From Pseudobdellovibrionaceae bacterium (lineage in GTDB: Bacteria; Bdellovibrionota; Bdellovibrionia; Bdellovibrionales; UBA1609), in the NCBI GenBank assembly GCA_023954155.1, contig JAMLIO010000003.1:216920-280919 (forward strand): DNA of 64,000 nucleotides. The letters run 5' to 3'. A model generated the notes under the pieces. It worked only from the letters and a program-made list of their open reading frames with translations, did no database searches and was not told where the DNA came from. How positions within the stretch are numbered: position 1 is the first letter of the stretch; every line of letters begins with the position of its first letter. The position numbers were made by a program, and so were the translations under genes. Positions 1 to 64,000 of this stretch are shown here, piece by piece.

Positions 1-1587
1 TTGCACTTTTTTATCTACTCCGTGCATAGATTTGGGAATAAATAAAAACAAATAAGGCGCATCGTCCGCAATGATTTTATAAACTTCTCTGAGTAAAGGG
101 ATACGCTTTTTAGCATCTAACTCAGCTTGCGCTTTATCAATCAACTCATCCACTCTCTTGTTTTTGTAATTGATAAAGTTAGAGCCGTTGGCGTCGGCAC
201 TTTGGCTATGCCAAATTTGTTTTGGATCAATCTCGATGTCGTCTTCATCACCAGACCACGCTAAGGTCACGGCATCAAACTTTCTCTCATCTAAAGCTTT
301 GATAAAGCTATTCCAATCCGCATTACGAATATCTAAGTCGATCCCTGCTTTTTTAAGGTCCTCTTTGTAAAGAGTGAAGTACTTCTCGACATCGCGGTTA
401 GGATTAAGCAGTGTAAATCTAAAGTCCACTTTTTTTCCAGCCACCGTTTTATCTAAGATTCCATCCCCATCGCTGTCTTTCCATCCATCTTTAGCGAGTA
501 AAGCTTTTGCCGCATCAGGATCATAGTTAAGGTCTTTGACATTGGGGTCTGCATACTGACTTTGACGATACCAAGGGCCATTGGCTAAGTAACCTTTCCC
601 GTACATGAAACGCTCAATGATCAATTGGCGATTCATAAGATGGGTTAGAGCTCTTCTCGTGTCTTTGCCAGCAAAGATTGGATTATTCAGATTCCAAGCC
701 ACAAAGCTGTAAGACTTATAAGTGCTATTTTCTAAATCCAGTTTAGTAATGTGAGACCATTCTGGCTTTGTGGTATCAATCTTTTTTTCAAAATCTTCAC
801 CAGATAGAGCGCGGTAAGACAGCTGGCCTTTTTTAAGCATCTCTAAAGAAATCGCGTCCTCTTTAATAAAACGAATCACAATTCTATCAAACTGATGAGA
901 CTTGCTGATCGCTTCCGATGGGCTTTTGTAACCCCACCAGTCTGTATTTTTCTTAAGTACAATACTTTTAGCTTTGTTGTACTTATCAATCATGTACGGG
1001 CCTGAACCCACAAGAGTTTTAGACAGTTTATTATCTTTACTTTGCTTTTCATAAATAGATTTGGGCACGACTTTGATCAAACGAGCTAAGGTGTCTAAGT
1101 TTCCAAAGTACTTTCTTTCCACAGGAAACATGATCGTGTCTTCGGAAAGGATCTCTGGTGTGCCAATTCCTTGAACATAAGCCAACTTATGGGCAGCCTC
1201 ATATTTAGGGTCTTTGATGGCATCAAAACTGAACTTCACATCTTCTACTGTAACGGGCTCTCCATTGGTGAACTTCGCATCTTTTCTAATCTTAAAAGTG
1301 TACTTCTTACCGTCAGCGGACACTTCCCAACTTTCAGCAATACCAGGAAGGTACTCGTTGGTGTCAGGATCCTTATTTAATAAACGGTCCACCACATAGT
1401 CTTGAACCTTAGTGGCATAATAATCCGAGCTGTTAATAGGATTTAAAGTCGTCGGTTCAGATTTAAAGGAAAAGTAATAGGTGTTTCCAGAAGAATGATT
1501 CGAGCTTTGTTTATTGCAGCCCACAGAAAGAACAGTCATCACAGTTAACGTAGCAGATACAATTATAGCTCGTGTCCATCCATTCAT
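1..1587 (-). CDS. ABC transporter substrate-binding lipoprotein, family 5 (peptide/oligopeptide type); C-terminus lies beyond the window start
   Basis: Absent from the ORF track because no stop falls inside the window. Manual reverse-strand translation from ATG 1587 (GGAGG 8 nt upstream) gives MNGWTRAIIVSATLTVMTVLSVGCNKQSS (lipobox LSVGC), then ...AESWEVSADGKKYTFKIRKDAKFTNGEPVTVEDVKFSFD..., a typical SBP family-5 pattern. The frame stays open to position 1. Confidence 0.8.
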   Translation of the reverse strand, partial: MNGWTRAIIVSATLTVMTVLSVGCNKQSSNHSSGNTYYFSFKSEPTTLNPINSSDYYATKVQDYVVDRLLNKDPDTNEYLPGIAESWEVSADGKKYTFKIRKDAKFTNGEPVTVEDVKFSFDAIKDPKYEAAHKLAYVQGIGTPEILSEDTIMFPVERKYFGNLDTLARLIKVVPKSIYEKQSKDNKLSKTLVGSGPYMIDKYNKAKSIVLKKNTDWWGYKSPSEAISKSHQFDRIVIRFIKEDAISLEMLKKGQLSYRALSGEDFEKKIDTTKPEWSHITKLDLENSTYKSYSFVAWNLNNPIFAGKDTRRALTHLMNRQLIIERFMYGKGYLANGPWYRQSQYADPNVKDLNYDPDAAKALLAKDGWKDSDGDGILDKTVAGKKVDFRFTLLNPNRDVEKYFTLYKEDLKKAGIDLDIRNADWNSFIKALDERKFDAVTLAWSGDEDDIEIDPKQIWHSQSADANGSNFINYKNKRVDELIDKAQAELDAKKRIPLLREVYKIIADDAPYLFLFIPKSMHGVDKKVQ

Positions 1588-1745
1588 AGAAGAAACCTCC
1601 AAATCTGTTGAGACATGATATTTAACTTTTTTGCGCTAAGAATCAAGTTATACAATCATGTCATAGACGCTATGATCTTAATCAGGCTTAAGGTAGAATC
1701 TAACTCGTAGCAGTGAATTTTCAGAAATTAAAATAAGGACATCCC

Positions 1746-2330
1746 GTGAAGTGGTTAAGACAGTTTTACGAAAAATGCACAGAATTAGCGCAAAAACCCA
1801 GCGCTCTTCCCATTTTGGGAGCCTTCTCTTTTATTGAATCCATCTTTTTTCCTATTCCCACCGATCCTATTCTCATTGCAGTTTGTGCGGCGCGCCCTAA
1901 GCGTTCGTTAAAAGCCGCGGCATGGGCCATTATTTTTAGTGTCCTTGGTGGATGTGTTGGGTTTTTTATCGGCCATTACTTCTCAGACTTTGCACGCGAG
2001 CTTTTACTCAAATACTTCATCACCCCTAAAGATTGGGACAAACTGGTAGGATTCTTTGCGGCGGGAAGCTTTGCCTTTACCATCATCGGAGCCTTCACCC
2101 CCATCCCATTTAAAGTATTTACTATTGCCGCTGGTCTACTGGGTGGATCGTTCATCCCTTTTGTACTCGGGGCTTTAGTAGGTCGAAGTCTAAGATTTGG
2201 TTTAATAGGTATTTTGTTCTATTTCTTTGGGGAAACCATCAAAGTTTGGATTGAAGCTCATTTTGATAAAGTGGTCTGGGCCGTTTCTGCACTGATTATT
2301 TTATTAACTGCCCTTTACTTTTTAATCTAA
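1746..2330 (+). CDS. YqaA-type DedA-superfamily membrane protein
   Basis: 194 aa with multiple TM segments. N-terminal motif LGAFSFIESIFFPIPTDPILIAV is typical of the YqaA/DedA (SNARE-associated) family. GTG start. Confidence 0.6.
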   Translation: MKWLRQFYEKCTELAQKPSALPILGAFSFIESIFFPIPTDPILIAVCAARPKRSLKAAAWAIIFSVLGGCVGFFIGHYFSDFARELLLKYFITPKDWDKLVGFFAAGSFAFTIIGAFTPIPFKVFTIAAGLLGGSFIPFVLGALVGRSLRFGLIGILFYFFGETIKVWIEAHFDKVVWAVSALIILLTALYFLI

Positions 2331-2347
2331 ATCTCTGAAAAGAGATT

Positions 2348-3400
2348 ATGGAAAAAAATAAGACCTCAATTTTAGAAAAATTAAATCTATCTGAAGACAC
2401 TTTGGCAGCTGACAGTCCTCTTTTTGGTTGGGAACGCTCCCAAGCCGAAAGTGAACTGGTCATCATCCCCGCTCCTTGGGAGCCCACCACATCTTTTAAG
2501 GGTGGAACTTCGGCTTCGCCTGGGCTGATTCGCGTGGCCAGTCATCAAATGGACTACTTCCACGAAGTCTATGGTTATGAACCTTATGCTAAAGGGATCT
2601 TCTATCAAGACGTGGACCCTAAAATTGAGCCCCTCCATGAGCGAGCCCTGAAACTCTGCGACTATGTTCAAAGTACTCTGGCTGAAAATGTAGACGCTGA
2701 TGTCAGTAAAGAGCAGGCCGAGATGAATGGACTCAGTGATCAGTTCAATCACATCATTTACACTCAAGCTAAAGGTGTCCTTGAACAAAACAAAACCCCT
2801 GCGCTATTTGGTGGTGATCATTCCACTCCATTTGGAGTCTTAAAAGCATTAAGTGAAAAGTACGACGAGTGGTCTATCCTACATATTGATGCCCACTTAG
2901 ACTTGCGCGTAGCCTACCAAGGATTTAATCATTCCCACGCGTCCATCATGTATAACGCTTCAAAGTTACCCAATGCTCCGAAAAATTTAGTGCATGTGGG
3001 AGTTCGAGATTTTTCACAAAGCGAATACACTTATGCACAAAGTAATGGGCATAAGATATGGACAGATCGACGTTTAAAAACTTTAGAATTTGAAAATCAA
3101 AGCTGGGATCAAATCATTGATCAAATTTTGCAGCCCTTAAATAAGAATGTGTATGTCAGTTTTGATATTGATGGCTTAGACCCTAATCTATGCCCAGGAA
3201 CAGGAACTCCAGTGCCTGGAGGCTTAACTTATGGCAACGCCTGTCGCTTGATCGAAACACTGGCTAAGCGCACCAATATCGTTGGCTTTGATCTGGTCGA
3301 AGTGGCCTCGCCAGAGCAAGACCCCGAAGACTGGAACTGCAACGTGGGCGCTCGGCTCTTGTTTGAATTGTGCCTCGCCACACTTTCCACAACGAAATAA
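2348..3400 (+). CDS. Ureohydrolase (agmatinase/arginase/formimidoylglutamase family)
   Basis: 350 aa with Mn-binding motifs GGDHSTPFG, HIDAHLDLR and SFDIDGLDP. Substrate cannot be assigned from sequence alone. Confidence 0.8.
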   Translation: MEKNKTSILEKLNLSEDTLAADSPLFGWERSQAESELVIIPAPWEPTTSFKGGTSASPGLIRVASHQMDYFHEVYGYEPYAKGIFYQDVDPKIEPLHERALKLCDYVQSTLAENVDADVSKEQAEMNGLSDQFNHIIYTQAKGVLEQNKTPALFGGDHSTPFGVLKALSEKYDEWSILHIDAHLDLRVAYQGFNHSHASIMYNASKLPNAPKNLVHVGVRDFSQSEYTYAQSNGHKIWTDRRLKTLEFENQSWDQIIDQILQPLNKNVYVSFDIDGLDPNLCPGTGTPVPGGLTYGNACRLIETLAKRTNIVGFDLVEVASPEQDPEDWNCNVGARLLFELCLATLSTTK

Positions 3401-3444
3401 AATTAAAATCTGAAAATAACGACATAAAATTAAAATCTGAAAAT
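3397..3444. repeat. Perfect 21-nt direct repeat x2 (ATAAAATTAAAATCTGAAAAT), 27-nt period
   Basis: Copies at 3397-3417 and 3424-3444. The first copy contains the TAA stop of the ureohydrolase gene. Confidence 0.9.
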
Positions 3445-3540
3445 CTTGATGCGAAAGCCACCCGCTTTCGCACACTCGACCCTATTACAACACAGTATGG
3501 GGCGCGTGGAACTTCACTCTTTGGGTCTAACATCAAAATA

Positions 3541-3575
3541 AAAAAATCCTGCCTTTAAGAGCAGGACTTTTATTC
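3541..3575. terminator. Bidirectional rho-independent terminator between the ureohydrolase gene (+) and the dksA-like gene (-)
   Basis: AAAAAA-TCCTGC-cttTAAGA-GCAGGA-CTTTTATT. A 6-bp GC-rich stem (3547-3552 / 3561-3566) has an A-run on one side and a T-rich run on the other. On the minus strand the hairpin is followed by TTTTTT. Confidence 0.75.
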
Positions 3576-3629
3576 TGATATCCTTAAAGAATATCCTATG
3601 ATTTTATTTAGCGTATCGAGGACAGATCA

Positions 3630-3998
3630 CTATCTAGCGTAACGCTTGCCTATGCTCTCGCGCATTTCAGCACCTTCGATGCTTAAGCGAGTCCAAGGGA
3701 TAGCTCTGAGTCTTTGTGGCTCAATGGCTTCGTCGGTCTCTTCGCAGATTCCAAATGTACCATTTTCGATTCTTGCTAATGCAGATTCAATTTCTAGCAA
3801 CTGTCTGCGAATACGATCAGCCATATGAAGCATTTCTCTCTCAGCAAGTGCTCTCACAGTTTGGTCACCTTCATCGCCACCCTTTTCTTCTGAATACAGA
3901 TTTTGACGAGTGTCCTTTACGCGGTTAAGCAGGTCGCTCTTCGCTGCGATTAGTTTTTCTTTACATTCGTTAATGAGTTCTTTAGAGATTAACTCCAT
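3630..3998 (-). CDS. dksA: DksA/TraR-family RNA polymerase-binding regulator, cysteine-poor variant
   Basis: 122 aa with a coiled-coil N-terminal half. C-terminal FGICEETDEAIEPQRLRAIPWTRLSIEG aligns with the DksA C4 zinc-ribbon region but retains only one Cys. Confidence 0.75.
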   Translation of the reverse strand: MELISKELINECKEKLIAAKSDLLNRVKDTRQNLYSEEKGGDEGDQTVRALAEREMLHMADRIRRQLLEIESALARIENGTFGICEETDEAIEPQRLRAIPWTRLSIEGAEMRESIGKRYAR

Positions 3999-4360
3999 TT
4001 TTTCCCCCTGTTTGTTCGTCAGCCCCCTCCAAATTGGTGCCGAATTGGAACTGGAGAAAATTTACATGCTAACCGTTATCAAACGCAAGCTAAAAAACAA
4101 CATTTTGCGAAAATTATTTATATCTTAACAATAACAAATTCTTATGGGCCCAAATAGCTGAAATAGAAGGCATTTTTTGAAATTTCATTCACTTTTGCAC
4201 CGTCATATTTTCATTACCGTCTCAATACTAGACCGAGGTCGAGTTGATTCTTAGACCTTTTTCTACCTTTCAAAACTCATTTCATGCGGCCAAATATATA
4301 AACCATGCCGATGCGGCCGCAGCTTTGCACATCACAGAATGTGACTTACAAGACACTCTT

Positions 4361-4903
4361 TTACTCTTCGCGGTCTGTTGGAGAGGGTCTTCGTTCGCTT
4401 TCTAGAAACACAGTTTCAGTCACTACCTCGACCTCTGTGCCTGGCCCCACATCTCTGATTTCTCCCCCGATGTCATCAAAATCATATATGTTTGAGGAAG
4501 GGTCTCGGCCAAAGGGGGTACTGTTATACACCATACGAAAGCGGCCATCTTTGGCCATACGTTTTAAATTTCTACTCATCAGTAAACCGATCAAGCCACG
4601 CGTAGGACCAAATAAACAGAGCAGTCCAAGCACATCTGTGAGCAAGCCTGGAACAATCAAAAGAAGTGCCCCTAAGAAGATCAACAGTCCTTTGAGCATT
4701 TCTTTTTCAGGGCTCGACTTTTCTTTTAACGTTTTATTTAAGGCTCCGATCATGATCAAAGAGCGAAAACGCAAGATGGTGAACCCTAACCACGCCGTGA
4801 AAAGCACTTCTATCAGCAGAACCCAAAAGCCATAAGCCTGAAAGGCTTTTACAAAAAGATAAATCTCTAAGACAGGTAACAATAAAAATAATATCAATGT
4901 CAT
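4361..4903 (-). CDS. fxsA: FxsA-family membrane protein
   Basis: 180 aa. N-terminal LLLPVLEIYLFVKAFQAYGFW...AWLGFTILR is the typical FxsA signature. It has an acidic, disordered C-terminal tail. Confidence 0.7.
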   Translation of the reverse strand: MTLILFLLLPVLEIYLFVKAFQAYGFWVLLIEVLFTAWLGFTILRFRSLIMIGALNKTLKEKSSPEKEMLKGLLIFLGALLLIVPGLLTDVLGLLCLFGPTRGLIGLLMSRNLKRMAKDGRFRMVYNSTPFGRDPSSNIYDFDDIGGEIRDVGPGTEVEVVTETVFLESERRPSPTDREE

Positions 4904-4912
4904 GTGTACACC

Positions 4913-5692
4913 TTAAAATTTTAAAACCATTTCTAAAGGGCAATGATCTGAACCCACTTGATGATCTAAGTGCTTAAAGGACTTTATAAAAGGCAAAAGC
5001 CCTGGGGTGACACACATATAATCAATTCTCCACCCTCTGTTGTTGTCACGAGCGCGTTCACGGTAAGACCACCACGTGTACTTGTCTCTTGCTTGAGGAT
5101 TAAAATGTCTGAACGCATCTACAAAGCCCACTTCTAAAAAGGAATCAAACCACTCTCTTTCTTCAGGCAAGAACCCACTGACTTTGGATAAACGAACGGG
5201 GTCATAAACATCGACTTCTTTGTGAGCCACGTTATAGTCCCCAACAAGAATGATCTGCTCGCCCGCAGCGATCATGCCTGCCAGATGATCCGTAAAGTCT
5301 TCTAAGAAGTCCATCTTAAAACTTTGCCTCTCATCCCCCATTCCCCCATTGGGAAAATAGACATTGTAAAGCAAAAATTCTGGGAATTTGGTCACCACAA
5401 AACGGCCTTCAGAATCGTATTTCTCTATTTCAATTCCATGCTGCACCCACTGAGGCTCTTCCTTACTGAGCGTGCATGTGCCTGAATAGCCTGCCTTCAC
5501 CGCCTCAGACCAATACCCATGAGGATACAGATCCTGATAGCGCTCTTCATCCAGTTGGTTGAGTTTGCTTTTGGTCTCTTGCACACAAAAGACATCGGGC
5601 TGCTGACGCTCTAAAAAATTACGCAGTCCTTTTTTGTGGAGAGCTCTGATTCCGTTGACGTTCCAAGATATGATCTTCAGTGACTTTGACAT
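4913..5692 (-). CDS. xth: Exodeoxyribonuclease III
   Basis: 259 aa. Motifs KIISWNVNGIRA, FCVQETK, GDYNVAH and SDHCPL are classic ExoIII/AP endonuclease motifs. Confidence 0.9.
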   Translation of the reverse strand: MSKSLKIISWNVNGIRALHKKGLRNFLERQQPDVFCVQETKSKLNQLDEERYQDLYPHGYWSEAVKAGYSGTCTLSKEEPQWVQHGIEIEKYDSEGRFVVTKFPEFLLYNVYFPNGGMGDERQSFKMDFLEDFTDHLAGMIAAGEQIILVGDYNVAHKEVDVYDPVRLSKVSGFLPEEREWFDSFLEVGFVDAFRHFNPQARDKYTWWSYRERARDNNRGWRIDYMCVTPGLLPFIKSFKHLDHQVGSDHCPLEMVLKF

Positions 5693-5755
5693 AGCAAAGA
5701 ACTATAGTTATCTAACAACCAGTGTGAAGAACATCCGCGTCATTTTGGAGGAAAA

Positions 5756-6277
5756 ATGAGTCTAATCGGAACTATGGCCCCACCATTCAAAGCCCCAGCC
5801 GTAACACCTGATAATCAGATCGGAGAATTCCGCTTTGATAACTGCAAAGGCCAATGGGTGGTTTTGTTTTTCTACCCTCTGGATTTCACTTTTGTGTGCC
5901 CCACTGAAATCACTCAATTTCGTGAACTTAAAAATGCCTTCGCAGACAGAAAAGCCATAGTGGTCGGATGCAGCGTGGACTCTGTTTATGCCCATAAAAA
6001 ATGGATTGATGACGATTTAGGAGATTTGGGCTTTTACCTCGTGTCAGACCTTAAAAAGACCATCTCTAGAGACTACGACTGTTACTTAGAAACAGACGGT
6101 GTGGCCACGCGTGCGACATACATCATCGACCCCGAAGGACGCATCCAATACGCCAGTCAAAACAATCTTAATGTAGGCCGTGACGCCGAAGAGATACTCC
6201 GAGTCCTTGACGCCCTTCAAACTGGGGAACTCTGCGGAGCGGGTTGGACTAAGGGCTCTAAAACTTTAAACCCTTAA
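5756..6277 (+). CDS. 2-Cys peroxiredoxin (AhpC/Tsa family)
   Basis: 173 aa. The FYPLDFTFVCPTE peroxidatic Cys motif and a C-terminal ELCGAGW resolving Cys context are present. Confidence 0.9.
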   Translation: MSLIGTMAPPFKAPAVTPDNQIGEFRFDNCKGQWVVLFFYPLDFTFVCPTEITQFRELKNAFADRKAIVVGCSVDSVYAHKKWIDDDLGDLGFYLVSDLKKTISRDYDCYLETDGVATRATYIIDPEGRIQYASQNNLNVGRDAEEILRVLDALQTGELCGAGWTKGSKTLNP

Positions 6278-6284
6278 GTTCAAC

Positions 6285-7430
6285 ATGCTTCACGTTCACG
6301 AAAATTCAGATTGCTTTAAACGAACTCAGGAGAGTTTTTCTTATTTTTATCCCACAACCTCTGAGCGTTTTGATCTTGAGGCCTCTCAAAATTTATTTTC
6401 CACTTTTAAGTTAGAATTCCCAGTGTCCCTTCTGCAGGGCGTACAAGAGTTTGTACGGCAATTTTACGACATCACCAAGACTTCGGCATACCAGCAGCAA
6501 GTGATTTCAACCCCACTGGCAAATGTTTTAGATCACCCTTATAAACCCTCTGTGCTCTGCTGTTTTGACTTTCATTATGATTCTGAATCCAAAACTTTAA
6601 AGCTGATTGAGGTCAACACCAACGCTTCGGGGTACCTTGTTGGGTGTCTGGCTTTTGAAGGTTGGGACGTGTCTTCGATTCCCTATCGGGACGAACTGCT
6701 GCGCTCTTTTAAAAATTCAGATTTACTCAGTAAGAACCATCTCTACATTATGGATGAAAATCCCAAGCAGCAAAAAATGTATTTAGAGTTTATGCTTTAT
6801 CAGGAGTTCTTACAGAAACACATCCAAACAGTTTCCATCATGGATTCCCAAGAACTCGAACACAAGTTTCTTGGAAAAGAAGTCCATGCCAGTGAGATTG
6901 CTATTTATAACCGTGATACTGACTTTTATTTAGAACGCTTACCACAGATGCAAGAGCTTTACAGGCAAAACCTCCTCACCCTTAACCCGCATCCATTGGA
7001 TTATGATCTACTGGCCAAAAAAACCAATTTAGATATTTTACAAAGCTGGATTGAGTCTGATGAAAAGTTTAGGTCCTACTTCTTGCAATCAGGCCTTGTG
7101 CGCGATCGCTTTCAAAATTACGATGAGCTGATTCAAGAAAAAAAATCTTTGTTTTTCAAACCTCCTTCCTCCTTTGGTGGCAAATCTATTTATAAAGGCG
7201 CGAGTGTCTCTAATAAATATTTGCAAAGCATCTGGGATGAGAATTTTCTTTTCCAACAAAGCTTTCCCGCTGGAAAATTCACAACTTCAGACCAACAAGA
7301 ATGGAAGTATGATTTGCGTTTTTACACTTATGACGGTTTGGTGCAGTTTTATCTTGCCCGAGTCTATCAAGGACAAATCACTAACTTTCAAACATCAGGC
7401 GGGGGCTTTGCGCCAGTTGTTTTTGCTTAA
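6285..7430 (+). CDS. Hypothetical protein with ATP-grasp-like features
   Basis: 381 aa. LKLIEVNTNASGYLV and KYDLRFYTYDGLVQFYLARVYQG..GGGFAPV resemble ATP-grasp / glutathionylspermidine-synthase-like cores. This is a weak, motif-level call. Confidence 0.35.
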   Translation: MLHVHENSDCFKRTQESFSYFYPTTSERFDLEASQNLFSTFKLEFPVSLLQGVQEFVRQFYDITKTSAYQQQVISTPLANVLDHPYKPSVLCCFDFHYDSESKTLKLIEVNTNASGYLVGCLAFEGWDVSSIPYRDELLRSFKNSDLLSKNHLYIMDENPKQQKMYLEFMLYQEFLQKHIQTVSIMDSQELEHKFLGKEVHASEIAIYNRDTDFYLERLPQMQELYRQNLLTLNPHPLDYDLLAKKTNLDILQSWIESDEKFRSYFLQSGLVRDRFQNYDELIQEKKSLFFKPPSSFGGKSIYKGASVSNKYLQSIWDENFLFQQSFPAGKFTTSDQQEWKYDLRFYTYDGLVQFYLARVYQGQITNFQTSGGGFAPVVFA

Positions 7431-7467
7431 AAAATATGTTTAAGTCCTTTTGGTACAGGAGCACAAT

Positions 7468-8304
7468 ATGCTTAAAATTAACGATCAGGTTACATTTGAT
7501 AACGACAAAAACTTTGTCCTTATTGGTGGACTTAATGTTTTAGAGTCCCGCGACCTTGCCTTTAAAGCTGCCGAAACTTTTCTTAAAGAAACCAGTAAAA
7601 GGAATATTCCTTATGTGTTCAAGGCGTCTTTTGATAAAGCCAATAGATCTTCTGTACATTCCTACAGAGGCCCAGGAATGGATGAAGGCTTAAAAATTTT
7701 TGAAGAGCTTAAAAAAGAATTCAACATTCCTGTGATCACAGACATACACGAACCTCATCAGGCCAAGCCCTGTGCGGAAGTGATTGATATTCTACAACTT
7801 CCTGCGTTCTTATCGCGTCAGACCGACCTAGTGATTGCTATGGCTGAAACTCTTAAACCCATTCACGTTAAGAAGGCCCAGTTCCTAGCCCCCAATCAAA
7901 TGCGCCACATTATTAAAAAATGTGCTGAAGTGGGCAACGACAAGATCATGCTCTGTGAACGTGGGACCAGCTTTGGTTACGGCGGGCTTATTGTAGATAT
8001 GCTCAGTTTAAGTGAAATGAAAAAATTTAATGTTCCTGTGACTTTTGATGTGACCCACTCTTTGCAACTTCCTGGGGGATTGCAAAACTCCACTGGTGGT
8101 CGCAGAGAGCATCTTTTTGAACTCGCACGCGCAGGCATGGCCGTTGGCCTTTCTGCGATTTTTGTAGAGGCACATCCAGACCCCGATAACGCAAAATGCG
8201 ACGGGCCATCGGCATTGCCCTTAAACTTGCTTGGTGAATTTTTAGATCAAGTTAAAGCTATTGATGATTTAGTGAAAAGTTTCGCAAAAATACATGTGAA
8301 TTAG
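7468..8304 (+). CDS. kdsA: 3-deoxy-8-phosphooctulonate (KDO-8-P) synthase
   Basis: Motifs [22 protein letters not shown] and [13 protein letters not shown] are present. ATG 7468 is preferred over the track's TTG 7450 because AGGAG lies 6 nt upstream of 7468. Confidence 0.9.
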
Positions 8305-8365
8305 TGACAAGTGAAATCTGTGCTTGAATCTCACAGATCTAACCCTAAACTAGGACATTGTTTTA

Positions 8366-9121
8366 ATGTTGAAAAAACCCAACCTCATCGAATTTGATTC
8401 GATCTGGAAATCTTATGGAAGCCTTAATGTTCTCTCTGATGTGAGCTTTGGGATAGAAACAGGCAGCTCAGTAGCCATCATCGGTGAAAGTGGCTCAGGA
8501 AAAACTACTCTGCTGAAAATTCTCTGCGGTCTGATAGAGGCCGATCAAGGTGAAGTCTTCTTCAAAAGTAAATCCATCTTTGGACAAATGTCAGAGTTTA
8601 AAAGACACTTTGGCTATGTCACTCAACGCGCCACTTTACTCCCTCATTTGACTGTCAAAAAAAACATTGAACTTCCTGCTCACATTCATAAAAACACAAA
8701 AGCCCTTAAGGAACGCACCCTTGCCCTTATGGACATGCTGCAAATGGACCCTAAAGACATTTTAAACAAATACCCCTTTCAGCTCAGCGGGGGTCAGAAG
8801 CAGCGAGTGGTGATTGCACGCGCTTTGATTAACGACCCTGATCTTTTGATCATGGACGAGCCTTTCTCGGCTTTAGACTCTATCACCAAAAACGAAGTGT
8901 ACGACCAGTTCCTACAGATCAAAGCTCATATCAACAAAACCACTCTACTCGTCACTCATGACTTTCATGAAGCCGAGCTGATGTCAGATAAGGTGGTGAT
9001 CCTACACAAATCTAAAATTGCGCAAGAAGGTCCTTTTGCTGAGATACGACAAAACCCAAGTTCAAAATATGTAAAAAACTTTATTGAATCCCAAAGCTGG
9101 CGGGTTGATGATGAAGATTAA
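8366..9121 (+). CDS. ABC transporter ATP-binding protein (osmoprotectant/glycine-betaine type)
   Basis: 251 aa with Walker A GESGSGKTT, signature LSGGQKQRV and Walker B LLIMDEP. It overlaps the start of the downstream SBP-permease gene. Confidence 0.85.
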   Translation: MLKKPNLIEFDSIWKSYGSLNVLSDVSFGIETGSSVAIIGESGSGKTTLLKILCGLIEADQGEVFFKSKSIFGQMSEFKRHFGYVTQRATLLPHLTVKKNIELPAHIHKNTKALKERTLALMDMLQMDPKDILNKYPFQLSGGQKQRVVIARALINDPDLLIMDEPFSALDSITKNEVYDQFLQIKAHINKTTLLVTHDFHEAELMSDKVVILHKSKIAQEGPFAEIRQNPSSKYVKNFIESQSWRVDDED

Positions 9122-10676
9122 ATTAGGGCTGCTCTTTTTATTGTGTTGTACGTTTTCTACCTCTCTAGCTCTGGCGCAAAAGTCAGATGCGTCTCTTACC
9201 ATTGCTGGGAAAAATTTTACTGAACAGGACATTTTGGTGGACCTTCTAGCTGTGCTTCTCAAAGAAGAACGCCCCAATATTATCATCCATAAGAAGAAAA
9301 GCCTTGGCGGCACTTCCGTCACCTACGAATCCGTCAAAAATGGAAATGTGGATATGTATGTGGAGTACTCAGGTACGGCCTACTACTCCATCTATAAACA
9401 AACTCTTCAGAAATCTAAAAGACAAATCCACGGATATTTAGAAAAACGTTTTGCCGAAGAAGGATTGTTTTGGAGTCCCGCTCTGGGCTTTAATAACACC
9501 TACGCCCTTTTGATCAAAGACAGTCCCGACCACTCAGAGTTAAAGACCATTTCTGATCTTCGACCGATTGCTCAGAACTTAATGATAGGCACTGATCCTG
9601 AAATCTCTACTCGTCCTGACGGCTACAATGAATTTTTAAATCATTATGACATTCGTTTTAAATCGCACATGATGATGAACACAGGGTTACTTTATCAGTC
9701 ACTCAACAACAATCGAGTGGATGCCATCATTGGATATTCCACCGATGGCCGTATCCCTACGGCAGGCCTTAAGATTCTTCAAGATGATTTAGGTTTTTTT
9801 CCAGATTACTCGGCATCTGTTCTTGTGAATCAAAAGACTTTAGAAAAGCACCCATGGATTCGCAAAGCTCTGCATAAACTTTATGACGAGATTGATGATC
9901 AAACCATGCAAATCTTAAATGCAAAGGTGGACTTCAACAAATTGGACTCTGTAGCTGTAGCTAAAGAATTTGCGGCACAAAAGCATTGGATCAACCCCGA
10001 CGGCGTTGTCGATCCTGAGCAGCAGTCCTTTTGGGAGTTTGTAAAAAGCAAAAAGAATTTTTTATTTAAAAAAATCCAAGAGCATTTATTTCTAACATTT
10101 TTAGCTTTTCTTATTGTCACTTTGCTTGGGGTGACCCTTGGTATTGTCTCTTACTATAATGAAACCGTACAGAAGGTGGCGTTCCTCTTCGTCAACTTAA
10201 GCCAAACCATACCCAGTTTAGCGCTGTTTGGAATGTTGATTCCTATTTTAGGCATTGGGGTTAAACCCAGCTTAGTGGCACTAGTTTTATACTCTCTTTT
10301 ACCTATTGTCAGAAACACCTACACAGGCTTGTGTGAAGTCGAACCTTCCATCCTAGAGACCTGTGAGATTCTTGGCATGAATAAACGTCAAATTCTTTTT
10401 AAGGTTCTACTGCCCATGTCTTTAGTGACCATTTCCGCAGGTTTAAGAACCAGCCTTGTCATCATTGTGGGTACTGCTACCATTGCTTCTTTTATTGGTG
10501 CGGGTGGGTTGGGTGACCCTATCTTTCAAGGCATCACTTCATTAAATAACCGCCTGATCCTCTTAGGGGCCTTACCTGCGGCGTCATTAGCCATTCTCTT
10601 AGACTTTTTACTGCACTATGGCACCCGTTTTTTACTCTCGCCAGGACTGAAACAAGATCGACCAAACATGACTTGA
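9108..10676 (+). CDS. Fused osmoprotectant-type substrate-binding domain + ABC permease
   Basis: Starts MMKIKLGLLFLLCCTFSTSLALA (signal peptide). An OpuAC/OpuBC-like SBP covering about 300 aa is followed by a BPD-type permease with 5-6 TM segments and the EAA-loop region ILGMNKRQILFKVLLP. Start 9108 is chosen within the track ORF 9084. Confidence 0.8.
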   Translation: MMKIKLGLLFLLCCTFSTSLALAQKSDASLTIAGKNFTEQDILVDLLAVLLKEERPNIIIHKKKSLGGTSVTYESVKNGNVDMYVEYSGTAYYSIYKQTLQKSKRQIHGYLEKRFAEEGLFWSPALGFNNTYALLIKDSPDHSELKTISDLRPIAQNLMIGTDPEISTRPDGYNEFLNHYDIRFKSHMMMNTGLLYQSLNNNRVDAIIGYSTDGRIPTAGLKILQDDLGFFPDYSASVLVNQKTLEKHPWIRKALHKLYDEIDDQTMQILNAKVDFNKLDSVAVAKEFAAQKHWINPDGVVDPEQQSFWEFVKSKKNFLFKKIQEHLFLTFLAFLIVTLLGVTLGIVSYYNETVQKVAFLFVNLSQTIPSLALFGMLIPILGIGVKPSLVALVLYSLLPIVRNTYTGLCEVEPSILETCEILGMNKRQILFKVLLPMSLVTISAGLRTSLVIIVGTATIASFIGAGGLGDPIFQGITSLNNRLILLGALPAASLAILLDFLLHYGTRFLLSPGLKQDRPNMT

Positions 10677-10707
10677 ACCCACGACACCAACAAGATAGTT
10701 TTTGCTC

Positions 10708-12207
10708 ATGGGCGAACACATTAAAGACATTCCATTACATTTGCATAAGTACATCGTCGAACAAAACTATGAACGTTACACATGGGAAGACCAAGAAGTG
10801 TGGCGCTTTATCATGCAGCAATTGAAGTCTTATCTTTCTGTGCACGCCCATCCTGCTTACGTCGAAGGGCTAAGTAAAACAGGAATCAGCACCGAAGAAA
10901 TTCCTAAAATTACGGACATGGATAGCAAACTTAAAAAGTTTGGCTGGCGCGCCGTTCCCGTCAGCGGATTCATCCCCCCTGCCGCATTTATGGAGTTTCA
11001 ATCCCTAAGCATCCTACCCATAGCTAGTGATATGAGAACAGTGGAGCACATTCTTTACACTCCCGCTCCTGATATTGTTCACGAAGCTGCGGGACATGCT
11101 CCGATTCTTATCGATCCTGATTTTTCGAGATATTTAAAAAGTTACGCGGAAGTGGCCAGTAAATCACTCTTGAGCTCCGAGGACTTGGCCCTTTATGAGG
11201 CCATTAGAAACTTAAGTGACATCAAAGAGGCACCTGGCAGCACAGACGAAGACATTAAAAAACACAATGATCATTTGAATCATGTCATCCAGTCGATGAG
11301 CTTTGTGTCTGAAGCCCAGCTTTTGGGACGTATGAATTGGTGGACCGCGGAGTATGGTCTTATTGGTCCCCTTGATCAGCCCAAAATATTTGGCGCAGGA
11401 CTTTTATCCTCCATCGGTGAATCTCGTAATGCTTTAACTAAACCCAAAAAACTTCCTCTGACAGTCGGCTGTTTAAACTACAGCTATGATATCACCGAGC
11501 AACAACCGCAACTTTTTGTGACTCCTGATTTTGATAATCTCATCACTGTCCTAGATGAAATGTCAGAAACTCTGGCCTATAAGGTTGGCGGCAAAAAGGC
11601 TTTAGATAAAGCTTTACAAGCCAACACCGTGTGCACTGTGATCTTAGAGGGAGGGCTTAGCTATTCTGGGATTTTAGAAAAGTATCAAGGTGATGATAAA
11701 GGAGCTAGCTATCTGGGCTTTAAGGGCCCCGTACAAATCGCTAACGATGAGGGGTTTATTGAACTGATCGAAACTCCTTACTATGAAGTTACATTTAATG
11801 ATCCTATTCCTGTGCCTTCTGTGCATGGTGGCCCTAGAGACTTTAAAAACTTTCCTATGATAGATGACTTTGTGGCATCACGAGTGCCCACAAAAAAACG
11901 CAGCGACTACGATTTGAAAAAATTTGCCTCTTACAAAGACTTGCGAGACTTACGACAACAAGGAAGTCAAAACCAGTGGAAGGACGAAGCTTTCCATCGT
12001 CTTTATGATGTCTATAACTCCGAACTTTCTAAAGAATGGCTCTTGGGACTTGGACTGCTTGAGGTGTTATTGCGCTATTCACCGTCATCCCAAGACCCTA
12101 TTGTTCGCTTAACCCAAAATCTTAAATCTCAAACTCTGATATCAGAAGATGAAAAGACCTGCATTGAACTTGGATTTGAACTGTTTCGCAAAGAGGCTCT
12201 TTGTTAG
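10708..12207 (+). CDS. Aromatic amino acid (phenylalanine-4-) hydroxylase-like protein with a long C-terminal extension
   Basis: The iron-binding region PDIVHEAAGHAPIL and WWTAEYGLIG match the biopterin-dependent hydroxylase family. About 200 aa of unassigned C-terminal sequence follow. Confidence 0.65.
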   Translation: MGEHIKDIPLHLHKYIVEQNYERYTWEDQEVWRFIMQQLKSYLSVHAHPAYVEGLSKTGISTEEIPKITDMDSKLKKFGWRAVPVSGFIPPAAFMEFQSLSILPIASDMRTVEHILYTPAPDIVHEAAGHAPILIDPDFSRYLKSYAEVASKSLLSSEDLALYEAIRNLSDIKEAPGSTDEDIKKHNDHLNHVIQSMSFVSEAQLLGRMNWWTAEYGLIGPLDQPKIFGAGLLSSIGESRNALTKPKKLPLTVGCLNYSYDITEQQPQLFVTPDFDNLITVLDEMSETLAYKVGGKKALDKALQANTVCTVILEGGLSYSGILEKYQGDDKGASYLGFKGPVQIANDEGFIELIETPYYEVTFNDPIPVPSVHGGPRDFKNFPMIDDFVASRVPTKKRSDYDLKKFASYKDLRDLRQQGSQNQWKDEAFHRLYDVYNSELSKEWLLGLGLLEVLLRYSPSSQDPIVRLTQNLKSQTLISEDEKTCIELGFELFRKEALC

Positions 12208-13010
12208 TGCCCCCCAAAAAGCCCATAGTCCATAGTGTTTTAGTACGCACAAAAAATGCGGCTAACATTGGTTCTGCGGCACGTGCTACAGCCAATCTCT
12301 CCACAGATGGCAAGCTGATCCTGATCGGTGCCCGAACAAGCCTTAACAGTCAGTCCCGTAAGATGGCGGCAGGCGCACAAGACATTTTGGATCAGCACGA
12401 GGCTTATGAAAGTTGGGAAGACTTTTTAAACACTCATGCCTCAGGAATTCGTTTAGGGCTGTCGCGCCGTAGTGGTAAACAGCGCAAGCCGCTCTCGCTT
12501 CCCGACTCTCTACATCGCGCCCTCAGTGTGCCCGAGCATCACTCGGCTCATATCTATTTAGTTTTTGGACCCGAAGAGGATGGCCTAAGCACAGACGATC
12601 TGGATCACTGCCACATGACCTGCTTTTTACCTACTTACGGAAGTTTTAAGTCCCTCAACCTCGCGCAGGCCGTACTGCTGGCCCATTACGTGACCCAGCA
12701 GAACTTAGAGCAGCTCATCTTTAAAAAAGACGGATACTCACTTGGAACACTCCCGCAGTTTGAACAGCTCACCAGCCAAGGTAGCCCCTTATTTCCCGAT
12801 CAAGCCTTTAAAGAGTATCTGAAGATGGTCCTTCCCCACACCCATGATCAAACTTTGAGCAACAGTTATGAGATTCTACGCCGAATGATTCTTCGAGCCA
12901 CACCCACTCACAAAGAGCTTGAACTTTTCTCTTTAACGATAAAAAACTGTCTTGATCTTAAAACCAGAAGCATTGACGATACTACCATAGTTGGGAGTAA
13001 GACAGAGTGA
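12201..13010 (+). CDS. SpoU/TrmH-family RNA 2'-O-methyltransferase (TrmJ-like)
   Basis: Motifs VLVRTKNAANIGSAARA, LVFGPEEDGLS and SLNLAQAVLLAHY are present. The start is ambiguous (TTG 12201 or GTG 12207). Confidence 0.75.
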   Translation: MLVPPKKPIVHSVLVRTKNAANIGSAARATANLSTDGKLILIGARTSLNSQSRKMAAGAQDILDQHEAYESWEDFLNTHASGIRLGLSRRSGKQRKPLSLPDSLHRALSVPEHHSAHIYLVFGPEEDGLSTDDLDHCHMTCFLPTYGSFKSLNLAQAVLLAHYVTQQNLEQLIFKKDGYSLGTLPQFEQLTSQGSPLFPDQAFKEYLKMVLPHTHDQTLSNSYEILRRMILRATPTHKELELFSLTIKNCLDLKTRSIDDTTIVGSKTE

Positions 13011-14797
13011 GCACAAAGGGTCTAGGAATGAAAATGGGGATGAAGCTTTTAGGAGTTTCAGAACTTTTACGTATGTATAAAGACAACGAGCAAGAGATTG
13101 CTGAAAATGGGCCATGGACCACGGGCATTCGTCTGCTTAATCTTTCTATTAACGTTCATCCTGATCAGCTAAACCATATTCCCGCCGAAGGCCCTTTGGT
13201 GATCGTATCCAATCATCCTTTTGGGGGGGCAGATGGAATTGTGTTGTCCTACCTTGTGGAACAACGTCGCAAAGATTTAAAAGTATTTGTCACCAATATG
13301 CTTTCCGAACAGTTGCCAGCAGCCAAACCCTACTTTTTAGATGTGGAACTTTATGGTGACAGTCATCAACATAAAGCTAGAAACCAGCAAGCAGTGAGTG
13401 CGGCCATTGACTATGTCAAAAACGGAGGGGCTTTAGTCATTTTCCCTGCGGGTACTCCTGCACAGGCTCATACCCCTTTTGGTGAAGCCGAAGACTTGCC
13501 CTGGAAAACAGGAGCCGCAAAAATCATTCAAGAAAGTAAGGCCCCCGTGATTCCCGTATTTTTTGAGGGACAAAACAGTGTGTTCTTTCAAAGTGTAGGT
13601 ATCTTTTTTTCCAGATTTAAATCTGCTCGCACACTGTTATTAGCCAAAGAGCTTTTAAACAAAAAGAATAAAGAAATTTCTGTACGCATCGGAAGCAAGA
13701 TTCCTTTTAGTAATATCGAAAATTTTTCTCTGCACGAGACTTTAAAATTTTTGCGTGCTCGAGTTCATTTATTAAAACACGAAACACAACCCCGTGGCCC
13801 TTCACAAAAAGCCATGGCAAAGTTTAAAAGCACCATCCCTTATAAATTGCGCAAAAGCACAAAGGTTCATGACATCATTGAACCCATACCTACTCCCAAA
13901 TTAAATAAGTTTTTAACCCAGTACGTAGAAGAAAATCCTGACGCTTTACTTATTGATTCTAAAAAATACAAAGTCTTCTTGTTAGATGGATCTAAGACCA
14001 GCGAAAGTTTTCTGATGGAGATTGGACGACTGCGCGAAGTCACCTTTCGCGCAGCAGGTGAGGGATCAGGTAAACGTTGTGATCTGGATGAGCATGACAG
14101 CATCTATCATCATCTGATTGTGTGGAACGATCAAAAACAATGGATATCTGGGTCGTATAGAATTGGACTGACCCCTTACGTCTTACCTAAACGTGGCGTG
14201 CGGGGATTTTACTGTCACCCGTTCTTTAACTTACAAGAGAGTTTTTTTAATAAACTGGGGGACGCTGTTGAGCTTGGGCGCTCTTTTGTCCGCAAAGAAG
14301 AGCAAAGCCAATGGATTTTATTCTTCTTATGGAAAGGCATTGCAAAGTTTCTTTTAGATAATCCAAACTACAAATATCTATTTGGCTCTGTAAGCATCAG
14401 TGATGAGTACAGCGAGAGATCAAGGGTTTTAATGGCGCGGTACTTTTATGATAAGACTGTCGATGATGAAGGTCTTAAAGAACTGGCTCACCCTGCCATA
14501 CCTTTTGATTACGAGTCTAGCCTTACTGATGAAGAAATCCGTTTAATCTTAAATAACATCCAAGACGTTTCCGAGTTGTCCAAAATCATTTCTGATATCG
14601 AAGAGGACCACAAACACATCCCTGTTCTGGTTTATAGGTATGCAGAACTGGGCGCTAAGTACTTATGCTTTTCTGTAGACCCTGACTTTGGAAATACCCT
14701 TGACGGATTCATCACCGTCAAAATCAAAGACATCCCTCGCGAACAGATCAAAAAGTACTTGGCTGAAGAGCAGTTAGATCGGTTTTATCAAAGATAG
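13007..14797 (+). CDS. olsF: Bifunctional acyltransferase, OlsF-like (PlsC-type O-acyltransferase N-domain + GNAT-like N-acyltransferase C-domain)
   Basis: 596 aa. The N-domain has VSNHPFGGADG (HX4D acyltransferase motif) and FPAGT. The C-domain (about aa 300-596) resembles OlsB/hemolysin-like N-acyltransferases (REVTFRAAGEGSG...). This architecture matches the ornithine-lipid synthase OlsF. Confidence 0.55.
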   Translation: MSTKGLGMKMGMKLLGVSELLRMYKDNEQEIAENGPWTTGIRLLNLSINVHPDQLNHIPAEGPLVIVSNHPFGGADGIVLSYLVEQRRKDLKVFVTNMLSEQLPAAKPYFLDVELYGDSHQHKARNQQAVSAAIDYVKNGGALVIFPAGTPAQAHTPFGEAEDLPWKTGAAKIIQESKAPVIPVFFEGQNSVFFQSVGIFFSRFKSARTLLLAKELLNKKNKEISVRIGSKIPFSNIENFSLHETLKFLRARVHLLKHETQPRGPSQKAMAKFKSTIPYKLRKSTKVHDIIEPIPTPKLNKFLTQYVEENPDALLIDSKKYKVFLLDGSKTSESFLMEIGRLREVTFRAAGEGSGKRCDLDEHDSIYHHLIVWNDQKQWISGSYRIGLTPYVLPKRGVRGFYCHPFFNLQESFFNKLGDAVELGRSFVRKEEQSQWILFFLWKGIAKFLLDNPNYKYLFGSVSISDEYSERSRVLMARYFYDKTVDDEGLKELAHPAIPFDYESSLTDEEIRLILNNIQDVSELSKIISDIEEDHKHIPVLVYRYAELGAKYLCFSVDPDFGNTLDGFITVKIKDIPREQIKKYLAEEQLDRFYQR

Positions 14798-14847
14798 TTA
14801 AGTCTTTACTTAGATACACATCTAAAGATGGTGATAATCTTTGAAAA

Positions 14848-15450
14848 CTATTTTCTACAGAATTCTAGTAAAAGCTTACAGTCTCCATCATCTGCGGCCC
14901 TAAGGGCTACAATATACGCGCTACGAATCTCTTGATCTGACTTGTAAGAGCCCTCTTTACTTCCCCATGTGAAAGGCTTTTGATTATACTTATTCTGCAA
15001 AACTTCCGTCATAAGACGTGCATGTCGACCATTACCATTTGGAAAAGCATGAATAAAAACTAACTTGTGATGAAACCTGACACAAATTTCATCCATATTA
15101 TAAGTTTTATGCTCAATCCAATAGGTGGTATTTTGAAATAAATTTTGAAGCTGCATTGCAATTTGCGATGAATCTACTCCAATGTTTTTATTAGTTTGTC
15201 TTTGTTGTCCTGCCCACGTCCAAACCTCACCAAACATTCTTTTATGCAAACCCATACAGAAAGAAACATTTAAACAGTCTCGATCTCGTCGGCTCAAAAC
15301 CCATTTTGTGGCTGCAACAATATTTTTCTTCTCAAAAATATTTAACTCAGCTTGGGTATCAATAAAGTCTAACTTTAAACCATCTACTTCATCTGGATCT
15401 AAAGGAGTTGCCCCTTCTGGATCATCAATTTGAAAATTACTCAAAATCAC
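14848..15450 (-). CDS. Fic-domain protein, mobile mystery protein B type
   Basis: 200 aa. The Fic motif HAFPNGNGRHAR is encoded at 15051-15016. Size, and pairing with an upstream HTH gene across a 7-nt gap, match the TIGRFAM mobile mystery protein A/B pair. Confidence 0.8.
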   Translation of the reverse strand: MILSNFQIDDPEGATPLDPDEVDGLKLDFIDTQAELNIFEKKNIVAATKWVLSRRDRDCLNVSFCMGLHKRMFGEVWTWAGQQRQTNKNIGVDSSQIAMQLQNLFQNTTYWIEHKTYNMDEICVRFHHKLVFIHAFPNGNGRHARLMTEVLQNKYNQKPFTWGSKEGSYKSDQEIRSAYIVALRAADDGDCKLLLEFCRK

Positions 15451-15457
15451 TCTTTTT

Positions 15458-15940
15458 CTATTTATTGTTTACCAGTCCCCAAATTCTTGGGTCCATTTTT
15501 TGTTTCAACTCTTGCTTAAGCTTTTCAAGCTCTTTCTGTGAGTTTTTGGTACCTTGCAATTCTAATCGCATAGAGTGCTCAACATTATTTAGTATCTCAC
15601 GAGCTACTTCTTCCGCTTTACGGTCAATGATGTCTTCCAAATTTGCATAACCATCCTTGGGTACAAAAGCGTAAACCAACTTACATTCCATTTTGTCCGC
15701 AACCCGTTCCAGCATTTCTAAAGTCACATTCTTTTTAGGTTCTCGCTTTTCAAGCTGGATGATAGATGACATGCTTACCCCCAGTAACTGAGCAAGCTGT
15801 CTGGAACTCATTCCAAGCGCATTTCTAATGGCTCTCACCCAGCCTGATGGAGGAGCTTTTAATTGTTTAAGCTCCACAGCTTTAAGTCTTTGGTCTAAAA
15901 TGCTTCTATTTAGCTCTAAGTCTTTTTTATTCGTTTTCAT
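15458..15940 (-). CDS. XRE-type HTH protein, mobile mystery protein A type
   Basis: 160 aa. The HTH is GMSSRQLAQLLGVSMSSIIQLEKRE, with a charged coiled C-terminus. It sits directly upstream of the Fic gene. Confidence 0.7.
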   Translation of the reverse strand: MKTNKKDLELNRSILDQRLKAVELKQLKAPPSGWVRAIRNALGMSSRQLAQLLGVSMSSIIQLEKREPKKNVTLEMLERVADKMECKLVYAFVPKDGYANLEDIIDRKAEEVAREILNNVEHSMRLELQGTKNSQKELEKLKQELKQKMDPRIWGLVNNK

Positions 15941-16009
15941 ACTTATATAATAATTTATATATTATCATTAATCAAATATTTGATCATATTTAGATTATTT
16001 ATTATATCT

Positions 16010-16037
16010 GTTATGATCATTTATATATGATCATAAC
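16010..16037. promoter_or_regulatory. Perfect 10-bp inverted repeat (GTTATGATCA-N8-TGATCATAAC), candidate operator
   Basis: Read directly from the sequence. It lies 70-97 bp upstream of the HTH gene start (15940, minus strand). Additional TGATCA motifs occur at about 15980-15990. Confidence 0.5.
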
Positions 16038-16564
16038 ATTGGGGTTTATCCATATTTCTAGAGCTCTAATTAAGTAATAAGAGCTCAAGTTTATGTTAGT
16101 TAAATCCGCCAAATCGAATTAAAGTACAAGACAGACGCTCTCTAGAATCTAGCGTTGACAGGCTTGAAAAACCGCCACAAAACCTACGCTTCCAAAGCAT
16201 CATCGTGAATGCATTCAATAGCATTAAAAAAAATTTTAATAGCGAAAGCATTCTGTGCAAAGTCTGCCTAGTTGTGCCAATGGCCTCTACGCCTTGGTTC
16301 TATTTTTTTAGTTCTTTGTGAGCTAAATATATATTCCATTCCTTTTAATTTCCCTTTTTTTAAATCTTCTTTAACAAAATCATAATCATGCAGTATCGAT
16401 CTTAATTTTAAGACAGCTTTGCTTAATGTCTTTACCTCTGCCTAATATTAACAAAGTCTTTATATCTTCTACAAAAACATAATCATTTTAACTCTACATC
16501 TATCAGAAAATATATTGTATTTTATAATAAGAAATGTATTCACTCCGCAACAAAGAGGTGTTTG

Positions 16565-18280
16565 ATGGATTTTTCATTTGGATTTAAAAACTATAAATGC
16601 TTTGGAGAGCAAATTAATTGGATTGAGTGGAAACCTATCACTGTACTAATTGGAAAGAATAACTCTGGAAAATCTTCTATTATTGAAATAATTCAACAAC
16701 TGGTAGAAAACAAAAACTACACTCGTTTGATTGCAGAAAAGCACCACAAAAACTCAAATGGAAACGTAGCCGAACCAGAATTCTTTATTAGTCGAAAATT
16801 TGACAAACCAACATTAAGCCAAGCCTTTCCTCCAAGCGTCTCAGGCGGAGACATTGGCATGAATCATGGCAAATATGCTGATACATATGTCGGGAGTGAG
16901 TATAAATATAAGCTAATATCGAATGAGAAAGGTAATCTTTTAGAAATCCAAAAACAAGAGTCCCAAGCACAACCCTTTATGCCTGATCTAAGAACTTGGA
17001 ACAGTTATAAACTTGCAATGGAACGTAGTTTATTATCACCATTAAGACACAAAAAATTTCATTGGATAATACCTGAAAGACAAATTATATCTGAAGAAAA
17101 AACAGAGCCTCCTATCATTTACGGAACTGGCAATGGTTTAACAAATGCCATTGAAATCTTTTTGAATCACAGAAACTATGATGAAAAAACAGTCAGCAAA
17201 TACATCCTTTCAGGTCTTAATGCAATATTCAACCCAGACTATCATTTTACAAGAATTACTACAAAACACGAATCTAATAAATACGAGATCTTTCTTGAAG
17301 AAAATGGAAAGCTAATTTCTTTGAGCAATTTTGGCACAGGAATTAAAACTGTATTATTGGTTTTATCTATATTAAATTTAACCCCTATTTTAGAATGCTC
17401 TAATCCAAACGATTATGTGTACGTATTTGAGGAGCTCGAAAACAACCTGCACCCTCAACTATTAAGACGCGTTTTGAATTATATTTACACAAAAGCAAAC
17501 GAACTGTCTTTTTCTGTGATTCTTACAACTCACTCAAATGTAACTATTGATTTTTTTAGCACAAAAGAGGTTTCGCAAATACTTCATGTACAAAACAAAG
17601 AGGGGGCATATTGTGTTAATAAAGTTCAAACTTTTTTTGACAGCAAAAACGTTTTAATTGATTTGGACATCAAACCCTCTGATTTATTACAAGCTAACGG
17701 TATTATTTGGGTCGAAGGACCAAGTGACAGGATTTTACTTAATAAATGGATTTCCGAATGGGGGAAAGATTATAACTTTAATGAAGGAACGCACTATCAA
17801 ATTGTTTTCTACGGAGGAAGATTACTTAGCCATTTATCAGCTGAAGATTCAGAAGAAAATGATGATTTAATTAAAATGCTGAGAATTAATTCAAACGCAG
17901 CAATTTTGATTGATAGTGATAAAAAAATTGAATCTGACACACTCAACTCCACCAAGCAAAGAATCATTGATGAGTTTAACTCTTTTCAAGGCTTCACTTG
18001 GATAACAAAAGGTAAAGAAATCGAAAACTACTACCCTAAAGAGGTTGTGTTAAGAAAACTCTGCCTAAATGATATCCAAGACTACCATAACTTTGAACCC
18101 TTTTTTGCTAAGCTCAATACAGCTCAAGATAAACTGGGAGACAAGCTCAGTCGGCAAAAAACTAAGCTTGCAACCTCCCTTATTGAAAACTTTGATATAG
18201 ATACATGGCGCAACGTAATGGATTTAGACAAAAGAATGACCAATTTAATTTCAGAAATTAAAAAGTGGAATAATTTATAA
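16565..18280 (+). CDS. OLD-family (GajA-like) ABC-ATPase + Toprim nuclease-like protein
   Basis: Walker A GKNNSGKSS (16652-16678), Walker-B-like YVYVFEELENNLHP, and TTHS. The C-terminal Toprim signature is IIWVEGPSDRILL (from 17711) plus ILIDSDKK (DSD at 17912-17920) and GKEIENYY. ATG 16565 is preferred because AAGAGG lies 6 nt upstream. Confidence 0.7.
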   Translation: MDFSFGFKNYKCFGEQINWIEWKPITVLIGKNNSGKSSIIEIIQQLVENKNYTRLIAEKHHKNSNGNVAEPEFFISRKFDKPTLSQAFPPSVSGGDIGMNHGKYADTYVGSEYKYKLISNEKGNLLEIQKQESQAQPFMPDLRTWNSYKLAMERSLLSPLRHKKFHWIIPERQIISEEKTEPPIIYGTGNGLTNAIEIFLNHRNYDEKTVSKYILSGLNAIFNPDYHFTRITTKHESNKYEIFLEENGKLISLSNFGTGIKTVLLVLSILNLTPILECSNPNDYVYVFEELENNLHPQLLRRVLNYIYTKANELSFSVILTTHSNVTIDFFSTKEVSQILHVQNKEGAYCVNKVQTFFDSKNVLIDLDIKPSDLLQANGIIWVEGPSDRILLNKWISEWGKDYNFNEGTHYQIVFYGGRLLSHLSAEDSEENDDLIKMLRINSNAAILIDSDKKIESDTLNSTKQRIIDEFNSFQGFTWITKGKEIENYYPKEVVLRKLCLNDIQDYHNFEPFFAKLNTAQDKLGDKLSRQKTKLATSLIENFDIDTWRNVMDLDKRMTNLISEIKKWNNL

Positions 18281-18512
18281 CTGATGCATTCTTGATCTTA
18301 GCATTGTAATCAAAACTACAGTTTGTAATAAAAGTTTACTTAAACCATTTATTAAGATTTAAATACATCCTATATAAGACACAAAGCATTTTTGCGCACG
18401 ACCAATTTTATAATAATATTTTGTCAGTATTAATTATTGCCAGTTTGACCTGCTCCCCAAAAGTTGAGCCAAAAAGTATGATAAACTAGGGCTTAAAAAT
18501 GGGAGAAAGAAG

Positions 18513-18695
18513 ATGCCACGAGGAAAAAGGATAAGGGCAGAAGAAATCGTATCAAAACTTCGCCAAGCAGAAGTGATGTTAGCAAAAGGTACAGCGCTAG
18601 AGCTAGTCTGCAAACAGTTAGAAATATCACCACAAAGTTATTATAGATGGCGCAAAGAATACGGTGGCCTTGAAATCGATCAAGCTAAGAAATGA
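18513..18695 (+). pseudogene. Truncated IS3-family OrfA (HTH) fragment of a second, related IS
   Basis: The 60-aa fragment MPRGKRIRAEEIVSKLRQAEVMLAKGT...SPQSYYRWRKEYGG is paralogous to the intact OrfA at 18774. The reading frame ends exactly at the second left-end sequence (18693). Confidence 0.7.
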
Positions 18696-18773
18696 CCTCC
18701 TCCCCAAAAAGAAGGCCATGGGTATCTTTAGAAGCGTCGTGACAAGTGGTCCTTAAAGCCCTAAGGAGGATAA

Positions 18774-19040
18774 ATGAAAAAAACAAGATACACAGAAGAA
18801 CAGATCGTGCACGCCCTTCGCAGAGCCGAGTCTGGCGAACGAGCCAAGGAAGTTTGTCGTAGCCTAGGAATAACCGAGCAAACTTTTTATACATGGAAGA
18901 AGAAGTATGCAGGGTTAGGGATAAGTGAGCTACGCAAGCTAAAACAGCAAGAAGACGAGATTCGTCGTTTAAAGAACCTAGTAGCAGACCTCATGCTGGA
19001 TAAACAAATGCTCCAAGAGGTGGTTCAAAAAAAGCTCTAA
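18774..19040 (+). CDS. IS3-family transposase OrfA
   Basis: 88 aa with an HTH ([15 protein letters not shown]) and a leucine-zipper-like tail. The slippery heptamer A-AAA-AAG sits in frame at 19028-19034. Confidence 0.9.
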
Positions 19041-19072
19041 AACCTGCTAAGAGACGCGATCTTGGTCAGTGG

Positions 19073-19879
19073 TTGGTCAAGAATTTTCGCGTGAGCCATC
19101 GTAGAGTTTGCAGGTTATTGCGTCTGGCTCGGTCAACATATGACTATAAGAACCACCCTAGAGATGATCGTGCAGTTCGGGAAAAGATCATCAGCATAGC
19201 GCAATCAAGGCCACGTTATGGCTGTCCACGCATACATGTCTTACTTAGGCGTGAAGGCTGGAAGGTTAATCACAAAAGGGTTCATAGGATTTATAAGGAA
19301 GAGCAGTTATGGGTACGCACCAAGAAAGTTCGTCGCAGAAAATTTACAACTGAGCTAAGAGTTACACCTCCTACCCCGACCAATCTTAATCAAGTTTGGA
19401 CAATGGATTTTGTGCATGACCAGTTGATTGATGGCCGTAAGATACGGATGTTAACCATAGTTGATAAGTTGAGTCGAGAAAGCCTAGCAATTGATTCTGG
19501 GTATGGCCTTAAATCAGAACAGGTTATAGAAACACTAGAGCGTTTAAAAATTTTCAGAGGAATTCCAGAGGTTATATGTGTAGACAATGGGAGTGAATTT
19601 ACATCAAAAAAACTTGATCAGTGGGCTTATATAAATGAAGTAAAGTTACATTTTATTAGACCTGGAAAGCCTACAGAAAATGGGCACATAGAATCGTTTA
19701 ACGGTAGACTTAGGGATGAGTTTTTAAATGCAAATCTCTTTTCAAGCCTTGAGGACTTCCAAAGAAAGGCGGAAAGATGGCGTATAGAATATAACAATTG
19801 GAGACCTCATTCATCAATAGGCAACTTGACACCAAGAGAATTTGCTAGGAGAAGAATGAATAAACAGACCGCTTGTTAA
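19073..19879 (+). CDS. IS3-family transposase OrfB (DDE integrase core), expressed as OrfAB by -1 frameshift
   Basis: The -1 frame read from 19028-19034 runs [22 protein letters not shown]... straight into this ORF. The DDE residues lie in [17 protein letters not shown] and [12 protein letters not shown]. Confidence 0.9.
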
Positions 19880-19979
19880 TGCGTTGTCACTCAGAAAGAT
19901 ACTGGCTTTGTCGATGGGGATAGATCAGCTATGCAGATAGTCTCTTAGTATTTGGCTCATACTTCGGGGGCAGGTCACC

Positions 19980-20411
19980 GACGCCTGCCCCGTAAAAGAC
20001 GAAACCTACAAAGTGGCCGAAAGGTACCAACTCGTCGTTTACGTTGTAGCCAACCAATACCTTAACGTTCCTATGAGCACTCGCATTCGTATGGAATGCG
20101 TGGAAGGGTCATTTGATGCTGCTGATGATTGGATTGTGGAAAAGATTGAGCGTGGCGATGTTTTGATCACCTCAGATATTCTTTTAGCTCAGCGATGTTT
20201 AGAAAAAGAGGTCTTTGTTCTCAACCCCAAAGGACACGAATTCACCCAAGATAATATTGGTGAAGCCATAAGTGGTCGTGAGCTAGCTGAACACCAAAGA
20301 AACTTAGGTCAGTCAGGTACTGGCCCAAGCCCCATGACTAAAGCTGACCGTTCGCAGTTTTTGTCAAAGCTAGATCAAGTAATACAAAAGGCAAAGCGTA
20401 AAAATACTTGA
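19980..20411 (+). pseudogene. yaiI: YaiI/YqxD (UPF0178/DUF188) family gene, 5'-truncated by the IS
   Basis: The frame reads DACPVKDETYKVAERYQLVVYVVAN... from the first codon after the IS right end (19977). That is the conserved family N-terminus (..VDADACPV..) missing about 7 codons and its start. The track ORF begins at an internal GTG (20013). Confidence 0.7.
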
Positions 20412-20616
20412 TGGTTGATAAAATCAGCCTCAAATCTATAAAATAGGCAGCAAATATCCAGATCAAAGTCTAGTAAAAGTCTATATTTAAGACCTAATTC
20501 ATTGAACATATAACCTATAATACTATCTTTAAAATGAGCCCAACTTCTATTAAAATAGGCCATTTATAACCTTATAATGCTTTATATTGATTTAGGTACT
20601 TAATTTAATCACAACA

Positions 20617-20717
20617 TCTAGTAAATTTACCAAATAAGTTCTAGAAAAAATAAACTCTATCTTCTAGTATATTTTTATGTTAAGTTCTAGTAAATTTTCT
20701 CGATAAGTTCTAGAAAA
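20617..20717. promoter_or_regulatory. Two 32-bp direct repeats (27/32 identical) plus a partial copy, upstream of the large Fic gene
   Basis: Copy A (20617-20648) is TCTAGTAAATTTACCAAATAAGTTCTAGAAAA. Copy B (20686-20717) is TCTAGTAAATTTTCTCGATAAGTTCTAGAAAA. A partial CTTCTAGTATATTT lies at 20661-20674. Each copy carries two TTCTAG(T/A)AAA half-sites. Copy B ends 13 nt before the GTG start. Confidence 0.6.
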
Positions 20718-20730
20718 GGGAGCCACAAAA

Positions 20731-22278
20731 GTGCCAAAGCAAAAGCCTCATGAAATTTTAGCTGAAGCTCTGACGCATGCAAAACAAGTCTCTGGAGAAA
20801 AAGGGGTGCTCAAGCACTCCGATCTTGAAAGTAAGTATATACAAGTTCTAAAAAAAGGTGGATGGCTTACCCCCATTATTAAAGGCTGGTACTTACTTAA
20901 CAAACCTGAAGACACTGGCACTTCTACAGTTTGGTATGTGGGCTTTTGGTCCTTTCTTAAGGCTTATTTAGAGGATCGCCTAGGTAAAGACGGTTACTGC
21001 CTGTCTGCTGAGGCTTCTGTCTCTCTTCATACAGCCGAAGAGCACATCCATAAACAAATTACAGTGATCACAAAAAAGAATACTAATCAAACTATAGATC
21101 TACCTTTCGGAACATCACTTCTTCTTTATACCGATACAAAAAACTTTCCACAAAGCATTCAAGATCTTAGCGGATTAAGCGTTATGCCCCTGCCACTAGC
21201 ACTATGCAGGCTATCACCCGCGTACTTTCAGACAAAACCTTTAAACGTTGAGATCGCCTTACGAAGCTTAAGCTCAGTTTCTGAAGTGTCACGAATTTTT
21301 CTTGATAATGGCCTTGTCACAAGTGCATCACGGTTAGCTGGAGCATTTGAAGCTTTGGGAGATCAAAAAGCCGCAAAACAAATTATTGATGACATGGACG
21401 CCGCTGGTTATGCCGTCGAAAGCCAAAATCCTTTTGAAAGATACACTTCTTTGTTTACTAACTCTACCAGAATACGCTCACCTTATGTTGGAAGAATTCA
21501 AGCGCTTTGGAAAAAAATGCGTCTTGATATAATAGATATCTTACCTCCGCCGCCTGGGTTGGTGCCACGTGAAAACAAAAACTTTGTCCACATCATTGAA
21601 GAACGATACATACAAGATGCATATCACTCTTTATCCATTGAAGGGTATGAAGTTAGTGAAGAGCTGATTGAAAAGATTCAATCAGGAAATTGGAGCCCTG
21701 ACTCCAACGCTAGTGATTTGAATCATAAAAATGCTATGGCCGCCAAAGGTTACTACGAATCCTTCATTCAAGTTCTTGATAGCATTAAAAAAATCTTAAG
21801 AAAAGATAAGTCTGCCAGTGAAGTTTTTTATGAAGATTTGCAAGATTGGTATCGCGCCTTATTTTCCCCAAGTGTGCAAGCAGGTATTATTAAAGCAGCA
21901 GACCTGGCAGGTTACAGAAACGCTCCCGTATATATTAAAAATGCCCGACATGTGCCACCCAGATCTGAAGCTGTAACCGATGCCATGGAAGCCCTGTTTT
22001 CTCTTATTAAAGACGAAGAGCACGAAGGTGTTAAAGCTATTCTAGGTCATTTTATTTTTGTTTATATTCATCCTTACATGGATGGTAACGGACGTATTGC
22101 AAGATTTTTAATGAACCTTATGCTGACCTCAGGTGGCTACGACTGGACCATTATTCGCACGGAAAGCAGGAATAAGTACATGGCTGCCTTAGATGCTGCA
22201 TCTTCTGATGGTGACATTAAACCCTTTGCGAAATTGGTGGCACAAGAAATGGAGCACTGGAAGGATCAGGGCAGCTAA
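20731..22278 (+). CDS. Fic-domain protein with an AbiEi-antitoxin-like N-terminal domain
   Basis: 515 aa. The Fic motif HPYMDGNGRIAR is at 22069-22104. An N-terminal-side inhibitory-helix-type motif SLSIEG ([ST]xxxE[GN]) is at 21628-21645. The first ~200 aa (VLKHSDLES..LKKGGWLTPIIKGWYLL...YCLSAEASVSLHT) follow the AbiEi_4-type wHTH antitoxin pattern. GTG start with AAGGGAG upstream. Confidence 0.75.
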   Translation: MPKQKPHEILAEALTHAKQVSGEKGVLKHSDLESKYIQVLKKGGWLTPIIKGWYLLNKPEDTGTSTVWYVGFWSFLKAYLEDRLGKDGYCLSAEASVSLHTAEEHIHKQITVITKKNTNQTIDLPFGTSLLLYTDTKNFPQSIQDLSGLSVMPLPLALCRLSPAYFQTKPLNVEIALRSLSSVSEVSRIFLDNGLVTSASRLAGAFEALGDQKAAKQIIDDMDAAGYAVESQNPFERYTSLFTNSTRIRSPYVGRIQALWKKMRLDIIDILPPPPGLVPRENKNFVHIIEERYIQDAYHSLSIEGYEVSEELIEKIQSGNWSPDSNASDLNHKNAMAAKGYYESFIQVLDSIKKILRKDKSASEVFYEDLQDWYRALFSPSVQAGIIKAADLAGYRNAPVYIKNARHVPPRSEAVTDAMEALFSLIKDEEHEGVKAILGHFIFVYIHPYMDGNGRIARFLMNLMLTSGGYDWTIIRTESRNKYMAALDAASSDGDIKPFAKLVAQEMEHWKDQGS

Positions 22279-22376
22279 AAGCTCTCTAGCTATGACATCT
22301 CTAAAGATTTGCTGTGTACAGTTTTGTGAGAGAATCGCCGCAGTAAGGAAGCTTTGTATAGATTGAACTTTTTTAA

Positions 22377-22481
22377 CAAAATTATACCTGATCAGGTATA
22401 ATTTTTTGTTTTAGGAATTTTTCGTACCCTATCGGGTATAATAACTAGACTTTTTAATTAAATTATACCCAATAGGGTATG
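22377..22481. repeat. Three copies of a hyphenated dyad TTATACC(C)-N4-6-(G)GGTATAA in a convergent intergenic region
   Basis: 22377-22404 is AAAATTATACC-TGATCA-GGTATAATTTT, followed by a T-run. 22424-22442 is GTACCC-TATC-GGGTATAAT. 22462-22481 is ATTATACCC-AATA-GGGTATGAT. Confidence 0.7.
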
Positions 22482-22520
22482 ATTTTGGTCTTTAACATTA
22501 GGAAGTGCGCGGCTGTCAAT

Positions 22521-22913
22521 CTACGGAGTAGTGTCAGCTTTCTCTATTTTCTCAAGTTCATTATCCCAACTGGCTCTGCTGGAATAAAAGATGTGCGACT
22601 TCGGTTTGAGAGTCACCTCTGAGTCTAGGCTGCCAGCAGGAACTACCAAGAGATTTCCTTGCATTTGTACGCTGGGCATTGCTGACCCGCAGTTTTGACA
22701 GAAAGCTTTAGCGTGTCTTGTCCCAGACAGATTATAGTTGCGCACCTGCTCTTCGCCCTGAACCCACTTCAATTTGGCGGCGGTTGAAAATAAGTTTGCG
22801 GCATGAGCCGATCCCGTGTCCTTTTGGCAAAAGTGGCAATGGCACAGATAGAAACTTTCAAATTCACCCATCACTTCAAATTTGATCTGCCCACATAAAC
22901 ACGAACCCTTCAT
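22521..22913 (-). CDS. GFA-family (glutathione-dependent formaldehyde-activating / CENP-V-like) zinc protein
   Basis: 130 aa with the Cys pattern MKGSCLCGQIKFEV...CHCHFCQK...CQNCG. Confidence 0.8.
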   Translation of the reverse strand: MKGSCLCGQIKFEVMGEFESFYLCHCHFCQKDTGSAHAANLFSTAAKLKWVQGEEQVRNYNLSGTRHAKAFCQNCGSAMPSVQMQGNLLVVPAGSLDSEVTLKPKSHIFYSSRASWDNELEKIEKADTTP

Positions 22914-22916
22914 TTT

Positions 22917-24128
22917 TTACCTCTGGCGAATACGTACACCTATATCAGGGTACAATATAAATAATTTCACTGTTTTAAAAAACTTAAATACAATCTTAAA
23001 CACAGAAAGTTTAATCTTTATTCCTTTTAAAAATTTGGGTGCGATATAGATGTAGATTTCATTCCACAAGTTTTGTTCGTACATATCTTTTAAAATATCC
23101 GCTCCACCTTCAACAAAGACAGAGTGGATGTTATGACCTACACGCAACTGTTTCATGGCTTCAGCAAGGTTGAGCTGTCCTTTTGAGTCACGGCCTACAA
23201 ATATTAAATTTCCAGAGAAACCCTTACACTTCTCCTGGTCTTTGAGTTCCTGGTCGGTGATTAAAAATAAATTCTGCGGAGAATGGACGCTAAAAATATT
23301 ATGTTTCGCCCTTTGCTCCAAGACTCTTAAACGGGAATCCACAATCGCCACCTTGTTGTCTTTTTGGATCTGCCCCAAGCGCACATTTAACGATGGATTA
23401 TCTTGTAAGATGGTTTTGTATCCCACTAAAGTCACATCATGGGTGGCACGCAGATGATGAGTGTGCTCTTGTGCTTTTTTTCCAGAAATCAAAAGGCGTT
23501 TATAAGGACTACCTATTACACCATTTAAACTTTGGGCCCATTTAAGAGTGATAAAGGGTCTTTGATGTTGAATGGCAAAAAAGAATTCTTTATTCAAATT
23601 TTGGCTTTCATTCACGATAGCTTGAACACGTTTTTGTGATTGAGGGTGGGTTTGCCATTCTAAAAATATCTTTTCCCATTCAGGATTCCATTCCTTGCCC
23701 ACTCTCGATGGGGAAGAGGATAAAATGTCTTCTATAAAAATGGTCTTTTGACCTGCCTGTTGTAAAATCTCAAACCCTTGTCCACACACTAAGGGGTTGG
23801 GATCTTTCACTAAGGCTATAACAGCTTCAATGGGGTACTGAGCTAATGTCTTCGCACACGAAGGGGTTTTCCCTTCATGGGCACACGGCTCGAGAGTGAC
23901 AATCACATACGCCCCTTGCAACTGCTTCATCGGGTCTTGCAGTTGCTTAAGGGCGTTCACCTCGGCATGGGCCTCACCATATTTTTCGTGAAAGCCTTCG
24001 GCAATCTTTTTACCTTGAGCATCAAGGATCACACATCCCACACAAGGGTTCGGTGAAACATACCCCAAACCTTTTTTGGAAAGGTCCACAGCCTCTTGCA
24101 GGTGCTTTATCAAATCCTGTGCATTCAA
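22917..24128 (-). CDS. ribD: Bifunctional riboflavin biosynthesis protein RibD (deaminase/reductase)
   Basis: The deaminase zinc motifs HAEVNAL and PCAHEGKTPSC are followed by a C-terminal reductase domain (TLKWAQSLNG, VEGGADIL). Confidence 0.9.
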   Translation of the reverse strand: MNAQDLIKHLQEAVDLSKKGLGYVSPNPCVGCVILDAQGKKIAEGFHEKYGEAHAEVNALKQLQDPMKQLQGAYVIVTLEPCAHEGKTPSCAKTLAQYPIEAVIALVKDPNPLVCGQGFEILQQAGQKTIFIEDILSSSPSRVGKEWNPEWEKIFLEWQTHPQSQKRVQAIVNESQNLNKEFFFAIQHQRPFITLKWAQSLNGVIGSPYKRLLISGKKAQEHTHHLRATHDVTLVGYKTILQDNPSLNVRLGQIQKDNKVAIVDSRLRVLEQRAKHNIFSVHSPQNLFLITDQELKDQEKCKGFSGNLIFVGRDSKGQLNLAEAMKQLRVGHNIHSVFVEGGADILKDMYEQNLWNEIYIYIAPKFLKGIKIKLSVFKIVFKFFKTVKLFILYPDIGVRIRQR

Positions 24129-24143
24129 ATTTTAAGGCCTTTC

Positions 24144-25241
24144 CTATTCTATCCAAGACTTCCAGTAGTTCGTCACCTCAATGCCGCTCATCTGATCGTC
24201 ACGTTTAAGGGGCCAACGTGAATCAATCATCACCGCATATTCATTGGTCTCTGTTTTGCCATCAATATTTTTACGGGCTTTAGGATGAGGTCCGTGAGGA
24301 AAACCTGCGGGGTGAAAGCTTAACATTCCTGCATGTAGATTATCACGACTGAAAAAATCACCATCGTGATAAAATAAAATTTCATCATAGTCGATGTTCT
24401 GATGATAAAAAGGAACCTTTAGAGCATCTTGATCTGTCTCAAGTGGACGAGGCAAGAAAGAGCATACAATAAAATCACGCGCTACAAATGTAGAGTGAGC
24501 ACTGGGTGGCAAATGCGCACGATGGCTCATCAAGGGCATAATGTCATTCATGCTTAAGGTATAAGGGAATAAATCTCCTTTCCAACCTACAATATCAAAA
24601 ATACCTTCGGTGTATTCAAACTCCGTGAGTTCATCACTGTGTTTCACTTGGATTTTCAAAACATCTCTTTTTGAAGACTCTAACGAGTGATGCAACTTAT
24701 CTAGATCAGGTTTAATGATCGCTTGTGAATCATAAAGAGCATTTCGGCCTGTGATCCCACGCGCAGGCTCCTCGTAGTGGCTGTTACGACTTTCAATGAT
24801 TAAAAACTGGGTGGCCCTTTGAGGAACAAAGTAGTGGGTCAGACATTTAGGAACAACAATGTAAGTCCCCTTTTCATAATTTAATAAACCATACTCAGTC
24901 CAGACTTCGCCTTCACCTTCATGGCAAAAATAAATAGTGTCTCCATCGGCATTTCTAAATGCACTTTCAAAAAATCCTGGCTCCAGTTTGGTGAAGTAAA
25001 TGGTCATAGCTTGGTTATAAAACATGCGATGCCACTTGTTTGCGGCTTTGAGTTCACAAGTGTCAAACATTCTCGGTTTTAAGGGGCCATTGATGTTGAC
25101 CCATCTCGTGCTTGGTTTTTTGCGAATCAAATGTGAAACCAAACCAAAAAAACCTTTCAATCCTTGCTCTTCTTCAAAATGCCCTTCTGGAATGGCTTTA
25201 TGGGCCTGTTTTGTAGGTCGCCCTTGGAAATAATGATGCAT
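24144..25241 (-). CDS. hmgA: Homogentisate 1,2-dioxygenase-like cupin (short form)
   Basis: 365 aa. FYHQNIDYDEILFYHDGDFFSR..SFHPAGFPHGPHP and the N-terminal GFFGLVSHLIRKKPSTRW pattern resemble short HGD-family enzymes. Confidence 0.55.
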   Translation of the reverse strand: MHHYFQGRPTKQAHKAIPEGHFEEEQGLKGFFGLVSHLIRKKPSTRWVNINGPLKPRMFDTCELKAANKWHRMFYNQAMTIYFTKLEPGFFESAFRNADGDTIYFCHEGEGEVWTEYGLLNYEKGTYIVVPKCLTHYFVPQRATQFLIIESRNSHYEEPARGITGRNALYDSQAIIKPDLDKLHHSLESSKRDVLKIQVKHSDELTEFEYTEGIFDIVGWKGDLFPYTLSMNDIMPLMSHRAHLPPSAHSTFVARDFIVCSFLPRPLETDQDALKVPFYHQNIDYDEILFYHDGDFFSRDNLHAGMLSFHPAGFPHGPHPKARKNIDGKTETNEYAVMIDSRWPLKRDDQMSGIEVTNYWKSWIE

Positions 25242-25376
25242 ACTTCACCCCTTTTTGATCCTTCTTTTTAATCATAGAATCTGGCAAAGAACAAGCCGCC
25301 AGCCCGCCCTAGCCTATAGGTAAAGTCATGATATTGTTGGATTTTTTATAAGGACTCAGTTTTTCTTTGCTCTTCC

Positions 25377-27482
25377 ATGCCCTCTAAGATAACTCTTTAT
25401 AAGAACATGGAAAACTTTGACTCCCCATCTTTTTTAAATCGTGAACTGGCTTGGCTCTACTTCAACGACCGCGTGCTGCAACAGGCCGAGGACTCTAAAA
25501 TTCCTCTGCTTGAGCGTCTTCGCTTTTTAGGAATCTTTCATTCCAATCTCGACGAATTCTTTATGAAACGCATCTCTATCCCCAGAGCCGAGGCCATGTA
25601 CCATAAAGATAAAGACAAAACCAACCTTTACCAAGACATTCATAGCATGGTCCAAAAACTCTTTGACCGAGCCAGCACATGCTTTACCAAAGACCTTGTT
25701 CCAGAGCTAAAAAAAGAGCGCGTCGAGTTTTTGAAATGGTCAGACCTCAACCAAACTGAACGCGAAGGATTTACCCGTTACTTTGAAACTCACATTTTAC
25801 CCGCACTCACTCCACTTGCTGTAGATCCAGGGCACCCCTTCCCTCATATCTCAAGCCTTACAACATCTATGGCCTTTAAACTTTATCACCCCAGCACCAA
25901 CACCCATACCTTTGCTCGTGTGAAGGTGCCCACCATGCTGCCAGATTTTTTTCCTGTACCTAGAAAAAATGGACAGCATTGGATTCATGTAAATGAAATC
26001 ATAAGAGAGTTGATCTCAGCACTCTTTCCCATGTCAAAAATTGAATCGACATTATTTTTTCGAGTCACTCGAAATATAGAGTTTGAACGCGAAGAGGAAG
26101 AGGCCACTGACATTTTAGAAATGATCTCTGAAGAGCTTAAAGAAAGACGCTTTGGACACACAGTCAAATTAGAATGTGAACCTCACCCTGATCCATGGAT
26201 TTTAAATGTTTTGAAATCCGAATTGGAAGTGAACGATTTGGACATTTATTATATGCAATCCCCTTTGATCAACTTTCAAGAGCTGGACCATATTTATGAA
26301 GAAGGAAAAGCCAACCTGAAGTTTCCTCCATGGACTCCACTCATACCTCAGCAATTTAAAAATCAACCCAGTTTTTCTGGTGGCCTGTTTAAATTGATTG
26401 ATGAAGGGGACATTTTACTCCACCACCCTTACGAAAACTACACCCATACGGTGGAGCGTTTTATTATTGAAGCCGCTCAAGACCCTGATGTTATTGGAAT
26501 TAAACTTTCTTTATATCGAACCAACAAAGACAGTCGTCTGGTCAAAGCTCTGATCAATGCCACTGAAAACGGTAAAGAAGTCGTGTGCGTGATTGAACTT
26601 AAAGCTCGTTTTGATGAGGCCAATAACATCAGTTGGGCCAATAAACTTGAAGATGCTGGAGCTCATATCATTTATGGTATGGTGGGACTTAAAACCCATT
26701 GTAAAATTGCACTGGTCACCCGAAAAGTGCCACAAGGATTAAAATGTTACGCCCATATTGGCAGTGGGAATTACAACGCCGTCACCTCTGCCTTTTATAC
26801 TGATATCGGTCTGATGACTTCACGGCCTGCCATTACAGATGATGTTGTTCAGGTTTTTAATTATCTTACGGGTAAAACAGAGCCACAAAAATTTAATAAA
26901 CTTTTAGTGGCTCCATTTAATCTTCGTACACAAATTCTAGCTCTCATTCAAAACGAAATTGCGAACCATAAAAAAGGTCTGCCCGCAGGGATCACTGTAA
27001 AACTGAATAATCTAGAAGATAAAAAGATCTCTGAGGCTCTATACTTTGCCGCCTCACAAGGTGTGAAGATCAACCTGGCCGTAAGAAGCATCTGTGTTTT
27101 AAAACCCGAAGATGAACGCGTGAAAAAAAATATTCGTATTATTTCTGTCGTGGACCAATTCTTGGAACATTCTCGAATCTACCACTTTCGTAATGGCCAA
27201 AAGCATGACATTGAGGGACTGTATTATATTGGCTCTGCCGATTGGATGACCCGAAACTTTGATCGCCGAGTCGAAGTGCTCACGCCCATCGAACCTCTAG
27301 AACTTAAAAAAATCTGCCATCAAGTTTTAGAACTGACCTTTGCCGACAACACGCAAAGCTGGGAGATGAAACCCAACGGACAATACTCTCGTATTCGTCG
27401 CGACAAAAAACGCGCTGTTAATTTTCAATTGGAACTTAAACGTTTATACTCTGAACTTTACGGCAACCAAGGAGACGCATGA
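25377..27482 (+). CDS. ppk: Polyphosphate kinase 1
   Basis: 701 aa. FLNRELAWLYFNDRVLQQAED and the tandem PLD-like C-domains are a full-length PPK1 pattern. Confidence 0.95.
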   Translation: MPSKITLYKNMENFDSPSFLNRELAWLYFNDRVLQQAEDSKIPLLERLRFLGIFHSNLDEFFMKRISIPRAEAMYHKDKDKTNLYQDIHSMVQKLFDRASTCFTKDLVPELKKERVEFLKWSDLNQTEREGFTRYFETHILPALTPLAVDPGHPFPHISSLTTSMAFKLYHPSTNTHTFARVKVPTMLPDFFPVPRKNGQHWIHVNEIIRELISALFPMSKIESTLFFRVTRNIEFEREEEEATDILEMISEELKERRFGHTVKLECEPHPDPWILNVLKSELEVNDLDIYYMQSPLINFQELDHIYEEGKANLKFPPWTPLIPQQFKNQPSFSGGLFKLIDEGDILLHHPYENYTHTVERFIIEAAQDPDVIGIKLSLYRTNKDSRLVKALINATENGKEVVCVIELKARFDEANNISWANKLEDAGAHIIYGMVGLKTHCKIALVTRKVPQGLKCYAHIGSGNYNAVTSAFYTDIGLMTSRPAITDDVVQVFNYLTGKTEPQKFNKLLVAPFNLRTQILALIQNEIANHKKGLPAGITVKLNNLEDKKISEALYFAASQGVKINLAVRSICVLKPEDERVKKNIRIISVVDQFLEHSRIYHFRNGQKHDIEGLYYIGSADWMTRNFDRRVEVLTPIEPLELKKICHQVLELTFADNTQSWEMKPNGQYSRIRRDKKRAVNFQLELKRLYSELYGNQGDA

Positions 27483-28402
27483 TTTTAGCTGCCATTGATA
27501 TAGGTTCTAATGCCATTAGAGCCGTTCTAGTCAAAGACAAGATGCTCGACTCAAATGACAAACAGAACCTTATCATCAAAAAACGGTTTTCCCTTCGTCT
27601 GGGCACAGATGTTTTTCAAACTGGATACATCAGCGACGAAAAAAAACAGCAGCTATTTTTAGTATTTAAGGAGATAAAAAACTACTTTTACCAGTACAAA
27701 GTCTCTGATTACAAAATAAATGCGACCAGCGCCTTTCGAGATGCTAAAAATGGAAAAGCCATTGCACAAGAAATCAAACGAGAATTTGGACTTAAGGTCG
27801 ATATTATTGATGGTTCCGAAGAAGCTCGCATCATCTGCCAAAGTCTCTTAAGAAGAAACCTGATCCCTAATAACAAATCCACTTTGCTTATGGACATTGG
27901 CGGAGGAAGTTTAGAAATTTCTATTCTCTCTGAAGGTAAGCTGACTTTTTCTAAAAGCGTTAACGTAGGAACCTTAAGGTTTATTAACGATATCCTATCT
28001 GGACAGTTAACTCGAGATTATTTCAAACAGTTAGATTTGATTGATGAGATCTTTATTGATTCCCCTCGCCCAAAAGGCAATTGTATTATTTTAGGTACTG
28101 GAGGAAATTTTAGACGCATCCAAAGAGTGAAATCCGTACTCCTAGATAAACCCAATGAGGCCGCAATCAAAAGAGAAGAGGTCCCAGTGCTTATTGGCAT
28201 GCTTATGGATATTCATCTTCATTCTTATGCCAAGGTTTTAAAAATTAAACACGAACACTCTTCTTTGGTGATTCCTGCTCTTTTGATCATCCAACGGCTT
28301 ATGCACTACTGGCCCGCTAGCGAAGTGATCGTTCCCAAAATCAGTTTAAATCATGGAATCATCGACGAACTTTTGATTAAGCATCGCTTACTTAAATCCT
28401 AA
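27479..28402 (+). CDS. ppx: Exopolyphosphatase (Ppx/GppA family)
   Basis: 307 aa with AAIDIGSNAIR, DIGGGSLE and GTGGNFR. An ATGA start/stop overlap with ppk suggests coupling. Confidence 0.85.
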   Translation: MILAAIDIGSNAIRAVLVKDKMLDSNDKQNLIIKKRFSLRLGTDVFQTGYISDEKKQQLFLVFKEIKNYFYQYKVSDYKINATSAFRDAKNGKAIAQEIKREFGLKVDIIDGSEEARIICQSLLRRNLIPNNKSTLLMDIGGGSLEISILSEGKLTFSKSVNVGTLRFINDILSGQLTRDYFKQLDLIDEIFIDSPRPKGNCIILGTGGNFRRIQRVKSVLLDKPNEAAIKREEVPVLIGMLMDIHLHSYAKVLKIKHEHSSLVIPALLIIQRLMHYWPASEVIVPKISLNHGIIDELLIKHRLLKS

Positions 28403-28535
28403 ACATCTTCCCTCAGATATTCCATATTTTGCATTGGCAATACTAATTCAGAAATTTCTGACCAGTATTCTCCATCTTCTCGATTACACTCGGGATATTA
28501 TTCAGATATTTATTCTGGTGCTAGAAACTCAGGCC

Positions 28536-29150
28536 TTAGAGTGTTGTGGGGTAGCTGATCGCGCCTACTAAATCATGCTGCTGATCCATAAAGGCAAAAG
28601 TTTTAATGGCCTGTTTTTTATAGTGGCTTAAAACCTTATAGTAAAATACCCCTTCGCTGAGATGCACCTCTTGATTTGAAATTTCTAAGGACGTGATCTT
28701 CTCTATGGTTTTAAGTTTAATTTCGGTGATTTGTCCTTCAGTCTTTCTTAGAGCCTTGTACGCAGACTCTTTGGTACTCCAAAAGATCGCACGATCTTCG
28801 ATATAGTCTTCCAGTAATGCCAGCTCTGTTTCATCGCAGGTGCGTTTGACTAGAGGATGACTGACACGTTTCCACTGCTCGAGATCAAACCCAATTGGGC
28901 GATCACTCACCACATAGCCCCCATACACAGGGCAATGACTGATGGACACATTTTGACCTAAATTTTTAGGCACTTCATCAAGGTTCAATAAAGCAGGATG
29001 CTGAAAACGTTTATATAAGTCTTTTCGCAATAACAAACGATTATCTGTATAAATAGAACTCCATTTCCTTTCAATTTTTAAGGACAAACTGGGGTCTTGG
29101 GTCTCTGTGATCCATTTGCAAAACATCTCTGTGACTTCTGACACTTCCAT
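28536..29150 (-). CDS. 4'-phosphopantetheinyl transferase superfamily protein
   Basis: 204 aa with SISHCP..GGYVVS, FDLEQ and WSTKESAYKAL (the W..KE..K motif). Confidence 0.6.
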   Translation of the reverse strand: MEVSEVTEMFCKWITETQDPSLSLKIERKWSSIYTDNRLLLRKDLYKRFQHPALLNLDEVPKNLGQNVSISHCPVYGGYVVSDRPIGFDLEQWKRVSHPLVKRTCDETELALLEDYIEDRAIFWSTKESAYKALRKTEGQITEIKLKTIEKITSLEISNQEVHLSEGVFYYKVLSHYKKQAIKTFAFMDQQHDLVGAISYPTTL

Positions 29151-29154
29151 GATC

Positions 29155-30135
29155 TTACCTTAAATTTGGAGATATAAATCTCTCTGGCCAGGTCACGGGT
29201 TTTCCATCTGTGATCTTCATCATCCGATCTAAAGAAAGCAAAGCCAACTCGTAGAGTTCAGGTTTGATTGCAATCTGCGGCTTTAAATCGCGCAGGCAAT
29301 TTCTAATTTTTTCTAAAGTGTTGAGTTTCATATAAGGACATTCATTGCACGCGCAATGGCCTTGAAAAGGGGCTTGGATCAGTTCTGCCTGTGGGCTTTG
29401 CTTTTGCATCTCGTGAAAGATTCCCACCTCAGTGGCAATAATGAACTTCCCGTTGGGATTATTTTTTACCTCTTGTAAAATGCGTGATGTAGAACCAATC
29501 ACATCTGCATGCAACAGCACTTGCTCATCACACTCTGGATGTGCCAGCACAAGAGCGTCGGGATGTTCAGCTTTAAGTTCAAAAAGTTTTTGCGCTGAAA
29601 AAAGCACATGCACCTGACAAGTCCCAGGCCACAAAACCATGTCTCGCCCTGTTTTTCTTTGTAAGTAGCCACCTAAGTTACGGTCAGGGCCAAATAAAAT
29701 TTGGCGGTCTTTGGGAATAGCCGCAATGATTTTTTCTGCATTACTTGAAGTGCACACTACATCACTTAGGGCTTTCACCTCAGCACTGCAATTCACATAA
29801 GACACACAAATGGCTTCAGGATGATCTTCACGCCACTTTTGATAGTCTTTATAAGGGGAGGAGTCTACAAGAGAGCATCCCGCATTCATATCTGGCACGA
29901 GTACAGCCTTTTCTGGAGACAGCAGCTTCACGCTTTCTGCCATAAAGGTCACACCCGCCATAACTACAACAGGATTGTCTATTTTTTTTCCTATCTGTGC
30001 CAGAAAAAGGCTGTCCCCAATATGATCAGCAATGTCTTGAATGTCGCCCTCTTCATAGTAGTGGCATAAAATGGCCGCATTATGTTTTTCCCGAAGTTCA
30101 TTTATTTCTGCAACGAGTTCGGTTTTAAGTGCCAT
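29155..30135 (-). CDS. nadA: Quinolinate synthase
   Basis: 326 aa. AILCHYYEEGDIQDIADHIGDSL, VMAGVTFMAES and the conserved Cys pattern are present. Confidence 0.9.
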   Translation of the reverse strand: MALKTELVAEINELREKHNAAILCHYYEEGDIQDIADHIGDSLFLAQIGKKIDNPVVVMAGVTFMAESVKLLSPEKAVLVPDMNAGCSLVDSSPYKDYQKWREDHPEAICVSYVNCSAEVKALSDVVCTSSNAEKIIAAIPKDRQILFGPDRNLGGYLQRKTGRDMVLWPGTCQVHVLFSAQKLFELKAEHPDALVLAHPECDEQVLLHADVIGSTSRILQEVKNNPNGKFIIATEVGIFHEMQKQSPQAELIQAPFQGHCACNECPYMKLNTLEKIRNCLRDLKPQIAIKPELYELALLSLDRMMKITDGKPVTWPERFISPNLR

Positions 30136-30137
30136 CC

Positions 30138-30728
30138 CTATATCCGTCCACTTTTTAAAGAAGCGATAATAGATTTTGAAACTGTTTTTAAAGATTCAAA
30201 AACCCCAACCCCAATATGGGCTTGTGCTTCGAAATCAGGGCAACCATATTTATTTAACTTCAATTTAAGTTCTCGTAAATCTTCTGCCGTGGGAAGGTCA
30301 CGCTTATTGTATTGGATGACCATGGGAACTTTACGAATGTCCACCCCTTGTTGAGCCAAATTCTTCTGTAAGCTTTGCATGGAAGCCATATTTTCTTCCA
30401 TACGCTCAGCCTGAGAGTCTGCCACAAAAATGACTCCATCTAGGCCCTTAAGGATCAAACGACGACTGGCCTCATAAACCACCTGTCCTGGGACCGTATA
30501 AAGATGCAGGCGCAACTTATAACCACGAATGGTTCCGATCTCTATAGGAAGAAAGTCAAAAAACAAAGTCCGTTCTGTGGATGTAGGAAGCGTAAAAAGT
30601 TCCGATTTATTTTTGCCTTGAATCTCCTGATAGATCCACTGCATATTTGTGGTTTTGCCAGAAAGAGACGGACCGTAGTACACGATCTTGCAGTGAATCT
30701 CTTTTGTGTTCAAGTTTACAAATGACAT
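30138..30728 (-). CDS. mglA: MglA-type Ras-like small GTPase (gliding/polarity GTPase)
   Basis: 196 aa. KIVYYGPSLSGKTTN (P-loop), HLYTVPGQ (switch II) and QYNKRD (NKxD) are present. Confidence 0.85.
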   Translation of the reverse strand: MSFVNLNTKEIHCKIVYYGPSLSGKTTNMQWIYQEIQGKNKSELFTLPTSTERTLFFDFLPIEIGTIRGYKLRLHLYTVPGQVVYEASRRLILKGLDGVIFVADSQAERMEENMASMQSLQKNLAQQGVDIRKVPMVIQYNKRDLPTAEDLRELKLKLNKYGCPDFEAQAHIGVGVFESLKTVSKSIIASLKSGRI

Positions 30729-30759
30729 CGTTGTATTTTACCCTTTTCTAATGTTCCAC

Positions 30760-31374
30760 TTAGTAGCGAATACGGTTTTGCAAAGCTCGTCCTAAAGTTC
30801 GATGGTCGACAAAGTCTAAGTCACCACCGATGGGTACCCCTTGTGCTAAACGTGAAACCTTAGCTCCTCTTTTAACCAACTCTTTAGATAAATACAAAGA
30901 CGTTGTGTCTCCCTCAAGGTCGGCGTCTAAAGCCAAGATCACCTCAAGGTCTTTTTCTCCCTGATCCATCAAATCAGAAACTTTGAATAATAATTCCGCA
31001 ATTTTAATTTGCTCAGGTCCAATGCCTTCCAGTGGAGCAATCACTCCATGCAAAACATGGTAAGAGCCATTAAAAACACCACTGGACTCGATACGATCAA
31101 TGTCCATAGGACTTTCTACGACACATATTAAATTTTTCTGGCGGTCAGGCTGCTGGCAATAGTAGCACAGGTCCTCTTCCGTATAAGCGTAACAATGAGA
31201 GCAAAGATGGATCTTTTCTTTGATGTCCTTTAAGGCCTCACGTAAAGACCCAATCTCTTCATCGTTAAACTTTAAAAAACTAATAGCCATCCTTTGTGCA
31301 GATTTAGGGCCTACACCAGGAAGTTTTGCCAATTCTTGAATGAGTTTCTGCAAAGATGGAACTTTTAAAGACAT
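30760..31374 (-). CDS. recR: Recombination protein RecR
   Basis: 204 aa with an HhH region (LPGVGPKSAQR), a C4 zinc finger (CSHC..CYYC) and a Toprim domain. Confidence 0.95.
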   Translation of the reverse strand: MSLKVPSLQKLIQELAKLPGVGPKSAQRMAISFLKFNDEEIGSLREALKDIKEKIHLCSHCYAYTEEDLCYYCQQPDRQKNLICVVESPMDIDRIESSGVFNGSYHVLHGVIAPLEGIGPEQIKIAELLFKVSDLMDQGEKDLEVILALDADLEGDTTSLYLSKELVKRGAKVSRLAQGVPIGGDLDFVDHRTLGRALQNRIRY

Positions 31375-31377
31375 GAA

Positions 31378-31695
31378 CTACATTCCTGGAATGCTTAAGC
31401 CACCAGTCAGTTTATCAGATGCCTTTTGATATTCATCTTTAGCGGTTTTTAAGGCTTCATTCGTGGCGCTGACAATCATGTCTTGAAGCATCTCTGCATC
31501 ACCTGCTTCAAAAACATCTTTGTTGATCTTAACTTCTTTGACCAGACTATTGCCACTGACAATCACTTCAACAGCTCCGCCGCCTGACGTGGCCGAAAAT
31601 TCTTTAGTCGCAAATTCCTCTTGTAGCTTCTTCATGCGATTTTGCAGTTGATTAGCCTGTTTCATAAGCTGCTGCATTCCACCGAAACCTTTCAT
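31378..31695 (-). CDS. ybaB: YbaB/EbfC-family nucleoid-associated protein
   Basis: 105 aa. MQQLMKQANQLQNRMKKLQEE... sits in the conserved dnaX-ybaB-recR synteny. Confidence 0.9.
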   Translation of the reverse strand: MKGFGGMQQLMKQANQLQNRMKKLQEEFATKEFSATSGGGAVEVIVSGNSLVKEVKINKDVFEAGDAEMLQDMIVSATNEALKTAKDEYQKASDKLTGGLSIPGM

Positions 31696-33635
31696 GATTC
31701 ATACTCCTTCACTGATATGATTTCTACATTCTTAAATGTCTTTTTTAGATTTTGGACCACTTCACTCTCTTCCACTTGACGTCGAATGGCCTCTTCCTGT
31801 TTGCGCTTTAACTCAGCGGTCTCTTTAGCCAATGTACTCACCGTAACAGATGACTCTTTCGGTTGGGTTGGCACAACCTGTCCTTGTTGCTTTGCTATCA
31901 ATTCACTGTCGGCGATGATTTTAAACTGATAACTTGGACCCAAGAAGGTGCGCACATAATTGCTGACTAGTTTTTGAAATTCAGCCTTTGCAATATCCTC
32001 TTGAATAAATGTTAATTTTTCTGGTGCAGAAATTTCGATGGAATCTTCAGACAAAAGGTAGTGACAGTTCTTAAGAACTTCCCCCACTTTGACATTCAAT
32101 CTTTGAATCTTTTCAACAAAGCCATTCCATTTCTTCTGCTCTTCTGTCGCCTGAGGCATGATGGTTTGCACACCTTTAGTCACTTCCACAGCCGAACCTA
32201 TGTGTCCTTTTGGAGCGTAAGCCTCGTGCTGTCTGGGCATCTCCGTCATTTCAGTATTTGCAAATACTCTTGATACAGATGTCGTTTTGGGCCTTGCGGG
32301 CTTTTTTGAAGCGTGAGGAGATCCTGAGGGTGCAGATGACTGCGGTTGAGAGGCTAAAGCGATTCTTTTAGTCTCAACTTTAAGCTTCAACGCTGCCTCT
32401 TGACGGTAAGTCACCTTGCCTGATGCTGTTCCACCCTCAGTGACAGAGGCTACCGCTGTCGACATAGGTGACGACACACCTGATACCGATGGCGCACCTA
32501 AAGCCTGCCCCGTGGGACTTGAAAACATTTTATCTACATCAACGACTTGTCTATATAAACACAGTTTCAGTACACCCACCTCTAAGACCGTCTTTTGGTC
32601 TTGAGTACGGTACAAGTCTTGAGTCAGCTTTAACATCATATCAAACAACAAATGAATGTGCGCCTCTGAAATGTTTTGAGCCAACTTAGTCAGAATTTCT
32701 ATTTCCGCTTCGGGCAGGTCCACATAATTTTTTGCAGCCTTTGATGTCTTCACAATCAATAAGTTTTTAAATTCTTCTAATACATCTTCGGCTACGATAT
32801 TGATATCCGTACCTGAACTGAAAATGCTCTCCAAAGCGCCCATCACTGTGTCTGTCGAGCCACCCACTACACTCTCTAAAATCTGAGTCAACAAACGTCG
32901 GTCCGTAAGCCCCAAAGACTCTCTGACATTGTCATAGGTGAGATTCTTATTGGAGTAAGTGATGACCTGATCTAAAAAGCTCAGACTGTCACGCACAGAC
33001 CCCTGTCCTTGACGAGCAATCGACCAAAGAGCTTCTTTTTCAAAACTCACTCCCTCTTCGGTGCAAATTCTTTCTAAATATTCTGCCATGTCTTGAATGG
33101 AGATCTTACGAAAATCAAAACGATGACAGCGCGACAGAATGGTCTTTGGGATTTTGTGAACCTCTGTTGTCGCTAAGATAAAAACCACATGATCTGGTGG
33201 CTCTTCTAAAGTTTTAAGTAAGGCATTAAAGGCACTGATAGACAGCATGTGCACTTCGTCGATGATGTAAACTTTTTTATCCCCAGAAGAGGGGCGAAAG
33301 CTGACTGAGTCACGCAGTTCACGAATGGAATCCACACCATTGTTACTGGCTCCGTCAATTTCGATCACATCCAAACTTCGACCCGCAGAAATGTCCACAC
33401 AGTCACTGCACGTGCCACAAGGAACAAAATCCTTGAGGTGAGAACATCGCAAAGACTTCGCCAAAATCCTAGCTGTCGAGGTTTTGCCCGTTCCGCGAGG
33501 TCCCGTAAAAAGAATAGCCTGCGGTAAACGCCCTGACTTCAGAGCATTTTGTAGGGTCTGGCTGATATGCTTTTGCCCTATCATATTTTGGAAGTTTTGC
33601 GGCCTCCATTTAAGGGCGATCACCTGATATGACAT
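31692..33635 (-). CDS. dnaX: DNA polymerase III subunit tau (and possibly gamma)
   Basis: 647 aa with GPRGTGKTS, a Zn module (CGTCSDC) and DEVHML. An in-frame A-AAA-AAG lies at codons 443-445 (32307-32301). Confidence 0.95.
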   Translation of the reverse strand: MSYQVIALKWRPQNFQNMIGQKHISQTLQNALKSGRLPQAILFTGPRGTGKTSTARILAKSLRCSHLKDFVPCGTCSDCVDISAGRSLDVIEIDGASNNGVDSIRELRDSVSFRPSSGDKKVYIIDEVHMLSISAFNALLKTLEEPPDHVVFILATTEVHKIPKTILSRCHRFDFRKISIQDMAEYLERICTEEGVSFEKEALWSIARQGQGSVRDSLSFLDQVITYSNKNLTYDNVRESLGLTDRRLLTQILESVVGGSTDTVMGALESIFSSGTDINIVAEDVLEEFKNLLIVKTSKAAKNYVDLPEAEIEILTKLAQNISEAHIHLLFDMMLKLTQDLYRTQDQKTVLEVGVLKLCLYRQVVDVDKMFSSPTGQALGAPSVSGVSSPMSTAVASVTEGGTASGKVTYRQEAALKLKVETKRIALASQPQSSAPSGSPHASKKPARPKTTSVSRVFANTEMTEMPRQHEAYAPKGHIGSAVEVTKGVQTIMPQATEEQKKWNGFVEKIQRLNVKVGEVLKNCHYLLSEDSIEISAPEKLTFIQEDIAKAEFQKLVSNYVRTFLGPSYQFKIIADSELIAKQQGQVVPTQPKESSVTVSTLAKETAELKRKQEEAIRRQVEESEVVQNLKKTFKNVEIISVKEYES

Positions 33636-33721
33636 AGACGTAAAGTTATACCTAAAAAGTCTGTTGTGCGCACGATATTAAGCCGCATCACTAAAGATAA
33701 ATCCCGATATTTGCACAAAAA

Positions 33722-33824
33722 AATACCAGGCACCCCACGTCACATAAATTCAAGGCGACCGCTGCTTCCTTCCGGACCTGACGGGGTTAGCCAAGACTTT
33801 ATTGCGTGGGACCTGGCAAGAGCA
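33722..33824 (-). ncRNA. ffs: Signal recognition particle RNA (small 4.5S type)
   Basis: The minus strand reads ...CCAGGTCCCACG...GTCAGGTCCGGAAGGAAGCAGC...CGTGGGGTGCCTGG followed by a T-run. The universally conserved domain IV motif is present, the 5'/3' arms are complementary, and it sits in the classic position upstream of dnaX. Ends are +/-10 nt. Confidence 0.85.
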
Positions 33825-33999
33825 ATCTAGACGATACAAGGCGAAAGAACAAGGCTGAGGCAGAATGACCAAATTCGTTTTTTGCTACGCATTATCTCCA
33901 TGAAATCTCTGATTATTTATTCAACATAAATTTTTAAACCGAGCGCATTATCCTGCCTTTGGTTTTGCACCCTTCTTCAGAGCAGACTAAAATGTTCTT

Positions 34000-35127
34000 A
34001 TGCCTCGCTCTGCCGCACTTAAAAAAAAATCATCTCAAGGCGAATTCTTTAAAGACATACAGCTCAGTCTGTTCGAGTTTTTAAAACGTGATCCCCTAGC
34101 GAAGTTTAAAGGTAAGAACCTTGAAGGGCCTTTGAAGTATTTAAAACCTTCACCGCCACCTCTCCCTATGCCTTCACCATCCTCTTCCCACCATGTAAAC
34201 GAACACGGGCACATACTACCAACAAAGAGAAACCCAAACAGCGTAGGACAAGATGCAGACACCTCATCAACTGCATTCCAAAACCAAACTGAGCAAGCAG
34301 CAGATGCCCCACTCATACTTGGCTTTACCACGATCATCGAACGTAAACCTTATTTACGATATTTACGTTTTTGTCTTAAACCTAATGGCGTACTCCACAT
34401 CACAGCACCTAAAAATCGCCCTTTGACCATGATTGAACAAGAGGTTTCAGAGTATAAAGACTGGGTTTTAAAAAAACATCACGAATACGAAAAGATCAGA
34501 CAAAGAGCACCTGCCTTAAGATGGCAAACTGGACAGGCCTTTCCCTACCTAGGCGAATCTTACTTTTTAAAGTTGGAGCCCTTTACAGGGCACCGCCCTT
34601 TGATCCAATTTGACTTAGATCAGCTGCACTATTTTTATCCTGAAACTTGGGACACTAAACCCCTGCAAGAGAAGTCCATGCTCTTGCGACAGGCCCTTTT
34701 AAAATTTTACAAAGAGAAAGCTGTTTTAGAAATTCATGCTCGCACCAGAAAATGGTCCGAGGCCATGAACCTCTTTCCCAAACATTTATCATTTAGAAAC
34801 CAGAAAACACGGTGGGGAAGCTGTTCTAGTGAGGGAAAGATCAGTTTCAATTGGCGACTGATTGCCTATGCGCCTGAGCTGATGGACTATATCATCATTC
34901 ATGAGTTAGCCCATTTGAAACACCAGGACCACAGCGCGCGATTTTGGAGTCTGGTGGAAAGGTTTTGTCCTCAATATGACCTTTGTCGGAAAAGCTTACG
35001 TCACCAGCAGTACGACGCCGACTTCTTGGCCGCAGAGTCAGAACTGTATCTCGAAAATCCAATTTTAGTCGATTCCAATGCAATAAGGACTTTAACCCTT
35101 TCACCCATCAAGGAAGATCAATTATGA
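34000..35127 (+). CDS. YgjP/DUF45-type (M48-like) metal-dependent hydrolase with a ~110-aa Pro-rich N-terminal extension
   Basis: The HEXXH sits in IIHELAHLKHQDHSARFW, preceded by RWGSCS. The N-terminal extension (PSPPPLPMPSPSSS) has no family assignment. Confidence 0.7.
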   Translation: MPRSAALKKKSSQGEFFKDIQLSLFEFLKRDPLAKFKGKNLEGPLKYLKPSPPPLPMPSPSSSHHVNEHGHILPTKRNPNSVGQDADTSSTAFQNQTEQAADAPLILGFTTIIERKPYLRYLRFCLKPNGVLHITAPKNRPLTMIEQEVSEYKDWVLKKHHEYEKIRQRAPALRWQTGQAFPYLGESYFLKLEPFTGHRPLIQFDLDQLHYFYPETWDTKPLQEKSMLLRQALLKFYKEKAVLEIHARTRKWSEAMNLFPKHLSFRNQKTRWGSCSSEGKISFNWRLIAYAPELMDYIIIHELAHLKHQDHSARFWSLVERFCPQYDLCRKSLRHQQYDADFLAAESELYLENPILVDSNAIRTLTLSPIKEDQL

Positions 35128-36044
35128 CCACAAATCCAACTCCTCTTGCTTTTCCGCATCTTGCAAATTACGTCAACTACCGCGACTTTTTAGCCGATTT
35201 TCTAAACTACAAACGTTCGCAAAAGATCGGACTTAGAAAATACAGCTATTCCGACTTTGCCGCCGCCGCCAATTTGAAAAGTCCACAGTATTTAAAGCTT
35301 GTCATTGAAAATAAACGTAACCTTTCTGACGATGGGATCGAAAAATTCTCTAAAGCTCTTGGGTTTTCTAAAAAAGATTCCGAGCATTTTTCCTGTTTAG
35401 TCAAATACAACCAAGCCACAGCCCCCAAAGAGCGTTATCACTTTTTACAAAAACTTTCTCTGCATAGATCTGAACATGTGCAAGAGCTCAAATCTCCGCA
35501 CTGGCTTAAGGTTATTGTATATTCCATTTGTGATGGCATGGGTGGAGCTTACTCACTTAATGACCTACAAAAGTTATTAAAGAATCGTTGTAAGATCCAA
35601 GATTTACAAAATTGTTTGGATGAAATGGTCGAAGAAAAAACTCTACAGATCATCCATAGCAGCTCACCTGAAACCCATCTTTATCAAAAGACCGAAGGAC
35701 AAAATCCACTCTCTAATGATATCCCGTTAGAGATCATTAAACAGATTCAATCTGATTTGTTATTCTTAGGTTTAGAATCTCTATTTATTGATGATCCGAG
35801 CCAACGCGATCTGGGTAGCTTTTCTATCGCACTGACACAGAAAGAGTTTGAAATGGTAAAATTTGAAATCCGAAAATTTCGCAAGAACCTTCTCAAAGAC
35901 CTTTTGATTTTAAGAGAGAAAGACCATGGGGATCGTGTGTATCAAGTGCAGTTTCAAGTCTTCCCCGTCACCGAGAAGACTCCTCGCAAACAAGCCAAAA
36001 AAAATGCCACACCAGAAGTAAATAAAGAGCTTCCTGCCCTATAA
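35124..36044 (+). CDS. TIGR02147/DUF4423-type protein (putative HTH)
   Basis: YRDFLADFLNYKRSQK..YSYSDFAAAANLKSPQYLKLVIENKRNLS matches my recollection of this family's N-terminus. Start ATG 35124 overlaps the upstream stop (ATGA). The longer track ORF from 34983 overlaps the upstream gene and is not favoured. Confidence 0.6.
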   Translation: MTTNPTPLAFPHLANYVNYRDFLADFLNYKRSQKIGLRKYSYSDFAAAANLKSPQYLKLVIENKRNLSDDGIEKFSKALGFSKKDSEHFSCLVKYNQATAPKERYHFLQKLSLHRSEHVQELKSPHWLKVIVYSICDGMGGAYSLNDLQKLLKNRCKIQDLQNCLDEMVEEKTLQIIHSSSPETHLYQKTEGQNPLSNDIPLEIIKQIQSDLLFLGLESLFIDDPSQRDLGSFSIALTQKEFEMVKFEIRKFRKNLLKDLLILREKDHGDRVYQVQFQVFPVTEKTPRKQAKKNATPEVNKELPAL

Positions 36045-36202
36045 ACCATGAATTATTTTCATGACTTGGCTTTTAGGGAGGCGAATTATTGTCATCAACT
36101 CACTTCTAAGCCATAACACACCTTGTAATGCTTCACCATCACAAGGCTTCACGTGAGCACGCTATGGGGTTGCGCTTTTAATTTTACGGAGGAGATTTAA
36201 AT

Positions 36203-36622
36203 ATGCACCTGCAAGTGATCTTAGGATTCCTTATTGTTTTGCTATACTCTTCGGTTCAAAAAGCCTATGCCGTTTCTTATTCTATGGAACAAGAAACAAA
36301 TAAATTCATTTGTGTTTATGAAAAGCACTCCAAATGGCACCTAGAAATCGACTTCGCCTCTGGGGTGATGTACTCCTACGAACTTTATCGAGACCGACAG
36401 ACGCTAGAATATCAAACCTATTCCCGCCTTGAAGAAGACCATGTTTACGAATTTAAATCTGTCGATTTCACTGAAAATAACAGCTCTGCTTATCTTGCCT
36501 ACTTTAATCCGCAAAAATTAGTAGTCACGATCATACAGGCTAACACTAAACCAGGTGAAGAGATTAAATCCTACCAATTTAAATGTGCTGCAGAAACAAG
36601 ACATTTACTCTTGATTCAATAA
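36203..36622 (+). CDS. Hypothetical secreted protein
   Basis: 139 aa with an N-terminal signal peptide (LIVLLYSSVQKAYA). GGAGG lies upstream of the ATG. Confidence 0.5.
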   Translation: MHLQVILGFLIVLLYSSVQKAYAVSYSMEQETNKFICVYEKHSKWHLEIDFASGVMYSYELYRDRQTLEYQTYSRLEEDHVYEFKSVDFTENNSSAYLAYFNPQKLVVTIIQANTKPGEEIKSYQFKCAAETRHLLLIQ

Positions 36623-36656
36623 CTAGAGACATTGACTTAACTGAAACGTCATTGCT

Positions 36657-37397
36657 TTATTGCGGAAAATACACGGTAAATTCGTCAGGGCTTTTCCAAG
36701 TCAAACGCAAAAGAAATTGCTGAAATTCTTTTTGATGGTGATCCACGTAAGAGTGAACTTTGCTGTTTAAGTATAAAAAATTAAAAGATCTAAGAAAAAC
36801 AACACTCCCATCCTTTTTGTGACCTATTTCTGCTTTTATAAATTCATAAAAAGGATACTTATCAACATCAGGAAACACTTTGGCTTGAATATCCAAGCGC
36901 TCATTATTCCCAAAAAGAAGATGCCCCATAAATTTTTGAATTTTATTTTCCACACATTGACCTTTGTGGTTAAGATAAATTTCAAACCCAAAAGCTTGGC
37001 TTGCGGCCTTCACATGATGTGTCCCTATTTTGATCTCATACCCTTGAGGGATTTCGACTCTAATCCCTTTTTCAAGATTAGCTTCTTTAGAAACTGAACG
37101 ATAAAAAACTTCAAAATGTGGAATGAACGCCAAACCTTCTGCTAAAATCAAACCCCAGCCTGTATGTTTTGGCAAAATGTCCTTTATGATTTTTTCTTCC
37201 AAAGAGACTGGTAGGCACTTTCTAAAGTCTTCGTTGTAACTTAAAAAATCTTTTAGCAGTCTCTGATTGTAAGATACAATAAACGCGTTGTCCTTTTCAC
37301 CATAAACACTATAAACACTCATAGCTTGCGCAGGCAAAACGTAAATCACCACGAGTAAGGCTATTATTCCCAACCCTATTCTCATTCCATCCCCCAA
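36657..37397 (-). CDS. Hypothetical secreted protein
   Basis: 246 aa with a signal peptide (IALLVVIYVLPAQA). It overlaps the end of the upstream SpeE-like gene by 16 nt, suggesting an operon. Confidence 0.5.
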   Translation of the reverse strand: MGDGMRIGLGIIALLVVIYVLPAQAMSVYSVYGEKDNAFIVSYNQRLLKDFLSYNEDFRKCLPVSLEEKIIKDILPKHTGWGLILAEGLAFIPHFEVFYRSVSKEANLEKGIRVEIPQGYEIKIGTHHVKAASQAFGFEIYLNHKGQCVENKIQKFMGHLLFGNNERLDIQAKVFPDVDKYPFYEFIKAEIGHKKDGSVVFLRSFNFLYLNSKVHSYVDHHQKEFQQFLLRLTWKSPDEFTVYFPQ

Positions 37398-39643
37398 ATT
37401 GTGGGTTTAAGCACATAGTTCACGCCTTTAGAATCAAATGTCAGATCAGTTAAATTGTGTTCTAGGGAATGCAAGTTCACAAATACAGAATTTGGCACCT
37501 GATCTCGAATGACATCCTTAAACATAAGTTCGCGATTGTTCTTACTAACAGCCACGAAAGGATCGTAGGGACCAAACACAAAAGGATTTTTAAAACCCGA
37601 AGCCTTAATGGTATTTAAAATTTTAATCGTATTAGGGTCGAGTTGACTTTCGTTAAGCCCATAGTAGCGAGTAATGATGGGAGCATCCAAAATCAACACA
37701 CCTTCTTCTGTAAGCACCCTTCTCACACCTGTATAAAACTCATGAGAGTACAAGCGAGAAATATCAATACTTACTGGATAAGGAAAATCTATAAAAACTA
37801 AATCATACCTTTGATCAGTTCTTCTTACGTATTGGTAAGCATCCTGCAGTAAAACAGTTACTTGCTCTGAAGACAAAGCGTCCTCATTCATAATATTGAT
37901 TTTGGGATTTTGTCGAGCCACAGAAACCATAGCCGCATCTAATTCTACAAGAGTAACTGGCGTATCAGGATAATACTTCAGTATTTCAGCCGCCAACAGA
38001 CCATCTCCACCACCTAAAATCAGTATGCTTTGTGGCTTATGCTCAAGAAAAGAAGCGCTCGCCCATAACATGCTTTGGTGATAATTTGTAATAGTATCTG
38101 AATTGAATTGGGGCTGCTTATTTAAATATAAATAAAATATTTTCTCCCGCCCTTCTATAGAGTTTTGTTGGGCATCCACCATATCAATGTCTTGAAAAAA
38201 AGATTCGATACGAAAGACTTCTCCCGCTAGTTTGATGGCTTTTAATGTGGTATTAAGGCTATCTAAAGAGAAACTTTGTAAGTGCATTTTGGCGTAAAAG
38301 GTTTCAATAAAAAATTGACGTGTAGGATATACCAATTTGACGTTTAAAGCACAAAATACCAAGATAGCCACTAACACTTTGTAACTTTGACGCTTAAGAT
38401 TTGGAAAGCGAAACAGCACTCCAAAGATAACGAAAAGATTGACCATAATCACAAGCAAAAAACTAAAACTATAGCCAATAAAATTAGGTAAAATAAATCC
38501 TACTATCACTCCTGAAAATATTGCCGCCACGTAATTAGCGGCAATCAAATAATAAGATTCACGTTGCTCATTATTTAAACCCAACCACTGAAATACTAAA
38601 GGTAATTCCATTCCAGAAAAAAATCCTACCAGCATAGGGAACAAAGATAAGAATAAAGATCCATAAAAAACCAACTGGCTTTCAGATACAGAACTCAAAC
38701 CGAAGGCCAAAAACCAGCTTCCCGCAATGAAGTAAAGTAAAACTGGCAACAATGCCGCAAGTCCGCATAGTGCCGTTTCTACTTTAAGAATTGTCTTTAA
38801 AGCCTCTTGGGACTGACGCTCTTTCCTTTCTACCCGCCACGCCCCTAGAGCCATACCTAAAATAAAAAAACCTATGGCGTAAGATCTGGAGGCAAAGCTG
38901 TCACCAATAATAGAAATCACCACTTTGCCTAATAAGCCTTGATAAGCAAACGAACAGAATGACATGATAAAAACAAAAAAGAGGCCTAAATAAAAATGTG
39001 AACCACTAGGTTCTGTCTGTGATACCTGCATCTGATGGAATGAACTTGTGTGTAATGGGAAAACTTTGTTTTCTGATTTTTGAGCTTTTGTATCAAATAT
39101 AAAACATGTCAGAGCTATCGCAGACGATAAAAATGCCAAAATGTAACAGACTGTTTGCACATGCAAACCTAATACAAATATCGCAGGAAACAGAATTACA
39201 CCCAAAAACATCCCTACATAGTCCCAAACTAACAATCGAGAGATATTGACAGAGGCCAAACGAAACATCAGTGGCAACTCAAACCCAGAAATCAAACCCA
39301 GGATCAATACGGGCACAGATGCCCCACCTAGAATCCAGAAATATGACCACCCTTGTTCTAAAAAAAGAAAATTCAGGCCACGAAAGTATAGCGGTACACA
39401 CACCACCACCAAAGTGATCAACACTTGAATGTAACCCAAAGATTTTAAATTTTTAAATCTGTCAGAAATAAAATTATAAATCACTGAACCCAAACCAAGT
39501 GCCGAAGCAAAAAGACAAAACGTAACAAACAGGATGACGTAGGCTCCTCCAACTATACTAGAAATATAGTGAGCCAAAATGTATTCATACATCATTCCTA
39601 AAAATGCCAAGAGCAAGGTCATGATGCATAAAATGGTTGTCAT
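37382..39643 (-). CDS. Membrane-fused spermidine synthase-like (polyamine aminopropyltransferase family) protein
   Basis: 753 aa. The N-terminal ~470 aa are polytopic. The C-terminal domain has ILILGGGDGLLAAE, VELDAAMV and DLVFIDFPYP, which are SpeE-type class I MTase-fold motifs. Confidence 0.65.
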   Translation of the reverse strand: MTTILCIMTLLLAFLGMMYEYILAHYISSIVGGAYVILFVTFCLFASALGLGSVIYNFISDRFKNLKSLGYIQVLITLVVVCVPLYFRGLNFLFLEQGWSYFWILGGASVPVLILGLISGFELPLMFRLASVNISRLLVWDYVGMFLGVILFPAIFVLGLHVQTVCYILAFLSSAIALTCFIFDTKAQKSENKVFPLHTSSFHQMQVSQTEPSGSHFYLGLFFVFIMSFCSFAYQGLLGKVVISIIGDSFASRSYAIGFFILGMALGAWRVERKERQSQEALKTILKVETALCGLAALLPVLLYFIAGSWFLAFGLSSVSESQLVFYGSLFLSLFPMLVGFFSGMELPLVFQWLGLNNEQRESYYLIAANYVAAIFSGVIVGFILPNFIGYSFSFLLVIMVNLFVIFGVLFRFPNLKRQSYKVLVAILVFCALNVKLVYPTRQFFIETFYAKMHLQSFSLDSLNTTLKAIKLAGEVFRIESFFQDIDMVDAQQNSIEGREKIFYLYLNKQPQFNSDTITNYHQSMLWASASFLEHKPQSILILGGGDGLLAAEILKYYPDTPVTLVELDAAMVSVARQNPKINIMNEDALSSEQVTVLLQDAYQYVRRTDQRYDLVFIDFPYPVSIDISRLYSHEFYTGVRRVLTEEGVLILDAPIITRYYGLNESQLDPNTIKILNTIKASGFKNPFVFGPYDPFVAVSKNNRELMFKDVIRDQVPNSVFVNLHSLEHNLTDLTFDSKGVNYVLKPTIWGME

Positions 39644-39655
39644 GGAAAATGCTTT

Positions 39656-40402
39656 CTATTGTTCTGGCAAAGCCTTGAGCTTTGCATATAAATTATCAAA
39701 AAACCCGTCGTTCTCCAGATCTTGCACATTAGGAGTCGAATAAATAAAAGCATAGTGACCTTTTTTATCCTCTCTAGGAATCCAAACAGCCACATGAACT
39801 AGACCATCGGGAGACGATCCCCGCCAAACGGTGGCATCCGCTAAACCAGAATCCTTAATGGCACCAAAAGTTTGTGGTTTGGCATCCCATTGCACAGATT
39901 TTCTACGTAGGCTGGGAAATTCATCAGCATAGTCTTTAATGTACTCTTTCACCATACGTTCATTTACATTCATGTCCGTAGCCAGCATAGCTAAACTTTC
40001 ACCGCTAGGGCCACTTAATCCGAATGTCCCTATCATTCGATCCTCTTCTAGGTCTAGGTCTGTAAAATAAAAACGTGTGTCTTCAAAAGAGACCGAAAGC
40101 CTTGAAGTGCTTTCAAACTTTTTTAAAGACTTGTAACTAGCCTCTTGAAGCCGATCAAGTGCGGACTCAGTAATAGGGTTTTTTGACGGATTTCCATGAA
40201 GCACCAAGTGTTTGACATCATCATTTAGAACTACGTCTACAACCTCATCACTAACATTTTTTTGTTTGTTTTTGGTTTCTTGATTTGAGACATTTGTAGG
40301 GCTGGAAGTATCAAATTGATAAGCCTTATTCCGGCTAACCAGCAAAAAAATAATTATTGCACCAAAAATGATTGCAATTAGTTTTACTTTATCAATTTTC
40401 AT
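39656..40402 (-). CDS. Hypothetical membrane-anchored periplasmic protein
   Basis: MKIDKVKLIAIIFGAIIIFLLV is a signal anchor. The internal ATG 40402 is chosen over the track's TTG 40450, which would overlap the divergent gene. The start is uncertain. Confidence 0.45.
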   Translation of the reverse strand: MKIDKVKLIAIIFGAIIIFLLVSRNKAYQFDTSSPTNVSNQETKNKQKNVSDEVVDVVLNDDVKHLVLHGNPSKNPITESALDRLQEASYKSLKKFESTSRLSVSFEDTRFYFTDLDLEEDRMIGTFGLSGPSGESLAMLATDMNVNERMVKEYIKDYADEFPSLRRKSVQWDAKPQTFGAIKDSGLADATVWRGSSPDGLVHVAVWIPREDKKGHYAFIYSTPNVQDLENDGFFDNLYAKLKALPEQ

Positions 40403-40443
40403 TCTATAATGGTATATTGATATATAAATGAGGTCAAATTCAC

Positions 40444-41361
40444 ATGTCAAAGAAGTACGTTTTCCTACAAAAAAATGTGTTTAAAGTCTTAAAACAATCC
40501 ACTGGTTTTAGTTTAATTGAAATCATTGTCGCAATGGGCATCATGTCTGTTGTTGCAGGGCTTTTCGCAACCTCGGTGGTACAACTTCAAAAGTCACAAG
40601 TGACCTTTGAAGACAAGAATGCCTCCTTTTCTTTTGTCAGTGCACTTACAGGATCTTTATTGGGTGACCAACAGACCTGTACAGCGTTACTGCAAGGAAC
40701 CCGATTAAACGCATCACCCACTGAATTCACAATGGCTAACTTTAGTGGTCTAGGTTCAAAGACTGTTGATCTTAAAAAAGGCGCCATTGTTTCAGGTGAA
40801 AGTGCGGACACGGCCAAAGTGAGAATTCAAGGCTTAACCATTCATGCAAAACCCGACGTCCAAACCACAAAGATCGTGGCCAACGGAATTGAGTACGACC
40901 GTCGGATCGCTGTGGTCACTTTATCCACAGAAGTTCGAGCCCCTGGAGATCAAAAGACTGGACAAAAGACCGCAGCCTACCGCGCAGAAGCTCCACGTAC
41001 CTTAGAGGTTCCTGTATATGTTCGTTCTAACGTCATTCAAACTTGCCAAATCAATATGACTCGTATGGATGTGTGTAATACAATCGGAGCGGGCATTGAT
41101 CCTAACAATACATCAAGATGTCTACCGCAAGAGCAGTGCTTTGTGAAAGGTTCATTCTTTATTTCAAAATGTAGCCCCGCTTACGCAGGATGTATGCCTA
41201 GTTCTGTCAACCCCATCACAGGCAGCACGACCTGTCCTGCAAAGTCTACACGAACCTCTACAGGAATGTATTCTCAGACCTTCAATATTAGTTGTGGTAA
41301 AAAGTGTTCTTACACAGTGACTAATACTATTGAGTACTTCATGTGTATGCAGTGTAATTAG
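40444..41361 (+). CDS. Prepilin-type N-terminal cleavage/methylation-domain protein (type IV pilin/pseudopilin-like), Cys-rich
   Basis: The G|FSLIE motif is at 40504-40521, followed by the hydrophobic helix IIVAMGIMSVVAGLFA. It is 305 aa with about 12 Cys, and the C-terminus ends CMQCN. Confidence 0.65.
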   Translation: MSKKYVFLQKNVFKVLKQSTGFSLIEIIVAMGIMSVVAGLFATSVVQLQKSQVTFEDKNASFSFVSALTGSLLGDQQTCTALLQGTRLNASPTEFTMANFSGLGSKTVDLKKGAIVSGESADTAKVRIQGLTIHAKPDVQTTKIVANGIEYDRRIAVVTLSTEVRAPGDQKTGQKTAAYRAEAPRTLEVPVYVRSNVIQTCQINMTRMDVCNTIGAGIDPNNTSRCLPQEQCFVKGSFFISKCSPAYAGCMPSSVNPITGSTTCPAKSTRTSTGMYSQTFNISCGKKCSYTVTNTIEYFMCMQCN

Positions 41362-41372
41362 AGGCCAGCTTA

Positions 41373-42308
41373 ATGTCTTTAAATGCACGCGGCTCGGCCA
41401 TTATTTTTGTGCTTATCTTCATGGCCCTCATGGGCATTATGGTCTTTGTGTATATGGACCTCTTTAGCCATGCCCTAGCCAACCAAAGAAAGGCTGCGGC
41501 TAAGGTGGCCTATATCGACTTCGTCACCAGTATGCGAGCACTTCTTAACGATGCTCAAACCTGCGAAACCTTATTAAGAGGTCAAAGAATCTCCACTACT
41601 GGTGGCGTAAATCGCAACAGTCAAAACCGTAACTTCGTTATAGGTTTGGGCGTGCCAGAACTTATGCCTGGAAGAGAAGAAGTTCGAGCAGGAAGCACAA
41701 AGGTTTCCAATCTTTTTGAACTCACCGAGGTTGTGCTTTCTGTATACCAAAACGATATCATACGTCACGACGGAAGCACTGTAGATCATCCTTTAAGAAT
41801 TTTGCAATATGATCGCCAGCACTCTGTGAGCCATGGCCCTACAGGAAGTACATTCCTATATTCCAGTGACTTCTGGACTTATAAAGTACGCATTCAGTTT
41901 AACGCCAGACTTCGTAATACACTCAGTTCTTTTTACTTAAATACCATGAGCAATTCTCACCCTGAACACTGGATTGAATTGATTGTAAATATAGATTCAA
42001 ACTTTCGTATTTTCACCTGCCATGGCCTTGAAAGTGTTGCTGAAGCCTGCGAAGTTCGCGGTGGTGCTTATGATGCCAGCGCATTTATGAACACTTGGCC
42101 CGAACTAAGGTGCCACCCAGCTAACGATTTATGTTGGCCAGGGCCGCAAGTGTACACCACACCTGCTGTGGCACTACCAGGTAACCCCCAAAAGCCAAAC
42201 TGTCCATGGCCTTATACAGACATCACATGGGCAGGACGAGTCTCTGGGCTCGATAAATGGATTTGCACCTGGTGTAACAACAAACGATGGAACCCGCCAA
42301 CGGATTAA
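41373..42308 (+). CDS. Paralogous pilin-like / PilX-N-like protein, Cys-rich
   Basis: The N-terminal RGSAIIFVLIFMALMGIMVF resembles a PilX-type N-terminus. It shares LLNDAQTCETLLRGQRI with LLGDQQTCTALLQGTRL of the upstream protein, and also a C-terminal CxxCN (CTWCN). Confidence 0.45.
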   Translation: MSLNARGSAIIFVLIFMALMGIMVFVYMDLFSHALANQRKAAAKVAYIDFVTSMRALLNDAQTCETLLRGQRISTTGGVNRNSQNRNFVIGLGVPELMPGREEVRAGSTKVSNLFELTEVVLSVYQNDIIRHDGSTVDHPLRILQYDRQHSVSHGPTGSTFLYSSDFWTYKVRIQFNARLRNTLSSFYLNTMSNSHPEHWIELIVNIDSNFRIFTCHGLESVAEACEVRGGAYDASAFMNTWPELRCHPANDLCWPGPQVYTTPAVALPGNPQKPNCPWPYTDITWAGRVSGLDKWICTWCNNKRWNPPTD

Positions 42309-42416
42309 AAATAATCCCCTATCTAAGTTTGAGAGGGTTTGAGCCCCCGACTTTCATCTCGTTTTTTTGCCGTAAAGGCTTAATATTGCAAATATTTAAG
42401 CCGATAATAAATCATT

Positions 42417-44390
42417 ATGAAACACTTTATTTTAAGCACCCTCATTTTATGTATTTGCGGGATAAGTTTATACTTGAGCAAACCCTATTGGCCTTCGCTT
42501 TCAAACACCAATTCATCTGAAACCACCTCTACCTCTTTAAAACCCATAAGGGACATTGCTAGCAGCGGTAATTATTGTTTTTTATGTCAGTTTCCACCTG
42601 CCAAATTCTCAGATGCTAATAATCAAAAAGCTTGTACTGACCTATATGGCTCTATCTGTACCCCAGATAACCCTTACCTCAAGGCAGCTGAAAAGCAAGA
42701 AGACCAATCCTCGGAAACCATAAACCAAAACCGAGACAAAGCAGCACAGACATTAGGGTATAAAAATTTTGATGATGGACTTAAAAAACGTTTACAAGAG
42801 GCTGGAATTAAAATAAATCCCAATATCGATCCAGAAGCGTGGGCCGAAGCTCGAAATCTACTTCTCAGTCCTAGTGGTAGCGTAAGCGACGAGAGGCAAC
42901 AAGGCTCCCAGCTTGCAGAAATGGCAGGATCTTTATTTGCCGATTCCACAGAATGCAATCCCAACCCGCCCGATTCTCCTGCTTCTCGTGCTCGGCTGAA
43001 TCGTCTCAGACAACAAGTGCGAACTGACTATGCTCAAAAACGAAAGACTTTAATTCAATATTACAAAAATAATATTCCTGACTTTCTAGAAAACGAACTG
43101 TCCTCCAGATGTGCAATGCTCAGCATGCGTTCTGCTACGGAATCAAATAAGAATCCTGAGTGGACAAAAATATGTAACGATTTTACAAGAATTCGTCGAG
43201 AAGCCATTATGCTTTACAGAACCGAGGGCACACCAGGATACGAAGAAAAAGCCTTAGCCTTTGTCACCAAAAACTTCCCAACAACTCCTTTCTATACCCA
43301 CCTCCCAACAGATGAGGAAGCTACGTCCAGCGGCGGTTCACTAGGCTTAGAAACCATATCACAAGAACTCACTCTCACAATGCAATGTCAAAGTTACAAC
43401 ACAGCAATTGCTACTTCAGCCAAAAAGATAGCCACCAATTATGCCAGTGACGTTCAAAGAACACGAACCCATGTTGAATCCACAATTTCTTCTGTGTACA
43501 GTGAACGCAGAAAAAAAGTGGCTGACGAGTCTCTCAACCTATTGCGTGCTGATATTCAGTCTCTCGTTCCTCAACTGACCAATGACAGAGCCAAACAATC
43601 GAAAATCATTGAACAGTACAATAAATTAGAACTCTTCTGGCTTAAAAACCCGAACGCCAGTGCTTATAGTAGAAATGCACAAGGGGTAGACTCTTTAAGC
43701 CCAACGGCGCACAGAGGAGGAGAACCCGACCCTAGCGATGCGTCCTCACTTTTTTCTGATCCTTCTTTAAGTTTTTTCACCCATAAAAATGCTTACTATA
43801 ATCCTTCATCCACTCAAGGTGCTAAAAGCTCGCCAGAACAGGTTAATATCTTTCCAGGCTTTTTAAGTTTGCTGGATAGTAATCCTTATGCTTTTAGTGG
43901 AATTCTTGCCCATGAACTTGGACACAAGATCGGTCCCGAAATCAGTCAAATCAACGCCCACGATATGAAACCTGAATTTAGTGAGCTTCTGGCCTGTTAC
44001 AAAGGACGTGATTCCATCCGTATGCAAAAAAATCAAGAGGATGAAGTGATTGCAGACTTTGTTTCAAGTGAAGTTATGGCTCACCAAATTTCAAAATTAC
44101 CAAAAGCCCAACAACGATCCGCTGTGATGGCTATGGCCAGTACCTTCTGTGACGAACCACACCAAGGCATAGACTGCAAAGCAGAGCATCCTGAAGGGGT
44201 GTTCAGAGTAAACGGTATCCTTGCCAGTAATCCTAAGATCGCACAGGTCATGGGATGTGGTACTTCCCAAACTAACTTCAAACAATGTGGTATCAAAGAT
44301 TTAAGTCTTTCTGGAGACTCAGCAACGACACCTTCAGAAACGCCAACACCTAGAACAGAAACAACTGACGATGCAGGAGGTGCATATTGA
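42417..44390 (+). CDS. Secreted putative zinc metalloprotease (HEXXH)
   Basis: 657 aa with a signal anchor (ILSTLILCICGISLYLS). The single HELGH is at 43911-43925, in the context ILAHELGHKIGPE. No family could be assigned by eye. Confidence 0.45.
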   Translation: MKHFILSTLILCICGISLYLSKPYWPSLSNTNSSETTSTSLKPIRDIASSGNYCFLCQFPPAKFSDANNQKACTDLYGSICTPDNPYLKAAEKQEDQSSETINQNRDKAAQTLGYKNFDDGLKKRLQEAGIKINPNIDPEAWAEARNLLLSPSGSVSDERQQGSQLAEMAGSLFADSTECNPNPPDSPASRARLNRLRQQVRTDYAQKRKTLIQYYKNNIPDFLENELSSRCAMLSMRSATESNKNPEWTKICNDFTRIRREAIMLYRTEGTPGYEEKALAFVTKNFPTTPFYTHLPTDEEATSSGGSLGLETISQELTLTMQCQSYNTAIATSAKKIATNYASDVQRTRTHVESTISSVYSERRKKVADESLNLLRADIQSLVPQLTNDRAKQSKIIEQYNKLELFWLKNPNASAYSRNAQGVDSLSPTAHRGGEPDPSDASSLFSDPSLSFFTHKNAYYNPSSTQGAKSSPEQVNIFPGFLSLLDSNPYAFSGILAHELGHKIGPEISQINAHDMKPEFSELLACYKGRDSIRMQKNQEDEVIADFVSSEVMAHQISKLPKAQQRSAVMAMASTFCDEPHQGIDCKAEHPEGVFRVNGILASNPKIAQVMGCGTSQTNFKQCGIKDLSLSGDSATTPSETPTPRTETTDDAGGAY

Positions 44391-44794
44391 TTAAAATCAT
44401 TCTGACTCTTGTTACCTTAAGCCTGAGCCTTCCTTGCTGGGCTAAAAACACATCTTTATTTGAGGTTAGGTTTAATCAAAAAAATATCAACCATAAATAC
44501 GATTTACTTTTTAATCCTGCAAAACAACACTATATTTTAAAATCTGTACAAAACAAGAAGACTCACTTTAATAAACTCAGCGCCATGCAGGCTAAAAGCC
44601 TACAGAGTTATGTCAACTCTATTGCTTGGGACGGGCAATTCAGAAAACCCAGCTCCATTGCCAAATGTACAACCTATGTCACTTTAAAAAATACCACAGC
44701 TAAAGCGATTATCTGCAAAGAAGATTATGCCAATACAGGAAGAGCTCTAGGTCTGTTAAATGAATTGGATCGATTAACTTCGATGAAGAAATAA
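44387..44794 (+). CDS. Hypothetical secreted protein
   Basis: 135 aa. The TTG start overlaps the upstream stop. Signal peptide LTLVTLSLSLPCWA. Confidence 0.45.
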   Translation: MIKIILTLVTLSLSLPCWAKNTSLFEVRFNQKNINHKYDLLFNPAKQHYILKSVQNKKTHFNKLSAMQAKSLQSYVNSIAWDGQFRKPSSIAKCTTYVTLKNTTAKAIICKEDYANTGRALGLLNELDRLTSMKK

Positions 44795-44799
44795 GTGAT

Positions 44800-45309
44800 A
44801 TGAAGATTATAGTTTATACTACCCTACTTTCTTTCTTTTTACTTTGCACAGGTTGTTCAAAGATGACAGCGAGTAATGATGGAGATTCCATCGGAGAGGA
44901 CGTAAGAGTTAAAAGCATTACGGGAACCACCGATATTGGTTTTGGAGAGTCCTGGCAATTGAGGTGGGGAGAATGGAATCCTCCAGGCGTGGCCCGTCTA
45001 TTTATTACAAATGCCACTTTAACTCTGGAATCTGGAACCTTTGATGCCTTTGGATATGAAGTGGGCGAACCACCAGAATCCTTACCTTGCTCTCTTGCCG
45101 ATCTAGGAAATTATCGTATCATTACCGTGGTCAATACTGTTGGGGGGACTCCTCAACCTATTGTGAATAACATTTATAAAATGTACTTTGTCTTTCCATC
45201 AAGTGCTCACAACACTTATATCAACGCCAGTGTATGTCTTGCTCGAAATGATGTCGAAGGTGACCCGCACGAACTGCAAACGGCCAATGTTCATGTCAGA
45301 TTTCATTAA
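44800..45309 (+). CDS. Hypothetical lipoprotein
   Basis: 169 aa with lipobox LLCTGC. It starts 5 nt after the upstream gene. Confidence 0.5.
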   Translation: MKIIVYTTLLSFFLLCTGCSKMTASNDGDSIGEDVRVKSITGTTDIGFGESWQLRWGEWNPPGVARLFITNATLTLESGTFDAFGYEVGEPPESLPCSLADLGNYRIITVVNTVGGTPQPIVNNIYKMYFVFPSSAHNTYINASVCLARNDVEGDPHELQTANVHVRFH

Positions 45310-45486
45310 AATTATTTAGTGCAAATTCCGTACGCAGACACAAAGTGCCAGGAGTATTCATCTCGTTATTTTTAAGCAGCCTGCACAAAATTAAAGAGAG
45401 TGGAAGTCGGATTTTATAGACTATAACCTTCACAATAAAGGCGATTTCAAAATATATGATCACAAAGAAATTATATATAGGGTTTT

Positions 45487-47259
45487 TTAGGATTGTGTGA
45501 AAAAGGATCTGTTCTCGTTTATTTTTTTCACAATACTGTGAAGAGTCTTGGCTATCCTTGCATCAAATTCAGAATCATATTTTTGAATGAGACTTAATAA
45601 GCCTTCTGTTCGTATTTCCATACTTAAAGATAAGTCTGTCACTTGTGATAAAGCCATAGCAATGGGTTTACGCATTTCTACAGGAAGCCTTGAGACTAAA
45701 CTTCTTAACTCCAATATTTCCACACTGATATCAATGACGGTAAGTCCTTCATTTAAAATTGTAGGAATGTCCTTACCTATCTCTTGAGCATAAAACAACA
45801 TGCGTTCAATATCAGTGTACATGGTCATCATCCATTTGGGATCTAAAGGTGTTTGAATCAAGGTCACTTTTCTCAGTTCATAAAATAAATACCTACGCGC
45901 TAATGAATAACGCTCTTTTGCCATTTGAGGCATAAAAATCATGGTGATTATGACAGCAAATACAAGTGCCAATAAGAAAGCAAAATATTCATAAAAGATC
46001 ACTTCCATTGTAAAACCTGTTTGTCTAGAACAGATGGCATACATCACAATGGAGTAAATCATAATCCTGATATTTAAATACCCAAATTTAGGAACAAAAA
46101 CGAATAACATTCCTGGAAGGATCAGCAAGAAAAAAGCCCAAATCTCTACAGTGACATGTGCACCATAAAAATACATAAATGGAGCTACAATAAAAAAAGA
46201 TAAAATTTCAGCTGCAATCACATCTCGATAAGTCGCAATAGGCTGGTGAGAAGTGGCTAACATTCCCACATGGATTAAAGCAATCAAAAAGAAAGTAGCC
46301 CCAGCCTCTACACCTGAAAGCTGCCACATCACACCCGCTAGAAAACCCGCGATGATCACACGCAGAAAGGCAATTCCTCCCCCTTTCCAATTGGGCGATT
46401 CACTCAGAGCAAAATGCGGCGCGGGTTGATCTAATTTTTGAAATATATTTTTTAATTCAGGAAAATCTTCTTCTGTTCTATCGGGTGCAGGAAAAGTAAG
46501 ATCTCCTTTATTGATCAAAGCACGGGTTAAAGACAATATCGTATAAAGATTCCCCATTAAATACAGTGTCTTTTTGCGAATACGACCAATAAAAAATCTT
46601 TCAGATGAAGCATAAGAACTTAAATCATTCAGCGAGTTCAATTGGGAAATGGCTTCTGCATTTAGACGTCGTGACTCTAAGGATATTCCCTCTTGTAAAA
46701 CTTTACGCACCCAAACTCTAACGCTTTCAATGGCCTTTTGCGATTCTTCTTGTAAAGTTTTGCGTTCACTTTGGCTTTTGACTAAAAATAAACTCAGCAA
46801 ACCAATACAGACACCAATAAATGTCTCTAGGACTCTCATCGTGGAAACAGATGAAGCCTCTGCAAAGTCGTACCTATAACTGATCATATAAATGACAATG
46901 GTGGTGAACCCTGCCACTTGAAAGGCATATCCATTGATCACACGCCCAATACATGCAAACAAAGTGAAAAAAGCCATAATAGTGGTAAACAGCACAATGA
47001 TGATTTCAGGAGAATCGTCTATACCTAAATTGGTCAATGCCGCAGCAAAGACTCCTCCCACTAAGGTTCCCGCAAGCCTTTGCAGAGCTAAATGATAAGA
47101 GGCTCCTTTGGTCGGTTGTAAGATAATTAGAACCGTCATCGGAGCCCATAGAGGATAAGCAAGTCCCAATTGTATTGCAAAGGCGTAGGTCACAAAAGCC
47201 GTAAAACCACTAATAAGCGGAGTGGCCCAAGAACTCCAAACTCGACTCACCAACAACAT
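45487..47259 (-). CDS. FUSC-family (fusaric-acid-resistance / aromatic acid exporter-like) membrane protein
   Basis: 590 aa. PLWAPMTVLIILQPTKGASYHLALQRLAGTLVGG and a duplicated polytopic architecture are present. Confidence 0.7.
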   Translation of the reverse strand: MLLVSRVWSSWATPLISGFTAFVTYAFAIQLGLAYPLWAPMTVLIILQPTKGASYHLALQRLAGTLVGGVFAAALTNLGIDDSPEIIIVLFTTIMAFFTLFACIGRVINGYAFQVAGFTTIVIYMISYRYDFAEASSVSTMRVLETFIGVCIGLLSLFLVKSQSERKTLQEESQKAIESVRVWVRKVLQEGISLESRRLNAEAISQLNSLNDLSSYASSERFFIGRIRKKTLYLMGNLYTILSLTRALINKGDLTFPAPDRTEEDFPELKNIFQKLDQPAPHFALSESPNWKGGGIAFLRVIIAGFLAGVMWQLSGVEAGATFFLIALIHVGMLATSHQPIATYRDVIAAEILSFFIVAPFMYFYGAHVTVEIWAFFLLILPGMLFVFVPKFGYLNIRIMIYSIVMYAICSRQTGFTMEVIFYEYFAFLLALVFAVIITMIFMPQMAKERYSLARRYLFYELRKVTLIQTPLDPKWMMTMYTDIERMLFYAQEIGKDIPTILNEGLTVIDISVEILELRSLVSRLPVEMRKPIAMALSQVTDLSLSMEIRTEGLLSLIQKYDSEFDARIAKTLHSIVKKINENRSFFTQS

Positions 47260-47350
47260 CTAGTTCCTCACGATGACCACACATGAAAATGCGTGCATTA
47301 CTCTATTGAAGTTATATCATATTTTAAATTTAAAGCCACTGGACCCATCA

Positions 47351-49093
47351 TTAAGTCTTTAACTCTTCAGCAAAAATCTTTTCAGTGATCTTCCAAAATT
47401 TATCTTGCTTTCTAGCGATCACATACACTGGCATCCTAAAGTGCTTTTGTGCTGCAATCACCTCATCCACAGAATGTATGTCAAGGCGCAGTTCTGGGCG
47501 TTTCATATGAGAACGCAAAAAATTGATATTAAATTTTTTTAGATTATTTTGCCCATGAATAAAATGAACTTCTGATAAATATTTGGCATCAAAATCATAG
47601 TAACGCACTTCCAGATAGGGGTTTCCATTTTTATCCGTTCTTTCGAGCATCTCAACAGAATCAGGTTGTAAAATATGAGCATATTTGGAAAGCCTAGCTT
47701 GTTTTAATTTGGCTTCAGCGTCCACCAACTCGGCCTTACATTTATGACAGGCACGGGCCGTGATGTCGTTCTCTTCTCCGCAGTTGTAGCAGATCTTTGA
47801 GCGAAACCGATACCCGCAGGGTTTAAATTCGTAGGTGTCCTGATCAAAAACTCCCCCACGACATTTGCGTCCATAATGTTCTAACACCTGTCCTTGATTG
47901 TCTGTTTTCCCCCAAAAGTCGTTTGCAAAGCCACATTGAGGACACATCACTTGCACGGGTACAGAATCTTTTGTGGTCTTTTTGTCATTGATCTCTGGTG
48001 CAAAGATGTCCATTTGCATGCCTGTGTAGTCTAAAATAAAGCAGTCTTTTTTAGATTGATCTAAACGCAGTCCCCGTCCAATAATCTGTTGATACAAACT
48101 TATGGATTCTGTGGGTCGTAAGATTGCGATCACATCGACATGAGGGGCATCAAACCCTGTCGTTAAAACTGATACATTCACTAAATATTTAAATTTTTTA
48201 TTTTTAAAATCCTCAATGATCTGATCACGTTCAGAGCTTTCCGTCTCGCCGATTACAATTCTAGCTTGTCCTTTGGGAAGACTCTCTAAAATTTCTTGTG
48301 CATGTTTCACTGTGCTACTAAAGATCATCACTCCCTGTCTATGATAGCTCTCTGTGATATCCACAATGTTCTTCACAATTAAAGGCGTGAGTCGTCGTTG
48401 TTTTCTTAAGACTTCTTCTATATCCGCCTGAGTATAAGCTTTCTCGCTTTCAAATAACTCAGAAAAATCATAACTCGTCACAGGTATATCTACTTTAACG
48501 GGTTGTGTGAGGTATTTATTTTGAATCATATATTTCAACGGTAACTCAAACACACACTGTTTAAAAAACCTAGGCTCCGCCGTGTTCATCACACCCTTGT
48601 GACTGTAATTGTAAATCCACCCCGTGCCCAAACGATAAGGCGTGGCAGTTAATCCTAAAACACAAAGGCCTCTGTTGCGTTCACGTAATTTTTTAATCAC
48701 TTGGGAGTATTGTGATTCTGACTCCAAACCCACACGATGACATTCATCAATGACCAGAAGAGTGAAGTTTTCAAAAAAACCATCCTGTGCGTTAGCTACC
48801 GACTGGATGCTACCAAAAATGACTTTTTGATCCTTATCTTTTTTATGTAAACCAGCTGAATAAACGCCAGCTTCTAAACCATAACTTTCGTATTTCAAGT
48901 GATTTTGCTCAACGAGTTCTTTGACATGGGCCAAAACCAACACTCGGCCTCTGGCAATTCTTGCTAGTTCTGCAATCACCAGACTTTTCCCCGCACCTGT
49001 GGGCAGCACGATCACCGCAGGATCGCGTTTTTTTTTGAAATAATTGATCGTATTTTCTACCGCTTCACGCTGGTATGGGCGAAGTTCATACAT
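47351..49093 (-). CDS. radD: SF2 DNA repair helicase RadD (YejH)-like
   Basis: 580 aa. [49 protein letters not shown] and C-terminal zinc ribbons ([20 protein letters not shown]) are present. It appears near-collinear with E. coli RadD as I recall it. Confidence 0.75.
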
Positions 49094-49125
49094 AGTCTGG
49101 TATTATATATTACTTTGAGTCTGAA

Positions 49126-49485
49126 TTAAGCTTTTTTCACAAATTCTGATTTTAAATTTATCGTTCCCAGCCCAGGAATCTTTGCACTGATATTATGACC
49201 ATCCCCACCATCTGTGATGCGAATGCCCTTTACTTTGGTTCCCCCTTTTACACTAGAGGAGGCCCCTTTGATTTTGAGGTCTTTTAATACAATGACCGTG
49301 TCACCTTCATTTAAGGTCTGTCCATGGGCATCCCTTACAAGTGAGTCCTCTGCGGAAGGAGCCACGTCTGCTTCACCTGCATCGAGTTGGCTCCACTCAA
49401 AAGCACATTCTGGACACACCCATAATGTGCCATCCATATACACATGCTGTGAATTGCACTGTGGGCAAATCGGATCGGTACGCAT
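49126..49485 (-). CDS. yjdM: PhnA/YjdM-family zinc-ribbon protein
   Basis: 119 aa. CPQCNS...CPECAFEW plus a C-terminal SH3-like region (DAHGQTLNEGDTVIVLKDLKIKG...). Confidence 0.85.
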   Translation of the reverse strand: MRTDPICPQCNSQHVYMDGTLWVCPECAFEWSQLDAGEADVAPSAEDSLVRDAHGQTLNEGDTVIVLKDLKIKGASSSVKGGTKVKGIRITDGGDGHNISAKIPGLGTINLKSEFVKKA

Positions 49486-49507
49486 GAAAATCTCCCTTGA
49501 ATCTCAA

Positions 49508-51955
49508 CTATAAGCCTAAATTCCATTTACAAGATAAAAATTCGGATAAACTTTCTTCTTGTGAAGGATTTAAATATTCATCTAACAAGGCCGCTTGGTG
49601 CACTCTCGCAGGCTGACGACCATTGCTAGTCCTATTTTCTAACAGACGCAGGCTTTCAAAGGTAGGCGCATCCACCCAAAGTTTGGATTCATATTCCACA
49701 TTGTCCACAATAAAGCTCATAGTCTTATTGGCAGCACTGTATTTCACTATAAACAGATGAGGAGCCGTATTGAATAATGGTCCACACAGCACGTGTTGCA
49801 CATTCTGATCGTTCGCATAAATTCTAAAACGATCCTCACAACCCGAAATAGGCCCACCTTTATCTAATTGCCAAGACCCTACCGTATTTTCATTATCAGA
49901 AGAACTAAATAAAGAGCTGTACTCTGGCGCACCAGCGTCTGTAGCTTGAGCCACAAAAGCAAAAACAAAGTCCCCACTGTAAGGAACAATATCTACGCCC
50001 ATCGCTCCAGTGCCATCGCCATAAACATAAGAGTCTTTCGTCACAAAAGCTCCCGCATGAGTATCTGGGCTATAGATCAAGTTTGTATCTAGGGCTAACA
50101 TGTCATACATATTTACAGTATCATCCAGCCATATTCGCACAGCACCCGTAAATCCCACATTGTCCGCAGAAATACCATTTTCATCTACAATCGTAGACTC
50201 ATCCGAACTGTCCAAATCCATCAAACGACTAAGGCTTGTCATGGGACTGATACAAGAAAAATTCCACGCCGAACTTGTGGCGACAATAGATTCATGACCT
50301 GCAAAGTCCACAACCTTTAAGGAAATATAGTAATCTGTTGCGGGCTGAAGATTAAAGCTTGCTCCCCCCACACCATCATGTCCTTGATAGGAGTTCACGT
50401 TACCTATTCCCATAAAGGCCTGAACGTCATCATCTCCAAAAGTTGTTCCCACAGCCCACATCACTTGAGCAATACCACAAGAGTCATGTGCAGGAGTCCA
50501 ACTGAGGTTAGGCGTACGGCCATTCATAGCCGTGCCCGATAAAGTCAATACCGTAGGAGCTTGTGGCGCCACGGTGTCCACATACACAGAGAATACTGTG
50601 GTAGGTAAGATAGAATAATCAGGGCTTTGATTATAACTGTCCACGATCATTCCCCCATTATGAATGATAGAGGCCACCGTAATCGCGCCGTCACAGTCTG
50701 TGTCTGAAGCAACTATTGTAAACTCAAAAACTAAAGTGTCTGTGCCCGAACCCGAAACGTAACTGGCCTGCTTAGTCCCTGAATTCAGAGCCAACGGCAG
50801 ATAGGGCGTTCCTCCCGCAGTGTTGACAAACACAGGTTCGTCAAACAGCAAGGACAATGACACCGTATCACCCACTTCGTACCAACCGTCAGAATCTCCA
50901 TCTGTGGAACTTAAACTCAAGGATAAGGCCACAGGATCTAAGTCATCTAAAATATTAAGTCTACTGTTCACTCGACCTGTATTCGTGTTTCCCGCCAAGT
51001 CTTCAACTTCCCCCGCCTCGACACTTAAAATCAGCAGACCCACATCTGGAGAAGTGACTTCTACATCACAGATTTTAGCATTGCATGTCGTCCCTGTACC
51101 TCCATTGACCACATTGATCACGCCACTGGTGGATGTGACCTCGTAAGACCCCGTAAAGTGATCCTCTAAAATAGAAATGGTAAATGTCGCCGCTTCGCTT
51201 TCGTAAACCGTCCCCCCATTAGTGATGGAAATCAGAGGCGCTACGTTATCTATGGGTAAACTAAAACTTGTTGTTGCCAAAGAAGGGTTACCATTGGCAT
51301 CTACACTGCTGATCACAATGGGATTAGGATCAGAAGTGCTTGTTCCAGGTGAAAACCGAAGCGTTACAGGCTCTGAAACACCCGCAGAATGACAAGTGTG
51401 TGTTTGAATTCCTGCAACTAAACCCGTCCCATTAAAAACTACAATCTCACCTACTTCACTACAAGTGATGTGGGCGTCCCATACTGTCCCTGCAACAAAA
51501 CTTTGATCTGCTAAAGTGGGCGCTGAAGCGATTGGTGTAAGATCAACAGACGGAGAGTCAGCAGGCAGTACTACGGCCACCATCGAACCTTGAGAGATAC
51601 TTATGTCCAACGTGCTTGAAGTGATTCCCAAAAGATTAAGAGTTCCAGAAAAATATCCATTATTTTGACCGTGCTGATAACACGGAAAACTGGCCACTAC
51701 AGTAGGTGTTCCTACACTGACCACTACATTCCCAGCATGAGGATTGCAAACGCCACCAATAGTGTAACCACTAGCATTTGCCAGATTCACATTGTCCAAA
51801 GGCAGGATGACTCCAAAAGTAGATACAGGAAAGGTTTCGTCATTATCAAAATCATCATTTATACGTGAATGGTTACTTTCAGAAAGAGGATTTTTACATC
51901 CGCTTAAAACTAAGACACTGATAAGGCATGCTAAAACTAAATTGATCTTTTTCAT
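49508..51955 (-). CDS. Large surface lipoprotein with repeated Ig-like beta-rich modules and a LamG/ConA-like C-terminal region
   Basis: 815 aa with lipobox VLSGC. The composition is Thr/Ser/Val/Gly-rich and repetitive. The C-terminal ~200 aa have a LamG-like pattern (weak). Confidence 0.5.
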   Translation of the reverse strand: MKKINLVLACLISVLVLSGCKNPLSESNHSRINDDFDNDETFPVSTFGVILPLDNVNLANASGYTIGGVCNPHAGNVVVSVGTPTVVASFPCYQHGQNNGYFSGTLNLLGITSSTLDISISQGSMVAVVLPADSPSVDLTPIASAPTLADQSFVAGTVWDAHITCSEVGEIVVFNGTGLVAGIQTHTCHSAGVSEPVTLRFSPGTSTSDPNPIVISSVDANGNPSLATTSFSLPIDNVAPLISITNGGTVYESEAATFTISILEDHFTGSYEVTSTSGVINVVNGGTGTTCNAKICDVEVTSPDVGLLILSVEAGEVEDLAGNTNTGRVNSRLNILDDLDPVALSLSLSSTDGDSDGWYEVGDTVSLSLLFDEPVFVNTAGGTPYLPLALNSGTKQASYVSGSGTDTLVFEFTIVASDTDCDGAITVASIIHNGGMIVDSYNQSPDYSILPTTVFSVYVDTVAPQAPTVLTLSGTAMNGRTPNLSWTPAHDSCGIAQVMWAVGTTFGDDDVQAFMGIGNVNSYQGHDGVGGASFNLQPATDYYISLKVVDFAGHESIVATSSAWNFSCISPMTSLSRLMDLDSSDESTIVDENGISADNVGFTGAVRIWLDDTVNMYDMLALDTNLIYSPDTHAGAFVTKDSYVYGDGTGAMGVDIVPYSGDFVFAFVAQATDAGAPEYSSLFSSSDNENTVGSWQLDKGGPISGCEDRFRIYANDQNVQHVLCGPLFNTAPHLFIVKYSAANKTMSFIVDNVEYESKLWVDAPTFESLRLLENRTSNGRQPARVHQAALLDEYLNPSQEESLSEFLSCKWNLGL

Positions 51956-51970
51956 TTTACTCTCCCTACC

Positions 51971-53449
51971 TTACAGCCACGCTGGTGAATACAATGTGAA
52001 TAAAAGTCCCACAATCTCTTCTTCTTGCAGATTATGTTCATTGGCAAAAGACCGCAGTCCATAATAGAACTTCACACCTAACTCATGTTCTTTAAAAATA
52101 TCTTTGGTTCTAAAATCCAAATATCCAACGTAGCTGAGACGATCTTTGGCCTTGGTCTCTTTGATGATGTCTTTCACGGCATCTTCAACCCCACCAACCG
52201 CATAGCTCACATCCAAGCCTAAGCGTGCTGAATGAGAATCTTCAGCAAGAATTTTATATTTAAGCCTTGTAGCTAAGCCAAAAACTTTGTTCTTTTCAAT
52301 GGTGACTAGGAATGCGTTTTCATAAAGAAACGCCTCTTCGTTGACTTCAAAGTCCAAACCAAAACCAAACCTAGTGCTTTCAAAATCAAACATCAAAGCG
52401 GCTCTAAATAGATCTGGAGCTTCTCCATCCCAAGAGTATAAAGATGGCGCATTGTTATGTTCATAGTCTTGCTTGTGACCAGAAACACGTATTCCCATCC
52501 AAGTGCTTTGAGAGCTGGTTAAACTCCATTGGATGGCGGCTTCTGCATTGTAGTTGATCTTTGAAATCCAATCCGCAGTGCCTGGTCCCACTTGATTTTC
52601 TACATGAAGCGAGTTGTAGTATCCACCAATCCCTAATTTGTAACGGATAAAATTTCCTGCCTTTGCAAAGGGGCGATCTTCGTCAGAAGACACACGCGCT
52701 GGAGATGAAGCAACTTCTGTTTGCGCTTGCACTACTGGCGCTGAAACTTCTCTATCTGGTAGTGTTGTATTGGAGGCCACACCTATATTCTGCAAAGGGT
52801 CCACTTCCAATTGTGATTGCATTTCCAGAGTCAGACTTTTCGGCAGATACTTGTTATTAAACGACTGATCTTGAGGGGCGTCTACATTATTTGTCTTTGG
52901 CGCAGTTGCTGGAGAAGGCGTGTTTGTGGGTTGACGATAATGCACTTTGCTCTCGGCCTGCCACGTATTACTATGAAGGCTAGGTTTTTTTAATTTTGCC
53001 ATTGTGGGCAGCACGCTCACTGTTTCTTTTAAAGCACTCGCCATGTTAGGAGTAAGATTGGAGAACTCTATATCAACTCTGCGATTTTTTTCCCTACCTG
53101 CTTCAGTAGTATTACTGGCAATGGGCATTACAGAGCCCACCCCTTTACTGATCAGACGCTCTGGAGCAATTCCTCGCTTGATCAAATAGTCAGAAATAAA
53201 TAAGGCACGTTTTTGTGATAAAAATTTATTGCTATAGTCTTTACCAATATTGTCGGAATGTCCTGTAATCAATGCTTGTGCTGTCGGAAAATCTACCATC
53301 ACCTGATAGAGCTGATCCAAAACTTGCTGACTTCGTTTTGTCACCTCAGCTTTGCCAAATACAAACTGTGTACGCAAAGTAATATCCACCGTTTCTGCTT
53401 TGGCAACGCACGCACAAAGCAAAACCCCCACCCATAATAATATACGCAT
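51971..53449 (-). CDS. OmpA-domain protein with the peptidoglycan-binding domain at the N-terminus and a beta-barrel-like C-terminal half
   Basis: The OmpA_C-like motif is ITGHSDNIGKDYSNKFLSQKRALFISDYL...NRRVDIEF, near the N-terminus. The start is set at MRILLWVGVLLCACVAKA (ATG 53449, GAGGG upstream), not the track's 53542. Confidence 0.75.
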   Translation of the reverse strand: MRILLWVGVLLCACVAKAETVDITLRTQFVFGKAEVTKRSQQVLDQLYQVMVDFPTAQALITGHSDNIGKDYSNKFLSQKRALFISDYLIKRGIAPERLISKGVGSVMPIASNTTEAGREKNRRVDIEFSNLTPNMASALKETVSVLPTMAKLKKPSLHSNTWQAESKVHYRQPTNTPSPATAPKTNNVDAPQDQSFNNKYLPKSLTLEMQSQLEVDPLQNIGVASNTTLPDREVSAPVVQAQTEVASSPARVSSDEDRPFAKAGNFIRYKLGIGGYYNSLHVENQVGPGTADWISKINYNAEAAIQWSLTSSQSTWMGIRVSGHKQDYEHNNAPSLYSWDGEAPDLFRAALMFDFESTRFGFGLDFEVNEEAFLYENAFLVTIEKNKVFGLATRLKYKILAEDSHSARLGLDVSYAVGGVEDAVKDIIKETKAKDRLSYVGYLDFRTKDIFKEHELGVKFYYGLRSFANEHNLQEEEIVGLLFTLYSPAWL

Positions 53450-53626
53450 AGCAATTCCCTCTATCTCATATATTATTTTGGATTCACACCCAGCAATGTC
53501 AATGAGAGGGGGCGCTTCAAGGCTTTTCTTGCCTTTAGACAAGAAAATATAAATAAATATTTAACATGTCTCTAGACAAAAATCCTAACTGGATAAAAGG
53601 AATACTAGACAGAAGTTTTACAAACT

Positions 53627-53653
53627 AAAAAGCCCATCAACGATGGGCTTTTT
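53627..53653. terminator. Bidirectional rho-independent terminator
   Basis: AAAAAGCCCATcaacgATGGGCTTTTT has a 7-bp stem (53631-53637 / 53643-53649) flanked by an A-run and a T-run. It lies 40 nt downstream of the minus-strand gene ending at 53694. Confidence 0.8.
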
Positions 53654-53693
53654 GATTGCATGTAGTTTACAACAAAGATCTGATGTACTGCAC

Positions 53694-54248
53694 TTAAGGA
53701 CAGTATTTGCTCTTTTGGGATTCAGACAAAGACAGTCTTGAGTCTGGCTTAAAGTTTCTGATCAAGGTCTGAACGTCTTTATATTGAAGAGAAGGTGCGA
53801 TGTAGGATTTCCAATACTCTACAGCTCGCTCGCCTGAATAATCACAAAACTGTCTTAATGCGACTGCAGAAACATATCCTGAAGCATGAACGCCATACCA
53901 GCAGTGCACATATACTGGACCTGAGTTTCTTTGGATATTGTTATAAATGTCTTCAAGAATAGGTTGGGGTTTCTTCCAGTTTTTTTGCGAATAACGAATT
54001 TCACCCGCATTACATCTCACCGTGGGCTTGGAAGGTTTACCATATAGAAAATAAGCTTGGTTAAATCCACTCTCACATAATGCTTTGAGTGAACTTTCTT
54101 TCATAGCAGCTCTGCCCACGCCTTCTGTTGTACCACCACGGTAAAGCGCACCTGGCATCACTTCATAAAATCTTTGTAAATTTCCAACACTGGCGTTAGC
54201 GCCTAAAGACAGGCCAAAAACGGTAAAAAGAATTAAAGTTTTAAACAC
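53694..54248 (-). CDS. Secreted protein with a PTP/DSP-like HCxxGxxxSG loop (catalytic Arg position is Ala)
   Basis: 184 aa with a signal peptide. VYVHCWYGVHASGY aligns with the phosphatase P-loop VHCxAGxxRSG but lacks the Arg. Confidence 0.35.
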   Translation of the reverse strand: MFKTLILFTVFGLSLGANASVGNLQRFYEVMPGALYRGGTTEGVGRAAMKESSLKALCESGFNQAYFLYGKPSKPTVRCNAGEIRYSQKNWKKPQPILEDIYNNIQRNSGPVYVHCWYGVHASGYVSAVALRQFCDYSGERAVEYWKSYIAPSLQYKDVQTLIRNFKPDSRLSLSESQKSKYCP

Positions 54249-54320
54249 GAGACCACCTTTTTTTATTTGTCATTGATGGTCGTGTTCTATGAAAGTTGGG
54301 CTATAAATGCAAGGGCTTTT

Positions 54321-55715
54321 TCAGCCCCAAGCAAAGGCCAAGAGTAGCCCTGAAATAACTACACCCGATGCAACGAGAACCATAAAACAAAAGCCTAAAA
54401 TCTCTTTCACTTGAATATTAGCAATAGCCAGTAAGGGCAAAGCCCAAAAGGGTTGAAGCATATTTGTCCAGGCATCACCCCATGCTACAGCCATAACCGT
54501 GAGAGGAATGTCCGCACCCAACTCTTGAGCCGCTGGAAGCATCACAGGAGCCTGCACCGCCCACTGTCCTCCCCCTGACGGGATAAATAGATTCACAAGC
54601 CCCGCACTCCAAAAGGTCATCAAAGGAAGAGTCGCTTTATTAGAAATTTCGACAAAAAATACAGAGAGCACCTCGGCCAAACCCGAATGCACCATAATCC
54701 CCATAATGCCTGCGTATAGCGGGTATTGCACCAATAAGGGACCTAACTTGCCCGCTGCCTCTTCAACCGCCTTTAAAAAGGACCTTGGAGTTTTATGTAA
54801 GATCAGACCTAAGAATAAAAATATAAAATTGATAGAGTTCAAGTCTAGTGTGAATTTCTGACTCCACAAGATCTGCACCACATAGATCAATCCCAAAACA
54901 AATAAGATCAAAGATACACCACGATGATTTTCTAACCATTCCGAAAAGGCTCGAGATGACGGCACACTCTCTGTGGATTTTGCACCTAACAGGGTGCGAT
55001 CAACCACCTCAGAGTATTCAGAAGGTTCTCCTGTTGCCTCTCTCCCCTTAGGCTGTAATGCTGGTGTCCAATGGCCCTCATGCGCATTGAGCTTGTGCAT
55101 GTACCAATTCAAAGCAGGAATGGTGACGGCCAATACAAATAAAGTTGTAAGGTTAAACCCAGAAAATAAAGTCTGCCCAACAGGAAGGATCCCGCCCACC
55201 CACTCTTGCGAAAAATTTCCTGGGGTGTTGACCACCAGAGGAATGGAACCCGAAAGTCCTCCATGCCAAAATAAAAATCCACTGTAAGCAGAGGCGACTA
55301 GCACTCTAAAGTTTATGTTCTTATGGACTCTTGCTGTCTCGAGAGCAAAGAAGGCCCCGACCACCAAGCCTAAACCCCAGTTGATATAAGCTCCAAACGC
55401 AGAGACCAAAGAAACTAACACTATGGCCTGTCCTGGAGTTTTTGCTAACTTCGCCAAAAACTGTAATAGTCTCTTAACTGGCGGGGATGCAGCTACAATA
55501 TAACCCGTAAAAAGGATCATCACCATTTGTAAAGTAAAGGTGATCAAAGACCAAAACCCATCTCCCCAATAGCGTACGTTGTCTAAAGGTGTCGACGCCG
55601 TAAATAAAGAAGACAGCAAGATCACCAAAAGCGTTAAGCCAATGGCAATGACAAAAGGATCAGGCGTGTACCTTCTTAAGACTTTATCGAGTGCTTTTAA
55701 AATTTTCTGTAGCAT
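54321..55715 (-). CDS. atoE: Short-chain fatty acid transporter (AtoE/TIGR00366 family)
   Basis: 464 aa and polytopic. The N-terminal LRRYTPDPFVIAIGLTLLV and overall pattern are typical of AtoE-like transporters. Confidence 0.7.
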   Translation of the reverse strand: MLQKILKALDKVLRRYTPDPFVIAIGLTLLVILLSSLFTASTPLDNVRYWGDGFWSLITFTLQMVMILFTGYIVAASPPVKRLLQFLAKLAKTPGQAIVLVSLVSAFGAYINWGLGLVVGAFFALETARVHKNINFRVLVASAYSGFLFWHGGLSGSIPLVVNTPGNFSQEWVGGILPVGQTLFSGFNLTTLFVLAVTIPALNWYMHKLNAHEGHWTPALQPKGREATGEPSEYSEVVDRTLLGAKSTESVPSSRAFSEWLENHRGVSLILFVLGLIYVVQILWSQKFTLDLNSINFIFLFLGLILHKTPRSFLKAVEEAAGKLGPLLVQYPLYAGIMGIMVHSGLAEVLSVFFVEISNKATLPLMTFWSAGLVNLFIPSGGGQWAVQAPVMLPAAQELGADIPLTVMAVAWGDAWTNMLQPFWALPLLAIANIQVKEILGFCFMVLVASGVVISGLLLAFAWG

Positions 55716-55775
55716 AAGCTAGTAGTTTAGAAGTCTCATTTTAAAAAGCAATTTGTATTTTCAATCTATTCTTTT

Positions 55776-55874
55776 ACGGAATACACGGAATACACGGAAT
55801 ACACGGAATACACGGAATACACGGAATACACGGAATACACGGAATACACGGAATACACGGAATACACGGAATAC
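55776..55874. repeat. Perfect 9-bp tandem repeat (ACGGAATAC) x11
   Basis: Counted directly: 11 identical units from 55776 to 55874. A short inverted copy follows (CGGAA-TACAT-TTCCG, about 55867-55881). It lies 61-160 bp upstream of the atoE-like start codon on the minus strand. Confidence 0.95.
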
Positions 55875-55914
55875 ATTTCCGTAGATTTACACTTAAAACA
55901 AGGTAGATTTTAAG

Positions 55915-56307
55915 CTAAGGCTCAATCACACCGTAGGCTTGCAATAAAGCTTTCACATTCATATCAATGGCTTTACTGGCATCATGAGCGTTGTACATTA
56001 AGATTCTTACTGTTTCATAAGAATCTTCAGACAAAGCCGCGCCTTTACCTCGATAACCGCAAGAACGATCTAAGAGCACCATAGTGTACCCTTTATCCAT
56101 ATAGGATTGAATTTCAGTGTAACTTTGGGAATCAAAATAAACTCTATGAGCATCATCTTCAAATTTAGGGCCTTGGCATTTGGCTTTTACTTCAAATTCG
56201 TAATACACAATTTCAGACTGTACAGGGATAGCACCTGAATTTAAAACCGCAGCAAACACATTGACTGCAAATGCCTGACTTAAAATAACCATCCAAATTT
56301 TTGTCAT
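55915..56307 (-). CDS. Hypothetical secreted protein
   Basis: 130 aa with signal peptide MVILSQAFAVNVFAA. Confidence 0.5.
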   Translation of the reverse strand: MTKIWMVILSQAFAVNVFAAVLNSGAIPVQSEIVYYEFEVKAKCQGPKFEDDAHRVYFDSQSYTEIQSYMDKGYTMVLLDRSCGYRGKGAALSEDSYETVRILMYNAHDASKAIDMNVKALLQAYGVIEP

Positions 56308-56880
56308 AAAAACCCCTCATTTTGAAATTCTACACTTTGAGGCTCACCACGTCTTAGGTGGTTCTACATCGAGAATTACTGCTTTATGCCCAATTCACAT
56401 CTCAAGGGTAGGAACCACAGATATAAAAAAAGTCTGGCTGTTTCTCTAGTGATTTTCGCAGAAACACAGCGAGTCAATTCCTGCGAAACCCTCTTTATTT
56501 GCAGATAAAGCCCTTTCTATAAAATTTATATTTTTATTTTTTGGCTTGCCTCTTTTAGATTTGTTCTTGTGTCTCAAACCTAGACGTAAAGTTGAAGTGG
56601 CAAGCAGCCTCTGTTATACTTTTTTTGTCAGGCTCCTAAAGCTTGATGTCTTATGAGAAACTAACCTTAACTCTATTCTTTTTGTGATCAAAACTTCATG
56701 CTGCTTAAGCTGCGTGTTTGTTTCTGTAATTTTGCAAATCATTTTTAAAAGACCTTTTTCATTTTAGCTTAGATTTTATGGCGCGTTGAATTCCAACTTC
56801 ATTTCAACAGGTTGGAATTGTCCCGATTCGGTGGACAGGTTTTGATTTGAATATGATTTCATTCCTTTTAGGGTTAGTTT

Positions 56881-58689
56881 ATGAAAACAAGTTTATTTTA
56901 TATAAAGGCACAGTCCTTATCTTACGAACTTCCATCTGGCGTTGTGATTTTTGAGAATCTCAATTTTATGCTGGGACCCACACGCTATGGGCTTGTGGGC
57001 GACAACGGAATTGGCAAGAGCACCTTAGCACGCCTACTCGCGGGCTTACTGCCACCCACTTCAGGCCAAATCCTCAGTAGCGACCCTCACTTTGCCTCAC
57101 AAGTGGTCCTCCTAGAGCAAAACCTCACACCTTGGCAGGTGAAGGCCGTCAAATACAGTCCCACTGATAATCCCACGTATCCATCCCAACACAATAGCTT
57201 GAAATCACATTTGAATATCTCCCCACTCAACAACTTGAACTCACACTCAGACATATCCCCATCTCAGTATGAGATCACGGGTGATATGTATTTAGCAGAC
57301 TTATGGGACAGTCCCACCGCAGATCCTGAAATGTGGTCCTCTCTCATTGAAGGCATAGATTTAGCTTTACCACTAAAATATTTAAGTGGTGGCCAATGGA
57401 TGCGGTTACGTTTAGCCAAAACTCTGTCTTTAACGTGTTCGCTTCTTATTTTAGATGAACCGACAAATAATCTGGATGCCGAAGGCAAAGCGAAAATTTT
57501 TGCTTTTGTGCGATCTTATAAGGACTCACCTTTATTGATCATCAGTCACGACAGAGAGCTTTTGAATTTAGTGGATACAACTTTAGAACTCACAAACCAA
57601 GGTATATCTGTCTTTGGTGGTCCCTTTGATTTCTATCAAGAGGAAAAACTTAAAGAACGACAAAATCAAAAAAGAGAGCTGGAGTTTTTAAAACATCAAA
57701 AAAAGAAAGTAGAACAAGATTGGATTCAAAAAAATACAAAACAGGAAAAGCGTATGCGAAATGCCAAAAAGAACATTTCCAATATGGGACTTTCACGCCT
57801 ATCAGCGGGATTAAAAAAACGAAATGCAGAAAATACGCTGAGCAAAATTCAACGACAAGAAAATGTACGGCTTCAAAAATCACAGCAGACTGTGGAAAAT
57901 GCTCTAGATAAACTTAAATTAGATCAAGCTATGCGCATTGATATCCCAAATATTTCCATTCCTAAGTGCAAAAAGATTTTTGAAATTCAAAATGGCAATA
58001 TTATTTTTTCTGGAAAGAAACCTTTGTGGAAAAATAATCTCAACCACATCGCCACTGGTCCTTGTCGTATTGCAATCCAAGGAAGCAATGGGATAGGAAA
58101 AAGCACGCTGGTGAGAGCCCTTCTCACCCAAAAACTAGGACTAGGAATAGCGCAAGAACTATCATCAATAAAGCGGCATGAAAGGCTGCAAAAAAAATCT
58201 CATGAAGAGATTTTAGAGCAAAACATCTTGGGGGCGGTTAAGGCCAAAGGAGCAACTCAAGAATTACAAACCCAACTCTTAGGACAATGGACCATGGGTT
58301 CGGTAAATACAGCGCTATTGGATCAAACCTACTCGCTACTTGATCCCAGACTTGATGTTTTGCAAAACATTTTAACCAGCACAACTATGGACCCCGATAT
58401 GGTTCGTAATAAACTTGCCCTTTTACAATTTGAAGACGACAAAGTATTTCAAAGCATTGAGTCTTTAAGTGGTGGCGAAAAGTTAAAAGTCAGTCTGGCC
58501 AAAATATTTTTTGCCACCCCAAGTCCTGAATTTTTAATTTTAGATGAACCTACCAATAACTTAGACCTTGCCAGTTTGGAAATTCTTGAATCTTGCTTAC
58601 AAGAATATAAAGGGGCACTCCTCATCATCTCTCACGACACCGTATTTTTAGAAAAGATCAAAATTGAAGATACAATATTTCTTTTTTAG
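56881..58689 (+). CDS. ABC-F family ATPase (two NBDs, no TMD)
   Basis: NBD1 has GDNGIGKST, LSGGQWMRLRLA and LLILDEPTNNLD. NBD2 has GSNGIGKST, LSGGEKLKVSLA and FLILDEPTNNLD. A charged inter-domain linker is present. Confidence 0.85.
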   Translation: MKTSLFYIKAQSLSYELPSGVVIFENLNFMLGPTRYGLVGDNGIGKSTLARLLAGLLPPTSGQILSSDPHFASQVVLLEQNLTPWQVKAVKYSPTDNPTYPSQHNSLKSHLNISPLNNLNSHSDISPSQYEITGDMYLADLWDSPTADPEMWSSLIEGIDLALPLKYLSGGQWMRLRLAKTLSLTCSLLILDEPTNNLDAEGKAKIFAFVRSYKDSPLLIISHDRELLNLVDTTLELTNQGISVFGGPFDFYQEEKLKERQNQKRELEFLKHQKKKVEQDWIQKNTKQEKRMRNAKKNISNMGLSRLSAGLKKRNAENTLSKIQRQENVRLQKSQQTVENALDKLKLDQAMRIDIPNISIPKCKKIFEIQNGNIIFSGKKPLWKNNLNHIATGPCRIAIQGSNGIGKSTLVRALLTQKLGLGIAQELSSIKRHERLQKKSHEEILEQNILGAVKAKGATQELQTQLLGQWTMGSVNTALLDQTYSLLDPRLDVLQNILTSTTMDPDMVRNKLALLQFEDDKVFQSIESLSGGEKLKVSLAKIFFATPSPEFLILDEPTNNLDLASLEILESCLQEYKGALLIISHDTVFLEKIKIEDTIFLF

Positions 58690-59612
58690 TCTGCCCACTC
58701 AGGATCAGCCGTAAACACGATGGTAAGCCAATAGTTAGGACCCTCTGCCCCTAACATCTTTTCTATTTCGTTGCGAATGTGATCCCATTCTTCTAAGCGC
58801 TTCGCAGGCCAGTCCGCTGGCACAATAAAGTACAATTCCACCTGACGCCCTCTTCCGACTCGTGCGACATACGCACGATAAGAAGCAAAGCCGTATGTTT
58901 TCACTGCTTCACGCGCCACTTTGTCCACTTGCTCTTTAAGATCCACAGGTGTGACCAGTAAAATGTCTTGCAAGGCTTTTTTAACAGTTCCAATAGGCAT
59001 AGGAATCACCGCTATACACACTAAAGCTAAAACTAAAGGATCAATATAGGGAGTGACCCATGCCCAATGCGTGTCTTGAATCATCAACCCCATTACAAAG
59101 GCCGCAAGCCACGCCAAAGATAGGGCGGCCGCGATGACCCATGCTTTAGCATCTAATGCCAAAAAGTCAGAGCGTATCTTATGGTTAGCCCTTAAAGTAA
59201 ATCCCGCCATGCCGATCTCAAGCACCAAAGAGATGGAGGCATACGTCACAGCATAACCAAATTCAATTTCTCTCCCGCCTGACAAAAAACTGTCTACGGC
59301 ATTGATAAACGCATAGGTCGCAGCACCAATCAGCATGATCCCATTTAGCCCCAACACCATGGGCTCAAGATGCCAGAAGCCCATCGTGAACCTTTCAACT
59401 AATTTAATATGGCTCACACTTCCTAAAGTGGAAATTCTAATCAGATTGGCAACCAAAAGAGCTAAGATGGTCATCATTGCATCTGTCAGTTCATAAATAC
59501 CATCAAACACAATCGCAGATGAACCCGCCAGTAGACCAAAGAAAATTCCAAAACATGACATCAAAAATGTCATCACAATTGAAAACTGAAGAACCCTTTG
59601 CTCTGAGTACAT
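58686..59612 (-). CDS. Cation diffusion facilitator family transporter
   Basis: 308 aa with 6 TM segments and a C-terminal cytoplasmic domain. FDGIYELTDA in TM2 and the overall CDF layout are present. The stop codons overlap convergently with the ABC-F gene. Confidence 0.7.
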   Translation of the reverse strand: MYSEQRVLQFSIVMTFLMSCFGIFFGLLAGSSAIVFDGIYELTDAMMTILALLVANLIRISTLGSVSHIKLVERFTMGFWHLEPMVLGLNGIMLIGAATYAFINAVDSFLSGGREIEFGYAVTYASISLVLEIGMAGFTLRANHKIRSDFLALDAKAWVIAAALSLAWLAAFVMGLMIQDTHWAWVTPYIDPLVLALVCIAVIPMPIGTVKKALQDILLVTPVDLKEQVDKVAREAVKTYGFASYRAYVARVGRGRQVELYFIVPADWPAKRLEEWDHIRNEIEKMLGAEGPNYWLTIVFTADPEWAD

Positions 59613-59762
59613 AAAACCCTAACCCTTAAAACACTTTTGTGCCTTTATAGAGGTCAAAAAATTTAAAAGCTTATCTTGTAAAGATGAAAAAAAATGCTTT
59701 TTAGGCTTTGTGGGCCTAGAACTTTATTTTAATTCTAGGCCATTTTAGGGTCAATTATGGGA

Positions 59763-61184
59763 CTAATTTACTAGCTGTTGAAATAGTTTTTTAGCTGAAC
59801 TTAAATCGAAAAGAAGCTTTCCTGCAGCGTTTGTAGATTTTAAAATCTCAGTAGCCTCTAAAGTGTTTGTTACCATTAGGGCTAGATCTTGATCTGTAAT
59901 ATGAAATTCTGTTTTTAAGAGCTGATAGATAGGACCTTGGTTTTGAAAGTCTTCGTTCAAAGCTAATAGACGGTCGTAAGTGTCTTGGTCGATATGACGA
60001 ATGTTCTGTAACATTTTTGTTCTTTTTGTGAAGTTCGTATATCCACGGTACACACCCGCATCGTTATCATTGATACGTGTTCTTTGCACAAGAACGGTCT
60101 TTGCTCCATCAACTTCTTGTGGGTAAACGATCTTACTCATTAAAGATCGAAGTGTATCCACATTATCACCGTTTGCATCTTCAAGTTTTTGCGATTGCAC
60201 TTTACCTTCTGCATCCACCCAATAGTAGTACCAACGGAAGTCAATGTTACCAATACGATCTTGTTGGTTCAGAATATGATCTAAAATTACAATTTCTGTA
60301 AGTTCTTTCATCCATAATGCCATTTGGAAATCAGAAGCTCCGCCACCCATTGCTTTTTTTATCACAGCATTTTTTTGCGCTGAGGCCAAACCGTCTGCGA
60401 TAGCTTCTAACAATGGTTTTTCACTTTTTAAAGCTACAAATGCAGGTGTTTCTTGGAACTCATAATTTTGTTTATCACCCCATGATGTGCGTATTCCATT
60501 GATCTGTTCACCATAACGTTCACCGCCTCCATCACCTAACATTCCATAGATAAGGTCGGCACGTTCATCAGCAAAGAAGTCCGCGCGTTTGGATAAGTTT
60601 TGCGCAGGACGAGTTTCAAAATCATAAAGCCACTTCCAACCTTCACGAATCTTATCACCTTTACCCATTCTTTTTTGATAAGCTTTTTTTGTCACTCGGT
60701 CTAAGTGGGCCTTACGATCCATCGAACGATATACTGCAACGGGCACCTTAACAGATGTGTCAAAGTATCGAGACAAATGGTAGTAAACAAATGAGGAAGG
60801 CGCATAGGTTCCACTTGTGCCTTTCATATTTAAAGTTTGTTTATACTTTGTGATCTTGTCATGTCCTGCTTTAGAACCACCACAAGATCTTTGAGCTTCA
60901 TACTTTTCTTGCGTTAAGCCTGATTTTGAAATGTCATAAAGCATTGTGGCTGGGCTTGTGCTCCAAGTTTTAGGACAAAGAGCTACTGTAGGGTCATTGT
61001 AAAAATCAATAGCACATAAGGCAGTTTCATCTTCAATGTCACCTTTGGAGTACTTCGCATTAGGAAGCTTTGGTAAGGCTCGGCACACCTCTGTGATTCC
61101 ATTTGGAGAGACGTAGGTCACCGTCTGGGCATTTGCTGCCACCCCTATAAATAGTGTTGAAATTAAAATTACCAATGACTTCAT
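59763..61184 (-). CDS. Hypothetical secreted protein with a kinase-like catalytic-loop motif
   Basis: 473 aa with signal peptide LFIGVAANAQ. VILDHILNQQDRIGNIDF resembles the DRxxN catalytic loop of PI3/4-kinase-like or atypical kinases (weak). Confidence 0.4.
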   Translation of the reverse strand: MKSLVILISTLFIGVAANAQTVTYVSPNGITEVCRALPKLPNAKYSKGDIEDETALCAIDFYNDPTVALCPKTWSTSPATMLYDISKSGLTQEKYEAQRSCGGSKAGHDKITKYKQTLNMKGTSGTYAPSSFVYYHLSRYFDTSVKVPVAVYRSMDRKAHLDRVTKKAYQKRMGKGDKIREGWKWLYDFETRPAQNLSKRADFFADERADLIYGMLGDGGGERYGEQINGIRTSWGDKQNYEFQETPAFVALKSEKPLLEAIADGLASAQKNAVIKKAMGGGASDFQMALWMKELTEIVILDHILNQQDRIGNIDFRWYYYWVDAEGKVQSQKLEDANGDNVDTLRSLMSKIVYPQEVDGAKTVLVQRTRINDNDAGVYRGYTNFTKRTKMLQNIRHIDQDTYDRLLALNEDFQNQGPIYQLLKTEFHITDQDLALMVTNTLEATEILKSTNAAGKLLFDLSSAKKLFQQLVN

Positions 61185-61364
61185 TCTGCCCCCTTTAGTT
61201 CTTTAAAATACTTAAATTTTAATGGTTTGATTCTGTTTTATACGCACTAATAAAATGCCTTATAAAAAAGCACATACCACGACGCAGAGGACATGCGTCA
61301 AGGCTTAATGTATTTAGATTTCGTGATTTTTTTATGACTCTATGAGTCTAACAGATTCCTTATG

Positions 61365-62540
61365 CTACTGAGTTAATCTTAAAAAAAGCGTTCTTAAACT
61401 TTTGCTTAAAAAAAACTCACTTGGGAAGGTCCCACACCCCTGACAGTCTGAAGCCGTAGCACTAGGGACAGAGACAGCCGAAGGGACCGAAGAAAAAGGG
61501 ATAGCCTTAAACGAAGGACTTTCCACAGCTTCTAGGTGATGCTCACCTTGGCTGTTAAAAGTCAGATACAAAAAGCCCGTCTTAGAAGTTGAACCCGTAC
61601 GATCTTTAGTGAGGACCTTGCGTGCTCCAGATCCCAATAAAGGAACCGAAATGTATTTGACCGAACCATTTCTATGGCCTGGGTAAAACACATGGCTATG
61701 TCCACTTAAATAATAAGTCACACCATAGGCCTCAAGAATGTCTTCCATTCTTTTACTGTAACCATTTTTTGCTGTTCCTAAAGCGATGTATTCAGAGGCT
61801 TTACCAAAGGCCACAGGATAAAGAGGGACATGACCAAACACCACTTTGATTTTATAATTCTTGCCCGCCTCAAGCACCTCTTCTAGCCACCCTAACTGAT
61901 CATTCACCAGCGGGCCTACGGCTGTGGCATCAAGACTTACAAATAGAGCCTCACCCATTGTGACCGCAAAATTTAAGGGATAGTTTTGCTCGACGTGGGG
62001 TAAAAAATGAACTTGTTCGTGAGAGGGCCTGCTTGAGTTAAAACGCGCAATAGGAAAACCATTCCATTCTTTCACATACATGTCGCGCTCTTTTTTAAAT
62101 GAACTCCCCACTGAAGCATCATGGTTTCCTGGTGATGGTAACAAGGGTAAACCTACCGCACTCAAAGGGCTTGTGACTGCACCACGAAATGCCGACCACA
62201 TCTTAGCGTAATCAAGACCTGTCTTTTGCCCCGCCACCATATCGCCCGTTGATAGCACCAAAGAGACCTCTGCATCTTGAGCAATATAGTTAATGGCAGA
62301 TTTCACAGCCGAAGAGTATGTTGTGCTTCCATAAGAGCCATTCATATCTGAAATGACAGCGACCTTCCATACATGGTTTTGGGGAGGTTCAGGTGGGGAG
62401 GGATTGTCGGGAGTTGTAGGCTCTTCTACATCTGTTCCCGCATCATTGTTGGATTGCCCTGCCGAAATATTTGAATTCGCACAACCTGCCAAGAAGAATA
62501 AACACACCAAAACGCCGCTGAATTTATATTGAATGCTCAT
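61365..62540 (-). CDS. Calcineurin-like metallophosphoesterase lipoprotein
   Basis: Lipobox FFLAGC, with motifs ISDMNGS, GDMVAGQ, PGNHD, GHVPLY and GHSHVF. Confidence 0.75.
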   Translation of the reverse strand: MSIQYKFSGVLVCLFFLAGCANSNISAGQSNNDAGTDVEEPTTPDNPSPPEPPQNHVWKVAVISDMNGSYGSTTYSSAVKSAINYIAQDAEVSLVLSTGDMVAGQKTGLDYAKMWSAFRGAVTSPLSAVGLPLLPSPGNHDASVGSSFKKERDMYVKEWNGFPIARFNSSRPSHEQVHFLPHVEQNYPLNFAVTMGEALFVSLDATAVGPLVNDQLGWLEEVLEAGKNYKIKVVFGHVPLYPVAFGKASEYIALGTAKNGYSKRMEDILEAYGVTYYLSGHSHVFYPGHRNGSVKYISVPLLGSGARKVLTKDRTGSTSKTGFLYLTFNSQGEHHLEAVESPSFKAIPFSSVPSAVSVPSATASDCQGCGTFPSEFFLSKSLRTLFLRLTQ

Positions 62541-62857
62541 AAGAGCTTTTCGGTTTTATCGACTTGATGTTCGACGAACTTTGGTCGGGAATTCCATACG
62601 TCTACTTTAGAACTTTAGACCACCCTAGACACCAACAAAACGATGCCCCAAGGATGCACGAACACAAAGCCACCCCCACTGAAACCCTGCCAGAGTAAGC
62701 ACCAGCAACTACCACTATCTGTTGATGACACTTTTTGGCTCTGGCATCAAATTTAGTCACAAAAGCTGGGCTTTAGAACCTCCCAGTCTTCTTTTTTTGG
62801 CACCATTTTAGCTACTTAAGTACGATTCAAAAATCTTTAGTTTATAAGGAGTGTACC

Positions 62858-63286
62858 TTGAAACCATTATTTTCAATTTTTATACTTTGTTTTTTGACTT
62901 CTGTTGCTGCAAAAGCTGAGGTTCCTAGACGTCACCCCATCTTTGGCCAATGGCTCACCCAGGACCATAAGCAAAACAAAAAATATCGTTCCATCGTGAT
63001 GGACGCCAAGACCAAACAGCCTCGCGTTTACAACTGCGTTCGTAGCCAGACTGAAGGCGGTATCGAACTGTCTGTTGTAGTATGTCGAGAAGGTGCACCC
63101 ACAGAAAGATTCCTAAACTACAATCAAAAAGCAGATAAGTTTTGGTTCTCACAAAACCGTTTGACTGAACTGTCTGTAGATCGAAGCGGAGACGTGATGT
63201 ACGAAAACTCTGGAGTATTTGGCCTTGTACAGACCGAATGGTACCGCGTTTATGATCCTATGGTCGAATTTGTTTACGTGAAGTAG
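62858..63286 (+). CDS. Hypothetical secreted protein
   Basis: 142 aa. TTG start with AAGGAG 7 nt upstream. Signal peptide ILCFLTSVAAKA. Confidence 0.5.
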   Translation: MKPLFSIFILCFLTSVAAKAEVPRRHPIFGQWLTQDHKQNKKYRSIVMDAKTKQPRVYNCVRSQTEGGIELSVVVCREGAPTERFLNYNQKADKFWFSQNRLTELSVDRSGDVMYENSGVFGLVQTEWYRVYDPMVEFVYVK

Positions 63287-63301
63287 TTTTGTTTCAACAC
63301 G

Positions 63302-64000
63302 CTAAATTGCTGTTGTGACCAAATAAGTTGTGTAAGCCACAAATGAAGCTAGAAGAACACCTCCTTCTAGGCGATTGATTTTCCCCAACTTACCTTTAAA
63401 TCCCCAACCAAAAATAAAAAGCGACACTGTCAGAAGAGTCATGGCAGTGATATCGCGATTTAAAATTTCCACTTCAAAAGTCAACGGACAAATCATACCC
63501 GCTATACCGACAACAGCTAATGTATTAAATAAGTTCGATCCCAAAATATTTCCCAAAGCAATATCTGGCTCTCCTTTGCGGGCCGCGATGATCGAAGACG
63601 CTAATTCAGGGAGCGAAGTTCCAATTGCCACCACGGTTAAGCCCACAACAATATCGGAAACCCCTAAGCTCTTTGCAATTCCAACAGCGCCAAAAACCAA
63701 AAACCTTGAACTGATGATCAATAAAACAAGTCCTACAATTAAAAATAATAATGATCTTTTAAGGACAATGTCCTTTCCTGCCAACTCATTGTTCACTTCT
63801 ACAGCCAAAGAGTCCTTTTTATTTTTTACACTTTCCATCAGTGTCCACACCATCAAGCCAGCAAAAACGCTAAGAAAGATTATGGCATCTAGTCTTGAAA
63901 CATTAAGATCAAAAATTAAAGCGATAGTCAGAAGGGTGACACCAACCAAAATAGGCAACTCCTTAGTCAGTATCTGTGAATGAACAGTTATAGGCATCAG
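63302..64000 (-). CDS. Ca2+/Na+ antiporter (CaCA / YrbG family); N-terminus beyond the window end
   Basis: The alpha-repeat GTSLPELASSIIAARKGEPDIALGNILGSNLFN is present. The frame remains open to position 64000. Confidence 0.85.
   Translation of the reverse strand: MMPITVHSQILTKELPILVGVTLLTIALIFDLNVSRLDAIIFLSVFAGLMVWTLMESVKNKKDSLAVEVNNELAGKDIVLKRSLLFLIVGLVLLIISSRFLVFGAVGIAKSLGVSDIVVGLTVVAIGTSLPELASSIIAARKGEPDIALGNILGSNLFNTLAVVGIAGMICPLTFEVEILNRDITAMTLLTVSLFIFGWGFKGKLGKINRLEGGVLLASFVAYTTYLVTTAI

Follow-up and report, generated by a model that had tools for sequence, protein, structure and literature searches.

Gene content and extent of the olsF–ribD insertion

The window (the whole 64-kb stretch of DNA analysed here) comes from a Bdellovibrionaceae/Pseudobdellovibrionaceae MAG, the Bdellovibrionaceae being a family of predatory bacteria. 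Between and around the convergent genes olsF and ribD it carries the following features.

13007–14797, + strand: olsF, left flank of the block, convergent with ribD
14798–22916, no strand: whole inserted block, from the olsF stop to the ribD stop
14848–15450, − strand: mobile mystery protein B, a Fic protein of 200 aa with the motif HAFPNGNGRHAR (TIGR02613, 229.5 bits, cut-off 124.4; Pfam Fic)
15458–15940, − strand: mobile mystery protein A, an Xre-type HTH protein of 160 aa (TIGR02612, 140.5 bits, cut-off 122.6; Pfam HTH_3)
15946–16035, no strand: repeats upstream of protein A that form palindromes of the form ATGATCA-N9-TGATCAT, a putative operator/promoter
16100–16110, no strand: loss of similarity to the sibling strain L001 (blastn), left edge of the strain-variable cargo
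16562–18280, + strand: Class 1-type OLD ATPase-Toprim nuclease, 572 aa (Pfam AAA_15 and AAA_21)
18446–19977, + strand: hybrid IS3-family element (Pfam and NCBIfam IS3 orfA/orfB)
18446, + strand: outer left end of the IS3 element, IRL1, which aligns with IRR (score 18)
18513–18695, + strand: IS3 orfA fragment, 60 aa, inside the element
18693, + strand: second left end of the IS3 element, IRL2 (score against IRR 1)
18774–19040, + strand: IS3 orfA, inside the element
19004–19879, + strand: IS3 orfB, an open frame inside the element
~19026, + strand: IS3 A7G slippery site, inside the element
ending at 19977, + strand: right end of the IS3 element, IRR, which pairs with IRL1 and not with IRL2
19980–20411, + strand: yaiI/yqxD (DUF188) remnant (NF001095, 155.9 bits, profile positions 8–149 of 150)
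20616–20730, + strand: five direct repeats, period 23 bp, core TTCTAG(T/A)A, a putative operator array that ends at the GTG start of Fic515
20731–22278, + strand: Fic515, a fusion protein of 515 aa with a C-terminal Fic domain (Pfam Fic), motif HPYMDGNGRIAR
22384–22480, no strand: three 16-bp palindromes, (A/G)TACC-N6-GGTAT, spaced by ~40 bp, in the gap where Fic515 and the GFA gene converge
22521–22913, − strand: GFA-family gene, 130 aa (Pfam GFA, 7.5e-29), starting 4 nt after the ribD stop
22917–24128, − strand: ribD, right flank of the block

An initial annotation of the sequence had regarded the region as accessory, and the junction comparison that it proposed bears this out. In three relatives (L012, L013 and L014), which carry none of the islet proteins, the gap between olsF and ribD is shorter than 30 nt and the gene order runs PhhA-SpoU-OlsF and then directly RibD-HgmA-Ppk1-Ppx, with OlsF 87% (L012) or 81% (L013/L014) identical to that of the window. 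Since these relatives join the two genes so closely, positions 14798–22916 are entirely inserted, including the GFA gene, which has no tblastn match in L012–L015 and which had wrongly been left outside the islet, although the genes that were listed proved real and correctly placed. The block, of ~8.1 kb, is a strain-variable accessory islet that occupies a recombination hotspot, flanked by olsF and ribD as convergent core genes. The reported switch in gene content (HTH plus Fic, ATPase-Toprim gene, IS3, yaiI and Fic fusion) was recovered in full and, as also reported, integrase and att repeats are absent: neither an integrase, a tRNA nor an Rfam RNA was found at the islet, and all repeats at its edges are 9 nt or shorter. 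Neither the GFA gene, which is probably metabolic cargo, nor yaiI is a defence gene. Among the palindromes near the GFA gene, the first overlaps a promoter-like site (22373–22402, + strand, 11 of 12 positions matched), whereas the last also registered as a terminator-like site.

In the sibling strain L001, the comparison with which covers the left part of the junction, positions 1–4516 align to window positions 11585–16105 with 97.9% nucleotide identity (blastn), and OlsF and both mobile mystery proteins (Fic200 and HTH160) are identical to those of the window. The alignment decays past 15940, and beyond ~16100 the sibling encodes HerA (579 bits), SIR2 (321 bits) and a type I restriction enzyme (787 bits). 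The presence of SIR2-HerA and a restriction enzyme at the same site supports a hotspot for defence cargo, in keeping with the defence-islet layout envisaged at the outset.

Composition and the rearranged IS3 element

The GC content is 0.32–0.35 at 15.0–18.5 kb versus 0.414 outside the islet. The OLD segment (0.32–0.33) shows the strongest tetranucleotide deviation in the window (z up to 6.2), and the IS, yaiI, Fic515 and the GFA gene are native-like. Windowed GC and k-mer analysis thus confirm the AT-rich stretch described previously at 15.9–18.4 kb, but within the islet a foreign composition is confined to the OLD segment, a heterogeneity that argues for piecemeal assembly. The nuclease gene probably arrived with AT-rich foreign DNA.

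The IS3 element, with its two left ends, has no target-site duplication (flanks GTT on the left, CCG on the right). The yaiI frame, which abuts the right end of the IS and lacks its first seven codons, start codon and promoter, is probably a pseudogene; both the rearranged IS and the decapitated yaiI had been recognized earlier. Rearrangement in this nested, recombined element probably linked the OLD segment with the remainder of the islet, and it cut the seven codons off yaiI.

Putative defence modules of the islet

The HTH and Fic genes fall into mobile mystery protein A/B, a curated family, with both scores above the cut-offs, and so are not the novelty that had been suspected. The Fic motif HxFPNGNGRHxR of protein B is invariant in four homologues spanning phyla, and the protein also matches PDC-S04 of PADLOC (1.5e-21), a candidate family. 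In alignments, protein A ends in a helix with a conserved (S/T)MxLExQ; its homologues, or the pair, are present on 260 plasmids. The palindromic repeats upstream are conserved in part in L001. Most likely, the pair constitutes a class I Fic toxin-antitoxin-like operon, in which protein A would repress its own operon at the upstream palindromes and keep the Fic enzyme inactive through its conserved (S/T)xxxE helix. The literature, searched by name, yielded no experimental work on either protein; four papers use the name, each of them a single time.

The OLD gene, which probably begins with the ATG at 16565, gave weak PADLOC matches to GajA (5e-26, at most 90 bits), AriA and Old (3.7e-13), and scores far under the cut-offs with the NCBIfam retron and PtuA models. 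The top Foldseek matches of its AF2 model (pLDDT 87.5) are the Eco8 effector, GajA and Ts OLD. Invariant across 36 homologues are the Walker A motif (G31–S38), EELENNxHP (290–298), TTHS (322–325) and the Toprim residues E385, D451xD453 and E486/E488. The closest homologues are 55–56% identical, those in Vibrio, Shewanella and Alteromonas ~40%, and the family is a large and uniform one of ~560-aa proteins. The protein represents a separate, uncharacterised clade, given that phmmer matched no solved OLD structure and that the PADLOC Old match reached just 3.7e-13. In the homologue contexts inspected (L002, L004/L005 and L007, including Vibrio mimicus), there is no helicase, reverse transcriptase, AriB or common neighbour, and the protein is best described as fitting a stand-alone Class 1 OLD nuclease. 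Its ATPase would govern a two-metal Toprim nuclease acting on invading DNA by nicking or cleavage. Published Class 1 members block phage replication (PMC12392090, PMC7049728, PMC13261556), and one of them, Vc OLD, is an antiphage nickase (PMC12392090), so that here, too, the proposed novelty gives way to a single-gene kind already on record.

Fic515 is the sole module whose family appears undescribed, and in this part the suggestion of novel or re-assorted modules holds. A winged-helix domain (~1–265) precedes a class II Fic domain that resembles FICD (1e-21 by sequence, 1.7e-29 by profile) and carries the inhibitory motif S300-LSIE-G305. S300, E304, G305, H447, D451, G452, N453, G454, R455 and R458 are invariant in the family alignment. 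Foldseek ranks FICD, then AbiEi (6y8q) and Rv2827c (1zel), against the AF2 model (pLDDT 83.5). For the N-terminal domain, the E values are 4e-3 (AbiEi) and 4e-2 (Rv2827c), with a TM of 0.47, and the Pfam AbiEi_4 model gives a non-significant E of 0.18 in just one homologue. Hence, of the AbiEi-like::Fic fusion proposed initially, the C-terminal Fic domain stands, but ‘AbiEi-like’ denotes a weak similarity at the level of the modelled fold. The family of the N-terminal domain counts 729 representatives, mostly of 500–530 aa. Some homologues of Fic515 adjoin phage terminase genes on phage-like contigs, and these homologues have no neighbour gene in common.

The repeat units upstream of Fic515 start at 20616, 20639, 20662, 20685 and 20708, downstream of a promoter-like site at 20550–20578. 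Comparable arrays precede the homologues L096–L105, and all eight independent lineages of the family have 3–5 direct repeats just upstream of the gene, with a motif that varies by lineage and a period of 23–24 bp in seven of them, the array of L103 being weaker (~25 bp). Exact periodic 8-mer arrays number 15 in the 2.23 Mb of DNA examined, and eight are located just upstream of Fic515 homologues. Such arrays of near-constant period before the same gene in eight lineages suggest autoregulatory operators. The winged-helix domain would bind the five 23-bp-spaced repeats and repress its own gene; the Fic domain, self-inhibited by its SxxxEG helix, would AMPylate a host target once released and thereby arrest growth. 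CccR offers a precedent, since this Fic protein also contains a DNA-binding domain and represses the promoter of its own gene (PMC9755527); SoFic is a single-gene antiphage system acting by abortive infection (PMC12249575).

One system or several

No single multi-gene system is hidden in the islet and, as had been concluded before, no canonical one is complete, GajB, AriB, a reverse transcriptase and AbiEii all being missing. The notion of two Fic modules functionally bracketing the OLD gene finds no support, on two counts, namely, that HTH and Fic stay while the cargo changes, and that the OLD homologues stand alone and those of Fic515 share no neighbour. We therefore favour, with a probability of roughly 0.8, a mosaic of independent self-contained modules at the olsF–ribD hotspot. 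In this picture the identities of the genes, the conserved motifs, the accessory nature of the block, its behaviour as a hotspot, the independence of its modules and the conserved arrays of repeats are shown, and DNA binding, toxicity, targets and protection against phage are inferred. That the block is instead a single decayed mobile element (integrative island, IME or prophage), which lost its integrase and att sites and in which the mobile mystery pair served as addiction module and the rest as cargo, is unlikely. Such pairs are typical of plasmids and mobile elements, this one occupies the left edge, which the two strains have conserved, Fic515 homologues occur next to terminase genes and the IS has been active; against this weigh the lack of integrase, tRNA and att-like repeats, the uneven composition, foreign in the OLD part alone, and the wholly different cargo of L001 past 16100, which fits hotspot exchange rather than one element. 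Very unlikely, in turn, is a reading in which the OLD gene is what remains of a two-gene system (Gabija minus GajB, or one of PARIS or retron type) after the IS3 rearrangement deleted its partner. The IS begins 165 nt after the OLD stop and its missing target duplication is a sign of adjacent deletion or recombination; moreover, GajA models are the best PADLOC matches, and the retron Eco8 effector and GajA lead the Foldseek ranking. The low GajA, retron and PtuA scores count against it, as do the uniform ~560-aa family and the length of 572 aa, within the 500–600 aa of Class 1 (PMC12392090). The differing, partner-free neighbourhoods of the closest and the Vibrio mimicus homologues count likewise, an argument drawn from three contexts and to be set beside the proximity of the IS at this locus.

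Alternatively, the Fic515 array could be transcribed into a repetitive RNA antitoxin (type III, ToxI-like) or serve, in the manner of iterons, as a site of replication or recombination. In ToxIN type III loci, tandem repeats lie just upstream of the toxin gene and downstream of a promoter, which is the geometry seen here; however, type III RNA repeats are longer (34–40 nt) and conserved across the whole unit, whereas only the first 8–17 nt of each 23–24-nt unit are conserved in the Fic515 arrays. With no terminator between array and gene, a ribosome-binding site in the last repeat unit, and a winged-helix domain and an inhibitory helix in Fic515 itself, this alternative is highly improbable, and autoregulatory operators remain the preferred interpretation.

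Comparison with known systems

As a locus, the islet is a defence-island hotspot of the ordinary kind: as in other variable hotspots, close strains differ in defence cargo at one core-gene junction, with IS elements and toxin-antitoxin-like genes interspersed among the cargo. It is unusual only in its host lineage and in the lack of any integrase. The mobile mystery pair agrees with the TIGR02612/TIGR02613 family in operon order (A, then B), scores and mobile context. Like the antitoxins of class I Fic pairs (VbhA-VbhT, FicA-FicT), protein A bears an (S/T)xxxE helix, but it additionally has a DNA-binding domain, and the inhibition model is not secured, because the Fic motif of protein B has N instead of the D/E of canonical AMPylases and, in the putative inhibitory motif, Glu is not followed by G/N. 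The OLD protein retains all catalytic residues of Class 1 OLD proteins (P2 Old, Thermus scotoductus OLD, Vc OLD and E. coli YbjD), and its homologues likewise have no helicase partner.

Fic515 recalls the AbiE type IV system in the fold of its N-terminal domain and in the coupling of a regulator to a nucleotidyl-transferring toxin; by contrast, the islet has no AbiEii/DUF1814 gene, the toxin-like part being a Fic domain fused in cis. AbiEi reportedly autoregulates by binding repeats (Hampton 2018, reference 40 of PMC9755527). The AbiEi repeats are of 23 bp, but they are inverted, and the repeats upstream of Fic515 are direct. With SoFic and CccR, Fic515 shares a single-gene, AMPylase-type design, a Fic core joined to a winged-helix domain and the class II intramolecular inhibitory helix. 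It departs from them in its reversed domain order, the AbiEi-like, putatively DNA-binding part standing at the N terminus, in the absence of a DUF4172/Fic_N domain, in a Fic core nearest to metazoan FICD, in having Y for F in the Fic motif (HPYxDGNGR), in a score of 22 bits with the NCBIfam SoFic model, for which the cut-off is 550, and in its upstream array, periodic direct repeats being the new element here, a constant feature upstream of this apparently undescribed family.

An accessory islet at a variable site between olsF and ribD

The interval between olsF (13007-14797, +) and ribD had been described in the initial annotation, from sequence inspection, as a defence islet spanning 14848-22520, and ORF listing combined with family scans recovered every gene named there. 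Judging by how database proteins of 100% identity are named, the source is a Bdellovibrionaceae/Pseudobdellovibrionaceae MAG.

Features between olsF and ribD
14848-15450, minus strand: Fic200, 200-aa Fic protein (TIGR02613)
15458-15940, minus strand: HTH160, 160-aa Xre-type HTH protein (TIGR02612)
16562-18280, plus strand: OLD, 572-aa ATPase-Toprim protein (AAA_15/AAA_21)
18446-19977, plus strand: parts of an IS3 element (family scans)
directly after the IS3 end, plus strand: yaiI (profile match)
20731-22278, plus strand: Fic515, 515-aa protein with a C-terminal Fic domain (ORF listing, family scans)
22521-22913, minus strand: GFA, neighbour of ribD (22917-24128, minus strand)

The accessory status of this block was borne out by comparison of the olsF-to-ribD junction in related genomes, three of which (contigs L012, L013 and L014) do not have the islet. 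In L012 (OlsF 87% identical) and in L013 and L014 (81%), PhhA-SpoU-OlsF are followed within 30 nt by RibD-HgmA-Ppk1-Ppx, and tblastn returned no match to Fic200, HTH160, OLD, the IS, YaiI, Fic515 or GFA in these loci. Since olsF and ribD adjoin there without the islet proteins, the inserted block covers 14798-22916 (~8.1 kb) and includes GFA, which had originally been assigned to the flank. In the more distant L015 (57% identical), the one useful relative from a rescan of genome contigs with an alignment, the olsF-ribD interval is occupied by thiol-redox rather than defence genes. A genome-contig search with OlsF alone found no relative, and a metagenome-contig search with RibD recovered only relatives that were 30%-32% identical. 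Exact look-ups of RibD, GFA, HgmA, Fic515, OLD and P0001 returned no entry. In agreement with the earlier description, neither an integrase nor att repeats were found in the islet, the boundary repeats being at most 9 nt long; no tRNA and no Rfam RNA, including retron and type III antitoxin RNAs, were found there. Two genes upstream of olsF, before SpoU, lies a gene for a 501-aa Biopterin_H (aromatic amino acid hydroxylase) protein (10702-12207, +), an unusually long form with a partial Pfam profile match and 82% conservation in relatives.

The contig of a sibling strain (ERR13725800), L001, is 97.9% identical to positions 11585-16105 and encodes identical OlsF, Fic200 and HTH160, with the similarity decaying in the HTH160 promoter region and being lost near 16100. 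Past this point, L001 encodes HerA (PADLOC, 579 bits), SIR2 (321 bits) and a type I restriction enzyme (787 bits). Because L001 diverges past ~16100, the HTH+Fic pair represents a conserved left edge, to the right of which the cargo is swapped between close strains, and the presence of other defence cargo in L001 (SIR2-HerA and the type I restriction enzyme) accords with the defence-hotspot reading. Accessory status and hotspot behaviour thus support the view of a defence islet, the defence function of its own modules being putative. The islet constitutes a well-defined defence hotspot in a Bdellovibrionaceae lineage, documented by an empty junction, two different cargos and an IS rearrangement that can be dated. 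Between the HTH+Fic pair and SIR2-HerA, L001 (5070-7879) additionally encodes three proteins that do not match PADLOC models, namely, a 200-aa protein without a family, a 237-aa protein whose C-terminus weakly matches SWIB and a 381-aa protein that weakly matches SIR2_2 (Pfam); these may be further defence candidates.

Part of the islet had been noted as AT-rich, and windowed GC and tetranucleotide deviation both set 15.0-18.5 kb apart: GC is 0.32-0.35, compared with 0.414 outside the islet, and with a peak of z = 6.2 its tetranucleotide distance is unmatched elsewhere in the window. Foreign-looking composition within the islet is limited to this part, the IS, yaiI, Fic515 and GFA being native-looking. 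The sole other compositionally deviant part of the window (tetranucleotide z 3.5, GC 0.45) contains an 815-aa ORF on the minus strand (49508-51955) that has no Pfam match and adjoins an OmpA-domain protein.

A hybrid IS3 element and a truncated yaiI

The IS3 element has overlapping orfA and orfB frames (orfA matched by HTH_Tnp_1, orfB by NF033516 with 241 bits), an A7G slippery site and ends of the form TGACC...GGTCA. It has two left ends: the outer one, at 18446, aligns to the right inverted repeat (which ends at 19977) with a score of 18, whereas the second one, at 18693, scores 1 and does not pair with it. A 60-aa orfA fragment from a related IS is interrupted by the second left end, which provides its stop codon; an intact orfA, the slippery site and orfB lie downstream. 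No target-site duplication was found, the flanks being GTT and CCG; there is no second IS copy in the window, and blastn against plasmids returned only distant IS3 matches. In the simplest history, one IS3 would have inserted into another, recombination between the two copies would have produced the hybrid, and an adjacent deletion or recombination would have followed. The yaiI frame begins directly after the IS3 end, and its profile match (155.9 bits) covers positions 8-149 of 150; as the frame abuts the IS and the match starts only at position 8, the gene is without seven codons, its start codon and its promoter.

A stand-alone OLD-family gene

The 572-aa protein combines an N-terminal ABC-type ATPase bearing Walker A, Walker B and H-loop motifs (Pfam AAA_15, 5e-20; AAA_21, 4e-19) with a C-terminal Toprim domain that has no Pfam Toprim match. 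Across 36 homologues, the invariant residues comprise, in the ATPase, the Walker A motif GxNNSGKS (31-38), EELENNxHP (290-298) and TTHS (322-325) and, in the Toprim domain, WVE385GPSD, D451-S-D453 (D451xD453) and E486/E488. The AlphaFold model (pLDDT 87.5) aligns over its full length in Foldseek to the retron Eco8 effector, GajA and the Thermus (Ts) OLD 6p74; phmmer found no solved relative, and the PADLOC matches to GajA, AriA and Old are weak (at most 90 bits). The family of such ~560-aa proteins is large, with members in Vibrio, Shewanella, Alteromonas, Verrucomicrobia and others. A database protein identical to the product is 571 aa long and starts at an ATG one codon past the listed TTG (16562), so that the annotated start is probably 16565.

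The view that no canonical multi-gene system is complete in the islet stands: Gabija, PARIS, retron, Septu and AbiE all lack their partners here, with scores well short of the family cut-offs. Gabija would call for the UvrD-like helicase GajB, and no helicase ORF is present in 14.8-22.9 kb or beside the OLD homologues. In PARIS, AriB is expected as a separate Toprim/DUF4435 protein beside an ATPase-only AriA, whereas here Toprim forms part of the 572-aa chain and a second gene is missing; for AbiE, there is no AbiEii (DUF1814) nucleotidyltransferase ORF in the islet. The next feature downstream of the OLD gene is the IS, and, judged from this locus alone, a partner gene could have been lost through it. 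Against such a loss, the homologues stand alone in three contexts (L002, L004/L005 and L007; 55%-56% and 41% identity), where neither a helicase nor a common neighbour was found. In length (572 aa), architecture and solitary state, with helicase-free homologue contexts, the protein agrees with Class 1 OLD as defined in the literature (PMC7049728; PMC12392090), its nuclease or antiphage activity being putative. Vc OLD, a Class 1 member, is an antiphage nickase (PMC12392090). Few Class 1 OLD proteins have been characterized, and the gene adds a member to an untested clade of stand-alone OLD nucleases. Among the homologues, one adjoins a RES-Xre toxin-antitoxin pair in a metagenomic genome (L004, 6181-7594) and another a filamentous prophage with Rep_trans and Zot in Vibrio mimicus (L007, 850-7223), neighbourhoods that fit carriage on or beside mobile elements.

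The mobile mystery pair

HTH160 and Fic200 exceed the cut-offs of TIGR02612 'mobile mystery protein A' (140.5 bits; cut-off 122.6) and TIGR02613 'mobile mystery protein B' (229.5 bits; cut-off 124.4), respectively, names also used in PGAP annotation and occurring in four papers, once in each. A precedes B on the same strand with a 7-nt gap, at the edge of the strain-variable islet; the same order is seen on Rhizobium, Euzebya and Rhodovastum plasmids, and homologues occur on 260 plasmids. The Fic motif of Fic200, HAFPNGNGRHAR, has N in place of the D/E of canonical HxFx(D/E)GNGRxxR. The form HxFPNGNGRHxR is kept in B proteins across Rhizobium, Euzebya and Rhodovastum, and all sampled family members have the N. 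The C-terminal helix of A carries (S/T)MxLE in 4/4 sequences (as (S/T)MxLExQ), the residue after E being L, A, D or R. Upstream of the pair there are palindromes of the ATGATCA-N9-TGATCAT type. We infer the pair to be an autoregulated, toxin-antitoxin-like module; PADLOC lists Fic200 as candidate PDC-S04 only. We rejected the idea that the two Fic modules of the islet are functionally linked, as their Fic classes differ and L001 keeps just one of the two. The islet modules are independent of each other.

An AbiEi-like::Fic family with lineage-specific repeat arrays

The C-terminal half of Fic515 is closest to metazoan FICD (1e-21 by sequence, 1.7e-29 by profile), to which it aligns across the inhibitory helix and the core. 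The inhibitory motif S300-L-S-I-E304-G305 is invariant in 42 sequences, as is the Fic motif HPYxDGNGRxxR in 42 homologues, with Y in place of F; a weak Pfam VbhA match falls at 294-314. Residues 1-265 match no Pfam model. In the structural model (pLDDT 83.5), this N-domain consists of a winged helix followed by a mixed domain, and the only non-Fic Foldseek matches among the top 45 are AbiEi (6y8q_A, E 4.3e-3, TMt 0.47) and a mycobacterial homologue of it, Rv2827c (1zel_A, E 3.9e-2). The proposed AbiEi-like::Fic fusion hence finds support at the level of the fold and not at that of sequence: Pfam AbiEi_4 reaches E 0.18 in one of seven N-termini, a profile search of PDB sequences returned no AbiEi, and neither this search nor Pfam at E up to 10 confirmed the relationship.

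The N-domain family comprises 729 representatives after 50% clustering; lengths of 500-530 aa predominate, so that the fusion is the usual arrangement. No account of such a fusion emerged from a literature search combining AbiEi with the Fic domain, and the family, although widespread, is apparently undescribed. The suggestion that the islet modules may be novel is thus retained for this family; OLD, mobile mystery A/B and IS3 are of known kinds. Family members, of which there are at least 729 cluster representatives, are found both within genomic islets and on contigs of phage-like character. The homologues share no common neighbour gene; some adjoin phage terminase or portal genes and one a SLATT_5 gene.

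Direct repeats precede the gene. They were compared in ten full-length homologues from IMG/VR (40%-45% identity), which together with the window represent eight independent lineages.

Repeat arrays upstream of Fic515 and its homologues
Window, 20616-20730: five units with a TTCTAG(T/A)A core, starting at 20616, 20639, 20662, 20685 and 20708; exact 23-bp spacing, ending at the start codon
L096, L097, L098 and L101: AATAACAAAGTAAATTT (L096 array, 3856-3924)
L099, 3902-3973: AATAAGCTAAAA
L100, about 3930-4000: CAAATAAGAG
L102, 3873-3992: ACTTGTAA
L103: AACAAGrTTT, weaker
L104, 3807-3926: AAAACTTGTAA
L105, 933-1004: AATATTCGTG

Three to five direct repeats are located just upstream of the gene in 10/10 homologues, the motif differing between lineages and the period being 23-24 bp, or 25 bp in one of the eight lineages. 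The 8-mer of the window array has just four further occurrences in the 64 kb, and 8 of the 15 exact periodic 8-mer arrays in the 2.23 Mb of DNA examined are those upstream of Fic515 homologues. Conservation within each unit is confined to its first 8-17 nt, which fits protein-binding sites better than a type III RNA antitoxin. We therefore propose autorepression by the N-domain, which would act at a lineage-specific operator array. Tentatively, and with a probability of roughly 0.3, the Fic515 family may consist of single-chain self-regulating toxin modules in which the N-domain reads its own array of three to five direct repeats 23-24 bp apart, and release of the FICD-like Fic domain would lead to abortive infection or superinfection exclusion; this would amount to a new single-gene defence system whose protein-operator code co-evolves. 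The family is the most useful product of this analysis; its catalytic and inhibitory motifs are invariant, and the conserved upstream array, with a motif that varies among lineages, is easy to test. If the N-domain binds the repeats, the family would offer a natural series of matched protein-operator pairs and a new way of silencing Fic toxins; if it does not, the islet is ordinary accessory DNA.

In the gap where the 3' ends of Fic515 and GFA converge, three 16-bp palindromes, (A/G)TACC-N6-GGTAT, are spaced ~40 bp apart (22384-22480). Each is followed by TATAAT or TATGAT, and the first overlaps a sigma-70-like site (22373-22402, +; 11/12 positions). Possible roles are those of a regulator-binding array, of terminators or of a promoter for a small RNA.

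Comparison with known Fic systems

In class I Fic toxins of the VbhTA/FicTA type, the motif is the canonical HxFx(D/E)GNGRxxR, whereas mobile mystery B is without the D/E; likewise, the helix of mobile mystery A is similar to the class I antitoxin inhibitory helix (S/T)xxxE(G/N) but does not have the G/N. SoFic membership of Fic515 was rejected (NF046030, 22 bits; cut-off 550), and the PADLOC SoFic model matches only its core, at profile positions 57-261 of 361. Fic515 also differs from the SoFic architecture of DUF4172/Fic_N, Fic and a C-terminal wHTH: Pfam Fic_N was found in 0/42 family members and DUF4172 in 1/42, non-significantly (E 0.17). With class II Fic proteins of the FICD/SoFic type, Fic515 shares the (S/T)xxxE(G/N) helix located N-terminal to the Fic core. 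Both elements of the proposed system have precedents: CccR is a Fic protein that represses itself (PMC9755527), and in SoFic a single Fic gene provides defence (PMC12249575).

Follow-up and report, generated by a model that had tools for sequence, protein, structure and literature searches.

The OLD family is central to defence by Gabija, PARIS and retrons, and its Class 1 branch is the one understood least. P2 Old, the Thermus scotoductus OLD (TsOLD), Vc OLD and YbjD/OldB all belong to this class and are encoded by stand-alone genes in variable neighbourhoods; phenotypes are available among them only for P2 Old, Vc OLD and YbjD, and Class 1 genes are present in 0.45% of genomes by DefenseFinder-based counts. 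A solo OLD suffices for defence in the case of Vc OLD in V. cholerae (PMC12392090) and of phage P2 (PMC12445682). [quoted passage not shown] One OLD class, the archaeal Cran1, is non-defensive (PMC12796447). The ATPase residues of P2 Old have been functionally tested, and the Toprim active sites of TsOLD, BpOLD and P2 Old follow the order E-x3-D ... DxD ... [S/T/D/E]xE ... K/R, with the set E377/D381, D431/D433 and S478/E480 in TsOLD and the set E398/E402, D453/D455, D541/E543 and K550 in P2 Old (PMC7049728).

Here we describe a gene for an OLD-family ATPase-Toprim protein of 571 aa (16565..18280, + strand, stop codon included) in a stretch of 64,000 nucleotides from a Pseudobdellovibrionaceae bacterium, referred to as the window. 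The protein is an ordinary member of a large known family. It is shorter than the OLD of retron Eco8 (Class 3), which has 750 aa and is accompanied by a reverse transcriptase and an ncRNA, neither of which was found at the window locus, and it follows the same ABC ATPase plus Toprim-type nuclease logic as AriA and AriB of PARIS (Class 4) but with both halves fused. GajA (Class 2) provides the best full-length fold and PADLOC match; however, in Gabija loci gajB lies directly after gajA, whereas the window protein is without a GajB/UvrD-like helicase. With a probability of about 0.6, we consider the gene to be an intact, autonomous and horizontally acquired OLD-family enzyme of a Class 1 clade, in which an ATPase sensor or switch is combined with a Toprim two-metal nuclease.

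Domain architecture and predicted structure

Membership of the OLD family is supported by sequence motifs, by the fold and by family-wide invariance, with ABC-type ATPase motifs, a C-terminal Toprim fold and a metal-binding residue set all found in the protein. The N-terminal ABC-type ATPase half (residues 1-354; 16565..17626, + strand), assigned from invariance or near-invariance in the alignments, contains Walker A at G30-S37 with K36, a loop with R172 and E177, a signature-like motif at S254-T262, Walker B at E289/E290, the D-loop His H296 and the H-loop H323. The C-terminal half (residues 355-571; 17627..18277, + strand), assigned from the model, Foldseek and invariance, comprises the Toprim domain and a helical bundle and contains E384-x3-D388, D450-x-D452, E485-x-E487 and K532. 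An earlier note on this DNA had quoted the motifs GKNNSGKSS (K36), FEELENNLHP, TTHS, VEGPSD (E384), DSD and IENYY, all of which are present with the numbering it gave, and it had likened the protein in size to P2 Old, which at 586 aa is indeed close. A Pfam scan identified AAA_15 and AAA_21, with OLD-like_TOPRIM sub-threshold (0.002-0.004) in 15 of the 16 family members scanned. The top PADLOC match was GajA (residues 247-464, E=5.5e-26); the PADLOC GajA models span E384 to D452 and none covers the full length.

The AlphaFold2 model of the full-length protein (pLDDT 86) was matched by Foldseek to GajA (8u7i/8sm3), Eco8 OLD (9lp9) and TsOLD (6p74) over 560-720 alignment columns, with GajA 8u7i_A at the top (E=1.6e-15) and Eco8 OLD as the second-best fold match. 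The C-terminal domain, modelled alone (pLDDT 84), forms four parallel strands flanked by helices and was matched best to XccOLD (6njv/6njx/6njw; probability about 1, TM 0.44-0.49), followed by GajA and AriB, so that the Toprim fold which the earlier note had proposed as a check was recovered. At 0.3 for the full-length model and 0.47 for the C-terminal domain, the TM-scores are modest, and the structural alignments with GajA have an identity of ~12-15%. In the model the Toprim domain is followed by a helical bundle (residues ~513-568), and at the position of the dimerisation insert there are just two short helices (192-222), whereas TsOLD lacks the C-terminal bundle and has a four-helix insert (PMC7049728); these TsOLD features are a structural correlate of Class 1 and do not define it. 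It is the Class 2 protein XccOLD, with its Toprim domain and helical C-terminal region, that comes closest to the C-terminal region of the window protein.

At the sequence level, the likeness to solved OLD proteins is concentrated in the ATPase half. A PDB search with the single protein gave no matches, and a search with the C-terminal profile gave none even at E<=10; with profiles of 26 and 141 sequences, similarity to solved OLDs was limited to the ATPase motifs. The best sequence-level PDB match was retron-Eco8 OLD (1.7e-11), extending from Walker B and the H-loop through the first Toprim Glu, where VEGA is paired with VEGP. Comparison of the family profile with P2 Old by hhalign paired K37/K36, D299/E289, H306/H296 and H332/H323, in an alignment of the ATPase only at a probability of 80%, and gave no alignment with the P2 Old Toprim domain; YbjD was aligned at Walker A only. 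TsOLD aligns with the family at Walker B and the H-loop, and at the position of the Walker B Asp it has a Glu (E276), as the window protein does (PMC7049728), whereas Vc OLD, by its active-site numbering (K48, D313, D468 and D470) and its Walker B Asp, seems to belong to another clade. Given that profile methods do not align the Toprim domain with P2 Old and that Pfam OLD-like_TOPRIM falls below the cut-off, the equivalence of the Toprim catalytic residues rests on the fold and on the motif order, which agrees with that of TsOLD and P2 Old, and their spatial equivalence is predicted on this basis.

The fused halves allow a different reading, in which the protein is a single-chain relative of a split ATPase plus Toprim system, either PARIS/Class 4-like or of the PDC-M55A/B type, and acts as an abortive-infection effector that cleaves tRNA and not as a DNA nickase. 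PARIS single-gene fusions have been described (PMC9122126), tRNA is cleaved by both P2 Old (PMC12445682) and AriB (PMC12409363), and AriB ranks high among the structural matches to the Toprim domain. Furthermore, PDC-M55B is matched by the C-terminal domain of 14 of the 16 family members, at best with 2.1e-8, and PDC-M55A by the N-terminus at 5.6e-13, PDC-M55 being a computational candidate only. However, we consider this reading unlikely, if a credible one, for several reasons: first, the DUF4435 signature of PARIS (PF14491) has no match in the 16 members even at E<=10. Second, the probability of the AriB matches to the C-terminal domain is 0.41-0.63, compared with about 1.0 for XccOLD, and the matches to AriA are to generic AAA_15/AAA_21 models. 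Third, the window protein's own match to PDC-M55B is marginal (0.0025).

Homologue family and proposed function

The closest homologues of the protein are found at E=3e-208 with 55-56% identity and are followed by thousands of further matches, so the observation is not due to chance. Matches at E<=1e-30 extend to at least 2,037 clusters formed at 50% identity, and the length of the family members is uniform, at about 545-605 aa, with no fusions. Two alignments were used, one of 26 sequences and one of 141 cluster representatives at 30-42% identity; in the latter G30, N32, G35, K36, G257, E289, E290, E292, H296, H323 and S324 of the ATPase half are invariant, as are S372, D373, W382, E384, D388, G418, D450, D452, E487 and K532, while E485 is kept in at least 90% of the representatives. 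The clade is large and architecturally uniform, and its members are single genes in unrelated neighbourhoods. Its traits are a length of ~565 aa, a GajA-like C-terminal region without a helicase partner, a reduced dimerisation insert and a beta-rich insert after Walker A. Catalogue models for the clade are lacking in that no PADLOC model covers it at full length, NCBIfam has none and the Pfam Toprim match is below threshold, and we tentatively raise the possibility that it forms a separate and widespread lineage of autonomous OLD enzymes overlooked by the defence catalogues.

If members of the clade act in abortive infection as single genes, the figure of 0.45% of genomes given above would be far too low for solo OLDs, and the clade could have a trigger and a substrate of its own. 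The window gene is an intact representative of this large clade, with conserved catalytic residues and without a characterised member, and as such it may be a test case for whether an OLD protein defends alone, what it senses and whether it cuts DNA or tRNA.

By analogy with P2 Old, Vc OLD, GajA and TsOLD, from which the enzymatic activity, substrate, trigger and defence role suggested here are all drawn, the protein is likely an ATP-gated two-metal nuclease in abortive-infection defence. ATP binding and hydrolysis at K36, E289/E290, H296 and H323 would control dimerisation or conformation, and this step would in turn license the Toprim site, in which metal A would be held by E384, D450 and D452 and metal B by D388, E485 and E487, with K532 as a general stabiliser. 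Upon phage infection, nicking or cleavage of a nucleic acid, either DNA or tRNA, could then give protection of the abortive-infection type.

The role of a defence nuclease is inferred from family and context, and the context is that of an islet with a GC content of 31-36%, compared with about 41% for the window. Within this islet the OLD gene lies between two Fic-type genes that are PADLOC candidates; around it in the window lie an HTH/Fic pair, the IS3 elements and yaiI. The pair consists of a Fic 'mobile mystery protein B' gene (14848-15450, - strand; NCBIfam TIGR02613, 2.8e-68) and an HTH 'mobile mystery protein A' gene (15458-15940, - strand; NCBIfam TIGR02612, 3.8e-41), and the module as a whole (14848..15940) matches PADLOC PDC-S04 at 1.5e-21. 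It was not found beside the homologues and hence shares the low-GC islet without being a conserved partner. Some homologues adjoin restriction-modification, MADS, CBASS-effector or toxin-antitoxin genes, and relatives also lie beside RES-Xre or MNT/HEPN-like genes or IS elements. Taken with the islet and the Fic-type neighbours, this indicates an accessory, defence-like setting. According to a 2023 review, Class 1 genes are not located near defence genes (PMC10568477), whereas the window copy adjoins defence-candidate genes.

The setting also bears on the possibility that the gene has no part in defence and is instead an accessory or housekeeping ATPase-nuclease of DNA metabolism, active in repair or in chromosome or plasmid maintenance in the manner of Cran1 or of the RecF/SbcC-type ABC ATPases. 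Recognisable defence genes are present in only a minority of the homologue neighbourhoods, many phyla have homologues on the chromosome, the ATPase half has strong structural matches to Rad50/SMC heads and Cran1 sets a precedent (PMC12796447). Nevertheless, the distribution of the homologues is patchy and without synteny, the window copy lies in a low-GC islet adjoining toxin-antitoxin-like and IS elements, and the RES-Xre, MNT/HEPN-like, restriction-modification, CBASS-effector and IS neighbours of its relatives form the pattern of mobile accessory or defence genes and not that of core genes, such that a non-defence role appears distinctly improbable. Phage genomes are almost devoid of the family, with one distant match (24.7% identity over 42% of the query), while plasmids have a handful of copies; structural matches in BFVD were generic ABC ATPases or giant-virus endonucleases.

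Gene neighbourhood

The earlier note had left two alternatives, a solo Class 1 OLD nuclease or a two-gene system deprived of its partner by an IS-mediated deletion, having seen no GajB, reverse transcriptase or DUF4435 partner. A scan of ORFs and domains around the gene in the window agrees with the latter observation, in that no helicase, reverse transcriptase or DUF4435 gene was identified. A partner was then sought by all-against-all BLASTP of the three neighbours on either side in 67 loci of homologues, drawn from many phyla, and the immediate neighbours of the homologues (62-64) were scanned in bulk with Pfam and PADLOC. Neither in the 67 loci nor in the four closest relatives (45-56% identity) is there a conserved neighbour: the largest neighbour cluster is present in 6 of the 67 loci at inconsistent positions, any one Pfam family accounts for at most two of the 62-64 immediate neighbours, and type I restriction-modification components, in up to six loci, are likewise inconsistent in position. 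No UvrD-type helicase lies beside the homologues or in the window neighbourhood, the lone weak match to a GajB model being on the C-terminal domain of a family member itself and not on a neighbour. The neighbouring ORFs of the window and of the homologues contain no reverse transcriptase domain; there is no Rfam match at E<=1 between 14,500 and 21,000 and no tRNA in the window. Two candidate operon partners were rejected, namely a 107-aa ORF without a Pfam domain 14 bp upstream of one of the closest homologues and a UbiE-type methyltransferase gene 52 bp downstream of another, neither of which was found elsewhere.

The lack of a conserved neighbour in the 67 loci and in the closest relatives identifies the gene as a Class 1 (solo) OLD by genomic context, in favour of the first alternative. 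It stands alone, the neighbourhoods of its homologues are variable and no helicase, reverse transcriptase or split Toprim gene is adjacent; the arrangements that define Class 2/Gabija, Class 3/retron and Class 4/PARIS were not found. The check that the earlier note had put forward, inspection of the closest homologues, did not find them paired with a helicase.

With regard to the second alternative, in which a helicase or other effector would have been removed by an IS3-associated deletion downstream, a deletion is real. An IS3-family remnant of 247 bp (18446..18692, + strand), with the left inverted repeat TGACCTGCTCCCCAAAA at 18446 and a 60-aa orfA fragment whose predicted stop lies just past the remnant at 18693-18695, starts 165 bp 3' of the OLD stop codon. 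It is followed by a complete IS3-family element of 1,285 bp (18693..19977, + strand), with inverted repeats TGACCTCC... and ...GGCAGGTCA, orfA at 18774-19040, an A-rich slippery run near 19026 and orfB at 19073-19879 in the -1 frame; the annotation of its distant matches is IS3 family transposase. The orfA products of the two share 40% amino-acid identity and thus come from different elements, neither of which has a target-site duplication or a further copy in the window. Beyond them lies a 5'-truncated yaiI/yqxD gene (19980..20411, + strand; positions 8-149 of 150 of the NF001095 profile), its frame open up to the right end of the IS. The position of the insertion and the missing duplication are hence as the earlier note reported, but there are two elements and not one; the 5' end of the next gene is gone as it stated, but the loss amounts to only about seven yaiI codons and the promoter. 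An IS-associated deletion at the yaiI junction did occur. A search of metagenome contigs with the 596-aa acyltransferase encoded upstream, for a sister locus free of the island, returned no relatives.

The truncation of the first IS and of yaiI and the missing target-site duplications of both elements, together with GajA as the closest PADLOC model, gives the orphaned two-gene system some basis. However, it is very unlikely for three reasons: first, a UvrD-like helicase or recurrent neighbour is found in none of the 67 homologue loci and in none of the four closest relatives, with which the plasmid copy, flanked by IS elements only, shares no neighbour either; given the absence of a conserved neighbour in the homologue loci, the family has no partner to lose. 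Second, in 47 of the 67 loci any same-strand neighbour is more than 50 bp away. Third, the 165 bp between the stop codon and the IS are AT-rich non-coding DNA, unlike the Gabija arrangement. The annotation of the window is accordingly mundane, an accessory ATP-dependent nuclease in a small IS-shaped islet and not the wreck of a two-gene system. As to the history of the preferred solo enzyme, it is suggested that this copy was gained horizontally within the small low-GC accessory islet, and that the two IS3 elements later inserted beside it, causing the deletion into yaiI.

Gene integrity

The gene at 16565-18280 is intact and not decaying. That it might be an inactive relic in an IS-ridden region, as the adjacent IS elements, the truncated neighbour, the 624-bp upstream non-coding region without an ORF and the deviation of the protein in 13 of 149 conserved columns could suggest, is highly improbable, since the frame is full-length, all catalytic and invariant residues are kept with none among the deviant columns, the deviation count is similar to that of intact relatives in its subclade (8-15) and a good Shine-Dalgarno sequence is present. 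The 624-bp spacer was checked for a hidden pseudogene and holds only ORFs of at most 54 aa, its translation being stop-rich.

Putative expression signals lie at 16488..16558 (+ strand). They comprise a promoter-like TTAACT-17-TATATT (16488-16516), which comes from a consensus scan alone and is by itself not significant, and a Shine-Dalgarno AAAGAGG (16552-16558), the GAGG of which ends 6 nt 5' of the ATG at 16565. The ORF listing has 16562..18280 with a TTG start, whereas the ATG at 16565 gives the 571-aa protein and agrees with the N-termini of the homologues.

Results

A single long ORF was called in the region, on the + strand from a TTG at 16562 to 18280, within which an ATG at 16565 gives a protein of 571 aa (the window protein); this start agrees with the N-termini of homologues (MD/N/S-FSF) and is preceded, at a spacing of 6 nt, by a Shine-Dalgarno GAGG within AAAGAGG (16552-16558). 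A database search identified homologues in the thousands, the closest at 55-56% identity (E ~1e-205), which rules out a chance ORF, and relatives are already labelled 'ATP-dependent nuclease' or 'endonuclease of OLD family' in public annotation. The motifs reported in the earlier note were all recovered with the same numbering: GKNNSGKSS (K36), FEELENNLHP (E289, E290, H296) and TTHS (H323) on the ATPase side, and VEGPSD (E384, D388), DSD (D450, D452) and EIENYY (E485, E487) on the Toprim side. Of 149 highly conserved columns, the window protein differs from the family in 13 (8-15 in its own subclade), the catalytic positions being unaffected, and judged from its sequence this copy does not look like a decaying gene.

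The earlier note left two explanations for the lack of a partner: a solo (Class 1) OLD nuclease, or a two-gene system whose partner was lost to IS-mediated deletion. It was right that the neighbours in the window include neither a helicase nor a reverse transcriptase nor a DUF4435 protein. The opposite (-) strand upstream carries the HTH 'mobile mystery protein A' (15458-15940; TIGR02612, 3.8e-41) and the Fic 'mobile mystery protein B' (14848-15450; TIGR02613, 2.8e-68); downstream are IS3 sequences, a 5'-truncated yaiI and a 515-aa Fic-domain protein (20731-22278). An Rfam search around the OLD locus gave no match. To sample relatives, 80 homologue loci were retrieved, one genome per species, ORFs were called in the 67 that were usable, and three neighbours per side were clustered; the taxa included Bacteroidota, Bacillota, Planctomycetota, Alpha- and Gammaproteobacteria, Spirochaetia and Actinomycetota, among others. 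The largest neighbour cluster, resembling type I restriction-modification genes, occurs at 6 of the 67 loci and at scattered positions (-3, -1, +1 and +2), and the remaining clusters, of three loci or fewer each, are near-identical Streptococcus loci. No Pfam family was found in more than two of the immediate neighbours (62 upstream, 64 downstream), and at 47 of the 67 loci the nearest same-strand neighbour is more than 50 bp away. The four closest relatives inspected likewise differ in their surroundings: a small unannotated ORF upstream and a sigma-70 fragment downstream (P0002, 55% identity), a divergent RES-Xre toxin-antitoxin pair and a UbiE-type methyltransferase (P0003, 56%), an RHS toxin region (P0004, 45%), and a nucleotidyltransferase toxin-antitoxin-like pair with GNAT and rhomboid genes (P0006, 45%). 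A homologue on the conjugative plasmid pVS127 of Vibrio scophthalmi is flanked by IS21 and IS256 alone. When 1.84 billion cluster representatives were searched exhaustively with an HMM, at least 2,037 clusters matched at E<=1e-30, and the best 150 matches are, a few fragments excepted, single full-length matches to proteins of ~545-605 aa, with no fusions. The family of the window protein is a stand-alone gene across all evolutionary distances sampled, and the solo explanation is upheld by the lack of a conserved neighbour in the 67 loci and the four closest relatives.

The case for a lost partner came from the sequences downstream. An IS does begin 165 bp past the OLD stop codon, with a left inverted repeat TGACCTGCTCCCCAAAA from 18446. 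A second inverted repeat, 94% identical to TGACCTGCTCCCCAAAA, starts at 18693 and is matched by a right inverted repeat that runs to 19977; what had been read as a single IS is therefore a 247-bp left-end remnant (18446-18692) directly abutted by a complete 1,285-bp IS3-family element (18693-19977), in which an A-rich slippery run is followed by orfB in the -1 frame. Since the 60-aa orfA fragment of the remnant shares just 40% identity with its counterpart in the complete element, these are two different IS3-family elements, the first present as its left end alone. Neither junction carries a target-site duplication, as the earlier note had stated, and no further copies lie within the 64-kb window. 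The reported 5' deletion of the next gene, yaiI/yqxD (DUF188; 19980-20411), was also borne out: its frame is open directly from the IS end and covers profile positions 8-149 of 150, such that only ~7 N-terminal codons and the promoter are missing. This is a deletion and not a simple insertion, because the missing 5' piece is absent from the other side of the IS, and the simplest account is a deletion that started at the right end of the complete element and ran outward. A search of metagenome contigs with the upstream 596-aa acyltransferase found no IS-free relative of the locus. Nevertheless, the relatives sampled have no conserved partner either, so the partner-loss explanation is not supported and the deletion has no bearing on what the OLD gene does.

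Pfam matches of the window protein above threshold comprised AAA_15 and AAA_21 and no Toprim model, and no NCBIfam model exceeded its cut-off. The top PADLOC matches were GajA models; these align partially (residues 247-464, E=5.5e-26), over a stretch that opens with Walker B and closes with the DSD motif. The single sequence matched nothing in the PDB; family profiles matched best to the retron Eco8 OLD (1.7e-11), in an alignment that spans Walker B and the H-loop and reaches the first Toprim motif, where VEGA is aligned to VEGP, and aligned with TsOLD of Thermus scotoductus at Walker B and the H-loop. A full-length AlphaFold2 model built with 26 homologues (pLDDT 86) gave whole-length fold matches (560-720 alignment columns) to GajA (8u7i_A, 1.6e-15) and Eco8 OLD (9lp9_B), and slightly below these to TsOLD (6p74), with Rad50/SMC heads matching the ATPase half only. 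Modelled separately, the C-terminal 217 residues (pLDDT 84) fold into four parallel strands with helices between them, then a helical bundle, and best match the C-terminal region of Xanthomonas OLD (6njv/6njx/6njw; probability ~1, TM 0.44-0.49), followed by GajA, AriB and the retron Eco2 Toprim. Matches to Pfam OLD-like_TOPRIM fall just short of the threshold in 15 of 16 family members. The earlier note had allowed that structure prediction might yield no Toprim fold; the predicted domain recovers one.

Across 141 cluster representatives, each only 30-42% identical to the window protein, G30, N32, G35, K36, G257, E289, E290, E292, H296, H323 and S324 on the ATPase side are invariant, as are S372, D373, W382, E384, D388, G418, D450, D452, E487 and K532; E485 is kept in at least 90%. 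By hhalign, K36, E289, H296 and H323 pair with K37, D299, H306 and H332 of P2 Old, all four of which are needed in vivo (PMC7049728). The active sites of TsOLD, BpOLD and P2 are ordered as a metal A Glu and DxD, a metal B acidic residue at Glu+4 plus [S/T/D]-x-E, and a basic residue (PMC7049728), and the window protein has the same residue order. As neither family nor C-terminal profiles gave a residue-level Toprim alignment to a characterised OLD (P2 Old and PDB), we infer from motif order and fold that E384/D450/D452 bind metal A and D388/E485/E487 metal B.

Discussion

Under the context-based scheme, in which OLDs are solo (Class 1), with a helicase (2), with a retron (3), split as PARIS (4) or Cran1 (5) (PMC10568477, PMC12796447), the gene falls in Class 1. 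By sequence and fold its nearest relatives are the Class 2 proteins GajA and XccOLD, together with Eco8 OLD; such nearness agrees with the reported nesting of Class 2 inside Class 1 diversity (PMC12796447). Two features set the model apart from TsOLD: it carries a helical bundle at the C-terminus, and its insert at the dimerisation position is much shorter. The protein also belongs to a different sequence clade from P2 Old, Vc OLD (numbering from PMC12392090) and YbjD. Given that the PADLOC candidate PDC-M55A matches the N-terminus of the window protein (5.6e-13) and PDC-M55B the C-terminal domain in 14 of 16 family members (best 2.1e-8), an uncharacterised split two-gene relative of the fused family may exist. 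What merits specialist notice is how large this uncharacterised solo clade is when Class 1 OLDs are quoted as rare.

P2 Old requires both domains and, once activated, amputates the tRNA-Thr anticodon arm (PMC7049728, PMC12445682); Vc OLD nicks DNA in abortive infection and depends on its Walker A, Walker B and DxD motifs (PMC12392090); and TsOLD uses two-metal catalysis (PMC7049728). By analogy with these solo OLDs, the window protein would be an ATP-gated two-metal Toprim nuclease that acts without a partner, is triggered by infection and may cleave DNA or tRNA. Confidence in this mechanism is limited by two exceptions: the Toprim domain of YbjD is dispensable (PMC13261556) and the archaeal Cran1 is non-defensive (PMC12796447).

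The GC content is 31-36% across ~15.1-18.5 kb, against ~41% for the window and 44% for the IS. Both flanking Fic proteins match PADLOC models, the upstream one the candidate PDC-S04 (1.5e-21) and the 515-aa protein, partially, SoFic (1.8e-24). Some homologues adjoin type I/II restriction-modification, MADS, CBASS-type effector or other Old genes, each at one or two loci, and the family is almost missing from phage genomes and rare on plasmids. The pattern is that of a horizontally mobile accessory gene, which is compatible with defence and not proof of it.

In the 624-bp spacer upstream of the OLD gene (15941-16564), which is very rich in AT, with GC as low as 26%, no ORF exceeds 54 aa and there is no Rfam match; the spacer holds a 22-nt direct repeat, 86% identical (16368-16389 and 16465-16486). 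Just upstream of the HTH/Fic pair, AT-rich direct repeats (15946-16034) and a near-perfect palindrome TGTTATGATCATTTA/TATATGATCATAACA (16009-16038) resemble an operator to which the HTH protein would bind. Three repeat copies with AAGTTCTAG(A/T)AAA / TCTAGTAAATTT, spaced by 23 and 46 nt, lie 5' of the 515-aa Fic gene (20601-20717) and are a possible regulatory array; a similar word, TCTAGTAAAAG, recurs at 14861 and 20466. Toxin-antitoxin-type pairs also adjoin the closest homologues, the divergent RES-Xre pair lying upstream at the P0003 locus (L003, 7178-9692) and a nucleotidyltransferase/substrate-binding pair upstream at another (L088, 821-4035); the arrangement recalls the HTH/Fic genes that lie upstream of the OLD gene, the pairs being mutually non-homologous.

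Follow-up and report, generated by a model that had tools for sequence, protein, structure and literature searches.

A predicted AbiEi-type fold fused to a FICD-like Fic domain, preceded by an array of 23-bp direct repeats

Introduction

In type IV AbiE systems, the antitoxin AbiEi pairs with a separate nucleotidyltransferase (NTase) toxin, AbiEii. This toxin-antitoxin couple, assigned to type IV, has lately been proposed as type VII. Among Fic AMP-transferases, the inhibitory glutamate is carried on a helix, which belongs to a separate small antitoxin in the class I pairs FicT/FicA and VbhT/VbhA. In FICD (HYPE) and other class II Fic proteins, an N-terminal inhibitory helix, [ST]xxxE[GN], accompanies the active-site motif HPxxDGNGRxxR, and in FICD the inhibitory glutamate supports de-AMPylation. 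AbiEi-type proteins, namely AbiEi and Rv2827c, bind as monomers to 23-bp sites located at -1 to -131 in their own promoters (PMC7319586). Fic and helix-turn-helix (HTH) domains also occur in one chain, as in CccR of Y. pseudotuberculosis and the antiphage protein SoFic of Shewanella, both with a single-domain winged helix at the C-terminus. CccR represses its own promoter via the HTH and is toxic by AMPylating FtsZ (PMC9755527); SoFic-type proteins are described as abortive-infection toxins.

The gene described here lies in a window of 64,000 nucleotides (the whole stretch of DNA analysed, from a Pseudobdellovibrionaceae bacterium). It encodes, in one chain, a module predicted to have an AbiEi-type fold and a class II Fic domain with intact motifs. 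This fusion, noticed in an earlier sequence-only reading, is confirmed. That reading was aware of no characterised example, and no description of an AbiEi-like/Fic fusion was found in the literature searched; Fic enzymes and AbiE systems are each well studied, but the link that the fusion makes between them is absent from that literature. Members of the family are annotated only as "Fic family protein", and about 230 of the 515 residues carry no annotation.

Compared with AbiE and M. tuberculosis Rv2827c/Rv2826c, the locus presents a mixture of shared and divergent features. The predicted two-domain fold and secondary-structure order of residues 1-230 are those of AbiEi, and both AbiE and the window gene have repeated 23-bp sites within ~130 bp 5' of their own start codon. 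However, AbiE has a DUF1814/AbiEii NTase partner, whereas the window gene has none and carries a Fic effector fused in cis. There are also differences from the described Fic proteins. FICD contains a transmembrane helix and TPR repeats where the window protein has a DNA-binding-type module. The class I pairs have no such AbiEi-like addition, and their glutamate is supplied in trans, whereas that of the window protein is in the same chain. In contrast to CccR and SoFic, the winged helix of the window protein is N-terminal and part of a two-domain, AbiEi-like module. New here are the five direct 23-bp repeats upstream of the gene and the 23/24-bp arrays found throughout the family; the available portions of the CccR and SoFic accounts mention no multi-unit periodic array.

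Gene and protein organization

The gene and the parts of its product are as follows.

20716..20722, + strand: ribosome-binding site AAGGGAG, 8 nt 5' of the GTG (read directly from the sequence)
20731..22278, + strand: ORF of 515 aa, AbiEi-like module plus Fic domain (ORF call, homologues, AlphaFold model)
20731..20916, + strand: residues 1-62, winged helix-turn-helix (AlphaFold model, Foldseek, conservation)
20851-20898, + strand: N-terminal motif KKGGWLTPIIKGWYLL, residues 41-56 (translation)
20917..21420, + strand: residues 63-230, resembling the AbiEi C-terminal domain (model, Foldseek, topology of PMC7319586, hhalign)
20995-21033, + strand: N-terminal motif YCLSAEASVSLHT, residues 89-101 (translation)
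21421..21480, + strand: residues 231-250, linker (no secondary structure predicted)
21481..22275, + strand: residues 251-515, class II Fic region resembling FICD (Pfam, FICD sequence and structure matches)
21628..21645, + strand: inhibitory-helix motif SLSIEG, [ST]xxxE[GN], residues 300-305, with E304 (translation, FICD alignment)
22069..22104, + strand: Fic active-site motif HPYMDGNGRIAR, residues 447-458, with catalytic H447 (translation, conservation)

The ORF begins with a GTG codon. Every motif quoted in the sequence-only reading was recovered by translation at its place, and the numbering of E304 and H447 was correct. The gene is real: its homologues number thousands, and the best 120 of them are ~500-550 aa long, with 49-100% identity and at least 94% query coverage. 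AlphaFold predicted the full-length protein with a pLDDT of 89.6 and a pTM of 0.88, and the mean pLDDT of residues 241-250, within the linker, is 81. In the model, the winged helix comprises a helix (residues 6-21), a strand (26-28), a short helix, a further helix (34-43) and a wing hairpin (46-56), at the end of which G52-W53 is invariant. Residues 63-230 form one long helix followed by a row of strands and six helices, an NTase-like fold that lacks the DxD catalytic motif.

The AbiEi-like module

Structural and sequence comparisons of the N-terminal module differ in outcome. A Foldseek search of the PDB with the model of residues 1-230 (pLDDT 89), a check suggested together with the original claim of an N-terminal AbiEi pattern, placed AbiEi among the top matches. 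The first three were 6y8q_A (E 5.6e-5) and 6y8q_D, both chains of AbiEi, and 1zel_A (TM 0.52), which is Rv2827c. AbiEi and Rv2827c were the only PDB matches better than E 0.01, both domains were aligned together, and AbiEi was also recovered with the full-length model as the query. The order of elements (winged helix-turn-helix, single helix, strand row, six helices) is that of the published AbiEi topology (PMC7319586). The model thus supports an AbiEi-type two-domain fold for residues 1-230, and to this extent the claimed AbiEi pattern holds, but it is recognized by no curated sequence model.

Judged by sequence, the module is a member of no curated AbiEi family. The Pfam AbiEi models (PF13338, PF09407, PF11459 and PF17194; COG5340 family) gave no match to the window protein at E<=10, and scans of 24 and then 82 diverse relatives yielded no more than a single sub-threshold hit each to AbiEi_3_N (E 0.052) and to AbiEi_4 (E 0.084). 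NCBIfam and PADLOC returned no AbiEi match to the module, PDB sequence profiles gave nothing significant for it, and BLASTP against real AbiEi reached E 0.63. An hhalign comparison with S. agalactiae-type AbiEi, using sequences taken from metagenome contigs that were found with an exact primer-derived probe, aligned 123 colinear columns (P 0.003) at a probability of only 10.5%. In this alignment, KGWY falls opposite RGIY, and LH.GN..VP opposite LQ.FTDEIP. In this weak match, the toxin-contacting loop of the S. agalactiae antitoxin, D85-E86-I87, falls on a different family consensus, GN..VP; only the Pro is common (77 of 85 copies), and the window protein has His in its place.

The failure of the HMMER, PDB-profile and BLASTP searches, the low hhalign probability and the Foldseek TM-scores of 0.37-0.52 would all fit convergence, that is, a generic winged helix joined to a degenerate NTase-like domain with neither ancestry nor mechanism in common with AbiEi. 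We nevertheless judge this improbable, given that the structural matches better than E 0.01 are exclusive to AbiEi and Rv2827c, span both domains and persist with the full-length query, that the element order is identical, that the hhalign pairing is colinear, motifs included, and that the DNA site size, 23 bp, is the same. Moreover, AbiEi and Rv2827c are themselves accepted homologues despite an identity of only 17.7%, and their domain orientations lie 65 degrees apart (PMC7319586).

The Fic domain

By its sequence, the C-terminal half belongs to the class II Fic domains and resembles FICD; it retains every catalytic residue together with the inhibitory glutamate in the same chain, as anticipated from the SLSIEG motif upstream of the active site. 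This is no chance match: the Pfam Fic model PF02661 matches residues 368-465 with 57.4 bits (cutoff 24), and FICD, the best match by sequence, covers residues 267-508 at E 1e-21 as a single sequence and at 6e-29 as a profile. FICD likewise comes first among the structural matches of the full-length model (E 1e-10). SLSIEG aligns on the inhibitory helix of FICD (TVAIEGN), with S300-E304 invariant in all 85 relatives and G305 present in 84 of them. Similarly, all 85 relatives have H447, N453, R455 and R458, and 83 of them have the motif D. The sequence agrees with the active-site motif HxFx(D/E)GN(G/K)RxxR except at position 3, where FICD and class II Fic proteins have Phe and 84 of the 85 copies of this family have Tyr. 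The Fic domain already has an inhibitory glutamate of its own, so the AbiEi-like part need not act as an antitoxin.

The relation to SoFic is confined to the Fic part, which the PADLOC SoFic model matches at E 1.8e-24 over only model positions 57-261 of 361. No match extended over the whole of SoFic with its C-terminal winged helix; the NCBIfam SoFic model, which has a cutoff of 550 bits, scored 22.

The upstream repeat array

Two features lie 5' of the ribosome-binding site or overlap it. The repeats had not been noticed in the sequence-only reading.

20550..20578, + strand: sigma-70-like TTAAAA-17-TATAAT, 5' of the array (consensus match, weak)
20611..20725, + strand: five head-to-tail 23-bp units, operator-like (sequence inspection, Tandem Repeats Finder)

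Each unit has an 8-nt core, WTCTAGWA, and the five cores begin at 20616, 20639, 20662, 20685 and 20708, so that the direct repeats are spaced by exactly 23 bp, the period also reported by Tandem Repeats Finder. The array ends just 5' of the start codon. Comparable arrays of 3-8 units with a period of 23 or 24 bp are found across phyla and also accompany plasmid copies of the gene. Periodic chains of at least three units occur in 70 of 83 Fic upstream regions (84%) vs 1 of 458 control upstream regions (0.2%), and 168 of 254 spacings in the relatives are 23 or 24 bp. The core sequence varies with lineage, and within each unit only a core of ~10-15 bp is conserved, the spacers being variable. The units of the family are contiguous and direct, whereas the repeats of AbiE promoters are inverted pairs.

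By analogy with AbiEi-type proteins, whose 23-bp binding sites lie in the promoters of their own genes, the array is likely to serve self-repression. It indirectly favours the autoregulation proposed in the sequence-only reading. Base-residue covariation with the core AA-x-C-z-AA placed 10 of the 20 top columns in residues 63-235, against 7.4 expected; no enrichment was detected in the winged helix, in a set of 36 loci confounded by phylogeny. The promoter is uncertain, as the scanned region contains nine sigma-70-like matches vs six expected from shuffled sequences, which makes such matches unreliable.

If the best of these matches is the promoter, the array would fall in the transcribed leader. 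This placement, the overlap of the last unit with the ribosome-binding site and the missing winged-helix covariation would be in keeping with repeats that are not the protein's own operator but a 5'-leader RNA element, such as a type III-like antitoxin, or sites for another factor, such as iterons or a centromere. We regard this as very improbable. The RNA reading of the repeats was rejected, as an Rfam search of the array gave no match and its predicted RNA fold is not stabler than that of shuffled sequence (z -0.88). In ToxI-type arrays the entire repeat is conserved, in contrast to the core-only conservation seen here; in addition, no terminator separates the array from the ORF, and the downstream gene encodes Fic and not an RNase as in ToxIN-like systems. 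A type III-like array, iterons and a centromere were likewise rejected, for want of whole-unit conservation, a terminator and a partner ATPase; indeed, no conserved neighbour could supply another binding protein or a partition ATPase. The unit length, finally, equals the site of an AbiEi monomer.

Distribution, neighbourhood and possible roles

The gene is present in at least 591 species of many phyla; its distribution is patchy, and the encoded proteins are 42-59% identical to that of the window. It is carried by 76 plasmids, 41 of 80 matching records are predicted to be conjugative, and several loci have IS elements, integrases or genes of a T4SS close by. It is absent from the phage collection. 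All-against-all clustering of ORFs from 85 loci (863 ORFs after removal of overlaps) revealed no conserved partner gene, no neighbour family being found in more than six of the 85. Pfam analysis of 150 immediate neighbours showed that most are ordinary metabolic or housekeeping genes, and AbiEii was absent among the 25 commonest families (141 matched) in these flanking ORFs; in the window, no DUF1814 (AbiEii) NTase gene adjoins the gene. The absence of a recurrent neighbour and of an AbiEii-type NTase supports the proposal of the sequence-only reading that the module is self-contained. A split, two-gene ancestor was rejected as an explanation for two short matches from an exhaustive search that resembled free-standing N-terminal modules: one (L086) is a continuous match to residues 3-507 with one in-frame stop, and the other (L085) ends early, 26 nt before the end of its contig.

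In the window, the gene shares an island with an IS3 element, an OLD-like nuclease and a second HTH and Fic pair. This second pair is the following feature.

14848-15940, - strand: mobile mystery proteins A/B (TIGR02612/TIGR02613), 5 kb away

Like the window gene, this is a mobile cassette of HTH and Fic, but it consists of two genes, one for an XRE-type HTH and the other for a short Fic protein of 200 aa, and has no AbiEi-like fold.

We consider it moderately probable that the gene and its array constitute one self-contained, horizontally mobile, autoregulated Fic module, the operator and the control of Fic included. Each 23-bp unit would be occupied by one protomer through its AbiEi-like module, in the way that monomers of AbiEi and Rv2827c occupy their sites, and the module bound to the array would repress its own transcription. 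The Fic domain would be an AMP-transferase kept off by E304 until a signal releases it, its resting state may be that of a de-AMPylase, as in FICD, and the alignment of several protomers along the array may contribute to the state of Fic. Most speculatively, released Fic could AMPylate an essential host protein, resulting in plasmid addiction or abortive infection. Several observations count against this explanation: the repeats are direct, unlike the inverted ones of AbiE promoters; the AbiEi likeness comes with no curated match, low TM-scores and an hhalign probability near 10%; winged-helix covariation is lacking and the promoter is not placed; and the neighbourhoods are mostly ordinary and metabolic, with the phage collection devoid of the gene.

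The same anatomy could serve a different role, that of an ordinary HTH-Fic signalling enzyme, either a non-toxic, reversible AMPylase/de-AMPylase or a nucleotide-sensing, autoregulating transcription factor. The housekeeping neighbours and the lack of phage matches agree with such an enzyme, as does the conservation of E304 in 85/85 copies, given that the same glutamate supports de-AMPylation in FICD. Fic-HTH fusions, moreover, are common, and control of Fic expression is a long-standing proposal for their role (PMC2686095); CccR autoregulates through its HTH (PMC9755527). However, the patchy occurrence across phyla, the many conjugative plasmids and flanking IS elements, the composition of the window island and the fact that the N-terminal module is, by structure, nearest to antitoxins all speak against it, and we hold this role to be somewhat unlikely.

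A putative toxin or defence role is plausible. In its most specific form, the protein would be a cis-fused counterpart of AbiE, in which the NTase toxin has given way to a Fic AMP-transferase joined covalently to the regulator. Several protomers would assemble head-to-tail on the array, and the enzyme would be kept off by this DNA-templated assembly or by contact of the AbiEi-like domain with the Fic active site; plasmid loss, dilution of the protein or a phage cue would cause release, AMPylation of an essential target and a stop in growth. This form is doubtful, but if true it would represent an addiction or defence module made of one gene and a novel mode of Fic regulation. If toxic on release, the autoregulated module would be a compact, single-gene addition to the addiction and antiphage systems. 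The fusion suggests that the AbiEi fold is not tied to its usual NTase but can couple to another effector. From the array it could be learnt how a 23-bp site is read by a single AbiEi-type protomer, and whether assembly on DNA governs a Fic enzyme; by analogy, the array could also inform the switch between AMPylation and de-AMPylation in FICD.

A further minor feature lies downstream of the ORF.

22460..22485, + strand: hairpin resembling a terminator, located between the Fic and GFA genes, which are convergent (weak)

The fusion gene and its Fic domain

Translation locates every motif quoted in the sequence-only reading at its expected place in the 515-aa ORF:

20731–22278, plus strand: fusion ORF, 515 aa, GTG start
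8 nt upstream of the fusion-gene GTG: ribosome-binding site AAGGGAG
residues 41–56: N-terminal motif KKGGWLTPIIKGWYLL
residues 89–101: N-terminal motif YCLSAEASVSLHT
residues 300–305: SLSIEG motif
residues 447–458: Fic motif HPYMDGNGRIAR

The gene is real, because thousands of relatives turned up among the 5.8 billion proteins searched, and the best 120 listed are near full-length (~500–550 aa, identity 49–100%, query coverage at least 94%). Where these 120 bear a name, it is "Fic family protein", "fido (protein-threonine AMPylation protein)" or "hypothetical protein".

The only Pfam match in the protein is Fic (PF02661; residues 368–465, 57.4 bits against a cutoff of 24). Human FICD/HYPE entries are the closest solved relatives by sequence (E 1e-21 over residues 267–508 in a single-sequence search; E 6e-29 with the family profile), and FICD is the closest structural match (E 1e-10) to the full-length AlphaFold model (pLDDT 89.6, pTM 0.88). 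SLSIEG aligns with the FICD inhibitory-helix sequence TVAIEGN, which assigns the protein, at the level of sequence, to class II of the Fic family, with a predicted inhibitory glutamate in the same chain, N-terminal to the core. As an enzyme it would resemble FICD and other class II Fic proteins. The Pfam score and this alignment bear out the proposal of a C-terminal Fic half preceded by an inhibitory motif. Residues S300–E304, H447, N453, R455 and R458 are invariant in 85 genomic copies from many phyla, arguing that the enzyme is intact and probably selected to remain both active and self-inhibited. Position 3 of the Fic motif is Tyr, not the usual Phe, in 84 of the 85 copies.

An AbiEi-like N-terminal module

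Residues 1–290 of the window protein are unrecognised by the curated sequence models of Pfam, NCBIfam and PADLOC; for the N-terminal half, Pfam gave no match at E<=10, and NCBIfam and PADLOC gave none. Pfam found nothing AbiEi-related in 24 relatives and, in a set of 82, only AbiEi_3_N (E 0.052) and AbiEi_4 (E 0.084), in one relative each. Sequence-profile searches of the PDB with the module found no match. An AbiEi alignment, built from the S. agalactiae abiEi-abiEii locus retrieved with a primer-derived exact probe, matched the profile of 82 N-terminal modules weakly (probability 10.5%, P 0.003) but colinearly over 123 columns, with the pairs KGWY/RGIY and LH.GN..VP/LQ.FTDEIP (N-terminal module/AbiEi) in the same order.

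Residues 1–248 were modelled separately (AlphaFold, pLDDT 89.1) and compared with the PDB by Foldseek. Three matches head the result, each with probability 1.00 and both domains aligned, and no other reached an E-value below 0.01:

S. agalactiae AbiEi, 6y8q chain A: E 5.6e-5
S. agalactiae AbiEi, 6y8q chain D: E 3.3e-3
M. tuberculosis Rv2827c, 1zel: E 3.5e-3, TM 0.52

AbiEi was also recovered with the full-length model as query (rank 50, E 2.7e-3). The order of elements in the N-terminal model (winged helix, one long helix, strand row, six helices) is that described for AbiEi (PMC7319586). The module probably has an AbiEi-superfamily fold, too diverged for HMMs. Judged by its models the protein is structurally AbiEi-like, and by sequence it lies outside every curated AbiEi family. 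The structural check that the sequence-only reading had suggested for residues 1–220, run here on 1–248, gave AbiEi as the best match, so that its AbiEi assignment stands for the predicted fold (6y8q and 1zel) but not for curated AbiEi sequence models, none of which matches. The protein combines this fold with a class II Fic domain that keeps its catalytic and inhibitory residues.

Next in structural similarity to residues 63–230 (20917–21420), behind AbiEi and Rv2827c, come the nucleotidyltransferases JHP933 (described as putative) and ANT(2'')-Ia. CLSAE.S and QITVIT occupy the GS and DxD positions of an NTase, suggesting an NTase fold that has lost catalysis. Many polar residues of the domain are nevertheless conserved, e.g., S96, Q109, S129 and R201.

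A repeat array upstream of the gene

Directly upstream of the ORF lies a feature absent from the sequence-only reading, five copies of WTCTAGWA (starts at 20616, 20639, 20662, 20685 and 20708) with a period of exactly 23 bp, the fifth ending 16 nt before the GTG. All other copies of the motif in the 64-kb window are solitary. Upstream regions were fetched for 80 genomic loci of relatives, and almost everywhere contain 3–8 head-to-tail units; where at least three copies are present, 168 of 254 adjacent spacings measure 23 or 24 bp to the base. Periodic chains of three or more units precede 70 of 83 family members versus 1 of 458 other genes at the same loci, tying the array to the fusion gene, and plasmid copies carry it too. 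Only a core of ~10–15 bp is conserved within the unit and differs by lineage (e.g., TTCTAGTA, AATAACCTAA, AATAAGCGAA, AACACAGT, CAAAGTA, TAGAGTA). When the variable core bases were compared with protein columns for covariation, in 36 loci and with phylogeny as a confounder, the winged helix was not enriched.

AbiEi and Rv2827c repress their own operons, binding as monomers to 23-bp repeats from -1 to about -131 of their own start codons (PMC3985639, PMC7319586). By this analogy the array is most readily understood as an operator for the AbiEi-like module, which would bind one protomer per unit, and the fusion protein would, like AbiEi, be a putative self-operator-binding regulator. The arrangement differs, as AbiE repeats form inverted pairs whereas those of the fusion gene are contiguous and direct. 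Nothing in Rfam matches the array region, its RNA folding stability is ordinary (z -0.88), and no terminator lies between it and the ORF.

Across the relatives' loci (L005–L084), the period follows lineage: the window's clade and some copies of Verrucomicrobiota or Burkholderiales type have 23 bp, whereas most of the Gamma- and Alphaproteobacteria type have 24 bp; one locus (L075) has eight nearly identical units. In the window, a lone core-like site (CAAAGTCTAGTAAA, 20464–20477) lies 148 bp upstream of the first unit, out of register.

Distribution, mobility and novelty

There is no conserved neighbour gene, the commonest neighbour family occurring in 6 of 85 loci, in keeping with the earlier description of the module as self-contained. 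Phage integrase (5) and HTH_3 (3) lead the Pfam families of 150 immediate neighbours, and AbiEii/DUF1814 is absent from the 25 most frequent of 141 matched families. Because it has no AbiEii, the fusion locus is not classed as an AbiE system. In an exhaustive profile search, 995 clusters (50% identity) carried the N-terminal module, and most long matches listed are of Fic-fusion size (~500 aa). The full-length fusion occurs in at least 591 species, including Bdellovibrionota, Myxococcota, Verrucomicrobiota, Alpha-, Beta- and Gammaproteobacteria, Bacteroidota, Gemmatimonadota, Nitrospirota and Vampirovibrio. It is found on 76 plasmids (41 of 80 matching records predicted conjugative), several copies having IS elements alongside, and on no phage in the collection searched; some chromosomal copies adjoin integrases or T4SS coupling proteins. 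It is a mobile gene with no fixed partner.

Apparent stand-alone N-terminal modules proved to be one pseudogene and one truncated fragment. At one locus (L086, 3865–5427), the interdomain linker contains one in-frame TAG, so that gene callers report a 239-aa N-terminal and a 253-aa Fic protein; this split is a pseudogene or sequencing error, and illustrates how fragments of this kind can be taken for two partner genes.

Fusions of Fic with HTH domains are already known (Kinch 2009, PMC2686095; CccR, PMC9755527; SoFic). In CccR and SoFic the winged helix is C-terminal and single-domain, whereas the AbiEi-like module is N-terminal and two-domain. Full-text searches on AbiEi with a Fic domain or AMPylation brought up no description of an AbiEi-Fic fusion. 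The architecture is widespread yet unannotated, with a distinctive putative operator array.

Proposed mechanism

A four-part scheme is proposed, in order of decreasing support. Best supported, the N-terminal module would occupy the array, one protomer per 23-bp unit, and repress its own gene. The Fic domain would be an AMP-transferase that E304 keeps inactive and that, as in FICD, may work as a de-AMPylase while at rest. Multi-protomer assembly on the array, or contact with the AbiEi-like C-terminal-type domain, may help to set the enzyme state. Least supported, release would lead to AMPylation of a host target, with addiction or defence as the outcome. The main rival assigns the same anatomy to a non-toxic regulatory enzyme. 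In our estimate it is unlikely that the gene is by itself an AbiE-like toxin or defence module, fused in cis and governed by DNA-templated assembly. Of the sequence-only reading, the observation holds, as does the interpretation for the predicted AbiEi fold, the Fic domain and the solitary gene; the toxin or defence role is plausible but conjectural.

The surrounding island

The fusion gene is at the margin of an island that includes a low-GC segment (15–19 kb) and contains a mobile mystery protein A/B HTH+Fic pair, an OLD/GajA-like ATPase-TOPRIM protein, IS3 and YaiI. GC drops to 0.32–0.35 across 15–19 kb, which marks the island as acquired.

14848–15940, minus strand: mobile mystery protein pair, another Fic gene, its HTH partner encoded separately
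16562–18280, plus strand: OLD/GajA-like ABC-ATPase, 572 aa (PADLOC GajA E 5e-26; AAA_15/AAA_21; faint TOPRIM match)
18513–19879, plus strand: IS3-family element
18513–18695, plus strand: extra orfA-like fragment just upstream of IS3 orfA (translation judged by eye)
18774–19040, plus strand: IS3 orfA (HTH_Tnp_1)
19073–19879, plus strand: IS3 orfB (rve)
20013–20411, plus strand: YaiI/YqxD (DUF188) gene (NCBIfam model from position 19, 132.5 against a cutoff of 139)

No GajB-like helicase is evident; IS3 sequences directly follow the OLD/GajA-like gene, so a partner gene may have been lost. The 5' end of the YaiI/YqxD gene may have been truncated by the adjacent IS3 insertion. The mobile mystery pair, comprising protein B (Fic, 200 aa; TIGR02613, 229 bits against a cutoff of 124) and protein A (XRE-type, 160 aa; TIGR02612, 140 bits against 123), lies 5 kb from the fusion gene and is a natural two-gene counterpart for comparison.
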